From contig CH464491.1 of NCBI GenBank assembly GCA_000002445.1, forward strand, positions 64,001 through 128,000: a DNA stretch of 64,000 nucleotides, written 5' to 3'. The position numbers and the translations under genes are program-made. Shown piece by piece: positions 1 through 64,000 of the stretch (the first letter of the stretch is position 1; each line of letters begins with the position of its first letter). This DNA comes from Trypanosoma brucei (lineage: Eukaryota). The notes under the pieces were generated by a model. The model did no database searches, was not told the origin of the DNA, and saw only the letters and a program-made list of their open reading frames with translations.

Positions 1-132
1 GTGCCAAAAGGTGACAGGACGCTTAATAATAATGAAGCATATTCGCTTAACAGTGAATGATTCCCTTAATGTTGTTTTTCCCCCTCACTCAGGGAGTAAT
101 GCCCACTCCTCACCGTAAGTACGCCAGCGGAT

Positions 133-2079
133 TCACTGAGTAGCAGAAATGTAGTTTCCAGACGCTACAACATCAGCATACATGTCCCTTTGAGTTTGTG
201 TACGGTCTCCCTTCAGTACCCGTTGCAACACCAACGGTGGGGCTGTTCGCATCCGATGCTGCAGTCGCTTCGTGTCCCGCTCAAAACCTGCTGTCATGAG
301 TGTCTCGGCTAAATCAACAGGAGGTGCAAACACGAAGGTCGGCGCATCATCATCGGAGAAGGCGTCCTCATCATCACTCGGTTCATCTTCATCGTCCACT
401 TCGCTTTCACACAGCAAGAACCCCGGATATTCATTGTTTAAATTAATCCGGGGATCGGCTGGTCGGGGTGGTGGGTTGAAAGGCGGTAGCACGCCGGTGG
501 AAAACCGACTACACATGTCAACCACGTCTCCCATATCAATCCAGGGAATAGGTAATCTGTTAACGTTACGCCCAATAACACGAAATAGATTAACAATAGC
601 CGCATCACCAGGATTCACAACAGCGTCGGCAACTTCTGCAACACCCTTGCGCGCTAACCACCTGTTGCGTACCACACGCATTGCTTTCAAGACTGGGGCA
701 AACTTTGCCTGTGAGGAAAGTTTAAAGCGCCTACATGCAGCCGCACGCTCTATACATTCAGCAAAATGTTCAAGGTCCCAGTCATCAAATGTATTTGCAC
801 GGTCAATTATAGACTTCGCCACGAAAGCAAGTTCGGATATGGGGCTCCGCACCTCACCGTGAAGTCCAAGGGCAATTTGTGTCGTTACGCAAAGCCTGCA
901 GTTAACGTGACGCGCGAGGTTCCTCCCCCGCAAAACCTTGGAACATAGCGGACATTGCATAGATTCCCACGTCGGATCAGAGTTCTCATCGCCAGCGAGA
1001 CGCACGATCCAACGGTCCTTTTCATTTGTTACACGAAAAGTGGGACGGTGGATAAGAATAAACTCACGCACGTCACCGAACTCGGCAACAACCTCTTTGC
1101 TTGCTAAAGTAGACAGACGGTTAACCAACACATCCAATTCAACCGCACCACCGCAACTTCGTATCGCCTCACGAATGAACCGCACCCCAAGTGGGAAAAA
1201 CCCGCGCTTCACGCCATGTTCGTCACGAGGAAGCTCTAAAGGCATAACAACATCAGAGTAGTCGGGAACTTTGCCATTCTCAGCTGCTACACCACGGACT
1301 GCATTAAGAAGCTCCGCCTCCTGTCGGCGGTCCATCTCCTCACGGTTCCGATCCATAATCTCTCGAAGGCGTTTTCGCCGCGCGTTTTGATAATTCTTCA
1401 GGTATTCTGCAGGAACCGCTTTCATGTAACCTTGCGGTGCATCGGCATCAGGTTGAACCTCAGGAACAGCAATTTCTTGAGGTCGTGCTGGTGCATAACT
1501 GCTCGCCATGTTCATTGCAACCTGACTATCAATAGTTTTTACTTGAAGTATGTGTTTAGCCCCCGCGGGCCTCTCTGTCATCACAGCCTTCGTCGAAAAG
1601 GCACCAGCAGTCCTCAGAGCGCAGCTGTGAAGCGCCACAACACCGCGCTCACGCTCCGATGCACTGGCATTATTACGCGCTGTTTCCTTCTGTGTTTCTG
1701 GATCAATCTCTAATAAAATCAGAGACACGAGAGGAGCACCAAACACTACTGCAATAGAATATTTGAGAAGGCTTTTGAAATCGGCCCACTCGGGACCGTC
1801 TGCTGCTGGCGCTGCTGTTGTGGCAAGGGATCGCAGGCGGGGCCGGAGGGAATCAAGAAAAATTACGTGTTGCTTTGCTAGTCGATCAATAAAGAACCAC
1901 AGTACCAGTCGCTGCCCACCGTGCGATGTACGAAGCGCATTCTCTACTGCGTCAATGATTCCTTCAACGTTTGCCAGATGGGATTCGCACTGTTGGGCAA
2001 GGCCACTTAGCTGCTCCATGCTGCAACCCTCCGCAAGTGAAGCAATGGCATCACTTAATTCTCCCAGTGTCAAACTCAT
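133..2079 (-). CDS. Hypothetical conserved protein, 648 aa. The N-terminus resembles a CID/RPR-type helical domain (RLVLWFFIDRLAKQ). It has an internal Cys/His cluster (CPLCSKVLRGRNLARHVNCRLC) and an acidic C-terminal tail (DDEDEPSDDEDAFSDDD).
   Basis: Long minus-strand ORF with balanced composition. A purine-rich + strand tract at 2080-2160 (polyY on the coding strand) lies just upstream of the ATG. The domain call rests on weak motif resemblance only. Confidence 0.55.
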   Translation of the reverse strand: MSLTLGELSDAIASLAEGCSMEQLSGLAQQCESHLANVEGIIDAVENALRTSHGGQRLVLWFFIDRLAKQHVIFLDSLRPRLRSLATTAAPAADGPEWADFKSLLKYSIAVVFGAPLVSLILLEIDPETQKETARNNASASERERGVVALHSCALRTAGAFSTKAVMTERPAGAKHILQVKTIDSQVAMNMASSYAPARPQEIAVPEVQPDADAPQGYMKAVPAEYLKNYQNARRKRLREIMDRNREEMDRRQEAELLNAVRGVAAENGKVPDYSDVVMPLELPRDEHGVKRGFFPLGVRFIREAIRSCGGAVELDVLVNRLSTLASKEVVAEFGDVREFILIHRPTFRVTNEKDRWIVRLAGDENSDPTWESMQCPLCSKVLRGRNLARHVNCRLCVTTQIALGLHGEVRSPISELAFVAKSIIDRANTFDDWDLEHFAECIERAAACRRFKLSSQAKFAPVLKAMRVVRNRWLARKGVAEVADAVVNPGDAAIVNLFRVIGRNVNRLPIPWIDMGDVVDMCSRFSTGVLPPFNPPPRPADPRINLNNEYPGFLLCESEVDDEDEPSDDEDAFSDDDAPTFVFAPPVDLAETLMTAGFERDTKRLQHRMRTAPPLVLQRVLKGDRTQTQRDMYADVVASGNYISATQ

Positions 2080-2084
2080 TAAAG

Positions 2085-2160
2085 CAATTCTTGAATACTA
2101 CTACAAAAAAGAAAAAAGTAAAAAAAAAAGGAAAGCTTCAAAACAACTTTAAACATCCAT
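2085..2160 (-). promoter_or_regulatory. Polypyrimidine tract (on the coding strand) upstream of the first gene; candidate trans-splicing acceptor / polyadenylation-coupling signal
   Basis: + strand: acaaaaaagaaaaaagtaaaaaaaaaaggaaagcttcaaaacaac, which is T/C-rich on the minus strand. It lies immediately 5' of the ATG at 2079. Confidence 0.5.
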
Positions 2161-2665
2161 CTCGTTAGGCAACCAAAAAAAAAATGTTCACATAGCACCC
2201 ATCTCGTTGTAAGAAATCAGTTGCGTGGCAACGCACTTGTCCACAATCATCACTATGAGTTGGTGCGACGGGGCTGCACAAGCCACACAGTCCGTTCGTA
2301 TCTACGAAATGAAATCCATTCTCTGGAAAATGAAACATCGGTGGATTGTCCCTAAATATAAGCAGGTTACGTAAACTAGAAAGCATTCAACAACTACGGC
2401 AAGGCGTTGTTTTAATACTGTGTCAGCGATAGGCAGTGGAACCTAACAGCGCAGCGCAAGGTTCACACCCCTGTCCCGCAAATTTACCAGCAAATTACAG
2501 AAACCACATGTGAGTAAAACACATGTGTATCACAACGGTACGCCCTGCAGAAGAACGAAAAGCAGCAGGAAGTAAAGAAAAATAGAGAAAAAAATTTTAA
2601 AAATAGGATTGGAAAGACCAGGGGCGAAGCAATAACTAAACACAGAACTCACTACATCAGACATT

Positions 2666-3448
2666 TTACGACCGGGTCAAACACGAAGCCGCATTTTTGC
2701 ATGCCTTCATCCGCTGAGCGAAACACATAGCAAAGTCTCGTTGGGGTTGCGACGGACTAACCTGAGGGCGATTGGCCCGGACAAGATTCTCAGCATCCGC
2801 ATATTTCATATTCCCATACGTGGTGAGGTAGCACATGACCATCATCCAACTGCGGCCCTTGCCTGCTTTGCAATGAATATAAGCGGTCTCCTTCCTCACA
2901 TCAACACACTGATAAATCTGCTCAACTGCAGAAACAACCACATCGAAAGAGACGTCTGCTGTCGCGTCCTCCAATGGAACATGGCAGTATTCGACATCCG
3001 GATTAACATATTGGCGCCAGGCTGTCTCATCAGCGAAGGTTATCACCGGAACACCAAAACCCTGTATTTCAATTTCCTCCATGCACGCAACAACAAGTCC
3101 TAGTTCCTGATCTTTAGTCCTCAGCTGTCCGGCAAGTTGCACCAAGTGGTTTCCACTGTCTCCAAACTTTGTGACAACGGGAAGAGCTCCAAGTATGCAC
3201 CTATCCGTTATGAAGTTCCAGTGGAGAAAATCGTGCACAAGACCCATCTTTCGTCCGAAATAACCGGGTACTACTGTGGCGGTTAATGATCCCCAGAAGT
3301 AAGCCGCTTTCCGTGCAGATGTCAGCGCTTGTTGCATATAATCCACCACATCATCACTATCCCCAGCCGGAGGAGATCTCATCTCATCCAGTTTTCGGGG
3401 TTGCATATCGACAGGGCCGTCATCAGGACAACAATTAGGCGAACTCAT
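2666..3448 (-). CDS. Dual-specificity / PTPMT1-like protein phosphatase with a CX5R active site
   Basis: The motif IHCKAGKGRS (HCxxGxxRS P-loop) lies in the C-terminal half of a 260-aa ORF. Hydrophobic beta strands precede it, as in DUSP/PTPMT1 folds. Confidence 0.6.
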   Translation of the reverse strand: MSSPNCCPDDGPVDMQPRKLDEMRSPPAGDSDDVVDYMQQALTSARKAAYFWGSLTATVVPGYFGRKMGLVHDFLHWNFITDRCILGALPVVTKFGDSGNHLVQLAGQLRTKDQELGLVVACMEEIEIQGFGVPVITFADETAWRQYVNPDVEYCHVPLEDATADVSFDVVVSAVEQIYQCVDVRKETAYIHCKAGKGRSWMMVMCYLTTYGNMKYADAENLVRANRPQVSPSQPQRDFAMCFAQRMKACKNAASCLTRS

Positions 3449-3854
3449 ATCCTAAAAAAAAACAGTGCAGAAACTGACTTCTTCAAAAACGAAAACAGAA
3501 ACGAGTTTCAGAACCTCGGACGGACACATTTGTGCATCTGTTCCACCTCACGAAAACAAAGAGCAAAAAGAAAAACACTCACAAGGCACTCCTTCACTTC
3601 TGTACCCATCAACTCATAAGGTGACCACAAACCTTCCACCAAAGAGGTTGAGTGAATGAGGCATTCAACCACTACATCTGGACATGTGTTTTACATGTCA
3701 GTATTTTCATTTCTTATCGGCGCCACAAAACTGTTAATAGTGGCAATTGCAGCCTTAGAACTAAAGACCACCTCACTTGTCGGGACTGCACAGTAAGAAG
3801 AAGAGAAACTGCAGGTACAACTAACAGGAAGGAAACGCAATCGCACGGCAACTA

Positions 3855-4409
3855 TCAATTTGTGGTGCTAACGCCACGGACGACACCGTCCCATCGCCAA
3901 CCGGGTTTAATACAATATGAATTTTCCCATATCCGCTCATCCGCACGCACCACTGGGCGGAACCTTTCTTCGGAGTACGGCAAATACTGCGCAAGGAGCT
4001 TATCATCTAGTGAGTGCCCTGATTCTGCGTAACTTAAAGTTGTGAAGTACACCTGAAGTAACTCCTCCGACATCAGTCCCTTCCAGTGATCCGGAACATC
4101 TCGATCCTCACGAAGGGCGGCATGTCGCCTCCTCGTCGCTACTGCTGGAGGGCGTACGTTTGACGCGCCTTGGTATGATTCGCGCATTTGTCCATCGCAC
4201 ACATCAGTTACAAAACCCTCAACGGTCTCACCACAACCACTGCTACTTCCAGCTCCATTACTTTCGACGTCCGGTTCCTCCGTTCTTAATCCCATTGCCC
4301 ACAACATCTCATCCTTATCGTCACGAGTGTACCGAAGAAGTGGCTCCTCCACATATCCATCCGCATCATCGTCATCGCTGTCGCTATCGAAGCGGCGTAG
4401 ACGTTTCAT
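3855..4409 (-). CDS. Hypothetical protein, possibly BUD13/CWC26-like (RES-complex splicing factor)
   Basis: An acidic RRFDSDSDDDD tract is followed by a C-terminal IKPGWRWDGVVRG resembling the BUD13 signature RPGYRWDGVDRSNGFE. The start is taken at MKRLRR (4409). The ORF extends to 4475, but that stretch reads as UTR-like. Confidence 0.4.
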   Translation of the reverse strand: MKRLRRFDSDSDDDDADGYVEEPLLRYTRDDKDEMLWAMGLRTEEPDVESNGAGSSSGCGETVEGFVTDVCDGQMRESYQGASNVRPPAVATRRRHAALREDRDVPDHWKGLMSEELLQVYFTTLSYAESGHSLDDKLLAQYLPYSEERFRPVVRADERIWENSYCIKPGWRWDGVVRGVSTTN

Positions 4410-5108
4410 CCCACCTTTATAATGCAAAAGCAAATGAGAGGGAAAAGGGAAGGATACTAAATTTAAGAAAAACATATTTAAAGGAAAAAAAAAAAGAAAC
4501 GTAGTATCCCAGCGTCCTCCTGGGCATTCTTTTTTTTAGAAAGTTTCCTCTCGTTCGTGTTCCGCCTCGCTTCCACTAGGATGCACACTTAGTCAGCACA
4601 TTTCCATTAAGGCTCAGAAATGGAGGCCGCACGAATTCATCATAGTTCCAAACCGCCACCATATGCGGCTTGTACACCACATCGTGAAACATTGAGGACC
4701 ACGCAAAACATTATCGTAAATATACACGGACCTGCTCAGGCACCGGTGAAATACTCGTGATGTTATACAAATAAAGTGATGGTGCACCTCTGCCGCATCT
4801 ATTACATGTCCAACGCAGAGGTAAAAAAGGAAAAGAAAAAAGAAAAAAAGAGAAGCAGCGGCACCCCCGTAAATATATATATATATATATAGCTGCGCTT
4901 AACTGATGTATAAGCAATAATGTTACACAAACGTAGACACACACACTAGAAAGTCTGATATCCCCTCGTTACTACATAGTTCAAAGGAGCGGAAACAAGT
5001 AAAGAAGAGGTGCATCCGTCGTGAAAGCGGTTCCGTGCAGTTGCCGCTGGCGGACAACATTTTCTGCACATAATCTCCTCTCCCCTTCCTCCTCCTTCGT
5101 TTCGGGCA

Positions 5109-7274
5109 CTAACTGGAAGACTCCACACGGGAAGATTTGCGAGACCCTCTGAGGACATTTACGTTACTCAGTGATGAATCAGAGGAAGGAGTCAACATCC
5201 AGGGAGGTTTAATTTTGCTTGGAGAAAGGACCTGCTCCACAGAAGGTGCACAATCCGTTTTCGATGCCGCTGAACCATGAGTGGACTGTTCTCTTTCAGC
5301 TTTTGGTGCATCCTCAACCGGTTGTTCCCGACATTGCACAGCCTCACACTTCTTCTGAAGTACCGAAACTAAGTCCTCCGCAGAGTGGTTATACTCCTTT
5401 GGATTGAAAGATGACAATAACTGACGCATCTTCTCTTCGTTTGCCTCACGGCGTCTCCGTTCCTCTTGTAGTTCCTCGAGAAATGTCTCAAGAGCACGCT
5501 CTGTTCTCGTATCAGACTTTTGTATCTCTCGAAACTCCTCGCGAAGGCGTTCAACCCGCTGGTCATCTTTTTCAGCTTTACACCCAGAATTTTCCTGAAG
5601 ATTATTTTCCCCTCCTTGCAGAGGGAGCTCTTGCTTGTGGTGTGCAGACTTATCCGCTGCTTCAGTGGAAGTAACCTGCCGAGAAACGAGGGCCCTTTTC
5701 AGGCTCATAACACAACGCCGATAGACGTGCTCACGCCTCGCATAACGATCTAACTCACTTTGCAAGTGAACAAATAACCTAAACCACAACGTTCCATGTG
5801 CAACTTCAAAAGGGCACCGAGGGCATCGGTGCTTTCCATGAGCAGATGAATCGATCCGACAATCATGGCACTTATTGCTACACCCTTTTATAAATTCATC
5901 GCTCTTCGAGTTAACGTCTGCAACTTCAGCACCACTTGTATCATTTCTGTGATTCACAGCCGCTGTAGCACATCCCACTTTTTCGTAAGATGCTTTGTTT
6001 GAAGCCAAGCAACTTTTCCCTCCGCCCATACCGTTTTCCCCTCCCATGTGACGTTGGATTTGTCTTTCGGGTCCCTTTACTCGCGTCGTGTAAAATACAA
6101 AATCGTCAGTCTTTTCCCCCAATTTGCTAGTTCCCACAACATGTTTATCTGCAATGTGCGTCGCTGTGCCCCCTTTGCAGGCACAGATCCATTCTTTAAG
6201 GAGGCACATGGAGCAAGAAGTACTGATGCCGTTGCGCGAAGCATACACGTGGGCTCCTGTGGCAGCTATACGATATGATTCCCTAAACGTTTCCGGGAAT
6301 TTTGTTCCAACAGGAGTGGCGGGAGCAAAACATGAAACCCACAACCCCGGACGCCGGCCAAGTAGCGCCGGTTCAACTAGAGATGAGAGCGCAGTGGTGA
6401 TTCGCACCTCATGAGGCGCACGGCATTCGAGAAGTTGAGCAGCCGTGACTATGCAGTGTCGTGTTGAACAGACGCTACGTGCCCGTTCTGAGGCAGAAAG
6501 TGATACAAACCATAACGTTGTGTTCTTTTGTCGTGAAGAAGCGGCGTATCTCAGAGACAACCCGAACAATTGACTACATCCAGAGGAAACAGATCCACGC
6601 ACACACTCCAGTACGGTTCTCATGGCATATTCGTCCTTTATTTCACAGCATGATACATCCTGGAGGAGAGCAATTGCACTCTCACTAGCATGATCATCGC
6701 TAGAACCCCCAAGGTCGGCTTTACTTTTTTTATTTGCAGCTAATGAGACACCTAAAATCAAATCCTTTACAAAACCGTCATCACCAAACTCCATGGCGGT
6801 TAATGAAACGGCCTCTAACAACGCTGCAGTTAAATCCACCGACAAGGACATAAACAACCGACAACATTGAGCTAAAAGTCCTTCCGTTGCATCAAACAAT
6901 GTACAGTTACGAGTTACTTCAGTTCCATCTACTACAATGACGGATTCTGACGAAGCAAACGGAGGCAATATTGCACGCGCTACTGGCAGAACAACGTGAT
7001 CAAAAATCTTCCTGTTTGATTGAGCGAAGAGGTCACACTTTAGCACTTGATGAGCCCTGGAGTCCGTTACATCTGCGATTGTAACTTCACTACCGGTGTT
7101 ATTAATTGTGTAACGCATTCGCGGACAACCGCCAAACACGCGGTGCGCCTCGTCGGGGCGGAACTCTCGAACTGCCACCAGCATTGCAGGAACCTGCTTT
7201 CCAGTATTACTTAATAAATTAAGAATGGTTGGTATGAAGGTATTAAACAAGTTTAAAGACACGCAAAAGTACAC
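5109..7274 (-). CDS. Hypothetical conserved protein, about 690-721 aa, with a Cys/His-rich segment (CSNKCHDCRIDSSAHGKHRCPRCP) and a C-terminal charged coiled coil
   Basis: Long minus-strand ORF. An alternative start is MLVAVREF at 7184. A polypurine tract on + at 7300-7400 (polyY on the coding strand) lies upstream. Confidence 0.55.
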   Translation of the reverse strand: MYFCVSLNLFNTFIPTILNLLSNTGKQVPAMLVAVREFRPDEAHRVFGGCPRMRYTINNTGSEVTIADVTDSRAHQVLKCDLFAQSNRKIFDHVVLPVARAILPPFASSESVIVVDGTEVTRNCTLFDATEGLLAQCCRLFMSLSVDLTAALLEAVSLTAMEFGDDGFVKDLILGVSLAANKKSKADLGGSSDDHASESAIALLQDVSCCEIKDEYAMRTVLECVRGSVSSGCSQLFGLSLRYAASSRQKNTTLWFVSLSASERARSVCSTRHCIVTAAQLLECRAPHEVRITTALSSLVEPALLGRRPGLWVSCFAPATPVGTKFPETFRESYRIAATGAHVYASRNGISTSCSMCLLKEWICACKGGTATHIADKHVVGTSKLGEKTDDFVFYTTRVKGPERQIQRHMGGENGMGGGKSCLASNKASYEKVGCATAAVNHRNDTSGAEVADVNSKSDEFIKGCSNKCHDCRIDSSAHGKHRCPRCPFEVAHGTLWFRLFVHLQSELDRYARREHVYRRCVMSLKRALVSRQVTSTEAADKSAHHKQELPLQGGENNLQENSGCKAEKDDQRVERLREEFREIQKSDTRTERALETFLEELQEERRRREANEEKMRQLLSSFNPKEYNHSAEDLVSVLQKKCEAVQCREQPVEDAPKAEREQSTHGSAASKTDCAPSVEQVLSPSKIKPPWMLTPSSDSSLSNVNVLRGSRKSSRVESSS

Positions 7275-9329
7275 GGTGGCACCAACATCAGTTATTAAAG
7301 CTAAACGACCGAAAGGTAGGAACTAGGGGCAAACAGAGTTAAAACGGAAAGAAAAAAAAGCGACAGGAACATCCACGCCAGTAAGCAAAAAACACTCTGT
7401 GGTGCTTCCGCTTCATTATGCATACAAATCGCCATAACTTCACGGCTTTTCATCTCTATCACTAAAGGAAAGGAAAAAAAATGAAACGTGTGAGCTTTGC
7501 GCGCAAGCACAAACACTGCTCATTCAAAGACAGTGCCACTTGAAATGCAGGGGAAGCACGGTGGGCGAACACAGGAACTCCCAAACATCACCATAAGAAA
7601 TGTACCGATCGCACAGCATGCGACTTCGTGGCCGCATAAAAAAAAAAAATAATAATAATAATCAGGTATAGAAACCAAAGAAGGAATCATTATGCAATCA
7701 GAGGTGCGAGAGCGGAGGAAAATTCGGTGACCGAGTCAGCAAAACGTTGGTGAAAAAAAAAAATAGCCACAACGCATTTATAAGACACATGAGTTGCGAA
7801 TTCACAGTTCAAAGGGGAATTTGACAATGCACATTCCTTTCAAACAAAGGCACATACACATACATATATTTATATAAGCAAGTGATTCCCCCTGCTTCTC
7901 TAAAAGCGAGACGTGTCAAGGCGAAAAAAAACAACTTTTCAGTGACAAAACAACGCCCGAAAAACGTAAGTAGCAGCACAATACGAAATATAATATTATA
8001 TAATGTAATACAATATAATATGTGAACTACACCGAATGGCATATGCAATGTGACGTTACTACCAACGCAACATCACGGGATCTTCATTCAACAGCACGGG
8101 CAGAACAAATGTGGCTTGACGTAAGGCACAAAAAATGCGGCCTAAGACGCCGCTCTCATGCAAAGGGCACTCTTCAAAAAAAAAAAACAGGCAAAAAGCC
8201 CTCTCAATCACATCCAAATGCAGAGGGACAAAAAAAACACTCCAAAAAATACTCGAGTACCCACCTCTGGAAACATTGTGCGGAAAGTTTTTCACAAATT
8301 AACATACTGATGAAGAAAAATCATTTGTTCATGAAATCATTTCAGCATTCCCCCTTGAGATGAAGCATTTATTACAGCAAAGGGAAACTGATAATCCCAA
8401 TCAAAGTTATACACACACATTGATGTGTATTCCAACTCGAATAAGAGTGTGATAAAGAATCACGAATTCTCAATCATTATCCCCTTCAGACCAAACTGAA
8501 AGCGGAATTTCTAACTGGAATATTCACAAATCCGCTCAAAGGGACAATTGCACTCCGTCTCAACTCAAGACGTAACCTAAAGCCAAATTGCCATAAAGAC
8601 TCCTATAAAAGGGTTCAATACATCACGGAAGCTTGTGAAATACTGCGTGATGAAGCGCCACCACCACGTAAATAAGGCGTTATATATAAATATATATCGA
8701 GAGAGAGAGAGCGGGAAAACAGTTTCCTCAAAAGCAAGATTACAACACATCTCGCAACACACCTTTATGGGAGCCGTCGCAAACATTAAAGCATGGGCCT
8801 TTCAATTCTTCACAGCGATTAGGGCCGTTCCCGACAGTTATTTTACAGATATGAATGTGTTCATTTGCAGTTTAACGACATCAATGTCGTTACGTGTAGG
8901 GGTTTGCCCTCGACCGTGTTGGTACGCCTGCAAGTTGATAATAGTTTCCAATAATATTGGCCATAACTTTCCTAGATGTTTAAACTATCGACAGAGGAAG
9001 AAGAAAAAGAAGAAAAGAAGAAGCAAATGCGAAAGTTTCAGTTTGGTAACGGGACCCGCAACTAAATATGGCAGGCAAGAAAGCATGACATGCTCTCATT
9101 GCCCAATTTGACATTTGTCAACCACATCGACGAATCGTCACGGGAGTCGCAGTTCAATAGTTGAGAGGGAAGTATGTATCTACATGTTTTTCCTTTTTTT
9201 CTCTCCTTTTTTTGTTTATTCTCGCAGGCAGAAACAGAGAGAGGTTGAAGAGGGGGAAAAGGACGAAAAACGAGAAAAGACGACAACTGACCTGTTTTCT
9301 AATGCCGCAACACGGGTTGTGTGGGTGCC

Positions 9330-9602
9330 TCAACCTGTTTTCCACAGGAGAATGGAAATCTGACCAACGTAGAAATAAATGAAGTGCTTGCTCTCGTGCA
9401 CGACATCAGCGCCAAAGTTTCGGCCGGCAATGCACTGCCACGTGGGATTGTGACGCTTATCAAACTCTTTTTTGATGTGCGCAGCAATATCTCGCTCAAG
9501 TTGATGTTCCTTCACGGCGCGGGCAGCTACCAGGAGTGCATCGTTTTGCATCTCTTCACTGATGTCACTCAGTTTTACATTGGTCTTGCGATCACTCATC
9601 AT
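9330..9602 (-). CDS. DYNLL: Dynein light chain LC8 (DYNLL family)
   Basis: The translation ...[75 protein letters not shown] is near-identical to the canonical LC8 consensus ([42 protein letters not shown]). It is 89-90 aa; the start is probably the second Met, at 9599. Confidence 0.9.
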
Positions 9603-9966
9603 CTTTGCGTGCTGGACGGTAAAGTTCCTCTACAACTAGAAGAAAATTATATTAAAATTAAATGAACAGAGGCAAAGGGAGGGAGAGAAATTAGGATGCG
9701 CGATATCTGAAAACTATACTGCACGCGATAACGGCACCTCCAGGCGGACACCGGTTTCGGAAAATCATCGGCTTAGCAGCAGAGGGTAACAGAACAAGAC
9801 AATCACGGTAGTACTTGCACCACTATGACAATAAAATGCCAACAAACTGGAAGTTGCTCACTTTAAAAAAAAAACACGCGAGCATACGTACACGTACACG
9901 AATTGTCATACAACCTGACTAGCAGACGTAAGGCGCTACGAACCTTTACTGTGGTTCAAACAAAAA

Positions 9967-12921
9967 TCAACTGGACTGGGATTCTCCTTCAGTTCGACTG
10001 GTTTTGACTCTCTCCACAAGTTGCTTGTTGACGTGCAGTAGTCGCATCGCCTTTTCCTGAATATCGGCATTCTGTTTTTGTAACTCCTCGTGGCCCTTAC
10101 GTAGCGACTCCTCTCTACTCGCAGAAGCCGCAAGCTCTGCACGCAAACGCGCCAACTCTTCATCTCTTCCTCTAATGAGCGACTCGTGCGCACTCATTGC
10201 GGCAGCCAACTGCTCCTTCAGGGCGGCTAACTGTCCCTGCTCGCCTTCGGTTGCCGTGTCGGCGCCCTGCAATGGTTCCGTTTCCTCCGCAACATCTAAA
10301 GCCGCTGTCTCTGTTTGAAGGGAGTTTCGGAACAGCTCCGCCCGCTGCAGCGCCTGCCGCAACGTATCCGCCACCTGCCTCACGCCAGATCGAAGTAAAT
10401 GAGACTCTATGGCTTCCTTTTCTCCACTGTTCCCCGGTATTGTTTCCGACAAATACACGAGCTGCTCTTTCACAGCAGTGAATCCACTACACAGTTCCTC
10501 TAGCTGTTGTCCAAGTGGTCCCTTCATGCATTCCACACGCTCTTCGGGGTTGCTGGCTGGAGGTGACTGTTCACCGTCCGCAGCAATCTGTTGGAGTTGT
10601 CGTTGCTGACGATGCAGTTGCTCTACCAGGGTTGTCTCGCGTGTGAGATGTTCCTGCAACGACGACAAAAGGTCGCTGTTGTGGTTCTTCAGTAGCTTCA
10701 GTTGCAGAGCAGTGTGTTCGGCATCCTCGCTAATATTTTGCTTTTCTTCCCGTAATGCTGCCAATTCGGTCATGGCTGCATCTCGCACAGCCTGAAGTGA
10801 TGTAAGTTGTTCCCGCATTGCTGCTATCTGCTCGGAAGCCTCCACAGCGTCAAGCGAATTGTCTACCGGTGCTTCGTGCATCAGCACACGATCCATCGCA
10901 ACCAAACCATGCTGATCAATCAATTGCTCGCAGCGGGCAAGCCGTTCCAATGCCAAATCTCGTTCTTTAGTTACCTCACGCACCTTGTCCAGTAGCATAC
11001 TCACGTTTTGCCCGTCGTTGATGGCAGCATCCAACAAATTGGTCTCCGTCATCTGAGTTGTCTCAAGTTTATTTGATAAGAAATGTAATGTCTGCGCCAA
11101 GGTCTCCCGCAGCAAAGAGCGAATTTCGTCACGTTGGTGTCTCTCCATTGTCACATCCACAACAACGGCAGCGTTTTCCGAACGATCGTTCGCGGCGCTA
11201 GCAACCGATTGCAGTGACTCAAACGTTGCGATCAGCCGCAAAACCTGCTGCCCAAAGGCACGCAAGTCCTCCTCACGTTGCGCTGCTTTATCATTCAACA
11301 TTGCTTCAAAGGAGGTTATTGCCTTCTGAAAGTGTGCTTCACTCCGTGAAACCGCGTCCTTGACTTCAGCAGCCAGTTGACCTGACTGTACGACACCACT
11401 CCCGCCCTGATGTCTTCTCCCCTTGTCGTCAACTCGCTTGGAATCGACACGTTGCAGAGCGGATGAAACATCAGTCATTGTGCGCTCCGTTATCTTAAGT
11501 GCTTCCTCTACCTCTCTTGTTGCTCGTTGCTGCGTTTCGGCTTGCGCGACGGCCAGCGCACATTGCGTTTCTGCATTTACTGTATCATTCCGTAAACGAG
11601 AAACCTCCTCCTCATAGTACCGTCGCAGTGCAGCCACCGTGTGTACCACCTTACCTGCATCCGAATCATCTTTCAATTGCTGGACGGTTCTTTCCAACTC
11701 CGCGCACTTGGCCCTCTCGTCAGACAACTGTTCCCGCGCCATATTCAGAGATGTCGCCATCTGAACGGAGTTATCGAGAGCCCTTGTATAGTCCATGCGC
11801 AGTTGCGTCAGCTGCTGCGAAAGCGATTCACTACCACTGGGATGAATACGCTCACGCACCAAATCCGCCAACCTGTGTTCCACTACTTCCCGCCTCTGCC
11901 GCTCCTCAATGAAGTGCTCATGGACTGTCAGCGCCTCCCGTCGCAACACGGCAACTGACTCCTTAAGAGCGACATATTTCGCCTCCGCCTCCGCAATACG
12001 TGACTCCTGCCGCTGCCACGCATCGACAAGCTCAGATAACGTCACATCACGGTGCTGCAGTAGTCGTAGGGCAAAGTACTCCGGTGCGGTACGCTGCAAC
12101 GCTGGATTCGGCGGCTCCGTTCCCGGCTGTACGGGCACGAAATCTGGGGGAACTATAGCATGCACAACACCACTAAGGTCCAAATGTTTCTCAAGGAGGC
12201 GTACGTGGGCCTTTGCTTGACGAAGTTGTGAACTCACATGGTCTGCATCCTTACCCTTTGAAGCCAAAATGCGCACCATATCGATAAGAGAAAGCACCTC
12301 TTCATGATGGCGAAGGGATGCATTCTGATAAAAGGAAAGAGAACTCTGCAGACGGGCAATAGTAACGTCCTTTTTCAATGCCGAGAGGTCGGCATCTAGA
12401 GCCCTCTGCGAGTACACCTGAAGGGCCTGAAGCGCACCCCGGAGAAGATTCTGCACACGTTCCACAAGTTTTTCATTTATTTGCTGCTCACCCTCCAGTT
12501 GCGATGAAAACAAAGCAATTGTCGTCTTACTCGCTGAGTCGAAACCTTTCATCAGTTCACCCACGGCAAGGGCGGTAGAACTCTCTAACTGCTCCTTCAT
12601 AATACCTATTGAGAGGGTTTTCTGCCGAGAGTCATCCGCAATACGAGCATGTGAAAGGGCAGTAACTACACGGTTCGCTTGGCATCGCGACATCTGCTTC
12701 CATAATTCGGCATTTGAAGTGCGTGATCCCTCTAACGTGCGCTGAAGTTGCTGCGCCTTTCGCACTACAGACTGCAGTACAGCACCGTTAACGCTGCCGA
12801 CACTTTTCGTAATCTCATCCAACTCCAATGACATGTGCTGGAAAGTGGCGGAGCAGGTTTCCTGTATTGCACCTTCCCCTTCACTATTCTCTTCCCTCGA
12901 CCTTTTTGACCCAGGGAACAT
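9967..12921 (-). CDS. Large coiled-coil protein, 984 aa, hypothetical
   Basis: Continuous 2.95-kb minus-strand ORF. It is rich in E/L/Q/R/A with heptad-like periodicity throughout and has no recognisable enzymatic motif. Confidence 0.6.
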   Translation of the reverse strand: MFPGSKRSREENSEGEGAIQETCSATFQHMSLELDEITKSVGSVNGAVLQSVVRKAQQLQRTLEGSRTSNAELWKQMSRCQANRVVTALSHARIADDSRQKTLSIGIMKEQLESSTALAVGELMKGFDSASKTTIALFSSQLEGEQQINEKLVERVQNLLRGALQALQVYSQRALDADLSALKKDVTIARLQSSLSFYQNASLRHHEEVLSLIDMVRILASKGKDADHVSSQLRQAKAHVRLLEKHLDLSGVVHAIVPPDFVPVQPGTEPPNPALQRTAPEYFALRLLQHRDVTLSELVDAWQRQESRIAEAEAKYVALKESVAVLRREALTVHEHFIEERQRREVVEHRLADLVRERIHPSGSESLSQQLTQLRMDYTRALDNSVQMATSLNMAREQLSDERAKCAELERTVQQLKDDSDAGKVVHTVAALRRYYEEEVSRLRNDTVNAETQCALAVAQAETQQRATREVEEALKITERTMTDVSSALQRVDSKRVDDKGRRHQGGSGVVQSGQLAAEVKDAVSRSEAHFQKAITSFEAMLNDKAAQREEDLRAFGQQVLRLIATFESLQSVASAANDRSENAAVVVDVTMERHQRDEIRSLLRETLAQTLHFLSNKLETTQMTETNLLDAAINDGQNVSMLLDKVREVTKERDLALERLARCEQLIDQHGLVAMDRVLMHEAPVDNSLDAVEASEQIAAMREQLTSLQAVRDAAMTELAALREEKQNISEDAEHTALQLKLLKNHNSDLLSSLQEHLTRETTLVEQLHRQQRQLQQIAADGEQSPPASNPEERVECMKGPLGQQLEELCSGFTAVKEQLVYLSETIPGNSGEKEAIESHLLRSGVRQVADTLRQALQRAELFRNSLQTETAALDVAEETEPLQGADTATEGEQGQLAALKEQLAAAMSAHESLIRGRDEELARLRAELAASASREESLRKGHEELQKQNADIQEKAMRLLHVNKQLVERVKTSRTEGESQSS

Positions 12922-13578
12922 GATTCCAACCTTTGCACAGTGGCGAGGTCACACTCTGCGTAAATATGGACAATAGAATTTTAAAATGGTTAATTAGTTA
13001 CACAGGAAAGGAAGTGTATTTTTCTTTTTTTTTTTTGAGGGGTGCGGAAGGAAGAAAACGGGGAAGCGCCATTCATAGATGCAGCGGAAATGGATAAGAC
13101 GCATCATGTAAACGGGGGATAAAGGGAAGCGTTTCCCAATGCATGAGGAGCAGAAGTGATTAAATGGGAGCAAAGGACGCAAAAAAATAAAAGCAGGAAA
13201 GAAACTACTAAAGCAGTAGAAACAAAACTTCAACATGTTGAAAGAAATACCAAACCCAAATGTTCCCGCTTTGAAGTTACAGCGACAACAGTAACGCAAA
13301 ATAGTCGGTTTCCACCACTACATGTGTGTCTAAGAGTGTCTCCACTATAAATGTCGACACAATCTATGGTTGCCTCTCACGACAAGATATTGGAAGGGAG
13401 GGGACACATACATTTGAAAAATTGTATATTAGCCCTTATTTCTTTGGGCCCTGTTCACTCATATTGAATCCCTTCACAACTCGACAGAACAAAGCGATAT
13501 GAGAGAAGCCAGAAAATAAGGGGAAATTTGCTTACTCCTATCGTATGAAAGAATCAAAATCCCATTACCTCGTTTGCT

Positions 13579-15741
13579 CTAAGCATCTTCTATATCATAT
13601 GGTGTTTTTCGTATAATTGACACATCCATACTAGGAACCATAAACTTACTATCGGAGCTCTCTACATCCCAATCATGAAATGCGGGTCCCGTGGAGTCCA
13701 CATAAGCACCACTACTCTCGTGCGATTGCGTTTTCTTAATGGAAACTCCACTCTCATTTCCCCCATCTGAAAGTACATTTTCGGCATTGTAATTTAAACC
13801 CCCGCCAACGCTGGAAATCGCATTGGCTCCCTCACGACTTAGACTCACTTTGGCTGGTGGCACCGTCGTCGAACACTCCGCCACAGGAGTACGGCAAAAA
13901 TCCAGCTTCTCATCGCATGGAAGAGCAGAAAGGATCATTTGCCGCGAGACAGCAGATTGGCAATGAAGAATGTCGCTGAGCTTATCGTCCATAACTTTAT
14001 TGTTGTGGGCTGTTAGCCGCCCCACCTTCACAACCGTCTCACGAAGCTGCTTCAGTTCCGTACACAGAGGCGGTGCAACTGTCGTATTCATGTCGTCCAA
14101 ACTTCGTTGAATATTACGCAAAAGGGCCGCGTGTTCACTTTTTATTTCTCCCATGGTAATTGATGGGGTTAGTTGTGGAGCATTGTATCCTGCATCCCTC
14201 ACCGCCTTCCTCAAGTCGCCGATCAACTCCTCAGAAGACGCGCGCATGGACTCTACAGATAATCTTATGGGTAAAAGGCATCCCTGAAGTTCCTTTTTTA
14301 TCACTTCCAGCACGGTGTCACCAACAATAGCGCGCATCTCCGCAACCGATGTGGTAACATCGTTGCAGCCCGGAGATGCAGCAGAGTGAACTTCAACGAG
14401 ATGTGGAGAAGTTCCAGGCGTTCGTGGCAAAACAGGTTGTTTGCTTCCCGCTGGCGTCCTCTGCGGTGTGATAAAGGGAGCCTCCTGCAAAGCGAACGCG
14501 TGTTGCTGCAGAAGCCAACGCAAAGCATATGTTAACTCCTCCATGGCCTCTGTCTCAAGGGCGTAACGCTCGCAACTGTGAGTAAGGAGAAGTTCATTTA
14601 GAAGTAAGTCATCGATTTCCGCCTGCATTTCCATCATCAATGACTCGTCGGATCCGCCAGCCCTCGGAACCTTCTGCAGTCCTTCCTCTTGGAGATTGAG
14701 CTGGTTTCGAAGCGACGCAATCACCTCTTCCTTCTCCTCTAACTCCCGTTTTAGCTGTTCGATGGTTTCATCCGCTCGCTTCTTCGACTGATGCAGCTCC
14801 GCTAAGAGAGTACTTTTCATACCAGTTGCTGGAGTTGCCCAACAATCTTCTTCTTGTTGCCCTGAGTATTGACGTGAAGTTGACGTGCAGCGCTGCGCAG
14901 GACAACTCACGGGTCGATCGGTGTACGCTTGATTCCATGTTTTTTCACTTCGACAGCCATGGCGCGCAACACCCAATTCTTCAGAGTGCCTTTCTACACT
15001 TGAGTATTGCTTATGGGCAAGAGCTGACATAGTGTTTGAGCACCTTTCTTGAATAACCGTCCTCCAACTGGCTTCCGCAAACACAAGAGCCTCTCGAGTG
15101 TTCCGTTCATTTTCTTCAAATAACAACAGTTGTTGCTCACGGTGAAACTCGGCATCACGTCTGCAAATACTCTGCACTGACGTTAGCTGATATTCGGCTC
15201 TATGTAACTTGTCCTGCAAACGGTGCATCTGATCCCCAAGTGACTGGATCTCACGCTCTTTCAAGATACTTTGCTGACGAGAACGTTCGTACGCCGCACG
15301 CATTTCTTCAGCTCGATCAACAGCCTCACTTCGCTCCTCATCAAACTGCTTGGCAAGCTGTTGCAGATGATCAATTTCCTGCAAGTAAGACTCTTCAACA
15401 CCGTGCAGAGCGCCACGATTATTACTCGTTTTAGCACGCTTACGGCGACTGGTAGATGAAACTTGTAAATCTTGCGTGCGGGCACCGGAACCAATTGATG
15501 ACCTCATCCTGACCGGTGGATCAATTCCCTTGTAAGACACACCGCGACTCGAATTTGCGAATGTTACGTGCGATGACTCCAAAATGTGACTGAAGTCACG
15601 TGGGGGCGAATGGCAGGCGCAGTCGCAACCTATTGAAAGAAGACCACCGTTGTCACGAGGCGTCACACCTTCCTTCCGCGCTGAGGAGGGTACCGTCTCG
15701 GCAGGAAACCACATAGTCATTTGGTAAAGGAGAGAGCACAA
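13579..15741 (-). CDS. Coiled-coil protein, about 720 aa, hypothetical
   Basis: 2.16-kb minus-strand ORF. It has a central coiled coil (REIQSLGDQMHRLQDKLHRAEYQL...EQLKRELEEKEEVIASLRNQLNLQEEG) and Ser/Thr-rich termini. Confidence 0.55.
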   Translation of the reverse strand: MCSLLYQMTMWFPAETVPSSARKEGVTPRDNGGLLSIGCDCACHSPPRDFSHILESSHVTFANSSRGVSYKGIDPPVRMRSSIGSGARTQDLQVSSTSRRKRAKTSNNRGALHGVEESYLQEIDHLQQLAKQFDEERSEAVDRAEEMRAAYERSRQQSILKEREIQSLGDQMHRLQDKLHRAEYQLTSVQSICRRDAEFHREQQLLLFEENERNTREALVFAEASWRTVIQERCSNTMSALAHKQYSSVERHSEELGVARHGCRSEKTWNQAYTDRPVSCPAQRCTSTSRQYSGQQEEDCWATPATGMKSTLLAELHQSKKRADETIEQLKRELEEKEEVIASLRNQLNLQEEGLQKVPRAGGSDESLMMEMQAEIDDLLLNELLLTHSCERYALETEAMEELTYALRWLLQQHAFALQEAPFITPQRTPAGSKQPVLPRTPGTSPHLVEVHSAASPGCNDVTTSVAEMRAIVGDTVLEVIKKELQGCLLPIRLSVESMRASSEELIGDLRKAVRDAGYNAPQLTPSITMGEIKSEHAALLRNIQRSLDDMNTTVAPPLCTELKQLRETVVKVGRLTAHNNKVMDDKLSDILHCQSAVSRQMILSALPCDEKLDFCRTPVAECSTTVPPAKVSLSREGANAISSVGGGLNYNAENVLSDGGNESGVSIKKTQSHESSGAYVDSTGPAFHDWDVESSDSKFMVPSMDVSIIRKTPYDIEDA

Positions 15742-16376
15742 CTAAAAAAAAGAGGTAAACAAAAAATATATAACTACCTAATACAAAGATGTGGTAAAAT
15801 ACAAATATATATATATGACGTGTGGAGGCAACTGCACTGCTTGAGCAGAAGGAAACAAACAGAAATAAAGCAAGACTAACCATCTCACGAATATTTTTGA
15901 ACAGAAAAGTGCATTGATTCCGCAAATGACAATAACCAAGAAAAAATATAATAATGTGGACTACCGCCACACGCCTACAGTTACACGAAACAAAATAACA
16001 GTGTTGACAATAGCACCTTTATAAAGGAGGGCGGCTAGAAAAATGTTGCGAACACGTACGACCATCAGAAATAAATAATACAAGCACTGCGCTAAATGAA
16101 TAAACAAAGGATAGGGGAGCGTAACGTTAAGCGTACACAGTGGACCCTGAACTTTGTAAACGCATCTTCTAGGAAGTTTAGTTAGGGGGGCGTGACGTTA
16201 AACACATCCTCTCAGCACCAAGGCCATAATGAACGACAAAAACGACCCAGGTGAAAAAAAAAGACACCCTATACCAGAGGAAGAAAAGAATAAGATCTGC
16301 CACATAATACCATGGTCGTGTTTAACGTCAACCACAACAATGGCAGTTGCACGTATCGTACGAGTAAATTATGGAA

Positions 16377-17723
16377 TTAAAACTGCCGACGAGGGTTCAG
16401 GACTGCTTTACCCCCACCATAACCTCCGTTACGACCCACTGGAGGTCCCTTAACGTAATTCTGAGCAGCAATCATTTGACCCCGTGGCACCGGCAGAAGA
16501 GGTGGTCGCACCATTTGCCTCCCGCCTGTTTGGCGAGGTGTTAAACCCACCGCTGGACGCTGCCTCCCATGGCGCGCATCTCGTTTAGACATGTCCTGCA
16601 CAGCCGCTGTTGGTAAATAACCACTCGCCAAGTAACATATACCCTCCCCTATCTCCGGTTTCAATGGAATTCCATCCCGCATCTTCGAAAGTGGAACGCT
16701 CTGCGGACCCCTTAAATCAGTTTCCTCAAGGAACACGCCATGCTTCATCCACTGTATGAAACAAAGCGAATCACCGGTACCATCGTCAACGGGTGAAAGA
16801 AGTTGACCAAAACCAAATACAGCGGAGCACCGCTGCAGAACAACGATAATTATAACTGGTCCCCTGTCCATTACTTTATAAAAAGCACGCTGGTTCTCTG
16901 GCTCAGTTCGAAAAAAACCGGCTTCGACGGACCTCTCAGCATCCTCTCTCGACATCACCACAACAAAGTAATAAGCGTCCAAGTTTACAACACTCGTGTC
17001 CAGTGGTGCATGAAGAATGGGCATGGTTGCCAATCCATCACCCTTCCGCACTTCCGTGTTGTTAACGTGTTTCCCGTTCCCACACTGATCAATACACGCT
17101 TTCAACTGAGGTCCGAGGTCAGCGACTGAACTAGGCGGTTGTAACAACGATTCAGTGATTGATCGGAACATTGCGGGTGTGGGAATGATGTCACTAAGGG
17201 CGACATGTATGAAGTTGCGGGGGAAAAATTCCATGACAGGCGGTACTAAAAGCAACTTTGCGGGATCCTGTAACACGACCCAACCGCGTCCCGTGCACGC
17301 ACCTGTGGGATCCGTAAAGATGTCGGCTTCCGCTACCATGTCGAATGCTTCAAAAAAGCGCCCGAGCATTTCAGCTGTTGTGTTCGGGGGTAAATTCGAT
17401 ACATACGCGCAAACATAACCGCCGGTGACGGGGACAAGATCACCAGTTGCGGGATCGGGTACGTATGCCTCGTAATGCGCATATGGAAGTAATCTGCATG
17501 CAGTGACACCACGCTCTGTAGCATCAGTAGATAACGGTACTTCCTGTGGTGGGACGTTACCTGGATCAAAGAGGAGAGTCCCCTCAGGAAGTCTCGGATA
17601 CAAAGCTAGACGACCATCCTCGAGGAGATTAAACTTCTCACCATTGACATAAACAAACGAAGAATCACTTTCTTTCTCCTCCATTTTGTTTTTGTGTGCG
17701 TGATAGTTGGTAGTGTAATACAA
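16377..17723 (-). CDS. RNA-binding protein with an N-terminal RRM-like fold and a YTH-like domain; the C-terminus is Gly/Arg/Pro-rich
   Basis: RRM-like segment: VCAYVSNLPP...GRGWVVLQ. The segment YYFVVVMSREDAERSVEAGFFRTEPENQRAFYKVMDRGPVIIIVVLQRCSAVFGFGQLLS aligns residue by residue with the YTHDF core ([27 protein letters not shown]..AY......[23 protein letters not shown]). The tail reads RQTGGRQMVRPPLLPVPRGQ...GGYGGG. Confidence 0.6.
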   Translation of the reverse strand: MYYTTNYHAHKNKMEEKESDSSFVYVNGEKFNLLEDGRLALYPRLPEGTLLFDPGNVPPQEVPLSTDATERGVTACRLLPYAHYEAYVPDPATGDLVPVTGGYVCAYVSNLPPNTTAEMLGRFFEAFDMVAEADIFTDPTGACTGRGWVVLQDPAKLLLVPPVMEFFPRNFIHVALSDIIPTPAMFRSITESLLQPPSSVADLGPQLKACIDQCGNGKHVNNTEVRKGDGLATMPILHAPLDTSVVNLDAYYFVVVMSREDAERSVEAGFFRTEPENQRAFYKVMDRGPVIIIVVLQRCSAVFGFGQLLSPVDDGTGDSLCFIQWMKHGVFLEETDLRGPQSVPLSKMRDGIPLKPEIGEGICYLASGYLPTAAVQDMSKRDARHGRQRPAVGLTPRQTGGRQMVRPPLLPVPRGQMIAAQNYVKGPPVGRNGGYGGGKAVLNPRRQF

Positions 17724-18442
17724 GCCAGTCTCACCACAATTACCGATTCAATCCCCTTTCCCAAATCCCTCGCTCGAACTAGGCTGCTACCTTCAGAGTG
17801 TCCCTCCACCACAAATATATATATATATTTATTTATTTATTTATTTGTGCCTGTGTGTATGCAGGATTGTACCAACACACAAAACTGCCTGATACGTAAG
17901 AAATAAGTAACAAATTAAATATACCCGCGCTACTCCGTTACAGGTTATACAATCCGACGAAATGAGGGATACTCTTTCCCTCTTCCACTCCCTAAATCTC
18001 TCCTCGCCTGAGCCCCTGCACCTCAGTCACCTTCCCTTCACCCCCTTTCTGGCTCCTTTTTTGATTCTGTTTTAGTCCAATCAAAACTTTTTAACCTAAG
18101 CCCCGGTTCGGGAGACGTCGTAGAAAACGAAGGAAGGGAGAGATAATCAGCAGGTACGTGATGAGAAAAAAAAAAAATAAAGATCAAGAAACAAAACAAA
18201 ACACAGCGCTCGACAATGACATTAGCTTGCCGCACGAAGCCAACGGCACCGTTATTAAACCAAAATTGTTAACCGCTTAGGAAGATTCTTCTTTTATCTT
18301 TGTTTTTTCCCTCCATAAAACAGTCCACACATTTCTGTCTTTCATGTTTTATCTGGAACAAAAACACGCAAACAGGGACAGGTCCTCAGAATCACTGCGA
18401 TATAAACATATGGAATGTCACTTTCACATACTCCAACCCCAA

Positions 18443-20242
18443 TCAAGTACCTTCCCGCTCATCTGCAGTGATTCGTCTCTCAAATATGGCCTCAACGGCA
18501 GCACCACACAAAAGTCGCACCACCGGTAATACCCGACACACCACATATTTCCCAGGGACTCCACTCAAATTCGTTACCCTATAGAAAATAAGTTCTCTTC
18601 CTCCACCATGTTTCGCACTACACCAACGCCACAGCGGGCCGAGAAGAGGTGCAAATCGCATATCAGTTAGCAAAAAAGTGACATGTGTTACTTCGTTAGG
18701 TTGAATCCTAAAATACGTTAGCCCATTTACACTGTTGGCGTACATGAAGGCAAACTGTGCAATAAACTCCTTCACCGTCCCCTCGTCAGGTATCCCAATG
18801 CAATGGCAAACCTCAGAGATCGAAGTTACATTTAAATCTCCCATGTCCGCCACGGTTGCTAACTGATGAGTGGTGGAAACCAACCCAACACATCCGGACA
18901 CAATCGTGCGGCACTCGTTTGCAACTCTCAGCATATTTGAAAAGGAATATGGTCCCAACGATGGGGCGCCCCAGCAACTGGTGCTGCGAACCACCATAGT
19001 TGAACGATCGATGGAGCACTGCGGTGCAGTAAGAACTTCGAGTCGGAATGCAGAGAGGGAATTCATCTCGGCGAAAGAGCAACCGGGAGGGCACACGTCA
19101 GGAAAGGCAATCGAGAACGCAGCGCAAAAACAGTCAAAGAGATCCACATTAGGTGATAACACTAACACGAAAAATACTTCATGAGTAATTTTCGAAGCGT
19201 CTTCGATAGCCTTCCGAAGTACATCCTCAAGGATACGCTGCTGTGCTCCTCTGTCTGATGTAATACAGGCGTCGTACACCCCGCACGTACACGCCCAATA
19301 CTCCACATCTCCTTCAGACTTACGAGTTTGGAATGCTGCTTTGTTTTCATTCATTTGTAAATCCTCGAAGATAAGTTGATCAAGAGAAGGAAGGTGCTTC
19401 ATCCGATCCGATGGAAATGTAAAGAGCGACAGTTGCTGCAGTATGTGCTTATCGGCAACCTTCTCCTCATCTGTTTTTGCACGTTGAGCAACTTTAAGTA
19501 CCGCATGACCGGAAGGAGAGTAGTCATTGTTATCCACAATTACAGGGCGCAGTTCAACAACCTCCAAACGCTTCTCCCTAAAGAGAGGACAATCAAGCAC
19601 AATTGTCTCAAACTCGCCTCCTTCACCCGCTGCGTGCGCACCATACAAGCGCTGAATACTCTCTAGTTCTGGACGTGCAGCAAGAAGGGACGTGCCAAGA
19701 TGCTTTTGCGGTACAAGACCTACTGTTGCCGTCTTGACCAGTATAGCTTCCACGCGCAGAATGGTGGCGATGTCAAGGATCTCCTCAGCGGGCCGCTGCC
19801 ACAAAAATGCAAGTGAACGGAGTTTCAAGCGGCTGCACACATCTTCCACGCGGTGGCGCTGGTAATTAGACAATATGGCGCCCGAAGTGACCGCTTCCAC
19901 CTCAGGAAACTCCTCCTTCACAGAGCGAAGCAGCCTGTAGAGGGCTTCAATTTCATCGCCTTCATCCCGCTTGCTCGTGTAATGAAGATCCTGCACCTTC
20001 GCCTGGTCAGCGCGAATGTAGCCTCTGCGAAACGGCAGTTGCATGCACGCGGCGATTTCCTCCACAACCTCATGACCTACTGTTTGGAAAGAATAAGAAT
20101 CAACCTCATGCACAGTTTCCCGTCCATCGTCGCATTCGGGAGCGATGTTCGCCACAACTACTGGGTAGTGCCCATATCGCATCGAGAGGATAATGGAGAG
20201 TATACTATCCTTTCCCCCGGAGATGAGGGCAATAGTCTTCAT
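18443..20242 (-). CDS. DPH6: Diphthine-ammonia ligase (DPH6/ATPBD4-like): an N-terminal alpha-ANH PP-loop domain plus C-terminal YjgF/RidA-like modules
   Basis: The N-terminus MKTIALISGGKDSILSIILSMRYGHYPVVVANI matches the DPH6 PP-loop start (MKVVALISGGKDS...). At 599 aa it is consistent with the fused two-domain eukaryotic enzyme. Confidence 0.75.
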   Translation of the reverse strand: MKTIALISGGKDSILSIILSMRYGHYPVVVANIAPECDDGRETVHEVDSYSFQTVGHEVVEEIAACMQLPFRRGYIRADQAKVQDLHYTSKRDEGDEIEALYRLLRSVKEEFPEVEAVTSGAILSNYQRHRVEDVCSRLKLRSLAFLWQRPAEEILDIATILRVEAILVKTATVGLVPQKHLGTSLLAARPELESIQRLYGAHAAGEGGEFETIVLDCPLFREKRLEVVELRPVIVDNNDYSPSGHAVLKVAQRAKTDEEKVADKHILQQLSLFTFPSDRMKHLPSLDQLIFEDLQMNENKAAFQTRKSEGDVEYWACTCGVYDACITSDRGAQQRILEDVLRKAIEDASKITHEVFFVLVLSPNVDLFDCFCAAFSIAFPDVCPPGCSFAEMNSLSAFRLEVLTAPQCSIDRSTMVVRSTSCWGAPSLGPYSFSNMLRVANECRTIVSGCVGLVSTTHQLATVADMGDLNVTSISEVCHCIGIPDEGTVKEFIAQFAFMYANSVNGLTYFRIQPNEVTHVTFLLTDMRFAPLLGPLWRWCSAKHGGGRELIFYRVTNLSGVPGKYVVCRVLPVVRLLCGAAVEAIFERRITADEREGT

Positions 20243-20582
20243 CGCCTACGGCTGAAAAAAAATAACGTTGAAAACAGAAATAATGAGAAGAGAACGTCAG
20301 CGATCCAAACATTTCATCACACGGATGAAAATATGGACGGCACAGTTATTTACTGCTTCCTCAATCATCTACCGCCGGAGCCAATACAAGAGTTGGGAGA
20401 ACGGATATACACAACAAGGGGATAACAATAACAATATGTATGTGTATATGTGTGCGAGCACGACCGGCAGGCGAATGAAGGCTCTAAGACGAACAATGGA
20501 GCCAGTTTACAAGAAGGAAGTTGAATAGGCAGTTGCTAACGGTGATAAAAAGAGCGTTGTAACAATCCAGAGGCGTTTCACC

Positions 20583-20878
20583 TTATGGCTGACAACTGCG
20601 ATACCACCCAACATACTGCTTTACCGTGTATGCGGCAATGGAGCATGCAAGCAAGCCCCTGAACACGTTGCTGTCCACCTCTTGAAACAACAGGAAGCTG
20701 ATAACGATAAAACCGGCTCTCCTCTCGTCTGCCGTCAGTCCGAGAAAAGTCCCCTCCTCGGGCTCCCTGCCGTGCCCGGTTGCACACCTCTCAGTTGGAG
20801 GCAACTGCCCATCAACACTACTGCGCTCATCAGCCGCATCCGCATCGCTGCTAAGGGTCATTAGGGTAATATCTTCAC
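20583..20878 (-). CDS. Small hypothetical membrane protein, about 98 aa
   Basis: The ORF restarts at MTLSSDADAADERSS..., immediately downstream of a coding-strand polyY tract (purine-rich on + at 20880-20960). It has a predicted TM segment (GFIVISFLLFQ...LLACSIAAYTV). The longer 184-aa ORF would run into the polyY tract. Confidence 0.3.
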
Positions 20879-21143
20879 AAAGAAAAAAAAAGTATATGAC
20901 AACAAATGCGAAAACGGTAAGAGATGTAGATAGAAAAGAAAAACAAACAGCACAGACACGGCGAGCGCCCGACATACAAGATGGTGTAATGGAATACAGT
21001 TTTTTTATTTTGTTCAGCATTAGGAACCGCGCTGAGTTTTGACGAGAGTTGTAACTTTTAGATGAAGCAGAAAGGGAACTCTTTGTGATCTCAACAGACG
21101 CACCATTGCATATCTTCCACACCTCTTTTATACACACTACCTA

Positions 21144-23753
21144 TTATTGTGGCGCTTTCGAAGTGGTCCCCTTTACAGCCTTTAGTTTTTCCAACATCTT
21201 AACCAAGACACCTTTTTCCTTGCGGTAAACCTTGCTTGAAAGATCCTTCTGGGCATAGTGTTCAAGTAACGGCACATTTTCAAGTGCGTATGTGTAAGTA
21301 ATACCAAGTGAAGTGAGGAGTGAGTTTTCCTCCTCCGTGAGGACAAAGGGATTCCTGTCTCCTTCTGCTTTCCACCCATTGTCTGTGCGGCTTCTTTGTG
21401 TGCGTGCGTAAGTGGCTCCCTGAATACCACGGCGGCTGAGTGCTGAGACAGCGGCTGTTTGAGGATGAACTCCTCCGGGTGACACACTTCGACGGCGCTT
21501 CCGCTCTGCCGGCGCCACGGTTTCGTTTCGTTTTTCAAACACCGGTTTAATGGGCAAAGATCGATTTAAAATCTCCACAGTGCCCTCTTCATAAAATCTC
21601 TTGGCATCAGATACGGTGGGAAACTGACAGAAGATACCGCTCTTGCTAACATTCAGTTTTATGGGGTAGTTACGAAATGGTAACTGCCGCTCAAGTTGAG
21701 TTCGGTCTAATCCTTCCCGATCACTTCCGAGGGCTTCCGTTGGAATAAAGCACTTTTCGAAGGGTTGGTCCAATGCTGCGATCTCCTCAGTCGCCTCCGC
21801 AACGTTTGCGGTGTCACCCGCGTCACCGGCCACCTGTCGACTGGTGGATTCTTTTTGATCATTACCTACCGAGTTCTCAGCTGTCGCCACACCTTCTCCG
21901 GACGGCACTGGGTCTTGTTTCAAAGGAATATCTGGCACTGCCGACGGTGGGGGGCTGCGTGGCGCCTCTACCTCTTTTGCCCATTCTGCTGGGCCCAATG
22001 CGCGCATTAGAAAAGGAAGAGCAGGGGTAGCCGATTCCTTGGAACCTTCATTCGCTGCTGCAGAGGCGGTGGTTGGTTGAGGTGCTGGCGGTGGTGGTGG
22101 TGGCGGCTGTACTGAAGGAGCCACCTCAACCTCTGTGTTCGTCCCAAAGGTTACAGTTATGGAGACGGTGGTTTGAGTGCCTGCATCACTGCCAAGAAGG
22201 GCCCGCCTACGTTGCACCGCATCTTTCCACGCCTCACAAAATCGATTCGCAACAAATGTGAGGTGCTTATCCATTTCATCACTGAAAGCCTCCGTGTAAA
22301 TATTAGTTTGCGATAGGAGGAAGTCGCCGTCCTTTTCCTCCATGCAGAGAACACCACCCCACTGCCTTTGCATAACTTCCGCCAGCCCACCCTCATCTGC
22401 TGAATTCAACTGAAGAGGTTCGAAACCGCTCCGTTCAGCAAAGGTATTAAAACTGGACAAGAGCAGAGGTTCGGCATCGGATGTGGGAAGGATTGTAGCC
22501 AGCAGCAACCCCGTGATATTCCAATCAGAACCATCCTTACTGGTGTGTGAAACCTGTGGGGGGTACATAAACAGTCCTTCCGCGCAGTCCTTCAGCCACT
22601 GGGTGGTGACCGTGGTTACGGTTTCTCCATCCGCTTCCTCTAGTCCGCCTGGAGCGTCATCCTCATCATCTTCTGAAAAGGTACCAGGAGGAATCATTGT
22701 TACAGGGTCCTCATCATCCGCATTCTCCTCGTTCCACACCCCCTCGTCTCCACATTCGACCATTGCGGTCGCAGCGTTACCCGCGCTGTAACTGAACTCG
22801 TCCTTTATGCTGTCATCGCTTTCATCAACTTCGTTCTTCACTAGTGACACGGAATCGGTATCAACCTTAGCCGACTTCGGTTCTGCAGAACGTCCCTCTG
22901 CAGAAGTAGGTAATACTGAGCATTCTTTCACTGCTTTTGCGGCACAACCCCCTGGGGGCAGATTCGAAATATCACCGGGTAAATTGGGAAGAGAACCCGA
23001 AACCACACAGTGAGTTGCGTCTTCACGCCTTGTCACAATGTAACCACCGTGCTCATTGATTGATAGCGCTACGGTGGCATCCTCGCTAACCACTGGTTCG
23101 AGAAAAAATCGACAGTGGGAAAACAAGCGTGACCGGCAAAGTGTGGCACACGAAGAAATCGGGACGTGTGGAAGCCGTACTTGCCACTCCGCCAGACGCA
23201 AACAGGAAGAAAGGGCTCTCAATAGTGCAAGCGAGTGTGGCACCTGATTTACCCCATGCTTCACCTCCACAAGCTGCGGATACATGGATGGGCTCCAGTC
23301 AGCGCGCGAAGTTGCCACAATCACTGAAGTACTGTACTCATCCGCACTGCACCCGATGCATGCAAGGTGTAGTTTGTCTCTCCCTGGTTCAGGATGAATG
23401 GACCGAATTTCGTCGAAGGCCGTCCACCCAAATAAGCTCAAAAGCTTCTTAGTCTTCGCTCGTTTCCACGGTGCAATCACAACAACAGTGCTACCAGCCA
23501 GTTTCAGGGTCTCCAAGAAGAGTGACGAGGTGGGGTAGGATGTTATTGGTCGATATTCCCCATCCACAAGGAGGTACCGCTGCTCAGGTTGACCCGGTCG
23601 TCCTTCCAGATGGCTCGAATCCACAGGTTGGAATGTCAAAAGGGTGTCGGCACAAACAAAAAAACGCAATCTCTTCCACGATGCACCGCTCCCACCGTCA
23701 ACGTCGGTCATCCTATGTATAAACTTCGCGAAGTGGCAGAGGCGGGCAACCAC
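21144..23753 (-). CDS. Hypothetical protein, 869 aa. The N-terminal region is possibly an FCP1/SCP-like HAD fold with degenerate catalytic motifs. It also has an acidic Ser/Asp-rich centre, a poly-Pro tract (PPPPPPPAPQP) and a basic C-terminus.
   Basis: Long minus-strand ORF. Weak pattern matches to FCP-homology motifs: RLRFFVCADTLL (for hhhDLDxTL), YRPITSYPTSSLFLETL (for RPg..FL) and VIVATSRADW (for hhhhDDxxxW). See the corresponding finding; this is speculative. Confidence 0.5.
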   Translation of the reverse strand: MVARLCHFAKFIHRMTDVDGGSGASWKRLRFFVCADTLLTFQPVDSSHLEGRPGQPEQRYLLVDGEYRPITSYPTSSLFLETLKLAGSTVVVIAPWKRAKTKKLLSLFGWTAFDEIRSIHPEPGRDKLHLACIGCSADEYSTSVIVATSRADWSPSMYPQLVEVKHGVNQVPHSLALLRALSSCLRLAEWQVRLPHVPISSCATLCRSRLFSHCRFFLEPVVSEDATVALSINEHGGYIVTRREDATHCVVSGSLPNLPGDISNLPPGGCAAKAVKECSVLPTSAEGRSAEPKSAKVDTDSVSLVKNEVDESDDSIKDEFSYSAGNAATAMVECGDEGVWNEENADDEDPVTMIPPGTFSEDDEDDAPGGLEEADGETVTTVTTQWLKDCAEGLFMYPPQVSHTSKDGSDWNITGLLLATILPTSDAEPLLLSSFNTFAERSGFEPLQLNSADEGGLAEVMQRQWGGVLCMEEKDGDFLLSQTNIYTEAFSDEMDKHLTFVANRFCEAWKDAVQRRRALLGSDAGTQTTVSITVTFGTNTEVEVAPSVQPPPPPPPAPQPTTASAAANEGSKESATPALPFLMRALGPAEWAKEVEAPRSPPPSAVPDIPLKQDPVPSGEGVATAENSVGNDQKESTSRQVAGDAGDTANVAEATEEIAALDQPFEKCFIPTEALGSDREGLDRTQLERQLPFRNYPIKLNVSKSGIFCQFPTVSDAKRFYEEGTVEILNRSLPIKPVFEKRNETVAPAERKRRRSVSPGGVHPQTAAVSALSRRGIQGATYARTQRSRTDNGWKAEGDRNPFVLTEEENSLLTSLGITYTYALENVPLLEHYAQKDLSSKVYRKEKGVLVKMLEKLKAVKGTTSKAPQ

Positions 23754-24127
23754 TTAATCCTACAAAAGAACTGAAAATAGAAAGAGTAAAACGTAAATTG
23801 GAATGTGGAATATGGAATGTGAAATGTACGAGAAACGAGTTGAGGCGAAATGACCCTAGGCGAAGAACTTAACAACAACCGTAAATGAACTATGAGTAGT
23901 TTCAGAAGTGTTACGCAACTTCTTCATTCGCACATTCAGAAACAGGTAGCCCGCAGTACCCTCTTTATGTCGTACCAACACACAATAGGCCCAACTATTG
24001 TAAACCTCCTAACAGCTTACGACCCACTCACATAGGAAATAGGGGGAAAAAATAACAAATGGTGATGTGCACAAGAAAAACTGAAATTTTTTCTAAAAAA
24101 TAGACGACAACGAAAGTTAGCGATCTC

Positions 24128-24682
24128 TCAAGCACAACGGACTCCTAATCGCTCCATACCGCGCGCGACAACGTTAAGGTGAAGGCGTACAGACCCACTG
24201 CTTATTGTCCGTAATTTGAACCTTTCATCGTTAGTATGAATCATCGTTTTGTCGCAGAGCACCGGTCCACCACCCATTACCGCCTCCCTTAAGTTCTCAT
24301 ACAATCGAATGAAGAAATTCGGGTTCCAAAAGCACGGTTTCCAGGTCTCTACATTTACCTCCTGCTCCTCACCACCAGGTGGTGGCACAAACGCGACACC
24401 ATAACCCGCCAGATCCTTCCTTCCATAGCCGTCTACAGACCACACTTGCATTGAAATCTTTGGCCAACCTTCAACACTGCCCATTGTGTAATGAACATCA
24501 ATGGGGAAGCACCACGCAATGCCTCCACATGAATCGCTCTCCATGATGTGCGTGCAGCCACTTGTGTGACCCTCTACTACCCTCCAGTGCTCACCAGTAA
24601 CAATCTCAAAAGCACAAAAATAAGACTTCCCACCAAAGTCTTCACCGAACGCTAAATCTCCAATAACATGAAGCTCTGCCAT
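24128..24682 (-). CDS. B9D2: B9 domain-containing protein (B9D2-like; ciliary transition-zone / MKS module)
   Basis: MAELHVIGDLAFGEDFGGKSYFCAFEIVTGEHWRVVEGHTSGCTHI...WCFPIDVHYTMGSVEGWPKISMQVWSVDGYGRKDLAGYGVAFVPPPG fits the B9 domain pattern (MAEVHVIGQI..G.......YC.W....G..W....G...GQTQ...). The start is taken at MAELH (24682); the ORF's 19-aa upstream extension is hydrophobic junk. Confidence 0.6.
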   Translation of the reverse strand: MAELHVIGDLAFGEDFGGKSYFCAFEIVTGEHWRVVEGHTSGCTHIMESDSCGGIAWCFPIDVHYTMGSVEGWPKISMQVWSVDGYGRKDLAGYGVAFVPPPGGEEQEVNVETWKPCFWNPNFFIRLYENLREAVMGGGPVLCDKTMIHTNDERFKLRTISSGSVRLHLNVVARGMERLGVRCA

Positions 24683-25216
24683 GCCCAGGAACACTAACAA
24701 CCACAAAGAGTCTGAAGTCAAATATGCGTAAACGACCAAACGAACACTTCAAAAAAAAAACACGAAAGGAAAGAAGGAAAAAAGGTGAAAATACGCAATA
24801 AAGAAATGCACAGGAGACATACAAACGACTGCATGCGTTTATTATCTTCATTTGTCTCTCCTTTACGAGATTGAATTTGAGGGAGCCGGTATTTAAACAA
24901 CTGCACGTTACCGCAGAATGTACACAACTGAATTTTCTGGATCACCCGCGCTGGCCACTGTAACGTTCCTCCGTCGCAACGACTCGTTTTCCAAACCAAC
25001 AACTATCAAATCACCAAAAGGTAAACTTTTTAGCTAAATAAACACAATAACACGTCCGTACAATGATACGATGGTAAAGAGGGAGAGTAAATAACCCAAA
25101 TACACATATACAAGGGGAAACCAAATAGATACAGGTAAAGAATTTTAAAAAAATTTAAAACATGAGCCACTTCAATCAAAAGGCTCCAGTAAAGAAGCGG
25201 TAGGAGCGGGAAATTG

Positions 25217-27814
25217 CTAAGCAATGGTTGCAGTATCGCCCTCTTCACCAAAAATGACAAGAGGGAACAGAGGTTCCGGATCCTCCACATCCAAAAACCT
25301 AAACGCCGTACCGAGGGAACGTCCATTAAGTGAGAAACTAAGTTCCTTGCAGTTAAAGTCAAGACAGACGGTAATTTGGGACCCGGAAGCGTATGAGCAA
25401 CCGTACGGCACCCCGCTCGCATCATTCACGCTTGCAGCTATTGTTCCATTAGAGCGAAAGAGATAAGCTGGTGCCAAAGCGCGGCGTAGTCCGAAATATT
25501 TTGTTGTCACCCCGACAGCAAAAGTTTTGTCTGATGCGTTAGTTAATGAACGTGAAGCGCCGACACGAACATTAAAAAGCAATTTGCCCTCCGTTACTCC
25601 AACGGCTCCGAGAGCAAACATGGGAATTGTCACCACTGGAGGGCGGGTGCCCCGACGCCTCGTTTCTGCATTTATCAACTCCCGGGCTCTCGAAGCGTCA
25701 CCTAAACAAATGTTTCCCCTATTCGACACAACGACATTGCCGCTCCGTACGGTGTCCCAGTAGTGCACAGGTTTTAGGAGCGAAGAATTTAACTCGAATT
25801 CAGGTGACTGAGGAGAGGACAACTCAAAGGGGGCCTCGCGGCTACCATGATAGGAAACAGAATTTGTAACAGATAAACCGCCGTCGCTTGATTGCTCCAC
25901 GCTTTGATCCACCTGAGCACAACCCACCATGTTATCATCCTCATCTGTTAAAGTATTGACAGGTAATCCAAACTTTCTCACTGGTACACGTGAAAGGTTT
26001 GTTTCAGCCCCACTCGCTACATGCAGTGAAGGGGGTAAGTCAGTACAGGGGAAAAGATCACGAAGCTCTGCTTGGGGGGCCGCCCACTGACAGTCGGTCG
26101 AAAGACAACCGAGATGGCCACTGAATTCGGCAGAGAAACTGCCCCGTATAGGATTAATGGGTTTTTGCTCTTTACAACTGATCTCAGAATCAATTGATGG
26201 ATCTAACGGTTCAAACTCGCAACTCCCTTGCTGAACGGTTAGTCCATGCGCATCATAAGACTTCTTCAGCACATCTGAATGCACCAGCCGAACACCGGTT
26301 TCCGCCTTCACGGTGCCTCTCATGACAGGTTCACGGGGCTTTGACTCTCCACCCCTTTCCGCTGAGGTTACTACCTTCCGGTGACGCTCCGGATATGAAC
26401 CCCTAAATTGTGGAGCGCACATCCCACGTTCCTGCAAGGAAACAACCGTAGAGGGCAAGGGATTGCAAAGTCCATCGCTGCACACACCGAGGGAAGTGAG
26501 TATCTCCTGGTATAGTGAACTTGGAAATCGCTCGCGCGTGTGGATGTCATCCAAGTTTGGCGTTATGAGATATGTATCGCAGGAAGCATTCACATCGCCT
26601 TTATCACTTTCATTTGGAGCAGGATATTCAATGCTTTCCGATAAAGATAAGGTATATTGCGTGTCCCTGGCAGATTGGTATTCAGCAGGCCTACTGGACG
26701 TACCTCGGTGGTACCATTCCGTTTCTCCCTGCGACTCCCCTGCACCCGTCACCGGTGGCACCTCACCGTCGTCACATAAGTACATGTGAAACGAAACAGA
26801 GTCGTCGGAGCATTCACTATCTTTCCTCCCACTCTCACACACTTTTAAGGCACTACCTTTGAAAGGACCTCCCGCCACCACAACAAAAGCTTCATGCGCA
26901 CTTCTGGGCTCGGCTCCTCCAAACACTGCTTCATCCAATAATAGCTGCACGGTGTCCACCAACTCTCGACGCGCAGAGTCCTGGTCATCCTCAGTATCAG
27001 ACCTGATTGCATTCTCTTGGGAAATGAGTTGAGATACGGTACCATTTTCCGGAAGCGGCACTCCGTCATCAAGCGACGCAGTACCCAACTTTAGCGATTG
27101 GGAATCTGCACGCCGTGTTGACTGGCTCAACCCTTTTACGTCTAACCCAACAGACGGGCACCGGGGTGGTGGAGTAACTGTCACTTCAGCAACCACAGTG
27201 TTCAGGAGGGCCAAACGAGGTTCGATGGGAAGCGGCTCAGCGTCGAGCAACTTAAGACCTTCATCGTCGCAGCCTTGAGAGCGGTCAACTTCCATTGCAG
27301 CGCCACGGCGCTCATCCTTCATGGGAAATTCACTGGGGGGCGATATAACATCCTCAGTTATCTTTATTGCTCTAACATCACCGCGGCCACGACTCAAAGA
27401 AAAATCGTGGACAGCAGTAAAATCCTGCCGAATAGCTCTCACTTTGGATATGTACCTGCTTTCCGGTGCTTTGTTACGAGCATCTAAACTGACCTCATTA
27501 TCACCACACTTCACAGGGAGAAAACCAGCCCTCCGGCTACTTCCATTTGCACTGCGTGAGAAAGGGGTCAGTTTGCAATAACATGTTTTCTGTTTACCTT
27601 CTTTCTTACAGTTACGGTTAATAATGCTATTAGAATGCCGACTCCGCGCAAACTTTGCCCTCATTTGATGACTCTGTCCAAACCCCTGGTCGCTCGACTC
27701 TGGTCTTTCTGCTGTTAATGGCATCGATGCGGCCCCTGATGCACGTCTTCCACCCATCTTAAGCGGAAGCGGGTCCTTTCCACCGAAGTTGGTGTCGCAG
27801 GGTAAACTACCCAT
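25217..27814 (-). CDS. Hypothetical protein, 865 aa, with a C-terminal SPRY (B30.2-like) domain
   Basis: The C-terminal ~150 aa (KLLFNVRVGASRSL...FAVGVTTKYFG...YLFRSNGTI...VPYGCSYASGSQITVCLDFNCKELSFSLNGRSLGTAFRFL) have the beta-sandwich motif spacing of SPRY domains. The remainder is Ser/Pro/acidic-rich and disordered-looking. Confidence 0.55.
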   Translation of the reverse strand: MGSLPCDTNFGGKDPLPLKMGGRRASGAASMPLTAERPESSDQGFGQSHQMRAKFARSRHSNSIINRNCKKEGKQKTCYCKLTPFSRSANGSSRRAGFLPVKCGDNEVSLDARNKAPESRYISKVRAIRQDFTAVHDFSLSRGRGDVRAIKITEDVISPPSEFPMKDERRGAAMEVDRSQGCDDEGLKLLDAEPLPIEPRLALLNTVVAEVTVTPPPRCPSVGLDVKGLSQSTRRADSQSLKLGTASLDDGVPLPENGTVSQLISQENAIRSDTEDDQDSARRELVDTVQLLLDEAVFGGAEPRSAHEAFVVVAGGPFKGSALKVCESGRKDSECSDDSVSFHMYLCDDGEVPPVTGAGESQGETEWYHRGTSSRPAEYQSARDTQYTLSLSESIEYPAPNESDKGDVNASCDTYLITPNLDDIHTRERFPSSLYQEILTSLGVCSDGLCNPLPSTVVSLQERGMCAPQFRGSYPERHRKVVTSAERGGESKPREPVMRGTVKAETGVRLVHSDVLKKSYDAHGLTVQQGSCEFEPLDPSIDSEISCKEQKPINPIRGSFSAEFSGHLGCLSTDCQWAAPQAELRDLFPCTDLPPSLHVASGAETNLSRVPVRKFGLPVNTLTDEDDNMVGCAQVDQSVEQSSDGGLSVTNSVSYHGSREAPFELSSPQSPEFELNSSLLKPVHYWDTVRSGNVVVSNRGNICLGDASRARELINAETRRRGTRPPVVTIPMFALGAVGVTEGKLLFNVRVGASRSLTNASDKTFAVGVTTKYFGLRRALAPAYLFRSNGTIAASVNDASGVPYGCSYASGSQITVCLDFNCKELSFSLNGRSLGTAFRFLDVEDPEPLFPLVIFGEEGDTATIA

Positions 27815-28201
27815 TGTAACGCACCGCCAGCAATAACAACGATAATCACTACACTGCTAGCACGGAAACAATCGCTCTTGTAATTCCCTTCGGCCTCTCC
27901 TTTCCTTCTTTTTAACTTTCGTCAAAGTTTTTCAGCAATTTTGTGGGGTCTACAAAAGTGTAAACGTAAAGAAGGGAAAAAACAAACAGTACAAAGCACT
28001 CGGAATAATAGAGATTTAACACGTCGCGTAGCTTCCCCTCCAACGTTTAGTATTGTGTGGAAACGCAAACAAGTAGAAATGGAACGATGATATCAACGTT
28101 ACTGCGTATAACTGCGTGTGGTCATTCAACAAGAACGATACGTCACGGCCCCTTTTTCTTTCTGTCAAAAATCCACAATCCACGTTGAGAGGCCTCCAGC
28201 T

Positions 28202-29836
28202 CTACACATTAACACCCGTACTAATGGGCGGGGGCGCCAGAAGTCCCTCCCGACGAGACATGCCCCGCACCTTTTGCTCAATCAGAGCTCGGGCTGGGTG
28301 TGTTGCCACCATCAACTCCACACCTTGATTGAGCGCCACGTTGAGTATCTGGCGGTTGGACGAGATAACAATAGCCCTGAGGGCATCACCAAGCCCAAAC
28401 ACAAGCAAATTGCGCTGCGACACTTTGCTCGTTGACGCCAACAACGAGACGTGAGTAATGGGGGAGTCACACAATTCTACGTATTGACTGCTCGCATGAA
28501 CAACAGAACAGCACTGCAACAACGAAAGTGCGCGGCGTAACTCCCGTGGTCCAGCGATGGTCTCCAAGATCCACCGGAACTCCGCCAATGTAACATCAGC
28601 AACAATCCAATTGAGGCAGTTGTTCTGGTCCCCTATTTCCCGTCTCTTTGCTTGATCTTCGCGCATCCTCCGAACTACCACACTTTCGCTCAACGGCTCA
28701 CGAGGTGACTCCCCATCAGCAGTTAAATCGACCAGCTTTTGGAGCCAAGAAACTTCAACGCTAACCACAGACGGATTGTCCACGGAGCACCGGCCGTTCT
28801 TTTGTATATGCCCCCGAAGCTCCTTCTCCATGACGTGTACATCGAGCCAGCGGCTGTATTGGTTGAGGATGGGTTCGATGTGTGAGCGCACGCACGGATC
28901 GCTTTTGTCGCGCCGCTGTTGCTCTGCCAAGACACGAAACCCACGAAGTGCTGCAACATTCGACTCCACCGACTCCGCAAAACACGCCTCTGAACAAAGA
29001 GCCACTAACGCCGTTGTGTCAAAACATACATACTTGGGTAACGATACACGTGGTGGAAGAAAATCATCACGCCTCCACAGAGCTTGAAGGGGTCCGCCAG
29101 CAGCTCTGACTTTCAGCTCTGCAATACTAACGGGGCGCGCGCCCATGCTGCGAACTGCATCCGCCATCGTGGCTGGAGGAATGCAGCTAAATAAAACAAC
29201 GACTTCCGGTACTTGCATGAAGGGAAGTTTACTCTCTTTCGCAGCCAAGAGCAGACGAGTAATGGGGTTTTCCCACCCACTTTTGTTCGCCTCATTCTGC
29301 AGACTGTACGTCGAGGCCGCTCGCACCTTCACCCAACGCAAACCACCACACGAAACAAGGTCCACAGGCACCGTTTCCCACCCTCCACTGCTTACTGCGA
29401 CTCGAAACGAAGCACATACCTTCGTCACATTCGGTTCGTTTTCCAGTGCCGTCACCAATGTTTCAAGATAACGCATATCAACCTGATGAGTGGCAGGATT
29501 ATTCAGCGCATTTTCGGCGTGATGTTGGGGTGTCTCCTTCAAAAACTCCTCAACCATAAGCAACCCCTTCTCAATGCGATGCCGCAGCCGTGACAAGTTA
29601 TTTACGGACGCGTATCGCTCACTATTGCCCTCCAGCCTGTCGCGAAGCTTTGTTAACTCCCTCAACAGCTTCTCGTGTGAAGAAACCCCGTCACTAACAT
29701 CACTACTGCCGCAATGAGTTCGACTGATTGAAGTACTCCCACTGCTGCTGAAGTGGCCGCTGAGGTTCAACGATGTGTGATCGCCGTCAGCGCCAAAAGC
29801 ATCCTCGTCAATTGACTGCCATTCATAAATATTCAT
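28202..29836 (-). CDS. Hypothetical conserved protein, 544 aa
   Basis: 1.6-kb minus-strand ORF with globular-like composition. I recognise no motif. Confidence 0.5.
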   Translation of the reverse strand: MNIYEWQSIDEDAFGADGDHTSLNLSGHFSSSGSTSISRTHCGSSDVSDGVSSHEKLLRELTKLRDRLEGNSERYASVNNLSRLRHRIEKGLLMVEEFLKETPQHHAENALNNPATHQVDMRYLETLVTALENEPNVTKVCASFRVAVSSGGWETVPVDLVSCGGLRWVKVRAASTYSLQNEANKSGWENPITRLLLAAKESKLPFMQVPEVVVLFSCIPPATMADAVRSMGARPVSIAELKVRAAGGPLQALWRRDDFLPPRVSLPKYVCFDTTALVALCSEACFAESVESNVAALRGFRVLAEQQRRDKSDPCVRSHIEPILNQYSRWLDVHVMEKELRGHIQKNGRCSVDNPSVVSVEVSWLQKLVDLTADGESPREPLSESVVVRRMREDQAKRREIGDQNNCLNWIVADVTLAEFRWILETIAGPRELRRALSLLQCCSVVHASSQYVELCDSPITHVSLLASTSKVSQRNLLVFGLGDALRAIVISSNRQILNVALNQGVELMVATHPARALIEQKVRGMSRREGLLAPPPISTGVNV

Positions 29837-30165
29837 ATTGCTTACGATACAGTTCGCCTCTCGGTGTAGTATTATATGTGTGTGACCTGCAGACGCCTTT
29901 CAAACCCCAAAGTGAGAAAGCGGCACCCACACAAATTCAAAACTTCCCAACTTTGTGAAGTGTGAAGTGAAGGGATGATACTTTTAAAACGAAAACGGCA
30001 AGGGTGCAAAGGGCAAGTAAAACGGATAAGAAGTGTCTAATGGAAGTCAATCACCCTTTGTAATCGACCGCTGTGACGAAACTATTGGCACTGCGACCTT
30101 CAGAAACTCCCAGCTTTTAAAAGACTAATGGAGAAGCGACGTGACGGATGCTCCTGAAGCGCTCA

Positions 30166-30543
30166 TCACCGCTCGTAGCGCCACCAGTTCAGTCGCTTCT
30201 CCACTGGTGACTCGCGCAACACCTCATATTCCCTCTGTGTAATATCCACCATGCGGTGATGCGTGTAATCCTTATCGTCAGCACAACGCCCCCATAATCC
30301 CACCCGTGCCGAAGGAACATTGTTAAAATTAATCGTCACTGTTGTAATACCACACTTCGTACACATGCGGTACCTACGCTCCCGGTCGAAATCATTTCGA
30401 ATGTGCTTCTGATTTTCAAGCCTAAATATGTCTTTCATGCGTTTGTTTAATGTACAATTCGTTGGAGATCTGTTGAAGGAACCAAATTTTGTGAAGGAGT
30501 ACAGCGACCCCGGCCCAAAAACTGTACTGCGCGACATCGTCAC
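30166..30543 (-). CDS. Small basic protein, 125 aa, with a CxxC knuckle (RMCTKCG); it could be a small organellar-ribosome or zinc-ribbon protein
   Basis: Isolated minus-strand ORF with an upstream polyY tract (purine-rich on + at 30600-30760). It is basic and Arg-rich. I have no confident family assignment. Confidence 0.4.
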   Translation of the reverse strand: MTMSRSTVFGPGSLYSFTKFGSFNRSPTNCTLNKRMKDIFRLENQKHIRNDFDRERRYRMCTKCGITTVTINFNNVPSARVGLWGRCADDKDYTHHRMVDITQREYEVLRESPVEKRLNWWRYER

Positions 30544-31137
30544 TTCACCTTGTCACAACTCGATTCGTCGACACCGCGACAAGCAGCAAATGAGTTACCG
30601 GAAAGCAACGCGAACAGCGAATCGCTACAGCATGCAGAAAGGTTAAAAAAAAACACACACAAAGAAGCTGCATAACAAAAAAGATGCGTACAAATGTGCA
30701 GGAAATCGAAAGCAATCACCAAAACAAAAGAAATACACCGAAGAAATAACGGTAAGGGAATAATAATAATAATAGTGGTAAAGGAACAGACACGGAAAGA
30801 CCAAACCATAACATTCTGTTTCAGTTTACCCTCCCCCATTCACGGTACAGCGCGGTCGTACGGTAACACATCACGATGACCTTTTATGACTCTCTTTCGT
30901 GTTTTTCTTTCACCACTGCGGCTCGCCTCTTCAAATCAATAAATCCCCGCCTCACTGCTCACCTTCAGCGTAAGCCCAACTAAAGAACAACCATAAAATT
31001 GGGACGGAGGAAATTACGACTGGCGAAATGTAAAACAGAAAAAAAAAAGTGCTTTGAGGACACCTCCATGGCGAGGCGCGGACGCTGATGGGTACGGCCC
31101 AACGTTGTTAATTCCATGTTGCACTGACGCTTACAAA

Positions 31138-31662
31138 TCAAAGCATCATATCTCTTTTCTTTAAACGTTTAGACGACTTCTTTTCCTTCTCGCGTTCAGC
31201 ATCTCTCGCAGCCTTCTTAGCCATACGCTCTTTCGCCTTGCGATTTAGTCGCACGTTTTGCTTCAACCGTCGCTGTACGATTTGCTGCACTTCAGGATTC
31301 TCCTCCATCCACTCGTCCGCAAAAGACTTCAGTCGTCGTCGCTTGTTTCTTCCAGTTCCTGCAAAGTACCCAAATTCGACAAAACCACTTGTTCCTGTGT
31401 TATTTTTGGGAGTTTTGTGCTTCAGCTCCGGGTTAATTAAGTTTCGGTACTTCAGCAGCTCAAGTTCTTGCCGTTCTTCCGCACCCAGTTTCGACTTTTT
31501 CATACCGTACCACTGAGTTAAAGTTGAGGCACTTTCTTTGCGTTCCTTTCGAATGGCCTTCTTTCGCTGCTTAACTCCTTCAACAGCATTCATGTCACTA
31601 AAAAACTTTGGCGAGGTGGTCACAGCCTTCTCCATCATGGAGTCAATAGATTTAGACGTCAT
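31138..31662 (-). CDS. FCF2: Fcf2-like pre-rRNA processing protein (DNTTIP2/Fcf2 C-terminal domain)
   Basis: FFSDMNAVEG...TLTQWYGMKKSKLGAEERQELELLKYRNLINPELKHKTPKNN...SGFVEFGYFAGTGRNKRRRLKSFADEWMEENPEVQQIVQRRLKQN follows the Fcf2 domain pattern (WFDM...L.LR..LDPKRFYKK...FQIG......R.....EELL.D...). It has a Lys-rich C-terminal tail. Confidence 0.5.
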   Translation of the reverse strand: MTSKSIDSMMEKAVTTSPKFFSDMNAVEGVKQRKKAIRKERKESASTLTQWYGMKKSKLGAEERQELELLKYRNLINPELKHKTPKNNTGTSGFVEFGYFAGTGRNKRRRLKSFADEWMEENPEVQQIVQRRLKQNVRLNRKAKERMAKKAARDAEREKEKKSSKRLKKRDMML

Positions 31663-32216
31663 CCCACCACTTTTTGTAAACTACAAAACCAAACAAGAAA
31701 ACAAAATAAACGAAAAGGGGGTAGGGAAGGGAATCGTAACAACTAAACACAGCAATAATGAAGAATGGCCAAAGAACTCCCAAACGGGGGGATGAGGAAG
31801 GTGGAAAAAAAGCTACGGTAAAAAAAAAATAATAATAATAACGTTGTGTGGAACCAACCATTGAAACACACCAACCGGTGGTTGAACAAATTTTGGATTT
31901 GCTTATCAGTAAACCACCTCCGCAACTAATACTTCACCACTGCTGGCATCATTTCCTCCTCTCCCGGTACCTTCCGCCCCCCCCCCCAATAAACAAAAGA
32001 GAAGAGGTTGGAGAGAGGTAACGTAAAGATAAACTGCAAAGAAGATCCATGGAGAGTTATTTGCTCAGAGCACCAAGAAAAAAAGAAAAGGAAAAGGAGC
32101 GCAAAGAAAATCAAAGCAATGGAACAAATTCTCTCATAGAACACCACATTTATTACCTCACCAAAACTGCTACTCGAGAAGGTGATGGTAACCACCACAC
32201 ACAACAGAAAGCGGGT

Positions 32217-32828
32217 TCATTGCCACTCTCCTTCACCTTTCAAAATTCTTTGGATTGCTGTAATTTGTGCATCACAGTTTGCGCACCACGCCTCAAGTTT
32301 CTCCCGCATTTTTCCAATTTCCGACGGCCGAACGTCCCTGGGGGCCCAATCCTTCAACAGAAATAAATCCTGTCGTTGGTCGATACATCCCTCAATAAGT
32401 CCCTCAGACATCATCTCAAGCAAAAGCACTTCCACTTCAACATCGCCGCTTCCCCCAACGATCTCTCGTATATTTTTAAGGGAAATTACGTCGCCTCTAC
32501 AAAGTGATAAAACGGACAACTTGCGCATCTTCTCATATATGGAGGAGGGCAGACGTTTCTGCACATCTGCGGGAAGTGCACACAACTCTGCGGTATTGCC
32601 GTAGCATAAAACTTCCAGCAACTGCGGTACCCAAGCAAATGATGGGTTTGTAGCGAGTGCCATCACGGAGGGGATATGCAACAGCACACCATAAAAAAAA
32701 ATATGGGGAGCCTCAACTGCCTCCATAATCAAACAAACTCTGTCGGAGTCATTCGTGGAGGCTGCGACCAAATGCGCGTACTCCTCAATGCTGCGACGCG
32801 CTAAAGCCTCAGAAATTCCTTGTGTCAT
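32217..32828 (-). CDS. CSN7: PCI-domain protein similar to COP9 signalosome subunit 7 (CSN7); eIF3m is the alternative
   Basis: VEAPHIFFYGVLLHIPSV matches CSN7 VLEAPGVYVFGELLDMPNV. MRKLSVLSLC matches LRHLSVVTLA. IDQRQDLFLLKDWAPRDV matches LDQRNQRLEVDYSIGRDI. LEAWCANCD matches LQEWCVGCE. Confidence 0.55.
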   Translation of the reverse strand: MTQGISEALARRSIEEYAHLVAASTNDSDRVCLIMEAVEAPHIFFYGVLLHIPSVMALATNPSFAWVPQLLEVLCYGNTAELCALPADVQKRLPSSIYEKMRKLSVLSLCRGDVISLKNIREIVGGSGDVEVEVLLLEMMSEGLIEGCIDQRQDLFLLKDWAPRDVRPSEIGKMREKLEAWCANCDAQITAIQRILKGEGEWQ

Positions 32829-33215
32829 CTACCGTGGGATATAGTAATAAAAATATGGACCCCCGATGCGGCGTGTACCCTAGTCGAAACTCCCTTGGGT
32901 ACCTGCTCATGTGACGAAAGGAAAAAGCCATTTTGAATGAATGGTAAAAAGATAAATAAAATAAAATAGGAATAAACATAAAGATACGAAGACACTCCAA
33001 GGACATTCCCGTCTACACCACCCCACTTTCCTTCACCTTGAGTGATATCAGTGGCAGGCACACATGGTAATAATATAAGCCCCTCTCATACCTTTGGTAT
33101 ATATCTCTTTGCAGTGCATACAACCATGTCTTGTAAGTAACTTCTCATCCCACCAATTTCACTCTTCCAACAAGAAAAGGAAAACCAAAGAAGTAAATAA
33201 TCCTCACGCACGCCA

Positions 33216-33494
33216 TTAGTTACGCGGGACGCCACTTTTGTCTTCGCAACTTTTCTTTGCATGTGAGATACGCTCCTGTGGGTCGTTTTCCTTTCGCGCT
33301 CCCTCCTGCAGTTTCGACCAGAGATTAGAAACATCTCTTTTTACTTCCGCATAAGCGGCACTCAACCACAAACTGTGTCTCTTTACTGCATGACGCTCCA
33401 TGTGTGCGGTCCTTTGCGCTACTTGTCTAATTAATGGGGATTCCGCCCCCTTCTCCACAGCAAGTGAGTAAACCAAACGCTTAACAAAATTCAT
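33216..33494 (-). CDS. Small hypothetical protein, about 92 aa (MNFVKRLVYSLAVEKGAESPLIRQVAQRTAHMERHAVKRHSLWLSAAYAEVKRDV...)
   Basis: The composition is not low-complexity and looks amphipathic-helical. It lies in a 1.1-kb gap between CSN7-like and DENR-like genes. The longer 109-aa ORF begins in a (TA)n repeat. Confidence 0.3.
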   Translation of the reverse strand: MNFVKRLVYSLAVEKGAESPLIRQVAQRTAHMERHAVKRHSLWLSAAYAEVKRDVSNLWSKLQEGARKENDPQERISHAKKSCEDKSGVPRN

Positions 33495-33938
33495 TGTCTC
33501 TCCCAATATAATATATATATATATTATATTTATATATGCGACCACAGGGACGCAAAAGTGGAGGGTGAAAAAGAACGAAAGGTGAATGACTCACTTGTGT
33601 AGACTTGAATAGCGGTGAGTCTCCAAAAAAACTGTACCCAGAAAAGGGTCTTAAACTAGCACACCGGAGAAAAGATAATTTAAAAGGGGAAACAAAGAAA
33701 AGAACACACATGCGCGGACGATCACCAAACAGTAGTTTGCGACAACGGGCCGAAAACTTACTACCTAATAAACAGCATCCTGAGGAGAAATTGCGCCCCA
33801 ACGGGTGCGATAAGTTAAAGGGACCGAAAGGTGAGAAGAAAAAGAAAAAGTAAAAGCGGTACAACTCGAGATAACACCAACCACCCCGTATGTCACACCC
33901 CCGCATCAACCGCAGCCACTAACATATGTCACGTATCG

Positions 33939-34820
33939 CTAGTTTCCGTAACATTTGACCTTCTTCTTGTCCTCCATTTTGTAAATTGCATCCTTGGGTA
34001 TGTTATATTTCCCGGGTAGCATCTCGACCAGCTGCTCGACCACATTTCCCTGAATGTCAATCATGCTTTGCTTTAACTCTTCAGAAGTTGTGACACCAGC
34101 ACCGCAAGAAAACATCTTTTTCCACTCCCTCGAAAGGTCTTTCAGGTTTAAACCGAACAAGTCCATACCCTTCACCGTTGTCGTCATCTTCTTATTTTTA
34201 CGCTGTGAAACCTCAATAAGAACAATACGCTCAATACCTTTCTTATTTCCGCTTCCTTTTACAAGGCGCTCAAGCCGTTCCCGCTCCGTCAGCACCCGCC
34301 TCTTCCGACCCCGTTCCTCAGCCTCTGCGAGTTCCTTGGCATGCTCAAGCAACCACGGGCGACATTGTTCATACATCCCACTGAACTCACACATTTCTGC
34401 TGGAAATGTGCAAATGGGGCAGTAAAGCACATCCACTGGTTCGTATCGCGTGACAGTCATTCCCTCAGTAAGTTTCTGTGCAAGTGCCTCCTCCTCTCCT
34501 CCAGAAGGGAGCAGTGCTTCTTCTTTATTATTATTTACTCTCTCTTGATCAGCAGCAGCTTTCTCCTCGGCAGCATTCGGCTCCTGACCATTTCCCTTAT
34601 TTTTTTTCCCACCCTTTCCACCCTGAGTTTTGTTGAGTTTATTCCCACGGTATTCTTTTTTCTTAGGAGCCGGATCCTCCGCATTGGGCGCGTCTTCCGC
34701 TTCGTCACGTGACTGGTCCTGTTCCACCTGAGGCGCTTGCTGTTGTTCTTCCTCATCTAATGCATCTTCTTCCGACTCATGGTGCAGCGCTGCTTTGCTC
34801 TTTTTCTTATTGCGTCCCAT
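33939..34820 (-). CDS. DENR: Density-regulated protein (DENR)-like translation reinitiation factor with a C-terminal SUI1 domain
   Basis: The Zn-binding segment YEPVDVLYCPICTFPAEMCEFSGMYEQCRPWLLEH matches DENR PLRVLYCGVCSLPTEYCEY...CKQWLEKN. The C-terminal SUI1 fold reads KKMTTTVKGMDLFGLNLKDLSREWKKMFSCGAGV...IDIQGNVVEQLVEML. An in-frame Lys/Glu-rich N-terminal extension runs from MGRNKKKSK at 34820. The alternative start is MTVTRY at 34460. Confidence 0.6.
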   Translation of the reverse strand: MGRNKKKSKAALHHESEEDALDEEEQQQAPQVEQDQSRDEAEDAPNAEDPAPKKKEYRGNKLNKTQGGKGGKKNKGNGQEPNAAEEKAAADQERVNNNKEEALLPSGGEEEALAQKLTEGMTVTRYEPVDVLYCPICTFPAEMCEFSGMYEQCRPWLLEHAKELAEAEERGRKRRVLTERERLERLVKGSGNKKGIERIVLIEVSQRKNKKMTTTVKGMDLFGLNLKDLSREWKKMFSCGAGVTTSEELKQSMIDIQGNVVEQLVEMLPGKYNIPKDAIYKMEDKKKVKCYGN

Positions 34821-35921
34821 CGCTATGTTACTGAACCGTCCACTGGAATCCTTGCGAAACCGGTGATTTCCTTCACTCGGTTGAAGTCTCCTTTGTTTCC
34901 TAAAATTGAAGAACCGAGTTAATAAAGTATAAGAAAATGTGAAGAAGCAGAGGAAAGAGAAGTTACGTTTTTCCTTTCCTTTCCTTGTTATTTCCCCCCC
35001 CCTCCCCTTAAAGGAAACCACAACCATTTGAACAGGTACCACATGTTGATCATCATACTCATCATCATTATAGCAATATCAACTTGAGGACGGTCGAAGG
35101 CGAAATAACATTTGAAAGGGAAATGTAGTATGACATGTTATGAAAATGTGGAAAATTGATAAAGATGTTAGTAGTAATAATAATAGAATGAAATGAAGGG
35201 GATCAATGGCATGACATCTTTACCCGAACCTCACTGCGGATAGCGGCCAAAACATCACAAATTTCCCTCATCAATTTCACAACCGCCCTGCGCATAAAAT
35301 TTAATGCACATACCTCCCACAGCATCAACTGCGAGAGAAAAATATAAAGAAAAGATGAAATAAAGAAAAAAGATACTGTAGCTACAATGACAATGACATG
35401 TCAGCGGCTACCCTCACGCGCAGATTCACATTCTCACCCGCATGTATACTTATGCATTTGTACACACATATACTCAGTAAAAAAAAAAAAGTAAGTACCC
35501 CACCTCAGCAAGCACACACACGCACATACCACCAAACACAACTTCAGCAACACGAACTAAAAAAAAAAAAAGATACACGTCGCCATCACCCAAGAAAACA
35601 ATATAATAGAAAGATGTCAACCGGTTGCAACACGACAGGTGAGCCTGCAGAGATATTTTACACCCTGTGTTATTGCCCGAATAGTGGTTGAATGAGAATG
35701 ATTTACAAAAAAAAAATTAAAGGTCCAAAGAAACGTTCAAAGTATAGAGGAGAGCTTCGTACCCAAAAAGAGGCATAACAGTGCCAATAATGCCTCCAAT
35801 AATATATGCATATATACGTGTGAAGCAGGCTATGCAAACGCCGAGGTGAGCATAACCAACAACTTCTTGTAATCCCACTTTGCTTCATTGCTTTCCCTCA
35901 CCCCCCCCTTTAAATAGTCAA

Positions 35922-38387
35922 CTATTTACTGGTGACGGGATAAGGCCCTGGTGAAGGAGACGCTCTCGCTCCCCGTACCAGTGGAGGAAGTAATGAAGCA
36001 GACACTGTATCAACATCTGCAAACCCGTGTGAAGGTCTTGAACCTCGCATTTGACCATCCAACTCTCTTTCACCAGATGCAGTTGCATTTGGTGAACCTC
36101 GCCTCACCGTGGTTGCATGAGGCACTCCCGCACTTGCAATATGTTCACCAGCATTCGCGGCGTATCCCTTATAATCTTTCTGAGACACTAGTGGGGATCG
36201 GGTGGGTTCCTCACGTGCCGCCGAGATTTGCAAAGCCCTTTCACTCAAAGCCGGCACAACTGGACGGCCCTTGCTTAGTCCATTCCCCTCCATGTTATGC
36301 TCAACTGGCGCTCTCGGGTTTGTTTGCATTTTCTCCGGCAGCGGTCGGTTTGCCGCTCCTGATGTCATTGTATCATCATTTGGGGCTGTGTTTTTCTTCC
36401 CGTAAGGACCCTCTCTCCCCCGTTCCTTAGTAAACGAATGAAGTGGCGCCTCTGATTCGGCTGGCAACACATACACCGCGTTTTCACCGCATTTTGTGGG
36501 GTCGTCTAAGCTCTTCCGCAATAACCGTATGACAGTCTTCTTTGGATTGCCGGCACCATCCTTCCCAGCGTTCTTCTCGACAGCTGCCCTGGCAGCCGTC
36601 AGTGCCTTTTCCACACGGGGCATTAACAGTTGGACGTCTGTTTTAATATCCGTTAGGGCCCCGCGGAACTCATCACTGCTATCCTTAACGATGTCGAGAG
36701 TGCTGTTGAGAAGCTCCTTGCGAGTGTGCCCAATCAAAGCAATCATCTCCTCTTTCGATGTGCCTAACCGTTTCTGTAGGTCACGAAGTTCAGTCCAAAC
36801 AGTATTAAGTTCCCCAGCAGCGTCGAACGGAACGAGGGCACTGCTTTCGGTGCTGACCCTCGCAAGTTCAGTGGAAACAGTACCTGCTGATTGTTTTTCC
36901 GTGCGGCGCTCGAGTAGTCTCCCCTTCTCCGCCAGCAACGCCACCTCTTTCCGCACAGCATTGTCGAGCACTTCAATCTGATTCTGTATAGCCTGAAATT
37001 CGCGCTGTGAAGTGAACGTCTCCCTCACTTCACACCACAATTTGTTGAGTGCGGCAGTCACCGCCGCGTGCATCTCCGAACGATAAGTCGTCAGCGGCCT
37101 CAACCGTTCCAGTAAATCACTATGGGTTGCACGTACCGTCGCCTCCATAACAGACTGCAGTTGCATCACACTGCGCTCAGCCAGCACCGAGAAGCTCCGC
37201 AACTCCTCCTGTAACCGCCGTCTCTCATCCTGCTCGGTTGCCAGCGAGCATTTAATCCTTGAAATGTCATCGCGTATCCCCTCTATTGAAGCGAGTCTTG
37301 TTTGAACGTTCCGCTCAATGTTATCCGTGGTGCGGTGGAGCTCACCAGCAACCTCCTCTACGCGGGCATTCACTTGGCCCAAGCTCCTCTGAAGAGTAGT
37401 TTCCACAACCGACTGTTTTCCACGAAGGCCCTGGCATTCGTCTTGCAGCTTTCCGGCGAGGTCAGTGAGGCTTGCTCTCCAGTTGGTATCTACTGTTTCT
37501 AACTGCTGACGATGAGATGACAGCTCAGTGAGAAGTTGTTGTTGCATTGCCCTTGAAGCCACTTCCTCCGACTGCAGGCGCGCAGAGAGCGTAGCGATAT
37601 CCGTGTTCACAGTACTATGCAATGATTGAAGCCCATCCCTCAAATTTGTGTCAACCGAACTGATTGTCTGCCTATCTGCAGAAATCTCGCGAGCTAACGT
37701 CCCTTGCAGGGTATTCAACCCATCCTGAAGCTTTTGATCAAGCGCCGCCAATGCTGCACTGGATGATTGATTGTAAGATTGCAATTGCATCTTGAAACTA
37801 TCAGACAACTTAACGACTTCATTGGAAAACATTCCCCTTAACTCATCTAAAGCACTTCGTACGGATGCCTCTAATTTCTCAACACGCTGCCGGGTTTGCA
37901 GCAGTTCTCCACTAAATGTATGTTGCACGGAAGCCAGTTCCCCCTGTATGGTTTGATCGGTAGACCTCAAGCAGTCCAACTGTGATTTTATGCCACTCTC
38001 TAGATTCCGTACGGAGGAGGTAAGTGATGTTTCCACAGTTTGCAACCGCTGATAACAGGCCAATATATCACAATTCACCTTTTGCTCCACAGTGCTAGCT
38101 ATGGATTTAACAGACTCCTCTAAAAGCCGCACGGTGGCGCCCTGCCTTTGAAGATCATTGTTGACTGTCTCTAACCTCACATTACACGCGTCCGCCACTC
38201 TATCCAACTTAAGCGCCAAACCATCACTGCGTGTGGCGCCTTCATTACGGTGCCGTCCCTCACTTGCTACCACGAATTCCTCTATTCCCTTAACACGTTG
38301 AAGAACCATAGCCATGGTGGATTCACTCCTACGCAGGAGTTCCTCCATGGAGGCCACTCGGCCGCTTAAAGATTGATATGCGTCCAT
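35922..38387 (-). CDS. Large coiled-coil protein, 821 aa, with internally repeated helical segments; hypothetical
   Basis: It contains reiterated motifs (SVDTNLRDGLQSLHSTVNTDIATLSARLQ / TVDTNWRASLTDLAGKLQ / DQKLQDGLNTLQGTLAREI). The N-terminal ~640 aa are helical, followed by a Ser/Pro/Gly-rich tail. Confidence 0.55.
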   Translation of the reverse strand: MDAYQSLSGRVASMEELLRRSESTMAMVLQRVKGIEEFVVASEGRHRNEGATRSDGLALKLDRVADACNVRLETVNNDLQRQGATVRLLEESVKSIASTVEQKVNCDILACYQRLQTVETSLTSSVRNLESGIKSQLDCLRSTDQTIQGELASVQHTFSGELLQTRQRVEKLEASVRSALDELRGMFSNEVVKLSDSFKMQLQSYNQSSSAALAALDQKLQDGLNTLQGTLAREISADRQTISSVDTNLRDGLQSLHSTVNTDIATLSARLQSEEVASRAMQQQLLTELSSHRQQLETVDTNWRASLTDLAGKLQDECQGLRGKQSVVETTLQRSLGQVNARVEEVAGELHRTTDNIERNVQTRLASIEGIRDDISRIKCSLATEQDERRRLQEELRSFSVLAERSVMQLQSVMEATVRATHSDLLERLRPLTTYRSEMHAAVTAALNKLWCEVRETFTSQREFQAIQNQIEVLDNAVRKEVALLAEKGRLLERRTEKQSAGTVSTELARVSTESSALVPFDAAGELNTVWTELRDLQKRLGTSKEEMIALIGHTRKELLNSTLDIVKDSSDEFRGALTDIKTDVQLLMPRVEKALTAARAAVEKNAGKDGAGNPKKTVIRLLRKSLDDPTKCGENAVYVLPAESEAPLHSFTKERGREGPYGKKNTAPNDDTMTSGAANRPLPEKMQTNPRAPVEHNMEGNGLSKGRPVVPALSERALQISAAREEPTRSPLVSQKDYKGYAANAGEHIASAGVPHATTVRRGSPNATASGERELDGQMRGSRPSHGFADVDTVSASLLPPLVRGARASPSPGPYPVTSK

Positions 38388-38596
38388 TGGGCTTAAAAGT
38401 GTTCACACTTCTCCTCTCACTCAAGTATACGTGTTTCTGACAGAAGGCAAATGTCCAACTACCTCTTGTGTAATCATTGGCAAATAAGAAACCAAGTTTA
38501 TTTGTTTTTTTTTTCATTGCAACGATGAACAGACATCAACCAAAAAATAAAAAAGAGGTAGGGCAGTGTAAAGTCATTGGCGTCGGAGTGAATAAC

Positions 38597-38636
38597 ATAT
38601 ATATATATATATATATATATATACTACTACTACTAC
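38597..38636. repeat. (AT)14 followed by (TAC)5 microsatellite
   Basis: atatatatatatatatatatatatatactactactactac, read directly. Confidence 0.9.
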
Positions 38637-39044
38637 AAGCCATATGTTGTTCCTCATTAAGCGCACAGTTATTACCGATATTAGATAGTAGAGAACACTA
38701 CCCTTCCTAAAAGGAAGAAGTTGTGCAGGGGGGGGAGCGGACGGAAAAAAAAACTGAGTAATAGAGACGCCTAGTGTCTGGTACTTCACTTTAGAACGCC
38801 CGCTTTATCACAAAATTAAAATGTGTATTTATACACTTATTTAGCCGCCCCATGCTGCTCACTCGACAACAATCCCATTCCTCTCATCACGTCCCTCCCA
38901 TTGTCACAACGTCCACACTACTACACATCCATAACCATCGGTGGTTGGCTTTCTTAGCAACACCGGTTCCACTTCAGGGTAGCCGCTTGCACATTTACAG
39001 GGTTTCTTTTTTTAAAAAAAAAAAAGAAAGTAGTCGGCGACACC

Positions 39045-41891
39045 TCAAGTCTTCTCACGGCGCTGCATTTTTGCTGGTGGCCTCGCAGCTGATGCCAGGC
39101 TGTGAACAAATGGCGGCTGACTGGTAAGTTCCGGAGGGACCAAAGAACGCGTTACGTAATCAATGTAATATGTCCTTCTCAGCATATCATGGACACGGTG
39201 AGTGTGGCGCTGCGTGTAAGCCAGTAACGCTTCAAGCACTTTAGAAATGGCAGGCATTTCTGCAAGCGTGGAAAAGTGGAAAGCCCTCAAAACAGTGTGT
39301 ATGACAAGACTAGCAACCCCACAGTGCCTGGCATTGGTGATCCATTCTCGAGTAAATTGCAGCAACCGCACCAACTGTTCCTCATTCAAGGCAGGAAGTA
39401 CTACTTTACATAGTGATTCTTCACAACCCTTCGCATCCTTAATGGACCACCGCAGCACCACTTGACGTAGATTACGCGGATGGTTTAGTTTCAGTGCAAG
39501 CATGAAAGCTTCCACGTATTCACCCTTACGCAACGCATTGGCCAATTCTTGTTCCTTCAATATTACGTCCCGCCGCTCATGTCGCACACGTTCCGCCTCC
39601 TCTGCCGTATAATCTTCCGTCGCTATGAGCACACCATCGGCGGAACCAGAGATAAAAGTTATATTTCCACCTTCAGGCTCAGAAACACAAAGCGCCCAAA
39701 TCTTCTCTTCATGCGTCTCCCCCGACCACACAACCTCCGCCACTGAAATCGCCCACACACGCAAAACTCCCTCGGCGTTGCCCGTCACGAGTTGTGTCCC
39801 ACCGTTGAAAAAAGAAAGCTGAAGCACCGGTATTCGATCCACCTGTAAGGCCTTGACGCACGTCAATGAAACCAATGACCATAAGCGAACACTCCCATCA
39901 TTAGACGCGGATGCTAATACACGATCAGTGGGCGAAAATGCCAGCGATGACACGGCGCGACGGTGGCCCTTCAGTGAAGCATCGCGAAAGAGTTTCTTCC
40001 CAGAAACGGTCCACAAGTTAACATTCTTATCCTTTCCTGCCGTTGCAACGTATTGGTCATTGGGAGCCACAGCCAAGGTATGAATGGAACCTTCATGTGC
40101 TGAATTGATACCAGCACGGTGAGTGAAAGTAATGGGGAGCGTTTCCTCTGATGAGCTCTTCCGCTTTGTAACAAGGGGCAGTACGTGCGTCCCCACATCC
40201 CAAAGGCATAAATTCTCATCCGTGCCGACGGAGAATAGTAAAAAGTAGCTATCGGACTGCTTTGCATTAAAGGATATAAAAGTAATGTCCGCATTGTGGC
40301 CCTTCTCACCTATTGCAATGGTGCTCCACGTCTCTGTCGACCAAAACCGAACCGTACAGTCCTTCCCCGCGGTCGCAATCAAGCACGTATCAACAGAAAC
40401 AGCGCATGTTAATACGATATCACTATGACCTGACAGACACACAGATGAAAGGCAACCTTGAGAAGGGTAGCAACGTAAATCCTTGCTGTTCGTGACCACC
40501 ACTCGATGAATGGGAGAATGAGGTGGAAATAGCTTCACGTCAAGAACCTGATCCAAAAAGCCCACCAGGGTGACGTCCGGAACGTAAGTTGCCTTTTCTG
40601 GGTGTGGCACCAAAAGTGAAATGTTAAAGGAAGCGTCTGCAGTGTACAACCGTGATGGGTTGTCATCTTCCACTACACCATGAAGTAAACCCACTTCATG
40701 CGTCCCTCTGGGTTTGTTTGCCACAACGAGACTACGGACTGCTAATTCACCATCGGATTCCTCGACATCACTACCAACTTTACGCCGCCTCCGGGAAAGT
40801 TGTAATGGTTCCGTTACACTAACGTTATATGTCGATATAACTCCATCCATTGCACCAATATGAAGCCGAAAGGCTGACTCGAATAACGCAGAAGAAACAT
40901 GCTCCTTTACTACAACGGCACGCAGTTCCTCCAATCCGGTTTTCGTCATCTTGTTAATGACAACTTTTCGGTCCCTTCCAACGGAAAGGAGGTGTTTGTT
41001 GTCTGCCGTAAGACAAATTGCTTCAACAGCTGCCACATGAGGCCGAGCATGGGCAACTAATGTTTTTTCGACAAAGTCAAACACAGCAACGTGCCCTTCA
41101 AAGCTCCCAACACAAATAAACTCCTTTGCAGAGTTCACGTAGAAGGAATGTGCAAGACATGCTGAAGGAGAGTGCAAATTGTGTGTGAGGTAATGTTGAA
41201 ACACATCCCACACCTTCACCCCTCCGTCTGTTGAGCCCGAGACGAGATGAGACCCATCAAAAGTGAACTGCACGACAGAAATTGCCTGCTGCGATGCCGT
41301 CCAAGACCGAAGCGGTGAGAGTGTGCAGATGAGATTTGTATCACTCACAGCCTTTGTAACTGAAGACGATATTATTCGCTGATCTCCTCCATCACCTCCC
41401 TCCTTCGTCTCGCCCACCTCAACCAAATTGGGGTAGGCGCCTTCAACTCGTAAAACATAAATTTGCAGAGAACGTGTTCCCACAGCAATGTAACTTCCAC
41501 AAGGAACTGCAGCATCAACTACTTTCGTATCTTCCCCATCCCTCACCTCATCGCGCTTCGTTTTCCTACTTTTCCCGTCGGCAACAGAACCGTGAGAGTG
41601 TTTGGTAGTAGCGGATGGTTTTGCAATGGGAGCTACCGTGACGGCATCAATGCGAAGAATCACGTCTTCTACAGGTAATGTATACGACGCCAACCGTTCG
41701 CCGTCACTTGCGCGTAACACATTAATTGTATCACCACATGCCGCCACGAGACACTCCACCCCATTCAAACACGGGGAATGCAATGAAGAGGAAATTTGAG
41801 AATTTGGAAGCAGCAACAGAGACGCGATGTTCCCACCGCTGTATAGTGGCACCTGCGACCACTGAGTACGGAAGCAGTTCTTTCCTTCCAT
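39045..41891 (-). CDS. UTP13: U3 snoRNP / SSU-processome WD40 protein Utp13 (TBL3-like)
   Basis: Multiple WD40 repeats (e.g. LSGHSDIVLTCAVS, GHRRAVSSLAFSP...DGSVRLWSL). The C-terminal Utp13 domain reads LRKGEYVEAFMLALKLNHPRNLRQVV...LNEEQLVRLLQFTREWITNARHCGVASLVIHTVLRAF, matching the Utp13 C-terminal signature (...LLRFAVQWNTNSRHCHVAQRVLHTVL). Confidence 0.65.
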   Translation of the reverse strand: MEGKNCFRTQWSQVPLYSGGNIASLLLLPNSQISSSLHSPCLNGVECLVAACGDTINVLRASDGERLASYTLPVEDVILRIDAVTVAPIAKPSATTKHSHGSVADGKSRKTKRDEVRDGEDTKVVDAAVPCGSYIAVGTRSLQIYVLRVEGAYPNLVEVGETKEGGDGGDQRIISSSVTKAVSDTNLICTLSPLRSWTASQQAISVVQFTFDGSHLVSGSTDGGVKVWDVFQHYLTHNLHSPSACLAHSFYVNSAKEFICVGSFEGHVAVFDFVEKTLVAHARPHVAAVEAICLTADNKHLLSVGRDRKVVINKMTKTGLEELRAVVVKEHVSSALFESAFRLHIGAMDGVISTYNVSVTEPLQLSRRRRKVGSDVEESDGELAVRSLVVANKPRGTHEVGLLHGVVEDDNPSRLYTADASFNISLLVPHPEKATYVPDVTLVGFLDQVLDVKLFPPHSPIHRVVVTNSKDLRCYPSQGCLSSVCLSGHSDIVLTCAVSVDTCLIATAGKDCTVRFWSTETWSTIAIGEKGHNADITFISFNAKQSDSYFLLFSVGTDENLCLWDVGTHVLPLVTKRKSSSEETLPITFTHRAGINSAHEGSIHTLAVAPNDQYVATAGKDKNVNLWTVSGKKLFRDASLKGHRRAVSSLAFSPTDRVLASASNDGSVRLWSLVSLTCVKALQVDRIPVLQLSFFNGGTQLVTGNAEGVLRVWAISVAEVVWSGETHEEKIWALCVSEPEGGNITFISGSADGVLIATEDYTAEEAERVRHERRDVILKEQELANALRKGEYVEAFMLALKLNHPRNLRQVVLRWSIKDAKGCEESLCKVVLPALNEEQLVRLLQFTREWITNARHCGVASLVIHTVLRAFHFSTLAEMPAISKVLEALLAYTQRHTHRVHDMLRRTYYIDYVTRSLVPPELTSQPPFVHSLASAARPPAKMQRREKT

Positions 41892-42293
41892 TGCTTGCGG
41901 GATTCACAAGGTGATACAATTTGCTTTGTATAATATCCAATTAACCCACCTTCCTTTAAACAACCTCGCTCGTATTTAGAAAAATAAAAAAAAAGAAAAA
42001 ACTGCTCGGCATTCAAAAAAAAAAAAAGCACAGCCCCAATGATTTACGGTAAAAATAGAGAAAACATAAAATAAACGGAGGATGAGAAAAAGAAGAAGAG
42101 GAATAGTTATGCACACAAGGACGGTAACAAGGGGTAACCAAGGAAAAAAAAAGTGAAACTTACGTGGAGTAATCCACCTACCAAAACTATGATAACAACC
42201 TCCCCTGCAGGTTTAAAAGGTTAGGGAAGGGGTGGAGGGACAAAACACAGAAACAAGTGACGACGAACAAACCCGATGTTGCACCACACACGC

Positions 42294-44120
42294 CTAAGCG
42301 ACCCATTCATCCTCCGCTGAGTTTTCTAAACCCGCAAGACCTGGAATCAGTTCATCAATTTGAGAAACGTTAATGGTAGATGCACCGCGGCGTCGAAGTG
42401 CCTGGGACACCGCGTCCTGCACCGTTAGATGCTCCCTAATGGGTTCACGGCGGCGCTTACGTGTCGAATGCGACTCTTCAAGTCTCTCAATTTCCTCCTT
42501 CGTGCGAGCAGCGCCGAGATTCCAACTTTCCCCATACAGCGCCTCGCCTACTTTTTGGCGTCTCAAGCGTTCCTCGTTATCAAGCACCAGATATGGTTCA
42601 AGGTCTGTCATGTCGTCTAATTCTGGATCCTGCAACACAATAAACTCCCAAGGCAGTGCGAGGGTACGCTCATTATCATACAATACCTCGGCTAGACAGG
42701 GATCTATTTTGAATTTGGCCTCTGCTGCACCTTCTGTCTTCACTACAGCTTCTTCCTCAGGCAGTTGAGGTGCCGGCACCACATCATCAGGGTTGACAGC
42801 CTCCATATCGAAATCGCGACGGATATCTAACACATTCGGATCACGTGTCATTAACATACGATAATAATCGGTCATTTCGGAAAGAGACATCCCTGCATTA
42901 GGTACAGGTGGTGCTCCCTTCTCAGGTGTACTCGGTTCCTGTCGCACGGGTTCCTGCTTGACCCGCTCAAGTTTCACCATAATTTTGTCCTCCTCTTCCT
43001 TCACACTTGCCCGCGCCTTCGACGAGTCGATCGGCTTGGTGTTGGGCAGGCCAAGAATCTGCAACTGTTGCTGAGGGGTTAATGTAGTTAAATCTAAACT
43101 AGCGTCACTTGGAGTTTTCCCCTCTAACGCACAGTGGCAAAGTAAAAAATGCCTCCACTTTTCGCAGCGATCTGGGGTGCTTGGGGTTGAAACCTTCGCT
43201 TCGGCCACAAGCTCGTAATACATTGCTGACAATTGCCGCAGCTCTGCATCACGCTTGTCCCCATCATACTTTTTCGTAGCACTGGTGAAAGCTGGTGGAA
43301 GTGAGCTGTCATCCCTTGTATACTTATCAATACTATCCAAGGCTGCTGTGCTTGTGGCCGCAAATTCGTCCAAACGCCTAGATATGGTCCCTGCGGTTAA
43401 CCTCACGAAACCACAAACTTCGTCAGGGGATCGCGGGATGTTAAACATGTAACATGCCACTAAAAGGGCGGCAACGCATACGCCAAGCGGCCGCCGACCG
43501 CACGCTATCCAGTCGTCATGCATGGCACGCAGAACCTTTAGTGCGCAAACCACTACTGATCTCGTCATTTGCCCTAAATTCATTTGCTCAGCAAACCTAT
43601 GCACGACACATGATGGGTCAATGACAGGTACCTCAGTCCGGGTAGCTTCGCAAACGAGATGCATGTATGATAATATATCATATGGACTCTCCCCGGTGGC
43701 ATCCGCGAAGTCGAACACCATATGAGATGTTCGTTCTCGACGGCACATGGCATACAAAACAGCGCAAAGAATAGCTGGTCGGGCGCCAGACACCGCGTTA
43801 AGACTAACTGCGAGTTTGTAAAGCCCCAGTGCTGCCTCCACCATGTCATCACTTACATCTAATTGTCGTGCAATTGTCGCCATCCCGCGACGAGCGGCCT
43901 CGATTGAAGGTCTGGCGGAGGGCATACGAACACTAACGGAGCCACGTGTGGGTCGCAAATGGCCAAGAGCCCGTAACCTTCCACCTTTATCACCACGTGC
44001 AAATATGGGATCCAATTCGAGTTGAGGATCCTGCACGATATCACCGCATAAAGTACAAGTGATGGTGCCGCGGGCGCGGTCTACATACTGAGCTGAGGTA
44101 GGATGCGAACAACTAGACAT
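42294..44120 (-). CDS. BRF1: TFIIB-related factor, most likely the BRF1 subunit of TFIIIB: an N-terminal zinc ribbon, two cyclin-like repeats and a long acidic C-terminal extension
   Basis: N-terminal CSH...C..C ribbon. The TFIIB core pattern reads IEAARRGMATIARQLDVSDDMVEAALGLYKLAV...GARPAILCAVLYAMCRRE, with a second repeat VVVCALKVLRAM...RRPLGVCVAALLVACYMFNI. At 608 aa it is too long for TFIIB itself but is consistent with BRF1. Confidence 0.55.
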   Translation of the reverse strand: MSSCSHPTSAQYVDRARGTITCTLCGDIVQDPQLELDPIFARGDKGGRLRALGHLRPTRGSVSVRMPSARPSIEAARRGMATIARQLDVSDDMVEAALGLYKLAVSLNAVSGARPAILCAVLYAMCRRERTSHMVFDFADATGESPYDILSYMHLVCEATRTEVPVIDPSCVVHRFAEQMNLGQMTRSVVVCALKVLRAMHDDWIACGRRPLGVCVAALLVACYMFNIPRSPDEVCGFVRLTAGTISRRLDEFAATSTAALDSIDKYTRDDSSLPPAFTSATKKYDGDKRDAELRQLSAMYYELVAEAKVSTPSTPDRCEKWRHFLLCHCALEGKTPSDASLDLTTLTPQQQLQILGLPNTKPIDSSKARASVKEEEDKIMVKLERVKQEPVRQEPSTPEKGAPPVPNAGMSLSEMTDYYRMLMTRDPNVLDIRRDFDMEAVNPDDVVPAPQLPEEEAVVKTEGAAEAKFKIDPCLAEVLYDNERTLALPWEFIVLQDPELDDMTDLEPYLVLDNEERLRRQKVGEALYGESWNLGAARTKEEIERLEESHSTRKRRREPIREHLTVQDAVSQALRRRGASTINVSQIDELIPGLAGLENSAEDEWVA

Positions 44121-44170
44121 CCACTACTAATAACAACAAAAAAATTCCAAATTAGTTAAGGCAAGCAACC

Positions 44171-44175
<5 letters not shown>

Positions 44176-44209
<34 letters not shown>

Positions 44210-44245
44210 GTGCGTGCGTGTGTTTTCTTTTCTTTTCTTTTTCCT
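44176..44245. repeat. Compound microsatellite: (TA)16, then (GTGC)3, then (TTTTC)n
   Basis: tatatatatatatatatatatatatatatata cgtgcgtgcgtgtg ttttcttttcttttctttttcc. Confidence 0.9.
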
Positions 44246-44836
44246 TCACAAATGGGCGTGAAAGGATATAAAAATATCACCAAACTACTAGTTCGTTCCA
44301 ACTAGTTACCTTCCTGAACACCTCTTGTATAAGAACTAATGGCAGGTAATGCACCAACGTACAGGAACAATCCCGTGCCTGAAATACAGTTACAACTGAA
44401 ACACGTACAACGAAAAAAAAAAAATTAAAGTTTAGGAACACAGTGAACCTCCAATGTGCCCTTGCTTCTCCACACTTGAAACGAGAAGACGCACTTCGGA
44501 TGAGTTACGTAAAAATTAGAAAGAACATTAAAAAACAAGGAGTTGAACGCAAAAAAAAAAAATTAAGATGAGTGAAGAGAACGAGCATTAGTGTTGAACG
44601 CAGTGTACTCATTATTAATCGTGCGGATGGTAGGCAAACTGAACAGTAACGACAGCGGCAACAATACGCCGGAGGAAAAGAGTTCGTTAATGAATAATTC
44701 ATTGAATGTCCGCGCGCACTGCCAAGCAACCTTACGACAAAAAAAAAGGCCAAAGAAAAGATGTAAAAAGCAAGGGGGCGAGAATGAAGAAGTAATTTAA
44801 GGATACCTCCTTTCTCAATCCCTCGCTTGCCCACGA

Positions 44837-45985
44837 TTACTTGCAGGACATTCCACCTGGCGTAATAAATGCTTGGAAAACAAACCGGTAACGGCCCTTC
44901 AACTCACGCTCAACAATGCGCTGTGCTCGGTAGCAAATCGCCTCTAGTTTTGCGTAAAAGGTAAACATGTATGCGGGCCTATCAAAAAATACCTCCGTAA
45001 TAACCTCAACCGTCCCAGAGTCTTTTTTCGTCCATCCAATGATCCGATGTCGCATTTGGTGTGGGATCTCATGCGGAAGGACCTCAAAAAAGCACTGCCG
45101 TAGCAATTCCATCACACGATCAACAGGAGTGGCATCCGTTGTTTCATTTCGAAAGAACTCCCAATCCCCTGGAGAGGCGTAACGGCAGAGAAGATCCTTC
45201 AACTCCACGAGCCCATTTCCACCCTTCACACTAGTTTCACTTACGCAGGCAATAGGAAGACATAAAGACTCCAAATCAGTCCGCATCGCAAAATATAACT
45301 CGCGGTGTCTTGGGGTTTGTACTCGGTCCATCATTGTAATAACCAAAACTACAGGCATCTTACGCAGTGATGCCCGGTGGACAACCTCACGGGCAACAGT
45401 CTTTTGTTCCGGCTCTACAAAACCGAGTCCCGCCGGTAGGGTTAACATAACGAGATCTGTAACGGTAAAAGCATCCCATGTCCGCGCAACAGGAGCAGCA
45501 TGACGGCGGCGGTCTTTTTCACCGTTACAAATAACAATACCGGGTGTATCGAGTAGCACCAATTGTGTATTGTGCACCGTTGCAACGCCCCTCGTCCACT
45601 CCCTAGTTACACCACTACGATTACTTACAGCACCAATATGACTTAGCGAAAGGGCATTTAGCAGTGATGTTTTCCCGCTGTTTTGAGTCCCCACAATTAC
45701 GGCTCGCAACTTGTGGGCGTCTGGGGGCTGCTGAAGTGTTGATTGCTGATTTATGTGAGATCCGGAGTTGCTCTCATCATTTAGTCCAACCCACCGAGCA
45801 GTATCGCGTAATGGAAAAGCTTCCTCCACAGGTGTAAAGCGTCTTTCCTTATAAATACGAGTAAAGCGCTGCGCGACAGCGTCAACGTTGGCATTCTTCT
45901 GCTCGGAAAGTACAGAAACGATGCGCTGCTCCCAGCGGCGTCTGCTGTACACGGTATTTAGTCGGGAAAAAGTACGAGACAGCAT
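44837..45985 (-). CDS. Era-type GTPase (ERAL1-like, probably mitochondrial) with a C-terminal KH domain
   Basis: G1 motif AVIVGTQNSGKTSLLNAL. G3 motif LVLLDTPGI. The overall Era order is G domain followed by a KH-like region (VEVITEVFFDRPAYMFTFYAKLEAI...RIVERELKGRYRFVFQAFI). Confidence 0.6.
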   Translation of the reverse strand: MLSRTFSRLNTVYSRRRWEQRIVSVLSEQKNANVDAVAQRFTRIYKERRFTPVEEAFPLRDTARWVGLNDESNSGSHINQQSTLQQPPDAHKLRAVIVGTQNSGKTSLLNALSLSHIGAVSNRSGVTREWTRGVATVHNTQLVLLDTPGIVICNGEKDRRRHAAPVARTWDAFTVTDLVMLTLPAGLGFVEPEQKTVAREVVHRASLRKMPVVLVITMMDRVQTPRHRELYFAMRTDLESLCLPIACVSETSVKGGNGLVELKDLLCRYASPGDWEFFRNETTDATPVDRVMELLRQCFFEVLPHEIPHQMRHRIIGWTKKDSGTVEVITEVFFDRPAYMFTFYAKLEAICYRAQRIVERELKGRYRFVFQAFITPGGMSCK

Positions 45986-46024
45986 GCTTGAAAATTAGAG
46001 CTGTTGTGCAACACAAACAGAGAC

Positions 46025-46095
46025 ACACACACACACACACAAAGGCAGAACCGTACACCTATAAGAAGAAAAAATAAGAAATACGTAAGTTTCGA
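46025..46095 (-). promoter_or_regulatory. Polypyrimidine / (TG)n tract upstream of the Era-GTPase gene; candidate splice-acceptor region
   Basis: + strand: acagagacacacacacacacacaaaggcagaaccgtacacctataagaagaaaaaataagaaatacg. It is pyrimidine-rich on the coding strand, about 40-110 nt upstream of the ATG at 45985. Confidence 0.45.
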
Positions 46096-47725
46096 AACCA
46101 ACCATTTGGAGAAATAAGACGATTACAAACACGTCAAGAACAGGGGGAAAAAAGGGAGGTAAAGCGCCTGGAGGAAACAAACCATTGAAGGGAAGGTGGT
46201 TCAGCATTTACCTCACTTAAACCGCAACCTCGTCGAACAGTAAGCACACGAACAAATGTGTGCATGTGAAAATAATAAACACGAACAACTTTCCCAATTG
46301 TGGCGAAATTTTATGATAATGATGGTAAGGAGGAAGAAAGGAAGAGGAGGAGAAGGGGGAATAAAAAAAAAATGCGACACAAAACTCCGCGCATCCGGCA
46401 GCTGCTGACATCAATCATAAAACCGGCAGAAATTGGTAACACACACGCACATGAGCCCACAGTAAAGCTGTGAACATCAGTGAGCTCATATACATTCTTT
46501 TTTATATATATATTTCTCTCGTAAGGAAGGAGGAGGGAAATTTACCGAAATCGCGTGAGACTACTGCACCCCTCCCTTCCGTGTTAACTATAAATGTAAG
46601 CAACTCGCCACTGCTTCTCCACAAACGGTAAATGAAACATGTGTTGTTTCTTGTTTCTGTTATTTTTCTGTTTTCTCTTTTTTTTTCTCTTGTGGCTGTT
46701 GTTGTTGTTTTTATTTTTTTTCCCCCTTTTGGTATGGCTGTTGTCTACAGATTTGATACGCCGCTGTACTCCCGTCCCAGTCGGCGTATGGCACCACGGC
46801 GAATAAATAGAAATACCATTGTACCAACTATTCCAATTAGCAGTAAATATGCAACTAAATACCGTTCCCGTGGGATCTCCGGTTGTTGTTGGCGTTGTTG
46901 TTTTTGTTGGAGTTGCTCATGAACCTTCGCGGCAATGGAGACATTTGTAATATTTTCCATATTCCACTACAAGTAAATATTATCAAAATAAATGGCACCA
47001 AAATACACCACTTACAAACTGGACACAAATTCGATGGAAAAATACTTGAAACAGTAAAAACGAAAACGAAAAAAAAAAGAACTACAATAATAAGAATAAT
47101 AATGATTCATTTATTTTTTGTTAATATTCGAAACAAGAAGAAAAAAAAAAGGAACAAAGTAGAGCTTGTTAATTTGTTTTCTTTTACAGCATCATGAGCA
47201 AATGATATGAATGATAAGCACAAAAAAAAAGATACCGACAAAATATAAACATGAGGGCAAGTTTTTAAAAAGAAATATGTGAATGTTACTGCAATAGGAT
47301 CTGGGGAAATTCGCACTGAATGGTGAGAAGTTTACCAAATGTTCAAAAACAAAAATAATTATATGGACACACAACCATCACAACTTTAAATGACCGGTTG
47401 AATACTCATTGGAACACGCCAAACTCTCAAAGAAATATTTCTCAACATTGCGCTCAAGCAAACGATGCAGTAGTAGCAAAAAGGCATGTAACTAAAATAG
47501 GCGGTAAGCAACGAGGAAAAGGAAAAGAAAAAAAAAGGAACGCAACAATAAAATATTCCTACAAATATACACAGTACCAATATATGAAGTGCGGTTCACA
47601 ACTACACCGAAGAGAAAATCGCGGTTGAGGTACAGAAGGATTTTAAAAAACAAAAAGAAAAAGAAAAACATTAGTGACTGTAACACGTCATTCCACACAC
47701 AATCTTTTTATATGCTTTCCTCCTC

Positions 47726-47795
47726 CTTTTCTTTTCTTTTCTTTCCTTTTCTTTTTCTTTTCTTTCCTTTCCTTTCCTTTTCTTTCCTTTTTCAT
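47726..47795. repeat. (TTTCY)n pentanucleotide-like pyrimidine microsatellite
   Basis: ttttcttttcttttctttccttttctttttcttttctttcctttcctttccttttctttcc. Confidence 0.85.
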
Positions 47796-47832
47796 ATATC
47801 ATATTATATTTTCTTTTTCTTTTTTTCCCCCT

Positions 47833-48306
47833 TTACGTTTCAGCACCACATCGGCGCAATTCCTCCTGCAGTACGCGACAACACTCCGCGAAAGGCCTCC
47901 CGCTTCCACAGCAGCATGACGGAGCATCCGGTGGTGAATTAATGAGATTTTGACGGAATGCCTCATCTCGAATGACGCGAATGGCCTCCGGAGTCCCAAT
48001 ATTTTTTAGCGCATTAAATTCAACGCATCGCCTCCGTAATGACGCAATTGTGCCGAATCGCTCGTGAATATTAGATTTAACGCCTTCTCGTGGTATTTTC
48101 CGTCGCTGCCTCCAACCCAAAGCTGCAAATATGGCGATAAAAGTAGTAACAATAACATACATACGCAATGAATCTTGATGAAGCCTACTGATAATAACTG
48201 CACCAAACCACCACACAATTAACCAAAGAATGCGCCTCACCCATCGCTTTTTGCTTTTTAACGAAGCCCGCTGCCTTCGCTCCGAAATATCTGAAGGTGG
48301 AGCCAT
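47833..48306 (-). CDS. Small membrane protein, 157 aa, with a C-terminal SEC-C-type metal-binding motif
   Basis: Basic N-terminus, then two hydrophobic segments (ILWLIVWWFGAVIISRL, VIVTTFIAIFAALGW), then CCCGSGRPFAECC, which matches the SEC-C motif (C.CGSGKK...CC). It is the only credible ORF inside an ~8.9-kb low-complexity region. Confidence 0.5.
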   Translation of the reverse strand: MAPPSDISERRQRASLKSKKRWVRRILWLIVWWFGAVIISRLHQDSLRMYVIVTTFIAIFAALGWRQRRKIPREGVKSNIHERFGTIASLRRRCVEFNALKNIGTPEAIRVIRDEAFRQNLINSPPDAPSCCCGSGRPFAECCRVLQEELRRCGAET

Positions 48307-49667
48307 TAGTTTCTAAAAGGAGGAGGAGGGGGGGACAATATGCGCAAATACGGAAGATGATACAACAAAATATATATATATATATATATATATTATTATT
48401 ATTATAAAGAGGATAGATCACAAGTGAATAAACGGGCGACGTAAACTGCATTCACAAATTGAACCATAAACTTTTTCTCACTCTTTTTGAGGTGACGATA
48501 TCATGGCGGCAAAAAAAAAAAAAGAGGAAAGCAAAATTAATAACACCGTCGCAGTTACTCACATGAGTTTTGTAATAGTTCCATAACATCAAAAATGCAC
48601 CTTCTAATAATTAGGATGAAAAATATAAAAAAAGGCTCATTCCTCCCCTCATCAGCTCTCAGTATTGACTTGAGCATCACTCCGTTCAGATTATAATACC
48701 ATATAATATAAAAGTGTAAGAGATAAGAGGAAGAAAAGAGGCTCCAGCACATTAACGGAAAAATAATACACACAAATCACTAAAGTGATGTTAATAACAA
48801 CCTCAAACTTCAATAAATAAATCAATATATATATATATATATATTAAATAAATAAATATGTATATTGATTTATTTATTTGATATAATGAAGTTTTATATG
48901 GTGTTTACCAGTACCCGAAAGGGAATACAACCGATCCAACGCACTTTTACAACATCATCAATGTAAGCCAAAAAGACCCGAAAGGATTTCTTTTGCTGCC
49001 ACTTTCAACACAACTCCATCATTACTCCTATCATTTATACCTAACATACGCACTGAATAGTAAAGAAGAGAGAAATGAAGAAAAATGAAGAAAAAGGAAA
49101 AAATAGAAAGAAAAATAGAAGAGTCATTAAACAATGATGAGTTATTGCAGTAAACATTCACAAGTCAAATCCGTATATTTAATGAAAGGAGGGGGGGCAG
49201 TCACACGCAAAGCTCCTGAAGGTTTCGCTGGGGGCAAGGCAACTTCATACAGCGGAGAAGACTTTTTTTAAAAGAGAAAAAAAGCGCCAGAACCATCAGC
49301 TACACACCAACAAAATAAAAAAAAAAAGGAGAGCGCCACTCCACTTTAACCATGCATATATTCACACAACACCCTCTTTTTCCTTGATTCTCACACTCTT
49401 TTTTTTCCCCCATTCTTCCTCTTCTTCTGTCCTTCCTTTTTTTTTAAAACCTTTCTCCCTTTTTCCACCATATAGAAATAAACGTGAACATTTAAATATG
49501 AATGTATACCTTTTTTTTTCACCTTTTGGGTACAGAGCTTTGACTACCACATGCAGAGCATACATATGTTAATCCCACAAAAATAATATAAATAGATACA
49601 GATATACTTTTTTATTTATATTTGTGCTTGCATGTGTGTGCGCGTGCGTGCGTGCTTGTGTTTGTTT

Positions 49668-49690
49668 GTTTGTTTGTTTATATCCATGTG
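49668..49690. repeat. (TTTG)5 preceded by (GTGC/GCGT)n
   Basis: gtgtgtgcgcgtgcgtgcgtgcttgtgtttgtttgtttgtttgttta. (TTTG)n recurs at 50087-50106, 50252-50274, 56986-57022 and 61897-61918. The complement (CAAA)n occurs on + at 51676-51700 and 60775-60800. Confidence 0.85.
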
Positions 49691-51825
49691 TATAACCATA
49701 TACAAATGTATTTTATATTATATCAATACGCTGTCTTTGCTAATTTTCTTTTTTGTTTTTTTTGGTTTTGTTTTCTTTTCTCCTTCTCTTGCTTTTGATA
49801 TTTTTCCCCTCTTTTTTTTTTGCTTTTTTCTTATTCCTTCTTCGTTGTTGCTTCCTCAATTTTACTTCTGCTTATAAATATATATATATATATATACTAC
49901 CCAACCATTCTTCCAGGTAATTCAGCGCTGATGAGTATCGACTGTGAAATACTATCTCTAACAATCCGTAACAAAAATAAAACTGAAAAAAAACATTTTT
50001 TACCAATCGTCGCTACATCCAAATAATATGAAAAGGGCTCAGCACATCTCATGTTCATTTGGGAAGCGAAGACTCGCGGCTCCTTTTGTTTGTTTGTTTG
50101 TTTCTTCTTTTCTTTCTTTCGTTTAAACTCTTCTTTTTCCACTTCGACGTTTTTTTTTCTTTTTTTCCTTTCCATTCTTCCCTTTTCGTTTCCCGCTCAC
50201 ATCCCTTTTTTTTCCCCCTCTTATTTTGAATTTTTGCTTCTTTTCCCTTCTTGTTTGTTTGTTTGTTTGTTTGCTCTTTTTTTTTCTTCTTTATTTTGAT
50301 CTGACGTATTCGTTTTCGCTAGTTATTCCTTTTGTTTTCATAAAACACAAACGCCGCTCTCTCTCTCTCTCTCTCACACAAATTTCTTTCTTTCATTGTT
50401 TTTTTTTTCCTCTTTTGATCCTTTTTTTTTTTCTGCTACTATTGTTTTTGACTTAGTCATGAGCCTCATTTTCCCTTCTGTATTTTTCCCCCCTTAGAAT
50501 CCGTTCCACTCATTTATATATATATATATAATTTATAAATATTTAAATTTATTGTGAAAACCTCCTTTACGCCGACGCATGCGCGCTCTCACTTGTCCCA
50601 CCCTTTTTTTTGGTTCTTTTTTTTTTCTTGTGTGTCTGTCTTTGCGTATATTTTGTTTGTTTCTTCTCTTTTCTGCATTTTCTGCATTTTCTTCATGCCA
50701 CATTTCCACTCCAATCCTTTCGCCACTTCCGTTCCCTTTCATTTCCTTCCCATCATTATAACATTACTGTTCATACATAATATTCCCCAAATACAATATA
50801 AAACAGCGGTACCACATTTAAAAATAAATTAAAAAATTAAAAAATAAAGTAAAGTTAAGGTAAATAAAAGACATAAAAATAAGAAAAATAAGAGAAAGAA
50901 AAGCGAACCGCTGAAAACACACACATATATGCGCGTAAAAAACAAAAAAACAAAAGAAACAAAAGGGGAAAAGGAACAAAACAGAACAGAACAGAACTGA
51001 TGAGGGAAAGAAATGAAAGAAATGGGCAAAACGAAGAGAAGAGGCACCGAAAGAGTAAAAGTCATCTTTTTCTGTCTTTTATTTTTTTTTTTCGTTTCAT
51101 GGCCACAAAACATGAAGCCATACACGCACGTATACTCATGCACACGGTAAAAGCAGATGATTCCGGTAATAATTTTTTTTTGTAAAAATAAAAAAGAAAC
51201 CCCCAAAAAAAAAAATACACAAAAAAATGGTAGGTAACAAAAAGCCGCTGGTATATAAACACACTATATGATGAATCGTAAATATTGTGTTACTTATCAA
51301 ATGTTCATGATCCTCTTCCCTCACACACACACACACACAAACATACCGTAAGAGAGAAGATCAGGGACACTTCCAAACACAATAAAACGTAAAAAAAAAA
51401 AAAGAACGAAAAATGAGAGGAAATTCAGGCGGGACGACGCGAGAACTTTTCGAAAGGGAGGAATCGGTAAAATAGTGCATAACAAAAGGAGAAAAGAAAA
51501 AGAGAAAAAGAAAAAAAAGAAAAAAAAAAGAGGAGAAAAAAGGGAAAAGAAAAAAGAAAAAAGGGAAGAGGGAAAGAAGACAACAACGGTCAACTGGAAC
51601 GAAGGAAACCCACATATGAAAATAACTGGGTGGTGAAAACAGCAAAAATAGCATATGAACAACAACAACAACAACAAGAACAAACAAACAAACAAACGAG
51701 CAAAAAAAAGTAGAAAAAACAAAAACAAAAACAACCAAAAACTGACCACCCAAATTTGCCTAACACACGACACAAGAAATAATAGCCAAAAAGTATGCGC
51801 GAAGAAATATGAAAGCGAGGGAGTA

Positions 51826-51878
51826 TAATTAAATGAAATGAAATGAATGAACGAATGAATGAATGAACGAATAGTGGG
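51826..51878. repeat. (GAATGAAT/GAACGAAT)n, an imperfect octamer/tetramer repeat
   Basis: aaatgaaatgaaatgaatgaacgaatgaatgaatgaacgaat. Confidence 0.85.
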
Positions 51879-52763
51879 CATGAGATTGCACTTTTCAGTA
51901 GTTCAAGCCACTCAGAGGTGTTGTGAATCAAAAAAAAAAAATGTAAAACATGGACAAAGAAAACAGAAAGGCAAACACACACACAAAACAAAAAGTAAAG
52001 GAGATTTGCTTCAACCACATATAATGTGATTTAGAAAGAACAAAACAACAAACAAAAGGGAGAAAGGTACGTTCATGATGCACACAAAAAAACAAAAAAA
52101 CAAATACGAATTTGTACCAAATAAAAACAAAAAAGAAGTTAAGAGACACATTTTGCGTACGGACGCACTCAAAAATAAAAATGGTGCAGCGGTACCCAAA
52201 AGAGAGGAGTAGGGAAAAGGGGGACATACATGATGCCAACTGTAATGGTGACAGGAACAACACACACTGAAACGAAAACAAAACAAAACAAAATACCAAA
52301 CGAGACATGCGCTTAACAATGCAGAGTATTTCGCTTCAGCTCGTTTCGCCTCGTTTCTCATTCCTTTTTTTTTCATTTTTTTCTTTCATTTTTTTTTTTG
52401 CGATGTACCTCTCCCAACTCATTGCATCCTCTCATGTCATCTTGTGTTTTTTTTCCGCATTCCTTTTTATGTTGTTATTTCATCATCATCATTTTCATCA
52501 CAATAATCTCCTCTCTTCGGCAGCACATGCACTTCCACAACTTAGTGTGTGTATGTTTCTCTATCCCCTCCTTTTTTTTTTTGAATTCTCTCTTCTTTTC
52601 ATTCTTTTAATTGTTCGTTCGTTTGTTCTCCTCTGCATTCACTCAACTGTCCTTTCCTCTCATATTCAACGGAATGTGACATGTGGAGAATTGACAGACA
52701 TTTCAACGCGTCAAGTAAATGCTCCAAATCATCATGAGGATCTTTCTTCAATCTCATCTTGTC

Positions 52764-52795
<32 letters not shown>

Positions 52796-54955
52796 AAATC
52801 AATATTACCCCTTCGTTCATCCTCTCTTTCTTCCCTATTTTCCTATTACTTTTTCATTTTTCTTTTTTCCCTTCTGTTTTTTTTTATTTTTAAAGAAAAG
52901 GTTTCCCTCGCACTTTTCTGTCCGCACACATCCACACACACAAAAACAAACACACATGCAAAATCTCTTTCTTTACTCTTTCCTTTTTTAAAAAAAAAAA
53001 ATTTCCCCTAATCTTTCCAAATATTTATTCTCACTACCGTCAGGCAACTCTTCTCACTTCCTCTTCTTGGGTTTCTCTCGTATGTGATGTTATGTATTAT
53101 TTTTTTTCTTTTTTTTTGGGGGGGGGAGGGGAAGTGGAGACGAACACTGCTGTAAAATGTGTCTGTTTGCATAAGATGCGGGTTCACCTTCATTCGGTGG
53201 GGAATAAAGAGGGAGAAAGAAAGAGAGAAGTAGTTAAAAATAAAAAAGAGAAAAAAAAAGAAATGAAATGTGTATGTAACTGACTTCAGGAATATGTTGC
53301 GGGTAAATAAATATTTATTTTTGGACTCCAACTACTTTCATATTGCCACCATAATATTCCCCACATTCACATCCATTACTCCGTCGTATCGCGTTGTACC
53401 CTTTTTTTTTTATTTATTACTTTAATCCTAATCTCAACCACCTCAACACCATCCTTTTCAATTGCATTCTTTTCTCCTCTCCTCTTTTTCTCCCCTTTTG
53501 CTATATATTTCTCACCTTTTCTTTTCTCTCTTTTTTTTTTATTGTTTTGTACAATCAACTCTGTATGTTGTCACAATACGCGCATGGCTCCCTATACAAA
53601 AGAAAAACACAAATACATGTACACACGAAAAAGCGGAGACACATACGTCTTTCTTTCCAACGACGCGCTCGACGTGGTTGTGCTTAGGTTTTCATATTAT
53701 AATTTATTATTTTTTTTTAATTTTTCACGCTCAAAAATTGATTTCATTATGTTCTCCTCATTCCTTCCACTTCCACTTCCACTTCTCCCACCTCTTTCTG
53801 TTTCTCTTTCTGTTTGTTTCCCTTCCTTTTTCTTTTTGCGTTTTTTTTTCCACCTTTCATTCGTTCTTTTCAACCGGGTCTGGCTCACTTCTTGCTGAAG
53901 GTTCCCTTCATTATCATATTATTATTATTATTATTGCTAGTGAGCTATTCTTTTCTTCCCTTCCCTTTCCTTTCCTTTTTTTGGATTTATTTATTTTTAT
54001 TTATCATATTTTTTTTTTCTGTTTCTTATTTTTTTTTTGCCCTCTCCACTATACTTTTATACTTTAACCCTTAAGTTAAATAAACAAATAAAACACACAT
54101 TGCATCTCGGTTATGATATCTTATAGCATCATGCCTTTACCTCAATAAGATATTTCCCTTTTGCCCTTTGTTTATCTGTAAATAAATAAATAAATATAAA
54201 TATGTATACACGCATACCAAAATGCATATACTTAAATACTTTTGTTGAAATTGTATCTCTTCCTCCCTGTTTCCTTCTCTCCCTCACATTTCCGCTATCA
54301 TTTGTTTCACCATCTTCATTTTATCCGTTGGCTAATTTTCCTGATTACCGTTTCTTCTCTTTGGCTTTGCCAACTCCTCCCTCTTTTTTTCTTTTTTTCT
54401 TTTTTTTCTTATTCTCCCATCTCTTCCTCCCTTCTCTCATTTGTGTCAAATTACCCCTTCCTAATATTTTCTTTTGGTTTTTGTTTCATTTCATTTTCCT
54501 ACTCGTTTACCCTTTATGAACCTTTCCGTTTCGGTACACATCACTTATCCCTTCTTTTTCTTATTATTATTATTATTATTCTTATTATTATTATTATTTC
54601 TTTTCTTTTTCCCTCCACCCATCACCCCTCTTCCTCATCCAATTCGATCCAATCCAACATTCTTTCACATCTGACATCAGAGTGCATTCTGTACCGTAAC
54701 GAAAGAAAAAAAATACACACAGAAATATATATATATATATATATATATACTCATTCTTTGATGTTTTTTTTTTCTTTTCGTGTCTGAAAAGAGAGAAGAA
54801 AAAGAAACAATAACTATAACAATAACAATAACAAGTAACAACAAAAACAATAGTAATAATAATAATACGGCCAAAGAGTAAAGAGTAAAGAGTAAAGTCA
54901 CACCTGCCCACAAATATGCATCTCACATATCACATAAAAGTCACTTTTTACCCCT

Positions 54956-55615
54956 TCATTTACGGGCAGGCCGACCGCTTTGTTGCCCAGTTTGACCCGG
55001 TGCCTGCTGCGGAGGTGGTGGTGGGGGAAGTTGAGTTTGTTGAGGCGGTGCATGCATCATATACTGCTGATACATTGCCATCATTTGTTGTTGTGCATAT
55101 GGATTAGCAACGGGAGGATAAGCACCATAGCCACCATACCCGCCATAACCGCCATACGCATTGAAACCATTGTTCATGTTACGCCCACGTTGATGACCGC
55201 TAGCAGCCAGCGCTACCTTCAGTCGTTTGTTGAGGATTACAAAACCATTCAATGATGCAATCGCCTGTTGAGCACTCGAGGCGCTCTGAAACTTCACGAA
55301 ACCATAACCGCGACTTTGACGAGTCTCCCGATCACACACAATTTTAACCGACTCAATTGCCCCGAAGCGCTCAAACAACTGCCGGAGTTGCACCTCATCA
55401 ACAGTAGTTGGAATATAATTTACCATAAGATTGCGTAGAAAATCGGGTTCTTGATTCACTTGACCCAACGGTTGCGGAGGAGGTGCCTGTTGTTGTTGCT
55501 GCTGCTGCTGTTGTTGCTGTTGAGCGGGTTGTTGTTGTTGTTGCTGCAACTCCGACTGCGATTGCCCGGTGGTGTTGTAGGGGTCACATGGAGAAGCCAG
55601 TGGAACCTGAGACAT
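54956..55615 (-). CDS. UBP1: Single-RRM RNA-binding protein of the kinetoplastid UBP1/UBP2 family (the longer paralog, 219 aa), with a Gln-rich N-terminus and Gly/Tyr plus Gln/Pro-rich C-terminus
   Basis: RRM: RNLMVNYIPTTVDEVQLRQLFERFGAIESVKIVCDRETRQSRGYGFVKFQSASSAQQAIASLNGFVILNKRLKV, with RNP1 RGYGFVKF. The N-terminus has a poly-Q run (QQQQQQPAQQQQQQQQQQQQ). The C-terminus has a GGYGGYGGYGAYPP box. Assigning this copy to UBP1 rather than UBP2 is a guess. Confidence 0.8.
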   Translation of the reverse strand: MSQVPLASPCDPYNTTGQSQSELQQQQQQPAQQQQQQQQQQQQAPPPQPLGQVNQEPDFLRNLMVNYIPTTVDEVQLRQLFERFGAIESVKIVCDRETRQSRGYGFVKFQSASSAQQAIASLNGFVILNKRLKVALAASGHQRGRNMNNGFNAYGGYGGYGGYGAYPPVANPYAQQQMMAMYQQYMMHAPPQQTQLPPPPPPQQAPGQTGQQSGRPARK

Positions 55616-55639
55616 TTGTTTTGCGACTGCACCGTCAAA

Positions 55640-55720
55640 AAAATCAAGAAGAAAGTAAAAACAAAAATATAAAAAAGAAAAGAAAAAGAAAAAAAAGACC
55701 TTAATCTTTATGTACCGAGA
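55640..55720 (-). promoter_or_regulatory. Polypyrimidine tract upstream of the UBP1-like gene; candidate splice-acceptor region
   Basis: + strand: caaaaaaatcaagaagaaagtaaaaacaaaaatataaaaaagaaaagaaaaagaaaaaaaagacc. This is nearly pure purine on +, so pure pyrimidine on the coding strand. Confidence 0.5.
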
Positions 55721-57907
55721 TGCGACGGATTATTTGGAGAAAGAAGGGGAAAAAAAGAATGAAAATTGCTTTGATTAAAAGATAAACAAACGGACAGGAA
55801 GTGAAGATTGAAGTGGAAACATCGGAAGTATCCCGCAGCATTATTTGAAATAGGAGGATGGTAAGAAAAAAAAAGTGGAAGTTAGAGTAGGGAGTGAATG
55901 TGGATTATATGAAAAAGAAAGATGATTACCAAACAAAAATATTAATGGGGAGAGGAGGAGGAATTCAAAAAAAAAATTAAATGAAGAAGGAAAGAAGGGA
56001 AAGGAGCGAATGCAAAGTTAAAGGATTAAAATCATAGAAAATAATCATTGCAAGATTCCCTTCTGAGTTAAGCCCCACTTAACATTTCTGCTGTCGTTGC
56101 AGCAAATTGTTGTCCTCCTCTCTCTCTCCTAACTCTTTTTTTTTGTTGTTGTTGTTACAACTGTTTTTTTTTCTTTTTATTATTTCCTCTCTTTCCTCAT
56201 CCTTTTCCCCCTTCTTGTCTGTTTATCTATACTTTTGTTCACCTATATATATATATATATATATATTTGTATTTTTGGTTTTTGTTTTGTCCCCTTTGTT
56301 TTGGAGGGATGTTTTTCTCTTTTTTTTTTTTCTTCTTTCGTTTTAATCACCTAATTATTCTCCTTTTTTTTTCTATTTAATTTTCCTCCTTTCAGAAGAA
56401 AAAAAGGAGCACCTACTCCCTTTCGCTTTCATCTTTATATTTATGTTATTTCATCCCTCTGTTGTTGTTTTTTTTCTTCTTCGTATTATTTTTCCCCCGT
56501 TACTTCTGCTAAAACTATACCATCAAACTCCCACCGCCTTGTTTTACAACACCACTGCATCGCAGCGAAAGGAAGGGGAGAAAAAAAACAAAACAAAAAA
56601 AAACACACACACACATAACACAAGAAAGAAGGAAGGAAGGAAGGGCACGCACACAGAAAGATTTAAAAAAACAAAACAAAATAAAATAAAGAAGAAAAAG
56701 AAAAAGAAAAAGAAAAAAAAGAGCGGGGAGAACAATAACAATAATAATCATCATAACAAAAGTTACCCAAGATGAGATGTTACGTCACACACGGGGTCAA
56801 AGAAACTCCTCCTCCTCCACCTCCCCTTTCCTCCTCTTGTCATAAAAAACACACAACATTTACACCTAATCCCATTTTTAACTTCCATTCATAATTCTCA
56901 TCCCATCATAACTCGTCAACTCATCCACATAAATTTTCTCCCGTTCCTCCTTTTTTCTTTTTCTTTTTGTTTTTTTTGTCACTTTGTTTGTTTGCTTGTT
57001 TGTTTGTTTTTGTTTTTGTTTGACGTTTCCCCCACACCCACACATACATACACATACACAATTGCATATCATATATGTAATATATATTATGTAAAACGAC
57101 ATACGTGTGCGTTACCTTTCTCTCGCCCTCTGTGTCCCTCTTCGTATCACAACTTGCCGGTGTTTCTTTTAATTTTTATTTTTTATTTTCTTTTATTCAT
57201 CTTTTTCTTCTGTTTGATGGTTTGCTTTCAAGTCCTCACCTCATTCTTTCCTTCTTTTTCTTTCCCATTTGTCAACATTTCGCTTTATTTCATTCTTGCT
57301 CTTTTTCTTTTTTTTTTTATATTTCTTTACTTTGCTTATTATCCTCAAACTGATGTAACTGACGTTGCTACCTTTTGTGGTAAATGCAGTAAATTTATTT
57401 AAGGCAACGCATAGGAAACAATAGAAAAAAAAAAGAAAAAAAGAAAAGAAAGAAAGAAGCGGGAACACGAAGAAAAATGAAAAAGCAACGAACTGACACC
57501 ATCGCAAAACAACAAACACTTTCGCGTGTATCACTTTTTTGTTTTATTGTTTTCTTTTTTCTTTCGCTTAAATTGCAAAAACTCCAACACTCGTGCATTC
57601 ATGTTTCCCTTCACTTCTCTTCTTTTTCACTTTTCAATTTGTTGCTGTTGTCGTTGTTTATTTATTTTTTTTTTTAATCTCTGCTGACAATTCCCCCTCC
57701 TTCTATTGGTGTTTCACCATTTTATTTAATATCCTCTTATAAAAAGCGCCAATTTTCATTTTTTTTTTTAAATTTATTTCCCCCTCCCCTCCCCTCCCCT
57801 CAAGTCCACCGTAGTGAAGTCACTTGAAAGTAACAAAATAAAATATACCATCATAAAAAGTATTTTATTTTATTTCTTTGTTTCGTATCCACATATCCAA
57901 TAATAAG

Positions 57908-57911
<4 letters not shown>

Positions 57912-57944
<33 letters not shown>
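57912..57944. repeat. (AT)16 microsatellite
   Basis: atatatatatatatatatatatatatatatat; further (TA)n tracts occur at 4873-4891, 48371-48392, 49877-49896, 52765-52791, 54725-54748, 56245-56266, 60302-60320 and 63781-63802. Confidence 0.9.
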
Positions 57945-57950
<6 letters not shown>

Positions 57951-60900
57951 ATACGTATATAACTACATATAAATATATGAATACAGGCACGTGAGGGAAA
58001 AACAAGAAACACAAACACAAACTGTCACACAAGAAAAAAAAAAACGACAAAAAGTTTACCGCAACCGCACGATGCCACAGCGGCAATAATAACAACCAAA
58101 TAGAGATGGAAAAATATGGGAGGAAAAATAAAAAGAAAAAAGAAGAAAAGAAGAAAAGAAGTACCGACGAACAAAAACAAAAAACACAAACATAAACACA
58201 CAAAGGAAGAGAAGTGTACGAGCCCAACTAAGGCAATGAAAAATTGGAAGAAAATAAAGGAGGTACGAGTTAGAAATGAAACACAAACACACAAACAAAG
58301 TCATTTCATTTCTTTTTTTATGATTCTTTTTTTTTAAAAAAAACCCATATACAAATACAAACACAATAACAATAACAACAGCATCGGTAGCGGCAATGAA
58401 TTTCCTTTTTTTTTCTTCATCTTCCTCTCATCCTCTTTTTCCTCTCACTTATATTTATATCAGTAATTTGCATCCTCTCAAACATAAGCCACTAATCCTC
58501 TCTTTACTCTGCCAGTGAAGGCATTGAGAGGACGTGAGAAAAGAAAAAAAGATGAAAAAGGAAAAGGAAAAGGAAGAGGAAGAGGAAGAGGAGGTAAGGA
58601 CAAAAAAGGAAAAGAAAAAAAGGAAAAAAAAGAAAAAAAATTTCAAAAAAACAACAATAACGACAATAACAAATACTCAAAAAAAAAAACACAAAAAGAA
58701 AAGAAAAGAAAAGAAAATCCGCTGAACAGAAGAAAAGGTATGGACTGCGGTGATATAATATTGACGGTGGTGTCAAGAAGGTCTCCTTCCCATGAGATTA
58801 ATTTCACGCGATAAAAAAAAGAAAAAGAGGAGAGGAATGAAAAAAAAAACAGAAAAGACGCAATCTTTTTTTTTCCTTTCGTATTTTTCTTTTTTTTTTT
58901 CTGTCACGTTTTGCTTTGTTGTTGCGGTTTCATTTTCTCAAGCATTTGAGGGACGTAACATCAAAGGTGCTGTTGTTTTTTTTTTCTTTTGCGCATGCGC
59001 GGAGTTCGTAGACATTTAAAAAAAAATTTTATATATATAAAACATACATATTATAAATATATAAATGTAAATATATGTATAGAATCAACGGATGGATTAA
59101 TTGAAACTGAAGAAAAAAAAAAGACCAACGTGTACACAGGTGAGCGACAACAATAATAATAATAATAATAACCGACACACACACACACACACAAAGGGAT
59201 TAAAAGAAAGGTAAAAGAAGGCGAAACAGCGGTGGAATATAGAAGTTTTTTTCTTTTTTCTTTTCAAACAAAAAAAATAAAAGATAAAGAAAAGAAAAGG
59301 AAAAGAAAGGAAAGTAAAGTAAAGTAAAATTGTGTCCTACGCCCTGTTCACATTAAAGCAGCACGCGACTGGAAACAAAAAATAAGGGGATTCAACACCA
59401 CAAACGCAAAGCATCATTTGGTGGCAAAACGAAACACAAAAAGAAATTTCATTTCTTTCGACTATTAAATCGCTCACCCCCTTTTTCCTTTTTTTCTTTT
59501 TCTTTTTCTTTCTTTTTTGCCTTTTCCTTTCACTTTTTTTTTTAAAAAAAAAGAAGAAAAAAAGGAACTTCTTTTTTATTTGGTTTTAGTCTCACTTACC
59601 TCCATCCCGCTCGGTTCATTTAACCTTCTCTTTTAATCCCCTGAAACTTCACCTCCTCTCTCTTTTCTTTTTCTTTTCATTTTCCTCCTCTTAAACTCTC
59701 GCATGCATTTTTTCTTTCTTTTTTTTTTTTAAACCCTCCCCCTTCCCCTCTTCACTTCAGCCGTCTAATCAGGAGGCTATACAAGAGGGAAAGGAGTATT
59801 TTTATTTTTTTTTAAAAAAAAAGAAAAAAGAAAAGAAAAGAAAAGCGAGAACCACTCGTTACAAAGGCGAGAAACAAAGCGGAACCAAATAGAGAGAGGA
59901 AAAAAAAAGAAAAAGGAAGAAAGTAAACAACAAACAACAACAAGTCAAATATTAACGAATAAGCGCACAACCAGGTAAGCGCACACATATATACATATAT
60001 ACATATATTTAATATTCACTCATATATATATATATATGTATACGTACACGTGGGCTACGGAGCCACAACAACAATAATGATGGTGATGATAATGATGATG
60101 ATGATAACAACAATAACAATAATAGTGATAATAGTAACAGCAACGGAGTTCAAAGCAGAATCAAAAGAAAAAACAAAAAAGAAGAAGCGGGAAACAAACA
60201 GTAGACAAAAACAAACAATTTTTTTCCTTATTTTCCTAATTACAAAACATTAGCAGTGCAGATCGGTGACATCCACCACAACAGGTTGAAGAAACTAGGA
60301 GATATATATATATATATATAAAGAGGTAGTCTGCTACGTAATTACCCACACGTGGAGAGACATAAAAATATAAAATCAATGGGGAAACATAGCCAGACAA
60401 ATCATAATAACAATAACAATAACAATAGTAATAGTAATAACCGAAACTCTTTGAATCCAATGCACACACCGCACCCTTTTCTTATATCGTCTTATCATGC
60501 GCAAAAAACTCACATGACAATTTAGCAGCGGATACGAAAAGAAATGTAACGAAATGTTTAAGAAAAAAGGGGGTGCGCGTACTGAACCAGTGACAAAAAG
60601 GAGCGAGGGGTATAAAAGGTAGCAAAAGAAAAAAAAAAGGAGGAAAACAAACAAAAAAAAGAGAAGTTCGGCGCCTGCATTTAACGCAACGTAGCGCGAG
60701 AACGAATAGGAAGAAAAACAAACCGACAGATGTCGGCACCATACAGGGCCAGGCAAAGCCGCGCAGCCAGAAGAAACAAACAAACAAACAAACAACAACA
60801 AAGAGAAGAGAAGAGAATAGGAAAGAAAAAAAAAGAAAAAAGCCACAGTCCATAACAAACAAAGGTAAGACCATGTCACAATCCAGAAGAAAACCAAAAC

Positions 60901-61853
60901 AGATATAATAATAATAATAATGATGATGATGAAAAATAAGAGAAAAGGAGGAAAATCGTCGGCACGGCGACGCTCGTCTGTCATCATTTCGTGTGTTTTC
61001 TAGGCAATAGAGAGGATCTTCTTTTTTTTTCCTTTTTGAAATAAAATGAAATGAATAAAAGGGTCAGCGCAACGCGAAGCTAATCAAACAATCACAAAAT
61101 ATCAAATAAGCGGCTAGGCGGGGTTTCTTTTTTTTTTTTCATCACATATTCGTATCGTCCCCTTTTTTTTTCTCTCTTTTCGCGATATTCAAACAGTTTT
61201 CAATTCCATTGGCGGGTTCCAACCGGGTATTGGGGGGACGACAGTCATTTACTTTGTTGTTGTTGTTGTTTCTTTTGGTAAATGGAAAAATGAAGAAGGA
61301 ACTGAGCGGATCAAATTTAAAAAAAGGAAGGAAGGTAGAACAAAAAAAAAAACAAGCGCCGTCCAACTTCACTGCTACGCAACAACGACATCAACGTTTC
61401 AGAAAACCGAATTTCAATGACAATAATAACATTTAGCAAATGCTGGTCGTTTATTTGAAATACTACTCCTCCCATTCTTTTCCTTTTAGCTTCTCCTCTG
61501 GTTGTTCTTATGTTGTGGCGTTCCCCAAAATCTGAATAAAAATACACCTCTCTTTTTTTTTTTTCTTGGTCTTTCCAATTTTATTCGGATTTCAACTTTG
61601 CTTTGTGTTTGCTTCTGGGTTTTGGCTTCTTCACCAGTTTCTTTCATTCTCCCCCATTTGAGATTCCATTGCAGACATTAAATCCCCACCCTTTTTCCTT
61701 TGTTGTTGTTGTTGTTAATAATTTTCCTCTCTTACTCCACTTGACTCTCTGTGTTACTCTTTTGCTTCTCTTTTTTTTTTCTCTCTCTTTCCCCTCGCGG
61801 AACACTTTCTTTTACCTTTGAGTCTTTCCTGTTTTGGGACCATGTTTTACAGT

Positions 61854-61854
<1 letters not shown>

Positions 61855-61896
<42 letters not shown>
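61855..61896. repeat. (AT)21 microsatellite
   Basis: atatatatatatatatatatatatatatatatatatatatat, read directly. Confidence 0.9.
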
Positions 61897-61899
<3 letters not shown>

Positions 61900-62639
61900 T
61901 TGTTTGTGTTTGTTTGTTTATTTTTTTCTTTAATCTTAACTGTCCACACATACTTAAATACACCAGAATGATTCAGTCTGCTCGACGTTAAACGAGCAAA
62001 TAGAAGATAACTCAGATGTCAAATATTTACTTACAAAAATATACGTTTGTGGGACGCGGAATTTTGTTATTGTTTCTGTCGTTGATGCCTCTGTCTTCTT
62101 TTTTTTTTCTTCGGTTTCGCCTCCTTTCTTTTTATTTTATTTTATTTTTCTTTTTAAGCCCTCTCCTCTATTCCCTCTCTATCCAACACCTTTCTGTCAC
62201 TATTTGCTCCACTTCATTCCTCTTCTCTTTGTGTTGTTCCTCTTTATTCGTTTTCTCCGACTCATGCTTCATTTTCTTTGTTTAAACCCTCTCGTATTAG
62301 TGGAAAAAAAAAATTCTTTGCATGGTGTGATTTCGACCTTTGTGACATTTCACACTTACCTCTGTTTTTTTTTCCTTTCCTTTCCTTTCTTTTAATGTTG
62401 GTTTGTTTTGTTTTGTTCTTTCGTCTCTTTTTCTCCTCCCCTCCATGGTTTTCTTTTTTTTTTCTTTTTTTAACTTCGTCATGATTCATCCATTCATTTG
62501 GGTCTAGTGGGGAGGGAGAGCCGCTTCTCCAACTATAAGGCTCATATTTTGTACACAAATATAAATGTATGTGTGACAACAAAATAAAGTAATAACAGTA
62601 ATAATGGTAATAATAATAATAATAATAAGCGAGAAGCAA

Positions 62640-62760
62640 GTAAAACCCAACCCCAACAAAACATAACATAACATAACACAACATAACATGACATGGCACA
62701 ATATGACATGATATGATATGTGATATGACATGACATGACATGGCATGGCACAAAACACAC
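62640..62760. repeat. Compound (ACATA)n/(CATGA)n/(ATATG)n microsatellite block
   Basis: aacataacataacataacacaacataacatgacatggcacaatatgacatgatatgatatgtgatatgacatgacatgacatggcatggcaca. Confidence 0.85.
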
Positions 62761-63189
62761 ATACAAACATACACACAAACAAACACAGACAACAGCTCTG
62801 TTTCAACGCCTCGCTTGTATGAAAAGAGCTCCCACTCCGCTCCGCCCCCCCCCCTCTTTTATTTTCTTCTTCATTTTATTTTTGCTTCAAAAATAAAAGG
62901 GAAACTTTCCTTCCCATTTCCTCCCTCTTGTGCCCTTACTTCTTTACATACACACTCCGACAGCCTCCTGGGGCATTTAAAGTTCATATTCCTTTTCTTT
63001 TCCCTTCTTTTTTTTTCTTTTTTTTTTGCATTTTCTGTCATATCACCTTTAAAATAATTAAAATTACTTATCCTTTAAAAAAAAAACCTTCCATTCTCTC
63101 TCACACCCCTCCATCTGCCCCACCGACCCTTGAAGGGAAGCTGACGGGTTGAGAACCCCCCAAAAAAAAAAAAAGAAAAAGAAAAAACA

Positions 63190-63717
63190 TTACTGACGGG
63201 ATATCGGAGGCATCGGGGAAGCGGCCATCATATAATGTTGTTGCATTGCCATCATTTGTTGTTGTGCATATGGATTAGCAACGGGAGGATAAGCACCATA
63301 GCCACCATACCCGCCATAACCGCCATACGCATTGAAACCATTGTTCATGTTACGCCCACGTTGATGACCGCTAGCAGCCAGCGCTACCTTCAGTCGTTTG
63401 TTGAGGATTACAAAACCATTCAATGATGCAATCGCCTGTTGAGCACTCGAGGCGCTCTGAAACTTCACGAAACCATAACCGCGACTTTGACGAGTCTCCC
63501 GATCACACACAATTTTAACCGACTCAATTGGGCCGAAGCGCTCAAACAACTGCCGGAGTTGCACCTCATCAACAGTAGTTGGAATATAATTTACCATAAG
63601 ATTGCGTAGCAAATCGAGATCTTGATTCATTGCTCCCATAGAAGGAGGAGGTGCCTGTTGTTGCTGCTGCTGAGGAGGCTGTTGTTGCGTTGTGTAATAC
63701 TGCGGTTGCTGGGACAT
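63190..63717 (-). CDS. UBP2: Single-RRM RNA-binding protein, UBP1/UBP2 family (the shorter tandem paralog, 175 aa)
   Basis: Its RRM and Gly/Tyr box are encoded by DNA more than 99% identical to the copy at 54956-55615. The N-terminus is distinct (MSQQPQYYTTQQQPPQQQQQQAPPPS) and the C-terminus is shorter (...AASPMPPISRQ). Confidence 0.8.
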   Translation of the reverse strand: MSQQPQYYTTQQQPPQQQQQQAPPPSMGAMNQDLDLLRNLMVNYIPTTVDEVQLRQLFERFGPIESVKIVCDRETRQSRGYGFVKFQSASSAQQAIASLNGFVILNKRLKVALAASGHQRGRNMNNGFNAYGGYGGYGGYGAYPPVANPYAQQQMMAMQQHYMMAASPMPPISRQ

Positions 63718-64000
63718 TACGTAAATTACAGAACCTTATTATAAGTTATGATATAATACAAAAGTAAGATAGATAAATAAATATATATATATATATATAT
63801 ATGTATAGATATATATATATGTACTAGCTACGTTTTGCCAAGCTTTCTTTCCTTATTTTTCCTTCTAACCCTTTTTTTTGTCTTTGGTCTCTTTGCTTAC
63901 TTCCTATGTTCTAAAAAAAAAAAAAAAGACCTTTTCGATGATGTTTTTTTTTTTTTAATTTAATACCTTGTTAGCTTTCTGTAACTGTCCTAATTATTTC

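What the first reader, a model, noticed from the sequence alone, without database searches (positions are those of the whole stretch)
16377..17723. RRM protein carrying a YTH-like domain whose aromatic-cage positions appear substituted
Residues around YYFVVVMSREDAERSVEAGFFRTEPENQRAFYKVMDRGPVIIIVVLQRCSAVFGFGQLLS...FIQWMKHGVFLE follow the YTH-domain core almost position by position, including the F.i.kS.eD..rS...g.w.T, GPV.llF and FGFG..L.S landmarks. However, the first cage tryptophan (YTHDF2 NIWCST) is Phe here (GFFRTE). The region aligning with the second/third cage Trp (VWSQDKW) is DSLCF. Upstream there is an RRM-like fold (VCAYVSNLPP / GRGWVVLQ), and downstream a Gly/Arg/Pro-rich tail. A YTH-like fold with an altered m6A-binding cage, fused to an RRM, would be an unusual reader-like architecture in an organism whose m6A biology is atypical. 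Its ligand could be something other than m6A.
Basis: partly seen in the sequence, partly recalled or inferred. Interest (0 to 1): 0.65.

Follow-up and report, generated by a model that had tools for sequence, protein, structure and literature searches.

The report
Known trypanosome RRM protein, cage-less YTH domain
The gene is Trypanosoma brucei Tb927.11.350 (G1-IP2/RBP43), a known subunit of a cap-binding translation-factor complex, and its second domain is a real YTH fold that has lost the tryptophan pocket other YTH proteins use to read methylated adenine, so it probably does not read m6A in the usual way.

Summary
The ORF at 16377..17723 (-) has its real CDS at 16377..17684 and encodes a 435-aa, 47.5-kDa protein. 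It contains a conserved beta-rich N-terminal region, an RRM, a linker, a YTH-fold domain and a basic Gly/Arg/Pro tail.

YTH homology is solid:
- hhalign against canonical YTH domains gives 99.3% probability, E 4e-20.
- 18 of 24 orthologs hit Pfam YTH and no other family.

The m6A cage is dismantled:
- YTHDC1 W377 aligns with Phe258.
- The loop carrying W428 and L439 is 8-15 residues shorter in all 24 kinetoplastid orthologs.
- N363 and N367 are not kept, and the domain is acidic.

Most kinetoplastids, including Bodo and Leishmania, have a Trp one residue after the Phe. T. brucei has Arg there.

The protein is not new. It is Tb927.11.350, also called G1-IP2 or RBP43. It was reported in 2014 as an EIF4E5/EIF4G1 complex subunit with a predicted YTH domain, and later as a PABP2-preferring interactor. 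I found no published account of the cage loss, and m6A reviews state that trypanosomes have no YTH proteins.

The most likely role is an RNA or protein adaptor module, not a canonical m6A reader.

The parts
16377..17684 (-). Complete CDS of Tb927.11.350 (G1-IP2 / RBP43): 435 codons plus the stop codon (16377-16379)
   Evidence: ATG at 17684. 100% identical over 435 aa to T. brucei TREU927 XP_828127.1 / Q387L6. TriTrypDB header in the supplement of PMC6075789: Tb927_11_v5.1:80290-81597(-), length 435, the same 1308 nt and the same strand. Calculated mass 47,513 Da, matching 'the 47.5-kDa protein'.
17685..17723 (-). 13 extra codons of the mechanical ORF (TTG start); not part of the protein
   Evidence: ORF listing rule. 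The annotated protein and all orthologs start at or after the ATG.
17415..17660 (-). Conserved beta-rich N-terminal region (residues 9-90; FVYVNGE..LLEDGRL..FP.G..DP..PP.EVP..GVT..L.P..HY)
   Evidence: Invariant or near-invariant columns across 21 kinetoplastid orthologs. AF2 pLDDT 82-97 with seven short strands. No Pfam family. Well-superimposed PDB matches (rmsd ~2-3 A) span only ~80 columns, the RRM part.
17187..17414 (-). RRM (residues 91-166); RNP2 = AYVSNL, RNP1 = GRGWVVLQ
   Evidence: Pfam RRM_1 29 bits, E 1e-6. AF2 shows a beta-alpha-beta-beta-alpha-beta topology at pLDDT >90. Foldseek matches RBM38, hnRNP A/B, Hrp48 and Musashi at TM 0.74-0.80, rmsd 2.0-2.4 A.
16980..17186 (-). Poorly conserved, predicted-disordered linker (residues 167-235)
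   Evidence: pLDDT 21-33. Variable length and sequence among orthologs.
16614..16979 (-). YTH-fold domain without a canonical m6A cage (residues 236-357)
16908..16913 (-). Codons for Phe258-Arg259. Phe258 aligns with cage Trp 1 (YTHDC1 W377, YTHDF2 W432). Arg259 aligns with YTHDC1 S378 and is Trp in 14 of 24 kinetoplastid orthologs.
   Evidence: Profile-profile alignment. Per-ortholog table: position 1 is F in 19 of 24; the next position is W in 14, R in 5, and F, I, L or Y in one each.
16764..16796 (-). Shortened beta4-beta5 loop (residues 297-307, SPVDDGTGDSL), where canonical YTH domains carry cage residues 2 and 3
   Evidence: The distance from the FG[YF] Gly to the I.W Trp is 16-24 residues in 24 kinetoplastid orthologs and 28-35 in 9 canonical YTH domains. 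22 of 24 have no Trp in the loop. YTHDC1 W428 and L439 align to gaps.
16380..16613 (-). Basic Gly/Arg/Pro-rich C-terminal tail (residues 358-435)
   Evidence: 42% G+R+P, pI 12.0, net +12, four RG/GR dipeptides. It is the only basic segment of the protein. pLDDT <35.

Best explanation
The gene is Trypanosoma brucei Tb927.11.350, also called G1-IP2 or RBP43. It is a cytoplasmic subunit of the EIF4E5-EIF4G1 cap-binding (eIF4F-like) complex. That complex also holds the capping-enzyme-like protein G1-IP, and the protein associates preferentially with PABP2. The protein has a kinetoplastid-specific beta-rich N-terminal region, one RRM, a disordered linker, a YTH-fold domain and a basic RG/P tail. 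The YTH-fold domain descends from canonical YTH domains; its nearest relative outside kinetoplastids is a Euglena multi-YTH protein that keeps the cage Trps. In kinetoplastids the domain has lost the m6A pocket. Trp 1 is Phe. The loop that carries Trp 2 and Trp/Leu 3 is deleted. The base-contacting Asn residues are gone, and the surface is acidic rather than basic. I infer that it no longer reads m6A by the canonical aromatic-cage mechanism. It most likely survives as a docking module for protein or unmodified RNA, as in S. pombe Mmi1. RNA contact would then come mainly from the RRM (Tyr94 and Trp135 on the RNP motifs) and the basic tail, giving the EIF4E5/EIF4G1 complex its mRNA contact or selectivity. 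Shown here: identity, architecture, fold and cage loss. Taken from papers: complex membership and PABP2 preference. Inferred: no m6A reading, and the adaptor role.
For: Identity: 100% match to the TREU927 protein. Same length, strand and CDS size as Tb927.11.350. 47,513 Da. Names and partners come from PMC4105752, PMC5750579, PMC6075789, PMC6597758, PMC8575317 and bioRxiv 10.1101/2022.05.10.491326. YTH fold. Cage loss: in hhalign, W377 aligns with F258, S378 with R259, N363 with a gap and N367 with Ala, and W428 and L439 fall in gaps. The loop is 16-24 residues against 28-35 in canonical domains. Charge: the T. brucei YTH-like core has pI 4.9 and net -4; the kinetoplastid median pI is 6.1; YTHDC1 and YTHDF2 are at pI 9.3-9.8 with net +6 to +8. 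The best PDB sequence relative is Mmi1, a YTH domain known from the literature (my own knowledge) not to bind m6A. Kinetoplastids lack METTL3, METTL14 and METTL4, and writer and YTH losses co-vary across eukaryotes (PMC8868631). This fits relaxed selection on the cage. The domain is still well conserved, with 71% mean column identity among Trypanosoma, so it retains some function.
Against: No binding experiment was possible. I could not inspect model coordinates, so the orientation of Phe258 and of the following Trp/Arg relative to the former pocket is unknown. A conserved Phe-Trp pair in most kinetoplastids could form a remodelled pocket. T. brucei does have m6A, notably in VSG poly(A) tails, and this protein prefers PABP2, so a non-canonical reader role is not excluded. 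The RRM and the N-terminal region are themselves acidic (pI about 4.3), so RNA binding by the protein is assumed from domain type and from the papers' description, not shown here. Loss of the writer does not prove loss of reading.
Confidence: 0.72

Rival explanations
1. The domain is still a reader of methylated adenine, using a remodelled pocket built from Phe258, the neighbouring Trp (in most kinetoplastids) and other residues. Through the PABP2 association it would read m6A in poly(A) tails, for example on VSG mRNA.
For: YTH fold retained and conserved. An aromatic residue is kept at cage position 1 in 20 of 24 orthologs and a Trp follows in 14 of 24. The invariant Asp of the RDG motif (YTHDC1 D476) is kept in T. 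brucei. G1-IP2 is among the most PABP2-specific interactors (PMC6075789). m6A sits in VSG poly(A) tails and no reader is established.
Against: Two of the three cage residues are deleted in all orthologs and the Asn contacts are lost. T. brucei, the organism with the poly(A) m6A, has Arg instead of the Trp. The surface is acidic. The gene is reported as non-essential in RNAi screens, whereas VSG mRNA stability is critical.
Confidence: 0.12
2. The cage-less pocket recognises a different modified nucleotide of the trypanosome cap-4, such as N6,N6-dimethyl-2'-O-methyladenosine at position 1. It would cooperate with EIF4E5 and the capping-enzyme-like G1-IP.
For: The protein lives in a cap-binding complex together with a guanylyltransferase/methyltransferase protein. 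Removing the loop that closes the cage would enlarge the site, which a dimethylated N6 would need (inference). Cap-4 contains modified adenosine (reference listed; otherwise my own knowledge).
Against: Purely circumstantial. No conserved polar or aromatic constellation was identified. The acidic surface is unfavourable for binding triphosphate-linked cap nucleotides. EIF4E5 itself binds cap-4 (title of PMC6582342).
Confidence: 0.05
3. The C-terminal domain is not YTH but another PUA-like fold (EVE, ASCH or PUA), or the similarity is due to chance.
Confidence: 0.02

Closest known systems
TbG1-IP2 / RBP43 (Tb927.11.350), the '47.5-kDa protein' of the TbEIF4E5-TbEIF4G1 complex (Freire et al. 2014, PMC4105752); Leishmania ortholog LINF_250008000
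   Same: It is the same gene. Sequence, length (435 aa), mass (47.5 kDa), chromosome 11 position and strand all match. The ferredoxin-like RNA-binding domain plus YTH domain were already predicted by Phyre2 at 97.7% and 98.1% confidence.
   Different: Nothing differs. What this analysis adds is residue-level evidence that the m6A cage is dismantled, the distribution of that state across kinetoplastids, and the conserved N-terminal region.
S. pombe Mmi1 YTH domain (PDB 5eim, 5dno, 6fpx)
   Different: Mmi1 keeps Trp at cage position 1 and a Trp in a 28-residue loop. It has no RRM, is nuclear and acts in RNA decay. The kinetoplastid domain has physically lost the loop.
Canonical m6A readers: YTHDC1, YTHDC2, YTHDF1-3, Arabidopsis CPSF30-YTH, Toxoplasma CPSF4-YTH
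   Different: Phe replaces W377/W432. The loop with W428/W486 and L439/W491 is deleted. N363 and N367 are not conserved. The domain is acidic rather than basic. It is fused to an RRM and sits in an eIF4F-like complex.
Euglena gracilis multi-YTH protein (EG_transcript_9322, P0030)
   Same: It is the nearest relative outside kinetoplastids in 1.8 billion representatives (E 4.6e-13; taxon). It belongs to the same phylum, Euglenozoa.
   Different: It carries several tandem YTH domains with Trp 1 and the loop Trp intact and a 31-residue loop. It has no N-terminal region or RRM of the kinetoplastid type.
EVE / ASCH / PUA-like domains (PH1033, L. major 2ar1, Zymomonas ASCH, THYN1)
   Different: They are clearly weaker structural matches than YTH, and there is no sequence-profile match.

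Membership tests
YTH domain (Pfam PF04146) | Sequence-profile match at or above the curated threshold | tested here: met
   The T. brucei result is borderline: 17.5 bits in the full-length protein, 22.4 bits for the domain alone, against a cut-off of 22.1. At family level it is clear: 18 of 24 orthologs match (best E 3.1e-10), and hhalign gives 99.3%, E 4e-20.
YTH domain (Pfam PF04146) | YTH three-dimensional fold, closer to YTH than to other PUA-like folds | tested here: met
m6A-reading YTH domains (functional class) | Aromatic cage residue 1 (Trp; YTHDC1 W377, YTHDF2 W432) | tested here: not met
   It aligns with Phe258. The position is F in 19 of 24 kinetoplastid orthologs and never W.
m6A-reading YTH domains (functional class) | Aromatic cage residues 2 and 3 on the beta4-beta5 loop (YTHDC1 W428/L439; YTHDF2 W486/W491) | tested here: not met
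   They align to gaps. The loop is 16-24 residues against 28-35 in canonical domains, and 22 of 24 orthologs have no Trp there.
m6A-reading YTH domains (functional class) | Polar residues that hydrogen-bond the adenine (YTHDC1 N363, N367; residue roles from my own knowledge of the YTHDC1 structures) | tested here: not met
   N363 aligns to a gap and N367 to Ala. The columns are not conserved.
m6A-reading YTH domains (functional class) | Basic RNA-binding surface | tested here: inconclusive
   The core has pI 4.9 and net -4 (kinetoplastid median pI 6.1), against 9.3-9.8 for YTHDC1 and YTHDF2. Some canonical-type domains in the comparison set are also neutral or acidic. Surface electrostatics could not be computed.
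m6A-reading YTH domains (functional class) | Preferential binding of m6A RNA over unmodified RNA | not testable with these tools
   This needs ITC, fluorescence polarisation or EMSA with the recombinant domain.
RRM (Pfam PF00076) | Profile match above threshold, RRM fold, RNP1/RNP2 aromatic residues | tested here: met
   29 bits against a cut-off of 20.7. Foldseek TM 0.74-0.80 to RBM38, hnRNP A/B and Musashi. RNP2 is AYVSNL with Tyr94. RNP1 is RGWVVLQD with Trp135 but no aromatic at RNP1 position 5.
G1-IP2 / RBP43 orthologous group (Tb927.11.350) | Same locus and sequence as the named T. brucei gene | tested here: met
   100% identity to the TREU927 protein. Length 435 aa, 1308-nt CDS on the minus strand of chromosome 11 as in the TriTrypDB header. 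Mass 47.5 kDa.
EVE / ASCH / PUA | Better structural or profile match than to YTH | tested here: not met

The most novel reading that the evidence does not exclude
The kinetoplastid YTH-fold domain of RBP43/G1-IP2 would not be a dead relic. It would be a re-tooled reader of a lineage-specific methylated adenine. One candidate is m6A embedded in poly(A) tails, reached through PABP2. The other is the N6,N6-dimethyladenosine of cap-4, reached through EIF4E5 and G1-IP. The pocket would be opened by the loop deletion and lined by the conserved Phe (plus Trp in most species). This would give trypanosomes their first direct YTH-type reader, working by a mechanism unlike the three-residue aromatic cage.
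Probability: 0.08. Interest if true: 0.85.

Novelty: already known. Interest (0 to 1): 0.35.

Why it matters
Trypanosomes have m6A, much of it in VSG poly(A) tails, but no METTL3/14 writer and no accepted reader. Recent reviews state that no YTH-domain protein exists in trypanosomes and put forward the RRM protein TRRM2 instead (PMC12905994). This gene shows that statement is incomplete. A genuine YTH-fold protein is present throughout kinetoplastids, was noted in 2014 in the translation-factor literature, and associates with PABP2 and a cap-binding complex. The residue-level result cuts the other way. The m6A cage has been taken apart, most completely in T. brucei, so the protein should not simply be promoted to 'the missing reader'. 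This gives a cheap, well-defined experiment (does RBP43 discriminate m6A, poly(A)-m6A or cap-4 nucleotides?). It also offers a natural example of what a YTH fold becomes after the m6A writer is lost.

Tried and rejected
- Identity with TRRM2, the proposed trypanosome m6A reader: rejected. TRRM2 is listed under a chromosome-6-type identifier (Tb06.4M18.1180) and as a protein with three RRMs. This gene is on chromosome 11.
- EVE/ASCH/PUA assignment: rejected.
- The search for homologous proteins with the 24-sequence domain alignment A3 returned nothing at E<=0.001, not even the query species. I treated this as a tool limitation. I used the exhaustive representative search and cluster look-ups instead.
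- Literature searches for Q387L6 and for YTH together with Tb927.11 gave no relevant text. The link came from 'YTH domain' plus 'trypanosomatid'.
- The Nature version of Viegas et al. 2022 is not held. The preprint mentions neither YTH nor readers.
- The cap on papers was reached before I could check PMC11754739.
- I could not superimpose coordinates to see where Phe258 and Arg259 point, because models are not exposed. Cage assignments therefore rest on profile-profile alignment and loop lengths.
- The N-terminal region gave no PDB match beyond the RRM.

Full report
**What is at the coordinates**

The minus-strand ORF 16377..17723 is real. The ORF tool starts it at a TTG. The first ATG is at 17684 and gives a 1308-nt CDS, 16377..17684, encoding 435 aa.

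**Identity**

- The 435-aa protein is 100% identical to T. brucei TREU927 XP_828127.1 / EAN79015.1 / UniProt Q387L6. The same sequence occurs in T. equiperdum.
- Its calculated mass is 47,513 Da.
- A MaxQuant table in the supplement of PMC6075789 carries the TriTrypDB header 'Tb927.11.350 ... Tb927_11_v5.1:80290-81597(-) | length=435'. CDS size, strand and length all match.
- If the window is the TREU927 assembly, it corresponds to roughly chr11:63,914-127,913. This is an inference from the offset.
- Tb927.11.350 is 'the 47.5-kDa protein' of Freire et al. 2014 (PMC4105752). It was renamed TbG1-IP2 in 2017 (PMC5750579) and RBP43 by Clayton (PMC6597758).
- The Leishmania ortholog is LINF_250008000.

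**What is already published**

- Freire et al. purified the protein with TbEIF4E5, TbEIF4G1, and either 14-3-3 II or the 117.5-kDa guanylyltransferase/methyltransferase protein G1-IP.
[quoted passage not shown] They noted that it was the only non-essential member of the co-purifying set in a genome-wide RNAi screen.
- Zoltner et al. found G1-IP2 among the most PABP2-specific interactors. The reverse pull-down enriched PABP2 19-fold and PABP1 4-fold.
- In Leishmania it co-purifies with DRBD2, EIF4G1 and G1-IP.
- In bloodstream-form T. brucei it appeared in 2 of 3 EIF4E5 preparations.
- The m6A literature appears unaware of this. [quoted passage not shown]

**Architecture**

Ten Trypanosoma orthologs and fourteen more kinetoplastid or environmental orthologs share one layout. 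The named ones include Bodo saltans, Leishmania (Viannia) and Strigomonas.

1. Residues 9-90 form a strongly conserved beta-rich N-terminal region. It has no Pfam family, and well-superimposed PDB matches cover only the RRM part of the model. With 21 sequences AF2 models it at pLDDT 82-97.
2. Residues 91-166 form an RRM.
   - Pfam gives 29 bits against a cut-off of 20.7.
   - Foldseek gives TM 0.74-0.80 to RBM38, hnRNP A/B and Musashi.
   - RNP2 is AYVSNL and RNP1 is RGWVVLQD.
3. Residues 167-235 form a variable, disordered linker.
4. Residues 236-357 form the YTH-like domain.
5. Residues 358-435 form a basic tail with 42% G+R+P, pI 12 and net +12. It is the only basic part of a protein whose overall pI is 5.4.

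**Is the fourth module really YTH?**

The single-sequence Pfam evidence is borderline. The full-length protein scores 17.5 bits and the domain alone 22.4 bits, against a cut-off of 22.1. Family-level evidence is decisive:

- A profile of the Trypanosoma domains hits 33 PDB sequences at E<=10, and all are YTH domains. The best are Mmi1 (1.7e-4, full domain) and CPSF30-YTH (6e-4).
- The same profile, run exhaustively over 1.84 billion representatives, finds only 19 proteins at E<=1e-3. Sixteen are kinetoplastid-type orthologs and three are canonical YTH proteins. Those three are from Euglena gracilis (4.6e-13), an MMETSP transcript that matches YTHDC1 at 1e-35, and Heterosigma (3.3e-7).
- hhalign of 24 kinetoplastid domains against 9 canonical YTH domains gives 99.3% probability, E 4e-20, over 120 columns.
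- 18 of 24 orthologs hit PF04146 at E<=0.01 (best 3.1e-10), and no other family is hit.
- The AF2 model has domain pLDDT mostly 80-92. Its Foldseek top 50 are all YTH; YTHDC2 scores TM 0.82, rmsd 2.6 A.

**The cage**

The profile-profile alignment gives these correspondences with YTHDC1:

| YTHDC1 residue | T. brucei equivalent |
|---|---|
| G375-V376-W377-S378-T379 | G256-F257-F258-R259-T260 |
| N363 | gap |
| N367 | Ala |
| W428 | gap |
| L439 | gap |
| D476 | D337 (retained) |

The spacing to the conserved Pro and Asn of helix 2 agrees with this.
- Across 24 orthologs, position 1 is F in 19, I in 2, and L or Y in one each. It is never W.
- The next position is W in 14 orthologs, including Bodo, Leishmania, T. 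cruzi, T. grayi, T. rangeli and T. melophagium.
- That position is R in T. brucei, T. congolense, T. conorhini, Strigomonas and one environmental sequence, and F in T. vivax.
- The Trp is thus probably ancestral. It was lost in the salivarian trypanosomes and independently elsewhere.
- The segment between the FG[YF] glycine and the invariant I.W tryptophan is 16-24 residues in the kinetoplastid family. In canonical domains, Mmi1 included, it is 28-35. 22 of 24 orthologs have no Trp there.
- Cage residues 2 and 3 are therefore deleted rather than substituted.
The YTHDC1 row agrees with the alignment printed.

**Surface charge**

The T. brucei YTH-like core has pI 4.9 and net -4. The kinetoplastid median is pI 6.1 and net -2. 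YTHDC1 and YTHDF2 domains are at pI 9.3-9.8 with net +6 to +8. By my own reading of the alignment, the basic residues that hold the RNA backbone in YTHDC1 (K361, R404, K472; roles from my own knowledge) align with non-conserved, mostly non-basic positions. R475 is Arg in T. brucei but Gly in most other Trypanosoma.

**Interpretation**

Shown here: a true YTH fold, conserved across Kinetoplastea, with the canonical m6A pocket taken apart.

From the literature: kinetoplastids lack METTL3, METTL14 and METTL4, and writer and YTH losses co-vary across eukaryotes (PMC8868631). The protein sits in an EIF4E5-EIF4G1-G1-IP complex and prefers PABP2.

Inferred:
- After loss of the writer, the cage decayed while the fold was kept for another job.
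- The closest precedent is Mmi1, which is also the best PDB sequence match. Its YTH domain binds unmodified RNA on a different face and does not read m6A (my own knowledge of that literature).
- I therefore favour a role as an adaptor subunit. RNA contact would come mainly from the RRM and the basic tail. The YTH-like domain would serve as a docking surface for a protein partner (EIF4G1, G1-IP or PABP2) or for unmodified RNA.
- High conservation within Trypanosoma (71% mean column identity) argues that the domain is functional rather than a pseudodomain.

**Rivals**

- A remodelled reader pocket remains possible. It would use the conserved Phe, plus Trp in most species, to read poly(A)-embedded m6A or cap-4 N6,N6-dimethyladenosine. 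The cap and poly(A) context of the complex makes this attractive.
- Nothing here supports it directly, and T. brucei, the species with the documented poly(A) m6A, is the one that has lost the Trp.
- Assignment to EVE/ASCH/PUA, or to chance similarity, is excluded.

**Novelty and score**

The gene, its partners and the presence of a YTH domain are published, so the finding is already known as an entity. I could not find the following in the searchable literature:
- the cage analysis;
- the observation that the state is kinetoplastid-wide, with a further loss in T. brucei;
- the Euglena link;
- the contradiction with current m6A reviews.

These points are useful to specialists but incremental, so interest is moderate to low.

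**Context**

The gene lies in a run of minus-strand genes from 133 to about 46,000, consistent with a single polycistronic unit. Its neighbours are ordinary housekeeping genes. Nothing in the neighbourhood bears on its function.

Noticed in passing
window 17415-17660 (-), residues 9-90 of the same protein: A strongly conserved, kinetoplastid-wide beta-rich N-terminal region precedes the RRM (FVYVNGE..LLEDGRL..FP.G..DP..PP.EVP..GVT..L.P..HY). It has no Pfam family, and well-superimposed PDB matches cover only the RRM part of the model. AF2 models it at pLDDT above 90 with 21 sequences. It may be the EIF4G1- or PABP2-docking part of the protein.
   Followed up: partly
literature (PMC12905994 against PMC4105752): A 2025 m6A review states that no YTH-domain protein has been identified in trypanosomes and names TRRM2 as the only candidate reader. 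A 2014 paper on EIF4E5 had already reported a YTH domain in this protein. The two literatures do not cite each other on this point.
   Followed up: yes
P0030 (Euglena gracilis EG_transcript_9322), found: A euglenid protein with three or four tandem YTH domains that keep both cage tryptophans is the nearest relative outside kinetoplastids (E 4.6e-13). This suggests the cage-less kinetoplastid domain derives from a canonical euglenozoan YTH.
   Followed up: partly
window 46000-64000: G+C drops from about 0.45-0.51 to 0.32-0.38, and long ORFs become sparse. ORFs of at least 200 aa appear on the plus strand (52307-53011, 53462-54067), in contrast to the uninterrupted minus-strand run from 133 to 45985. 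This may be the end of a transcription unit or a strand-switch region.
   Followed up: no
window 54956-55615 (-): A second, small (219-aa) single-RRM protein gene with a strong canonical RRM_1 match (E 1.9e-21) lies in the low-GC region. It is unrelated in architecture to RBP43.
   Followed up: no
window 133-45985 (-): Neighbouring genes are ordinary. They include a dual-specificity phosphatase (2666-3448), a diphthamide-synthase-like ATP-binding protein (18443-20242, immediately upstream), a SPRY-domain protein (25217-27814), DUF1308 (28202-29836), DENR/SUI1 (33939-35042), Utp13-type WD40 (39045-41891), a TFIIB-repeat protein (42294-44120) and a GTPase (44837-45985). There is no functional clustering with RBP43.
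   Followed up: partly
window 18163-18200 and 17815-17850 (minus-strand reading): Upstream of the CDS there is a long polypyrimidine run (tttgttttgtttcttgatctttattttttttttttct). It is a plausible trans-splicing signal for this gene. An (AAAT)n/(AT)n microsatellite lies about 130-165 nt before the ATG.
   Followed up: no
tool behaviour: the search for homologous proteins given the 24-sequence alignment A3 returned no hit at E<=0.001, not even the query's own species. The single-sequence search and the exhaustive profile search both found the family. Negative results from that mode should not be trusted.
   Followed up: no

What the first reader, a model, noticed from the sequence alone, without database searches (positions are those of the whole stretch)
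46000..63189. Very large low-complexity regions without ORFs flank the RRM genes, built from alternating homopurine and homopyrimidine blocks
Between the SEC-C gene (ending 48306) and UBP1 (54956) lie 6.6 kb with no credible ORF. Between UBP1 (55615) and UBP2 (63190) lie 7.6 kb, and between Era (45985) and the SEC-C gene 1.8 kb. These are far longer than the 0.4-1 kb spacers elsewhere in the window. They consist of kilobase-scale blocks that switch between pyrimidine-rich on + (for example 49380-50500, 52310-54700, 56100-56500, 57100-57800) and purine-rich on + (for example 50830-52300, 55650-56050, 56560-56760, 58100-58760). Purine-rich + blocks are long U/C-rich stretches in the minus-sense transcript and are potential processing signals. 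Pyrimidine-rich + blocks would be A/G-rich RNA. Either these are exceptionally long regulatory 3'UTRs for the RNA-binding-protein genes, which are plausible targets of autoregulation, or they hide non-coding RNA genes such as snoRNA clusters. They may also be processing-dead zones. All ORFs predicted inside them, for example 51321-51881, 52307-53011 and 60376-60987, are translation artefacts of F/L/S/K-rich composition.
Basis: seen in the sequence. Interest (0 to 1): 0.5.

Follow-up and report, generated by a model that had tools for sequence, protein, structure and literature searches.

The report
Long 3'UTRs of trypanosome UBP1/UBP2
The two big gene-free stretches are the already annotated, unusually long (5.8 kb and 7.3 kb) 3' untranslated regions of the Trypanosoma brucei RNA-binding-protein genes UBP1 and UBP2, built from the purine-tract/pyrimidine-tract "code" already described for this parasite, so the finding is real but ordinary.

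Summary
The window is T. brucei TREU927 chromosome 11, bases 64001-128000. This rests on exact protein matches and on seven ORF ends that match published UTR coordinates at an offset of 64000. The spacers are 6649, 7574 and 1847 nt, GC falls to about 0.33, and all eight listed blocks have the stated skew. Pure purine or pyrimidine tracts of 12 nt or more are 4-17 times commoner than in dinucleotide shuffles. The blocks are purine-rich or pyrimidine-rich (65-80%), 80-410 nt long and grouped into 1-2.4 kb super-blocks. They are not homopolymeric.

A published table lists window 49175-54956 as the UBP1 3'UTR and 55846-63190 as the UBP2 3'UTR. Three fragments from them were significant positive hits in a published reporter screen. 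The class is already described: long 3'UTRs on RNA-binding-protein mRNAs, dense in A-rich polypurine and U-rich polypyrimidine tracts.

I found no Rfam family, tRNA, snoRNA-like cluster, conserved ORF or Pfam domain inside. Orthologous loci in T. vivax, T. cruzi, T. theileri and L. major also have long spacers after both genes (2.4-9.5 kb), but share no sequence outside the coding regions.

Verdict: already known, low interest.

The parts
63190..63717 (-). UBP2 coding sequence (Tb927.11.510, 175 aa, one RRM)
   Evidence: ORF. The exact protein is EAN79031/XP_828143 of T. brucei. RRM_1 domain.
55846..63189 (-). UBP2 3'UTR, about 7.34 kb, with 13 purine-rich and 8 pyrimidine-rich blocks (RNA sense)
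   Evidence: UTR coordinates Tb927_11_v5.1:119846-127190 in PMC11405848 Supplementary Data 1, converted with an offset of 64000. Block map. Tract counts.
55616..55845 (-). Processing region between the UBP2 poly(A) site and the UBP1 start codon: two polypyrimidine tracts (24 and 28 nt), AG acceptors, and a short UBP1 5'UTR
   Evidence: Sequence read. Polypyrimidine tract and AG scan.
54956..55615 (-). UBP1 coding sequence (Tb927.11.500, 219 aa, one RRM)
   Evidence: ORF. It is 99% identical to the T. b. gambiense RNA-binding protein P0005.
49175..54955 (-). UBP1 3'UTR, about 5.78 kb. In RNA order it runs purine-rich for about 2.3 kb, then pyrimidine-rich for about 1.5 kb, then purine-rich for about 1.4 kb.
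   Evidence: UTR coordinates 113175-118956 in PMC11405848 Supplementary Data 1. Block map.
51484..51580 (-). 97-nt uninterrupted polypyrimidine tract in the UBP1 3'UTR RNA, with an AG 36 nt downstream (an unused potential splice signal)
48307..49174 (-). Region between the UBP1 poly(A) site and the start codon of the SAYSvFN-domain gene, with five polypyrimidine tracts each followed by an AG
47833..48306 (-).
   Evidence: Exact match to EAN79029. An orthologue lies in T. vivax at L002 16113-16625.
46160..47028 (-). Annotated small gene Tb927.11.485: a 57-codon ORF at 46855-47028 plus its listed 3'UTR at 46160-46855
   Evidence: The UTR is listed as 110160-110855. ORF. Its codon score is poor and it has no Pfam hit.
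58400..58600 (-). Local hairpin in which a polypyrimidine tract pairs with a downstream polypurine tract
   Evidence: MFE -64.9 kcal/mol, z = -4.0, and 0 of 200 shuffles fold as well.
59690..59860 (-). Second polypyrimidine/polypurine hairpin
   Evidence: MFE -51.9 kcal/mol, z = -3.5, and 0 of 200 shuffles fold as well.
48407..50338 (-). Published reporter-screen fragment (peak_3958), a positive regulator overlapping the distal 1163 nt of the UBP1 3'UTR
   Evidence: log2 fold change 5.9, FDR 0.052 against a hit threshold of FDR < 0.1.
52739..55370 (-). Published reporter-screen fragment (peak_3959), a positive regulator overlapping the proximal 2217 nt of the UBP1 3'UTR
   Evidence: log2 fold change 4.75, FDR 0.052.
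61015..63658 (-). Published reporter-screen fragment (peak_3960), a positive regulator overlapping the proximal 2175 nt of the UBP2 3'UTR
   Evidence: log2 fold change 5.36, FDR 0.052.

Best explanation
The two large ORF-free regions are the 3' untranslated regions of the UBP1 (about 5.8 kb) and UBP2 (about 7.3 kb) mRNAs of Trypanosoma brucei. Each is followed by a short region carrying the polypyrimidine tract and AG that direct trans-splicing of the next gene and, coupled to it, polyadenylation of the upstream mRNA. All genes here lie on the minus strand of one polycistronic transcription unit.

The UTRs belong to the described class of long 3'UTRs on mRNAs for RNA-binding proteins, dense in A-rich polypurine and U-rich polypyrimidine tracts.

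Proposed working:
1. Shown by others for this class, and by reporter fragments from these two UTRs: the A-rich polypurine tracts raise expression in a dose-dependent way.
2. Inferred: the U-rich polypyrimidine tracts bind abundant U-preferring proteins and can pair with the purine tracts, which modulates that effect.
3. Inferred from the DRBD18 and DRBD3 work: the many internal polypyrimidine-plus-AG signals must be kept unused by bound proteins, so that the mRNA stays full length.
For: Identity of the window. Exact proteins are from T. brucei TREU927. Seven ORF ends in the window (21144, 24128, 28202, 46855, 54956, 63190, and the UTR spans) equal published UTR ends minus 64000.

UTR annotation and reporter activity come from PMC11405848 Supplementary Data 1.

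The class is described in the literature.
- The median T. brucei 3'UTR is about 400 nt, and RNA-binding-protein mRNAs often have 3'UTRs several kb long (PMC6597758).
- 3'UTRs over 2 kb that are dense in both tract types are enriched for mRNA-binding genes (PMC11405848).

Composition measured here. Polypurine tracts on the sense strand run at 6.5-7.5 per kb, against 0-5.2 per kb (16 of 18 below 2) in the 18 other spacers of the window. They far exceed shuffles.

Processing signals sit where the annotation predicts. Internal potential signals number 18 and 25. DRBD18 and DRBD3 are reported to suppress such sites. Two local polypyrimidine/polypurine hairpins have z scores of -4.0 and -3.5.

There is no coding or known ncRNA signal inside. 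Independent assemblies agree: TREU927 has 7574 nt and DAL972 7570 nt between UBP2 and UBP1. Long spacers follow both genes in four other trypanosomatids.
Against: I could not see RNA-seq, spliced-leader or poly(A) reads. The UTR ends are taken from a published table that uses the database annotation, and one paper warns that such annotation is sometimes unreliable.

Two of the three reporter fragments include coding sequence, and one includes the native downstream splice site, so their activity is not mapped to particular tracts.

Folding across a large pyrimidine-to-purine junction (50400-51300) is no more stable than shuffles (z = -0.48). Long-range masking is therefore not specifically supported.

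In T. cruzi and T. theileri the tract density of the UBP spacers is no higher than in neighbouring short spacers.
Confidence: 0.88

Rival explanations
1. The spacers give rise to separate non-coding RNAs. These could be snoRNA clusters, or spliced and polyadenylated 'lncRNAs' cut out of the 3'UTR at internal polypyrimidine/AG sites.
For: There are 43 internal polypyrimidine tracts with a nearby AG. 1428 lncRNAs with normal processing signals are reported in T. brucei, mostly intergenic. Loss of DRBD18 or DRBD3 yields RNAs derived from 3'UTRs.
Against: No Rfam family reaches its gathering score in the window, and the weak hits are (TA)n and purine/pyrimidine hairpins. There is no repeated cluster unit. 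Only one sense-strand C/D-box-like match lies in the spacers. There are no conserved islands across species. The listed UTRs span the whole regions. UBP1 and UBP2 are absent from the text-held supplements of the DRBD3 and nanopore lncRNA papers.
Confidence: 0.1
2. The regions are transcribed as UTRs, but their length and tract content are largely neutral. On this view low-complexity DNA expanded by replication slippage is tolerated rather than selected.
For: TREU927 and DAL972 differ by about 60 gap openings per 5.5 kb but by only about 1% mismatches. There is no sequence similarity outside the coding regions between species, or between the UBP1 and UBP2 UTRs. The repeat 'families' found are degenerate tracts only.
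Against: In all five species the spacers after both UBP genes are the two longest in the sampled 20-kb locus. A stop-proximal purine-rich segment is present in all 10 cases. Fragments of these UTRs are active in the reporter screen. Polypurine tracts are enriched relative to most other spacers of the same window.
Confidence: 0.2
3. The purine/pyrimidine tracts act at the DNA level, for example through triplex or H-DNA, nucleosome exclusion, or pausing of transcription or replication, rather than in RNA.
For: There are pure tracts of up to 97 nt. A review notes that nucleosome phasing near processing sites may follow base composition.
Against: Nothing specific points to this. The reporter effect in the published screen is strand-biased, and inverting fragments changes their activity, which indicates an RNA-level effect.
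Confidence: 0.04
4. An unannotated protein-coding gene, or an assembly artefact, lies in the spacers.
For: There are ORFs of 176-234 codons. The DAL972 annotation calls F/L/S-rich ORFs as genes inside the UBP2 3'UTR.
Against: Five of the six internal ORFs tested have no Pfam hit at E <= 0.01. The sixth (62262-62792) has only two weak hits about 10-18 bits below the curated cut-offs. Codon log-odds are -0.06 to 0.10, against 0.11-0.35 for real genes. tblastx against four species finds only the UBP1 and SAYSvFN coding regions. There are no N bases, and two independent assemblies are colinear.
Confidence: 0.02

Closest known systems
Long T. brucei 3'UTRs rich in polypurine and polypyrimidine tracts (Trenaman et al. 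2024, PMC11405848), with RBP10, CFB2 and RDK2 as named examples
   Same: They are longer than 2 kb and are dense in both A-rich purine and U-rich pyrimidine tracts. They sit on mRNA-binding-protein genes and give positive reporter fragments. UBP1 and UBP2 are rows in that paper's data table.
   Different: UBP1 and UBP2 are not discussed by name in that paper's text. They are abundant proteins, not bloodstream-specific regulators. I used tracts of 12 nt or more as a proxy and did not run the paper's motif scan.
Long 3'UTRs of RNA-binding-protein and protein-kinase mRNAs in general (Clayton 2019 review, PMC6597758)
   Same: Several-kb 3'UTRs on RNA-binding-protein mRNAs, against a median of about 400 nt. 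The review describes them as riddled with low-complexity sequence.
   Different: None in kind. The review favours two explanations, low mRNA abundance or many binding sites, whereas UBP1 and UBP2 are highly abundant proteins.
DRBD18- and DRBD3-protected long 3'UTRs (RBP10, DRBD12)
   Same: They hold many internal polypyrimidine tracts followed by AG that must stay unused for the full-length mRNA to form.
   Different: I could not retrieve any data showing that UBP1 or UBP2 mRNAs are bound by DRBD18 or DRBD3, or are changed by their depletion.
T. cruzi TcUBP2-TcUBP1 dicistronic unit (Jager et al. 2007, as cited in PMC11139272)
   Same: The gene order is the same, with UBP2 upstream of UBP1 and a kb-scale intercistronic region: 4.6 kb in the CL Brener contig, about 3 kb as stated in the paper.
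   Different: A stable dicistronic intermediate has been reported for T. cruzi only. Whether one exists in T. brucei cannot be told from sequence.

Membership tests
Trypanosomatid long 3'UTR rich in polypurine and polypyrimidine tracts | Lies between a stop codon and the mapped poly(A) site of the same mRNA, on the transcribed strand | tested here: met
   The published UTR coordinates for Tb927.11.500 and Tb927.11.510 map to window 49175-54956 and 55846-63190. The offset was verified on five further genes. The underlying RNA reads were not seen.
Trypanosomatid long 3'UTR rich in polypurine and polypyrimidine tracts | Length above 2 kb, against a median of about 400 nt | tested here: met
   5781 and 7344 nt. 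Other listed 3'UTRs in this window are 109-695 nt.
Trypanosomatid long 3'UTR rich in polypurine and polypyrimidine tracts | High density of both A-rich polypurine and U-rich polypyrimidine motifs (the paper's criterion is more than 20 per kb by FIMO at p < 0.01) | tested here: inconclusive
   A proxy was used: pure tracts of 12 nt or more. These gave 6.5-7.5 purine and 3.8-4.8 pyrimidine tracts per kb, far above shuffles. The paper's own motif matrices were not available to run.
Trypanosomatid long 3'UTR rich in polypurine and polypyrimidine tracts | Followed by a polypyrimidine tract and AG that serve the next gene | tested here: met
Trypanosomatid long 3'UTR rich in polypurine and polypyrimidine tracts | Regulatory activity when placed after a reporter | not testable with these tools
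   Literature only: three fragments with log2 fold change 4.75-5.9 and FDR 0.052, against a hit threshold of 0.1.
snoRNA cluster or other known ncRNA gene | Match to a curated RNA family, or C/D or H/ACA box architecture in a tandemly repeated cluster | tested here: not met
   No family reaches its gathering score. Sub-threshold hits are low-complexity hairpins. There is no repeated unit. One sense-strand box-spacing match lies in the spacers. Families not in Rfam would be missed.
Protein-coding gene | ORF with genome-typical codon usage, a domain or homologue, and conservation in related species | tested here: not met
DRBD18/DRBD3-masked cryptic processing sites | Internal polypyrimidine tract plus AG inside a 3'UTR | tested here: met
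   18 of 20 tracts (UBP1) and 25 of 34 tracts (UBP2) have an AG within 120 nt.
DRBD18/DRBD3-masked cryptic processing sites | Binding by the protein, and shortened mRNAs on its depletion | not testable with these tools
   The supplements with per-gene data were not held or did not list these genes.
Autoregulated RNA-binding-protein mRNA | The protein binds its own mRNA and changes its level | not testable with these tools
   The support is indirect. [quoted passage not shown]

The most novel reading that the evidence does not exclude
The length and coarse compositional layout of the UBP1 and UBP2 3'UTRs are under selection across Trypanosomatidae, although the sequence itself turns over completely. 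The layout is a purine-rich segment just after the stop codon followed by alternating pyrimidine-rich and purine-rich blocks. The U-rich blocks may act as a sink or feedback sensor for the abundant U-binding UBP1 and UBP2 proteins themselves.
Probability: 0.2. Interest if true: 0.4.

Novelty: already known. Interest (0 to 1): 0.15.

Why it matters
It matters little beyond confirmation. The regions are annotated 3'UTRs of a well-described class, in an organism where almost all gene control is post-transcriptional. They are a good worked example of that class: 43 potential splice signals are skipped, and fragments of the UTRs boost a reporter.

The one modest addition is comparative. Both UBP genes keep multi-kb downstream regions and a purine-rich stop-proximal segment in five trypanosomatids with no sequence conservation. 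This argues that composition and length, not specific motifs, are what is maintained.

Tried and rejected
- Rfam at gathering and at permissive thresholds gave nothing credible. A tRNA scan gave none. A C/D-box spacing pattern gave one sense-strand match in the spacers and no cluster.
- Tandem and dispersed repeat searches found only degenerate tracts, (TA)n, (TTTG)n and (AAT)n, with no discrete element.
- blastn and tblastx of the spacers against T. vivax, T. cruzi, T. theileri and L. major found no conserved island or ORF. The short tblastx hits are low-complexity pieces carried by sum statistics.
- The UBP1 and UBP2 UTRs show no similarity to each other. Identity stops at the coding region.
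- Folding across the 50400-51300 block junction gave z = -0.48, so there is no extra stability.
- In a sliding 120-nt z-score scan, most outliers are artefacts of near-zero-energy homopolymer windows or (TA)n repeats. Only the purine/pyrimidine hairpins at 58400-58600 and 59690-59860 held up.
- An exact look-up of the 219-aa UBP1 protein found nothing in the collection.
- Hartmann et al. 2007, which would give the mRNA sizes, is not held.
- Per-gene supplements of the DRBD18, grumpy, DRBD3, nanopore and Erben papers were not held or did not list these genes.

Full report
**What the window is.** All long ORFs lie on the minus strand. The 175-aa, 157-aa and 382-aa products are exact matches to T. 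brucei brucei TREU927 proteins EAN79031 (UBP2), EAN79029 (named a SAYSvFN-domain protein by UniRef) and EAN79028 (a G-domain protein). Supplementary Data 1 of Trenaman et al. 2024 (PMC11405848) lists 3'UTR coordinates on Tb927_11_v5.1. Subtracting 64000 from the UTR ends of Tb927.11.370.380.400.485.500 and .510 gives 21144, 24128, 28202, 46855, 54956 and 63190. Each of these is the low end of a minus-strand ORF in the window. The window is therefore chromosome 11, bases 64001-128000.

**Checking the observation.** The spacer lengths are as stated: 1847, 6649 and 7574 nt. The 18 other spacers measure 340-2692 nt.
- GC drops to about 0.33.
- 37% of 100-nt bins in 45986-64000 are strongly skewed towards purine or pyrimidine, against 2% upstream.
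- On the transcribed strand there are 50 and 49 pure purine tracts and 25 and 36 pure pyrimidine tracts of 12 nt or more. Dinucleotide shuffles give about 7 purine and 1.5-5 pyrimidine tracts.
- The bin-to-bin spread of purine content is 0.20, against 0.06 in shuffles.

The blocks are skewed rather than homopolymeric. At a 66% threshold they are 80-410 nt long and cover 40-50% of each region. They are grouped into super-blocks of 1-2.4 kb. The longest pure tract is a 97-nt pyrimidine run in the RNA at 51580-51484. There are no N bases. The independent T. b. gambiense assembly is colinear, with 7570 nt against 7574 nt between UBP2 and UBP1. An assembly artefact is therefore excluded.

**What it is.** The same published table lists the UBP1 3'UTR as 113175-118956 (window 49175-54956, 5781 nt) and the UBP2 3'UTR as 119846-127190 (window 55846-63190, 7344 nt), both on the minus strand. 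Other 3'UTRs listed for this window are 109-695 nt. The sequence fits the trypanosome rule that polyadenylation is set by the next trans-splice signal.
- Downstream of 55846, in RNA order, come 24-nt and 28-nt polypyrimidine tracts, AG dinucleotides, and then the UBP1 ATG at 55615.
- Downstream of 49175 comes a run of pyrimidine tracts and an AG near 49055, with further tracts up to the SAYSvFN gene.

**Nothing else hides there.**
- No Rfam family reaches its gathering score anywhere in the window.
- The permissive search gives only sub-threshold miRNA-like hits on (TA)n repeats and purine/pyrimidine hairpins.
- There are no tRNAs and no repeated cluster unit. Only one sense-strand C/D-box-like spacing match lies in the spacers.
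- Of the six internal ORFs of 176-234 codons that were tested, five have no Pfam hit at E <= 0.01. The sixth (62262-62792) has two weak hits well below the curated cut-offs.
- Their codon log-odds are -0.06 to 0.10, against 0.11-0.35 for the window's genes.
- tblastx against four other trypanosomatids recovers only the UBP1 and SAYSvFN coding regions.

The 1.8 kb Era-to-SAYSvFN spacer does hold an annotated small gene, Tb927.11.485. Its ORF is at 46855-47028 and its listed 3'UTR at 46160-46855. It has a poor codon score and no Pfam hit.

**How it most likely works.** The literature describes this class.
- Trenaman et al. report that A-rich polypurine tracts raise translation in a dose-dependent manner.
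- They also report that 3'UTRs over 2 kb dense in both purine and pyrimidine tracts are enriched for mRNA-binding genes.
- They propose that U-rich tracts mask the purine tracts by base pairing.

Three fragments from the UBP1 and UBP2 UTRs (window 48407-50338, 52739-55370 and 61015-63658) were enriched in the positive arm of their screen. Log2 fold changes were 4.75-5.9, reads in the negative arm were zero, and FDR was 0.052 against a hit threshold of 0.1.

In this window the UBP UTRs differ from the other spacers mainly in polypurine tracts on the RNA strand. They have 6.5-7.5 per kb, against 0-5.2 per kb in the 18 others (16 of them below 2). Pyrimidine-tract density is similar, at 3.8-4.8 against about 3 per kb.

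Two local hairpins pair a pyrimidine tract with a purine tract and are more stable than all 200 shuffles (z = -4.0 and -3.5). A 900-nt fold across a major block junction is not (z = -0.48). Local masking is therefore plausible, but long-range masking is not specifically supported.

The UTRs contain 20 and 34 pyrimidine tracts, and 18 and 25 of these have an AG within 120 nt. DRBD18 and DRBD3 are reported to keep such cryptic sites silent in other long 3'UTRs. That this applies here is inference.

[quoted passage not shown] UBP2 and UBP1 mRNAs are among the 30 mRNAs most enriched with EIF4E3. Autoregulation is plausible but untested.

**Comparison across species.** Loci were fetched for T. b. 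gambiense, T. vivax, T. cruzi, T. theileri and L. major. The order UBP2 then UBP1 is kept. In every locus the spacers after both genes are the two longest among those sampled:
- T. vivax: 4.8 and 5.4 kb
- T. cruzi: 4.6 and 4.4 kb
- T. theileri: 2.4 and 3.8 kb
- L. major: 9.5 and 8.2 kb

No sequence similarity survives outside the coding regions. The UBP1 and UBP2 UTRs of T. brucei are also unrelated to each other. TREU927 and DAL972 differ mostly by indels, with about 60 gap openings per 5.5 kb, as expected for slippage in tracts.

The first 500 nt or so after the stop codon are purine-rich in all ten UBP downstream regions (0.54-0.72). The figure for 19 other T. brucei 3' regions in the window is 0.43 +/- 0.04. 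This comparison lacks per-species controls, and the ten regions are not independent. In T. cruzi and T. theileri the tract density of the UBP spacers is not above that of neighbouring short spacers.

**Verdict.** The ncRNA alternative finds no support. The result is a new look at a known feature, of low interest, with a small comparative note on conserved length and layout without conserved sequence.

Noticed in passing
window 49175-63189; L002 5163-16112; L003 10502-20212; L004 10526-17356; L005 538-18768: In all ten UBP1 and UBP2 downstream regions of five trypanosomatids, the first 500 nt or so after the stop codon are purine-rich on the sense strand (0.54-0.72). The figure for 19 other T. 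brucei 3' regions is 0.43 +/- 0.04. No sequence is conserved.
   Followed up: partly
window 46160-47028 (-): The annotated small gene Tb927.11.485 sits in the Era-to-SAYSvFN spacer. The only ORF that fits the listed UTR end has 57 codons from a TTG start (29 from the first ATG), a negative codon score and no Pfam hit. A neighbouring 71-codon ORF at 46745-46960 has a better codon score (0.16) and a hydrophobic segment, but does not fit the annotation.
   Followed up: partly
L002 16113-16625: The T. vivax orthologue of the SAYSvFN-domain gene is present (tblastn E = 6e-44) but is not among the genes called on that contig.
   Followed up: yes
L001 15265-15744 (+), 16583-16897 (-), 19175-19501 (-), 19802-20122 (-): The T. 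b. gambiense DAL972 annotation-159-aa genes with no Pfam family on record, inside the regions colinear with the UBP2 and UBP1 3'UTRs.
   Followed up: partly
window 55055-55522 and 63226-63692: UBP1 and UBP2 are 94.5% identical at the DNA level over the RRM and C-terminal part only, and identity ends abruptly on both sides. This is consistent with gene conversion confined to the coding region of an old tandem duplication.
   Followed up: partly
L001 4276-7625; L003 6606-8132; L004 6650-7780: A third RRM gene two genes upstream of UBP2 (200 aa in T. brucei) is also followed by a longer-than-usual, tract-rich spacer: 3.35 kb in T. b. gambiense.
   Followed up: no
window 54956-55615 (-): The exact 219-aa TREU927 UBP1 protein is not in the 15-billion-protein collection, although UBP2 and the neighbouring genes are. 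The closest entry is the 218-aa DAL972 protein, which is 99% identical.
   Followed up: no
window 7275-9966: This is the only other spacer above 2 kb in the window (2692 nt). The published table lists a 3'UTR for Tb927.11.320 ending at window 9330, which implies a short gene at about 9330-9966 that was below my 150-codon ORF filter.
   Followed up: no

What the first reader, a model, noticed from the sequence alone, without database searches (positions are those of the whole stretch)
54956..63717. Tandem UBP1/UBP2-like RRM paralogs with a ~365-bp block of near-perfect identity: a gene-conversion signature
The core region at 55074-55438 is identical to 63246-63610 except for two adjacent substitutions. 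Those read caattgCCccgaag in the first copy and caattgGGccgaag in the second, giving FGAIES versus FGPIES in the protein. The block covers the RRM, the Gly/Tyr box and part of the Q-rich linker. In contrast, the 5' coding ends, the 3' coding ends and all flanking DNA are unrelated between the two copies. Such sharp identity boundaries inside paralogs 8.2 kb apart indicate ongoing concerted evolution of the RNA-binding core, while the low-complexity N- and C-termini evolve freely.
Basis: seen in the sequence. Interest (0 to 1): 0.5.

Follow-up and report, generated by a model that had tools for sequence, protein, structure and literature searches.

The report
Gene conversion between trypanosome UBP1/UBP2

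Summary
Window 55073-55438 equals 63244-63609 (366 nt, offset 8171) apart from one adjacent GG/CC pair.

The genes are TbUBP1 (54956-55615, minus strand) and TbUBP2 (63190-63717, minus strand) on T. brucei chromosome 11. Both are known single-RRM U-rich RNA-binding proteins.

The gene-conversion reading is supported by tests across seven further genomes:
- In a 249-nt RRM core, paralogues within a species differ at 0-9 sites (dS 0-0.13). Orthologues between species differ at 20-79 sites, mostly with saturated dS.
- Core trees group by species (100% bootstrap). The N-termini group by orthologue (94-99%).
- Synteny is conserved, and UTRs and intergenic DNA are unrelated.
- Tract boundaries differ between lineages.
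- T. melophagium UBP1 carries a UBP2-type linker that its sister species T. theileri lacks, which shows UBP2-to-UBP1 transfer.
- One synonymous SNP is shared by both paralogues within each T. brucei lineage, which suggests recent conversion.

The adjacent coding ends are diverged but still alignable (about 470 bp at 94%). The termini are conserved by orthologue rather than evolving freely.

The near-identity of the RRMs and gene conversion in trypanosome tandem genes are both published, so this is a clean new example of a known kind.

The parts
54956..55615 (-). TbUBP1 coding sequence (219 aa plus stop; Tb927.11.500), the downstream gene of the pair
   Evidence: ORF. RRM_1 at aa 63-133. Published UBP1_F/UBP1_R primers match both ends. 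99% identical to T. b. gambiense UBP1. PDB 1U6F TcUBP1, E=5e-55.
63190..63717 (-). TbUBP2 coding sequence (175 aa plus stop; Tb927.11.510), the upstream gene of the pair in the same polycistron
   Evidence: ORF. RRM_1 at aa 40-110. Exact match to XP_828143.1/Q387K0_TRYB2 and to the T. b. gambiense protein.
55073..55438 (-). Near-identical conversion tract, UBP1 copy (aa L60-M181: RRM, Gly/Tyr box, PPVANPYAQQQMMAM)
   Evidence: 364/366 identical to 63244-63609.
63244..63609 (-). Near-identical conversion tract, UBP2 copy (aa L37-M158)
55360..55361 (-). The only difference inside the tract: an adjacent dinucleotide. The plus strand reads CC here and GG at 63531-63532. In coding sense this is GGG-GCA (Gly-Ala86, UBP1) versus GGC-CCA (Gly-Pro63, UBP2).
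   Evidence: The same paralogue-specific state is present in T. b. gambiense. Pro is the state in both paralogues of almost all other species, so Ala is derived in T. brucei UBP1.
55271..55271 (-). Synonymous site (Ala115, GCT), with its partner at 63442 in UBP2. It is T in both paralogues of the window strain and C in both paralogues of T. b. gambiense.
   Evidence: tract position 168. A lineage-specific SNP shared by both paralogues implies a conversion within T. brucei.
55439..55522 (-). Diverged but alignable 5' coding flank of the tract in UBP1 (Q-rich/APPP region). Its partner is 63610-63693 in UBP2.
   Evidence: blastn 471 nt at 94% including the core. 67% identity in the 5' aligned part, with indels.
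55055..55072 (-). Short diverged 3' coding flank still in register (14/18 identical). Beyond it the UBP1-specific and UBP2-specific tails begin.
55616..63189 (-). 7.6-kb low-complexity spacer between the two CDS. It presumably holds the UBP2 3' UTR, intergenic DNA and the UBP1 5' UTR. It is not part of the repeat.
   Evidence: No convincing ORF, no Rfam family, and no similarity between the flanks of the two genes apart from low-complexity matches. The spacing is the same in T. b. gambiense.

Best explanation
The window is T. brucei chromosome 11 and carries UBP2 followed about 8.2 kb downstream by UBP1, in the same polycistronic unit. The two genes arose by a duplication older than the common ancestor of the sampled Trypanosoma species.

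Since then, the central part of the coding sequence (the RRM, and in T. brucei also the Gly/Tyr box up to QQQMMAM) has been repeatedly homogenised by non-reciprocal intrachromosomal (ectopic) gene conversion. A break or gap in one copy is repaired by homologous recombination using the paralogue as template. The N-terminal and C-terminal parts, the UTRs and the intergenic DNA are not exchanged and keep their orthologue-specific identity.

Shown here:
- the tract itself;
- synonymous-site identity within species against saturation between species;
- the opposing phylogenetic signals of core and termini;
- lineage-specific tract ends;
- one polarised UBP2-to-UBP1 event;
- one SNP shared by both paralogues within T. 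brucei lineages.

Inferred, not shown:
- the molecular route (RAD51-type synthesis-dependent strand annealing; trypanosomatids rely on homologous recombination and microhomology joining for break repair, from general knowledge);
- that tract ends are set by loss of homology at indel-rich Gln-codon repeats, by selection against replacing the paralogue-specific tails, or by both.
For: - Tract: 364/366 identical, sharply bounded. Differences cluster non-randomly: 0/20,000 permutations reach the observed run for all sites and for third positions in T. brucei, and at most 1/20,000 in the five other species tested.
- In the 249-nt RRM core, paralogues within a species differ at 0-9 nt (dS 0-0.13). 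Orthologues differ at 20-79 nt (dS 0.31-0.40 for the sister species T. melophagium/T. theileri, 0.9 or more or saturated otherwise).
- NJ bootstrap: species clades 100% and UBP1/UBP2 clades 0% for the core. The UBP1|UBP2 split is 94-99% for the first 14 aa, and 98% for termini without T. vivax.
- Conserved synteny (ABC transporter, RBP3-like RRM gene, hypothetical gene, UBP2, UBP1) in T. b. gambiense, T. melophagium, T. theileri, T. rangeli and T. cruzi.
- Homology is confined to the CDS in all species.
- Tract ends differ by lineage: 366, 420, 436, 251, 276, 281 and 480 nt.
- Polarity: the T. melophagium UBP1 linker is 90% identical to T. theileri UBP2 and 69% to T. theileri UBP1, while the tails keep orthology.
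- Recency: tract position 168 is T/T in the window strain and C/C in T. b. gambiense. Paralogue dS (0.02) is about equal to between-lineage dS (0.02-0.03).
- Independent assemblies agree.
- Partial, biased gene conversion is documented in 21 of 47 T. brucei tandem arrays (PMC1855330).
Against: - No conversion event was observed directly.
- The evidence for recent events within T. brucei rests on a single shared SNP.
- The GG/CC difference has survived in both T. brucei lineages although it sits in the middle of the tract. This requires short patchy conversions, selection for Ala86 in UBP1, or very few events since it arose.
- There is no GC3 enrichment in the tract (0.41 versus 0.37-0.53 in the flanks), so the GC-biased signature sometimes linked to conversion is absent.
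- DNA of the closest outgroup, T. congolense, could not be obtained.
Confidence: 0.9

Rival explanations
1. Purifying selection alone: the RRM core is identical because every change in it, including synonymous ones, is deleterious (protein function, codon usage or an RNA element).
For: The RRM protein sequence is very conserved across trypanosomatids (many invariant columns). dN between species is low (0.02-0.13). The proteins are abundant (PMC6597758).
Against: Synonymous sites are saturated between species, so they are not constrained. Yet they are identical between paralogues in each species. Species-specific amino-acid and synonymous changes are shared by both paralogues.
Confidence: 0.02
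2. Independent recent duplications: each lineage duplicated a single UBP gene recently, and the termini diverged quickly afterwards.
For: The paralogues are near-identical in the core in every species. In L. major the two copies are identical through the stop codon and both have UBP2-type ends.
Against: The same gene order and neighbours occur in five Trypanosoma genomes. The UBP1-type and UBP2-type N- and C-termini are each conserved across the genus. UTRs and intergenic DNA show no homology in any species. The tails follow orthology between sister species (82% and 94% versus 53-55%).
Confidence: 0.03
3. Homogenisation by cycles of unequal crossing-over or single-strand annealing (deletion to a chimeric single gene, followed by re-duplication) rather than non-crossover gene conversion.
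For: Direct repeats 8 kb apart can recombine to give UBP2-N/UBP1-C chimeras. Such a chimeric transcript was reported after a Cas9 cut in T. cruzi UBP1 (PMC11139272). T. grayi contigs show chimeric arrangements.
Against: Crossover cycles would also homogenise or delete the spacer and the termini. Instead the spacer is unique and its length is the same in the window strain and T. b. gambiense, about 8.1 kb start to start. Both orthologue-specific termini persist in all lineages. The T. grayi chimeras are reciprocal and lie on short contigs, so misassembly is likely.
Confidence: 0.05
4. Assembly artefact: one RRM sequence was collapsed or copied into both genes by the assembler.
For: Near-identical repeats of about 370 bp can confuse short-read assemblers. 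The T. grayi contigs look chimeric.
Against: The same tract and the same GG/CC difference occur in the independent T. b. gambiense DAL972 chromosome assembly. The UBP2 protein is identical in TREU927 and DAL972. The pattern recurs in seven other genomes. Published protein work reports 99% identical RRMs in T. cruzi (PMC2637893).
Confidence: 0.01

Closest known systems
TcUBP1/TcUBP2 (T. cruzi) and TbUBP1/TbUBP2 (T. brucei) U-rich RNA-binding proteins
   Same: These are the very genes in the window. They are single-RRM proteins with Gln-rich N-termini and Gly/Gln-rich C-termini, and UBP2 lies upstream of UBP1 in one polycistron. The RRMs are reported as 99% identical in T. cruzi (PMC2637893; PMC11139272). 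TbUBP1 and TbUBP2 are 73% identical overall (PMC4967103).
   Different: The papers I could read describe protein-level similarity and function. None of them attributes it to gene conversion or maps tract boundaries across species. The primary T. brucei paper (Hartmann 2007) was not available to me.
Partial, biased gene conversion in T. brucei tandem gene arrays (Jackson 2007, PMC1855330). The classic example is PGK-B/PGK-C gene conversion (Le Blancq et al. 1988, cited from memory).
   Same: Tandem paralogues in a polycistron cluster by species, with chimaeric copies and mostly non-reciprocal exchanges.
   Different: Jackson links loss of shared UTR/intergenic repeat structure with retention of orthology. 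Here the UTRs and spacer are completely unrelated and the genes are 8 kb apart, yet the CDS core is still homogenised. This gives a within-gene mosaic: a concerted core with orthologous termini. The UBP pair is not among the arrays named in the text I searched.
Domain-restricted concerted evolution of old duplicates in other eukaryotes, for example human fetal globin HBG1/HBG2 conversion tracts (from memory)
   Same: A discrete conversion tract with sharp edges lies inside older, diverged duplicates. The edges lie next to simple-sequence DNA.
   Different: Different organism and gene family. Here the pattern is maintained in parallel in at least seven trypanosomatid lineages, with lineage-specific boundaries.

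Membership tests
Kinetoplastid UBP1/UBP2 single-RRM proteins | A single RRM_1 domain in a small protein of about 160-230 aa | tested here: met
   PF00076 at aa 63-133 (E=1.9e-21) and aa 40-110 (E=2.5e-22).
Kinetoplastid UBP1/UBP2 single-RRM proteins | Closest solved structure is the TcUBP1 RRM | tested here: met
   1U6F_A, E=5.3e-55, far ahead of PABP/Hu/Sxl.
Kinetoplastid UBP1/UBP2 single-RRM proteins | Sequence identity or orthology to named TbUBP1 (Tb927.11.500) and TbUBP2 | tested here: met
   UBP2 is 100% identical to XP_828143.1. UBP1 is 99% identical to T. b. gambiense UBP1. Published UBP1 primers match. The locus is syntenic in five genomes.
Kinetoplastid UBP1/UBP2 single-RRM proteins | Binding to U-rich RNA; homo- and heterodimerisation | not testable with these tools
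   Taken from the literature only (PMC6597758).
Interlocus gene conversion / concerted evolution | Paralogues are more similar within a species than orthologues are between species, at synonymous sites | tested here: met
   dS is 0-0.13 within species versus 0.31 to saturated between species. Species clades have 100% bootstrap.
Interlocus gene conversion / concerted evolution | The duplication predates the speciations (orthologue-specific regions outside the tract; conserved synteny) | tested here: met
   The N-terminal UBP1|UBP2 split has 94-99% bootstrap. Tails follow orthology between sister species. Synteny is conserved. Flanks are unrelated.
Interlocus gene conversion / concerted evolution | Differences are non-randomly clustered, leaving an unexpectedly long identical fragment (Sawyer-type test) | tested here: met
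   0/20,000 permutations for all sites in all six species tested. For third positions alone, 0/20,000 in five species and 1/20,000 in T. melophagium.
Interlocus gene conversion / concerted evolution | Identifiable donor and recipient for at least one event | tested here: met
   The T. melophagium UBP1 linker is 90% identical to T. theileri UBP2 versus 69% to T. theileri UBP1.
Interlocus gene conversion / concerted evolution | Events still occurring within the species | tested here: inconclusive
   One synonymous SNP is shared by both paralogues within each of two T. brucei lineages. A single site only.
Interlocus gene conversion / concerted evolution | GC-biased signature (accessory, not defining) | tested here: not met
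   GC3 is 0.41 in the tract versus 0.37-0.53 in the flanks.
Interlocus gene conversion / concerted evolution | Direct observation of template-copying during break repair | not testable with these tools
   Needs an experiment. The T. cruzi Cas9 chimera (PMC11139272) is suggestive, but its authors interpreted it as an RNA rearrangement.

The most novel reading that the evidence does not exclude
UBP1 and UBP2 form a long-lived within-gene mosaic, with three linked claims.

(i) The RNA-binding module is forced to evolve as one unit in both proteins by recurrent conversion, predominantly UBP2-to-UBP1. Examples are the linker in T. melophagium, the start of the tail in T. vivax, and possibly the whole gene in Leishmania.

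(ii) Selection, not merely loss of homology, protects the orthologue-specific N- and C-terminal effector tails and a few paralogue-specific residues (Ala86 in T. brucei UBP1; Cys/Ala and Val/Leu in T. cruzi).

(iii) If so, the pair is a natural system in which RNA specificity is shared and function diverges only through the low-complexity tails. The locus would also be a ready-made reporter of ectopic recombination tract length in trypanosomatids. This reading would reinterpret the UBP2/UBP1 chimera seen after Cas9 cutting in T. cruzi as DNA-level repair from the paralogue.
Probability: 0.35. Interest if true: 0.5.

Novelty: new member of a known kind. Interest (0 to 1): 0.3.

Why it matters
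Practical consequences:
- Within the 366-nt tract the two essential, abundant RNA-binding protein genes cannot be told apart. This affects RNAi triggers, CRISPR guides, anti-RRM antibodies, short-read mapping and variant calling.
- For example, the drug-selection mutation R131L assigned to UBP1 in PMC4967103 lies inside the identical tract.
- Short-read assemblies can join the two genes wrongly. The T. grayi contigs are a likely case.

Evolutionary consequences:
- The RNA-binding specificity of the two proteins is coupled within each species, so functional divergence must reside in the termini.
- The pair shows that gene conversion in trypanosomes can persist on a coding core of about 250-480 bp even when all surrounding repeat structure has been lost.

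None of this changes current understanding of gene conversion or of UBP proteins.

Tried and rejected
The true offset is 8171.
- T. congolense DNA, the closest outgroup, is not on record. Only its proteins could be used.
- The primary TbUBP1/2 paper (Hartmann 2007, PMC2168414) is not held. I therefore could not check whether nucleotide identity or conversion is mentioned there.
- The Bodo saltans contig starts at the gene and the neighbouring 177-aa ORF is unrelated, so it says nothing about the age of the duplication.
- GC3 as a biased-gene-conversion signature: no enrichment.
- Rfam scan of the whole window: no family.
- A C-tail-only tree including T. vivax gave 0% support for the orthologue split, because the T. 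vivax UBP1 tail is itself partly converted. Without T. vivax, support is 67% for the tail alone and 98% with the N-terminus.
- Plus-strand ORFs overlapping the two genes (63-91 aa) and low-complexity ORFs in the spacer were treated as spurious.
- Flanks of the T. grayi contigs had no informative matches in other species, so real rearrangement versus misassembly could not be settled.

Full report
**1. The observation**

I read both regions and compared them in register. At offset 8171, window 55073-55438 matches 63244-63609 over 366 nt, with two adjacent mismatches at 55360-55361. blastn gives 99.45% over 366 nt and finds only these two copies in the window.

The quoted strings and the FGAIES/FGPIES translations are correct. 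On the coding (minus) strand the difference is GGG-GCA versus GGC-CCA, which is one synonymous and one Ala/Pro change.

The block is embedded in a longer, diverged homology: 55055-55522 versus 63226-63693, 471 nt at 94%. The aligned 5' coding flank is 67% identical and the 3' flank 55%, both with indels. So the adjacent coding ends are diverged, not unrelated. The non-coding flanks are unrelated apart from low-complexity matches.

Shuffling the differences never reproduced the longest identical run in 20,000 trials, for all sites or for third positions only.

**2. What the genes are**

Both ORFs lie on the minus strand: 54956-55615 (219 aa) and 63190-63717 (175 aa). Each has one RRM_1 domain.

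The 175-aa protein is identical to T. brucei TREU927 XP_828143.1/Q387K0 and to the T. b. gambiense DAL972 protein. The 219-aa protein is 99% identical to T. b. gambiense UBP1. The UBP1_F and UBP1_R primers published for Tb927.11.500 match its two ends (PMC4967103). The best solved-structure match is the T. cruzi UBP1 RRM, 1U6F.

The window aligns at about 95%, gaps included, with T. b. gambiense chromosome 11 over 20 kb. All but one of the 16 ORFs of 220 aa or more in the window are on the minus strand, so this is one polycistronic unit. The upstream gene is therefore TbUBP2 and the downstream gene TbUBP1. They are separated by 7.6 kb of low-complexity DNA with no convincing ORF and no Rfam family.

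**3. Test of concerted evolution**

I fetched the orthologous loci of T. b. gambiense, T. melophagium, T. theileri, T. rangeli, T. cruzi (two strains), T. vivax and L. major. A second copy in T. vivax was found by tblastn.

In T. b. gambiense and the stercorarian-type genomes (T. melophagium, T. theileri, T. rangeli, T. cruzi) the order is ABC transporter, RBP3-like RRM gene, hypothetical gene, UBP2, UBP1.

Every species has its own near-identical UBP1/UBP2 tract:

| Species | Tract length (nt) | Differences | Note |
|---|---|---|---|
| T. brucei (window) | 366 | 2 | |
| T. b. gambiense | 366 | 3 | |
| T. vivax | 420 | 1 | |
| T. melophagium | 436 | 1 | |
| T. theileri | 251 | 1 | plus a second identical block |
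| T. rangeli | 276 | 0 | plus a second, near-identical block |
| T. cruzi | 281 | 5-9 | plus a second identical block |
| L. major | 480 | 0 | runs to the stop codon |

Homology never extends beyond the CDS, apart from about 15 nt in L. major.

In a gap-free 249-nt RRM core, paralogues within a species differ at 0-9 sites (dS 0-0.13). Orthologues differ at 20-79 sites. Their dS is 0.31-0.40 for the sister pair T. melophagium/T. theileri, and 0.9 or more, or saturated, for the rest.

NJ bootstrapping gives 100% for every species clade and 0% for UBP1 or UBP2 clades in the core. The termini carry the opposite signal. The first 14 residues split UBP1 from UBP2 with 94% support (99% without T. vivax). 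N-terminus plus tail gives 98% without T. vivax. The UBP1-type (MSQ[VI]PL.S..DPY ... RPARK) and UBP2-type (MSQQ.QYY ... PRQ) ends are visible across the genus.

This combination is the standard signature of interlocus gene conversion acting on an old duplication. It excludes three alternatives:
- purifying selection alone, because synonymous sites are free to change between species;
- independent recent duplications, because of the conserved synteny, the orthologous termini and the unrelated UTRs;
- an assembly artefact, because independent assemblies agree and the pattern occurs in seven other genomes.

**4. Boundaries, direction and recency**

At the protein level T. congolense shares both T. 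brucei boundaries (just before LRNLMVNY, and after QQQMMAM). T. vivax shares the 5' one, but its tract runs further 3', so its UBP1 tail begins with UBP2-type sequence.

T. cruzi, T. rangeli and T. theileri keep an orthologue-specific Gly-rich linker between two identical blocks. T. melophagium does not.

Between the sisters T. melophagium and T. theileri, the T. melophagium UBP1 linker is 90% identical to T. theileri UBP2 but only 69% to T. theileri UBP1. The tails keep orthology: 82% and 94%, versus 53-55% across paralogues. This polarises at least one event as UBP2 to UBP1, after that speciation.

Within T. brucei there are four variable sites in the tract:
- GG/CC at positions 78-79 is paralogue-specific in both the window strain and T. 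b. gambiense.
- One site is private to T. b. gambiense UBP1.
- Position 168 (window 55271 and 63442; Ala GCT versus GCC) is T in both paralogues of the window strain and C in both paralogues of T. b. gambiense.

The last pattern requires a conversion within T. brucei, or an unlikely parallel mutation. That conversion did not erase the GG/CC difference 90 nt away. This suggests short patches or selection for Ala86, but it rests on one site.

Paralogue dS in T. brucei (0.02) is similar to the between-lineage dS (0.02-0.03).

Pro is the state in both paralogues of nearly all other species, so Ala86 is derived. Two independent substitutions would fall adjacent with probability of about 2/366, so a single dinucleotide mutation is more likely (inference).

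GC3 is not elevated in the tract.

**5. Mechanism**

Shown: the non-reciprocal, recurrent, lineage-specific copying of a 250-480-nt coding core between two direct repeats 3-10 kb apart.

Inferred from general knowledge of trypanosomatid DNA repair (homologous recombination and microhomology-mediated joining dominate; efficiency depends on homology length and is limited by mismatches): a break in one RRM is repaired by strand invasion of the paralogue and synthesis-dependent annealing. Heteroduplex extension then stops where homology collapses, in the indel-rich Gln-codon runs. Selection against loss of the paralogue-specific tails may reinforce the edges. Which of the two dominates is open.

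**6. Relation to the literature**

The near-identity of the two RRMs is published (99% in T. cruzi, PMC2637893). So are the gene order and co-transcription (PMC11139272), the 73% global identity in T. brucei (PMC4967103) and the proteins' functions (PMC3070815, PMC6597758).

Partial, biased gene conversion was found in 21 of 47 T. brucei tandem arrays (PMC1855330). That study links loss of shared UTR and spacer structure with retention of orthology. The UBP pair departs from this, because its core is still homogenised without any shared flanks.

I found no paper combining UBP1, UBP2 and concerted evolution or a relevant gene-conversion statement. The primary T. brucei paper was not available.

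A 2024 study reported a chimeric UBP2(1-17)/UBP1(delta 1-31) transcript after a Cas9 cut in T. cruzi UBP1 and proposed an RNA rearrangement. The junction coincides with the 5' edge of the T. cruzi identity tract that I mapped (UBP1 aa 31, UBP2 aa 17). DNA-level recombination between the paralogues, or template switching during RT-PCR, would explain it equally well (inference).

**7. Verdict**

The feature is a clear, well-bounded instance of domain-restricted concerted evolution in two already characterised genes. It is a new, nicely documented member of a known kind, of modest interest to specialists. Its main value is practical, because the paralogues are ambiguous to molecular and mapping tools within the tract, and as a potential natural reporter of ectopic recombination.

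Noticed in passing
L010:9213-9836 and L011:1704-2252 (T. grayi): The two T. grayi genes are reciprocal chimeras. The gene in the UBP2 position has a UBP2-type N-terminus but a UBP1-type linker and tail. A 2.3-kb contig carries a UBP1-type N-terminus with a UBP2-type linker and tail. This is probably a misassembly across the identical RRM tract in a fragmented short-read assembly, but a real exchange is not excluded.
   Followed up: partly
L006/L007 (T. cruzi) UBP1 aa 31 / UBP2 aa 17; literature PMC11139272: The junction of the chimeric UBP2(1-17)/UBP1(32-) mRNA reported after Cas9 cutting of TcUBP1 coincides with the 5' edge of the T. cruzi identity tract. The authors proposed an RNA rearrangement. 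Recombination between the paralogues or RT template switching would fit equally well.
   Followed up: partly
window 55360-55361 / 63531-63532; L006 and L007 tract positions 130-131: In both T. brucei (GG/CC, Ala/Pro) and T. cruzi (TG/GC, Cys/Ala), a paralogue-specific amino-acid difference inside the tract is an adjacent dinucleotide change. It is stable across the two strains or subspecies compared, while nearby synonymous differences vary between strains.
   Followed up: partly
window 55486-55530 (UBP1 Gln run) and about 54980-54990 (tail): UBP1 of the window strain differs from T. b. gambiense UBP1 by one extra Gln codon in the N-terminal poly-Q run and by an Ala/Ser change in the C-terminal tail. 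The exact 219-aa protein is not in the 15-billion-protein collection, so the window is probably neither TREU927 nor DAL972.
   Followed up: partly
window 45986-54955 and 55616-63189: The two small RBP genes sit in about 18 kb that is otherwise free of convincing ORFs. This DNA is A/T-rich and rich in polypurine/polypyrimidine runs, with about 9 kb downstream of UBP1 and 7.6 kb between the genes. Very long UTRs or intergenic regions are implied. The only ORF of 220 aa or more there (52307-53011, plus strand) is on the non-transcribed strand and is likely spurious.
   Followed up: no
window 54725-54750, 57906-57944, 61856-61897, 63785-63825: (TA)n microsatellites recur, including one just downstream of the UBP1 stop codon and one just upstream of the UBP2 start codon. 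Some form long imperfect inverted-repeat pairs.
   Followed up: no
L009:34-552 and 10001-10549 (L. major): The Leishmania pair is 99.8% identical over 501 nt, running through the stop codon and about 15 nt beyond. Both copies have UBP2-type N- and C-termini. Either UBP1 was almost wholly overwritten or the duplication is independent.
   Followed up: partly
window 55223-55225 (UBP1 Arg131 codon), inside the tract: The R131L mutation reported as homozygous in UBP1 of two drug-selected T. b. rhodesiense lines (PMC4967103) lies within the 366-nt stretch that is identical in UBP2. Read-mapping alone could not assign it to one paralogue, and spread by conversion would be possible.
   Followed up: no
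L008:10001-10684 (T. vivax UBP1): The T. vivax UBP1 tail starts with UBP2-type sequence (HQQYMMAASPMPPVQ) and then continues with a UBP1-type end (…GGRVARK). The conversion tract therefore reaches almost to the UBP2 stop codon in this lineage.
   Followed up: yes
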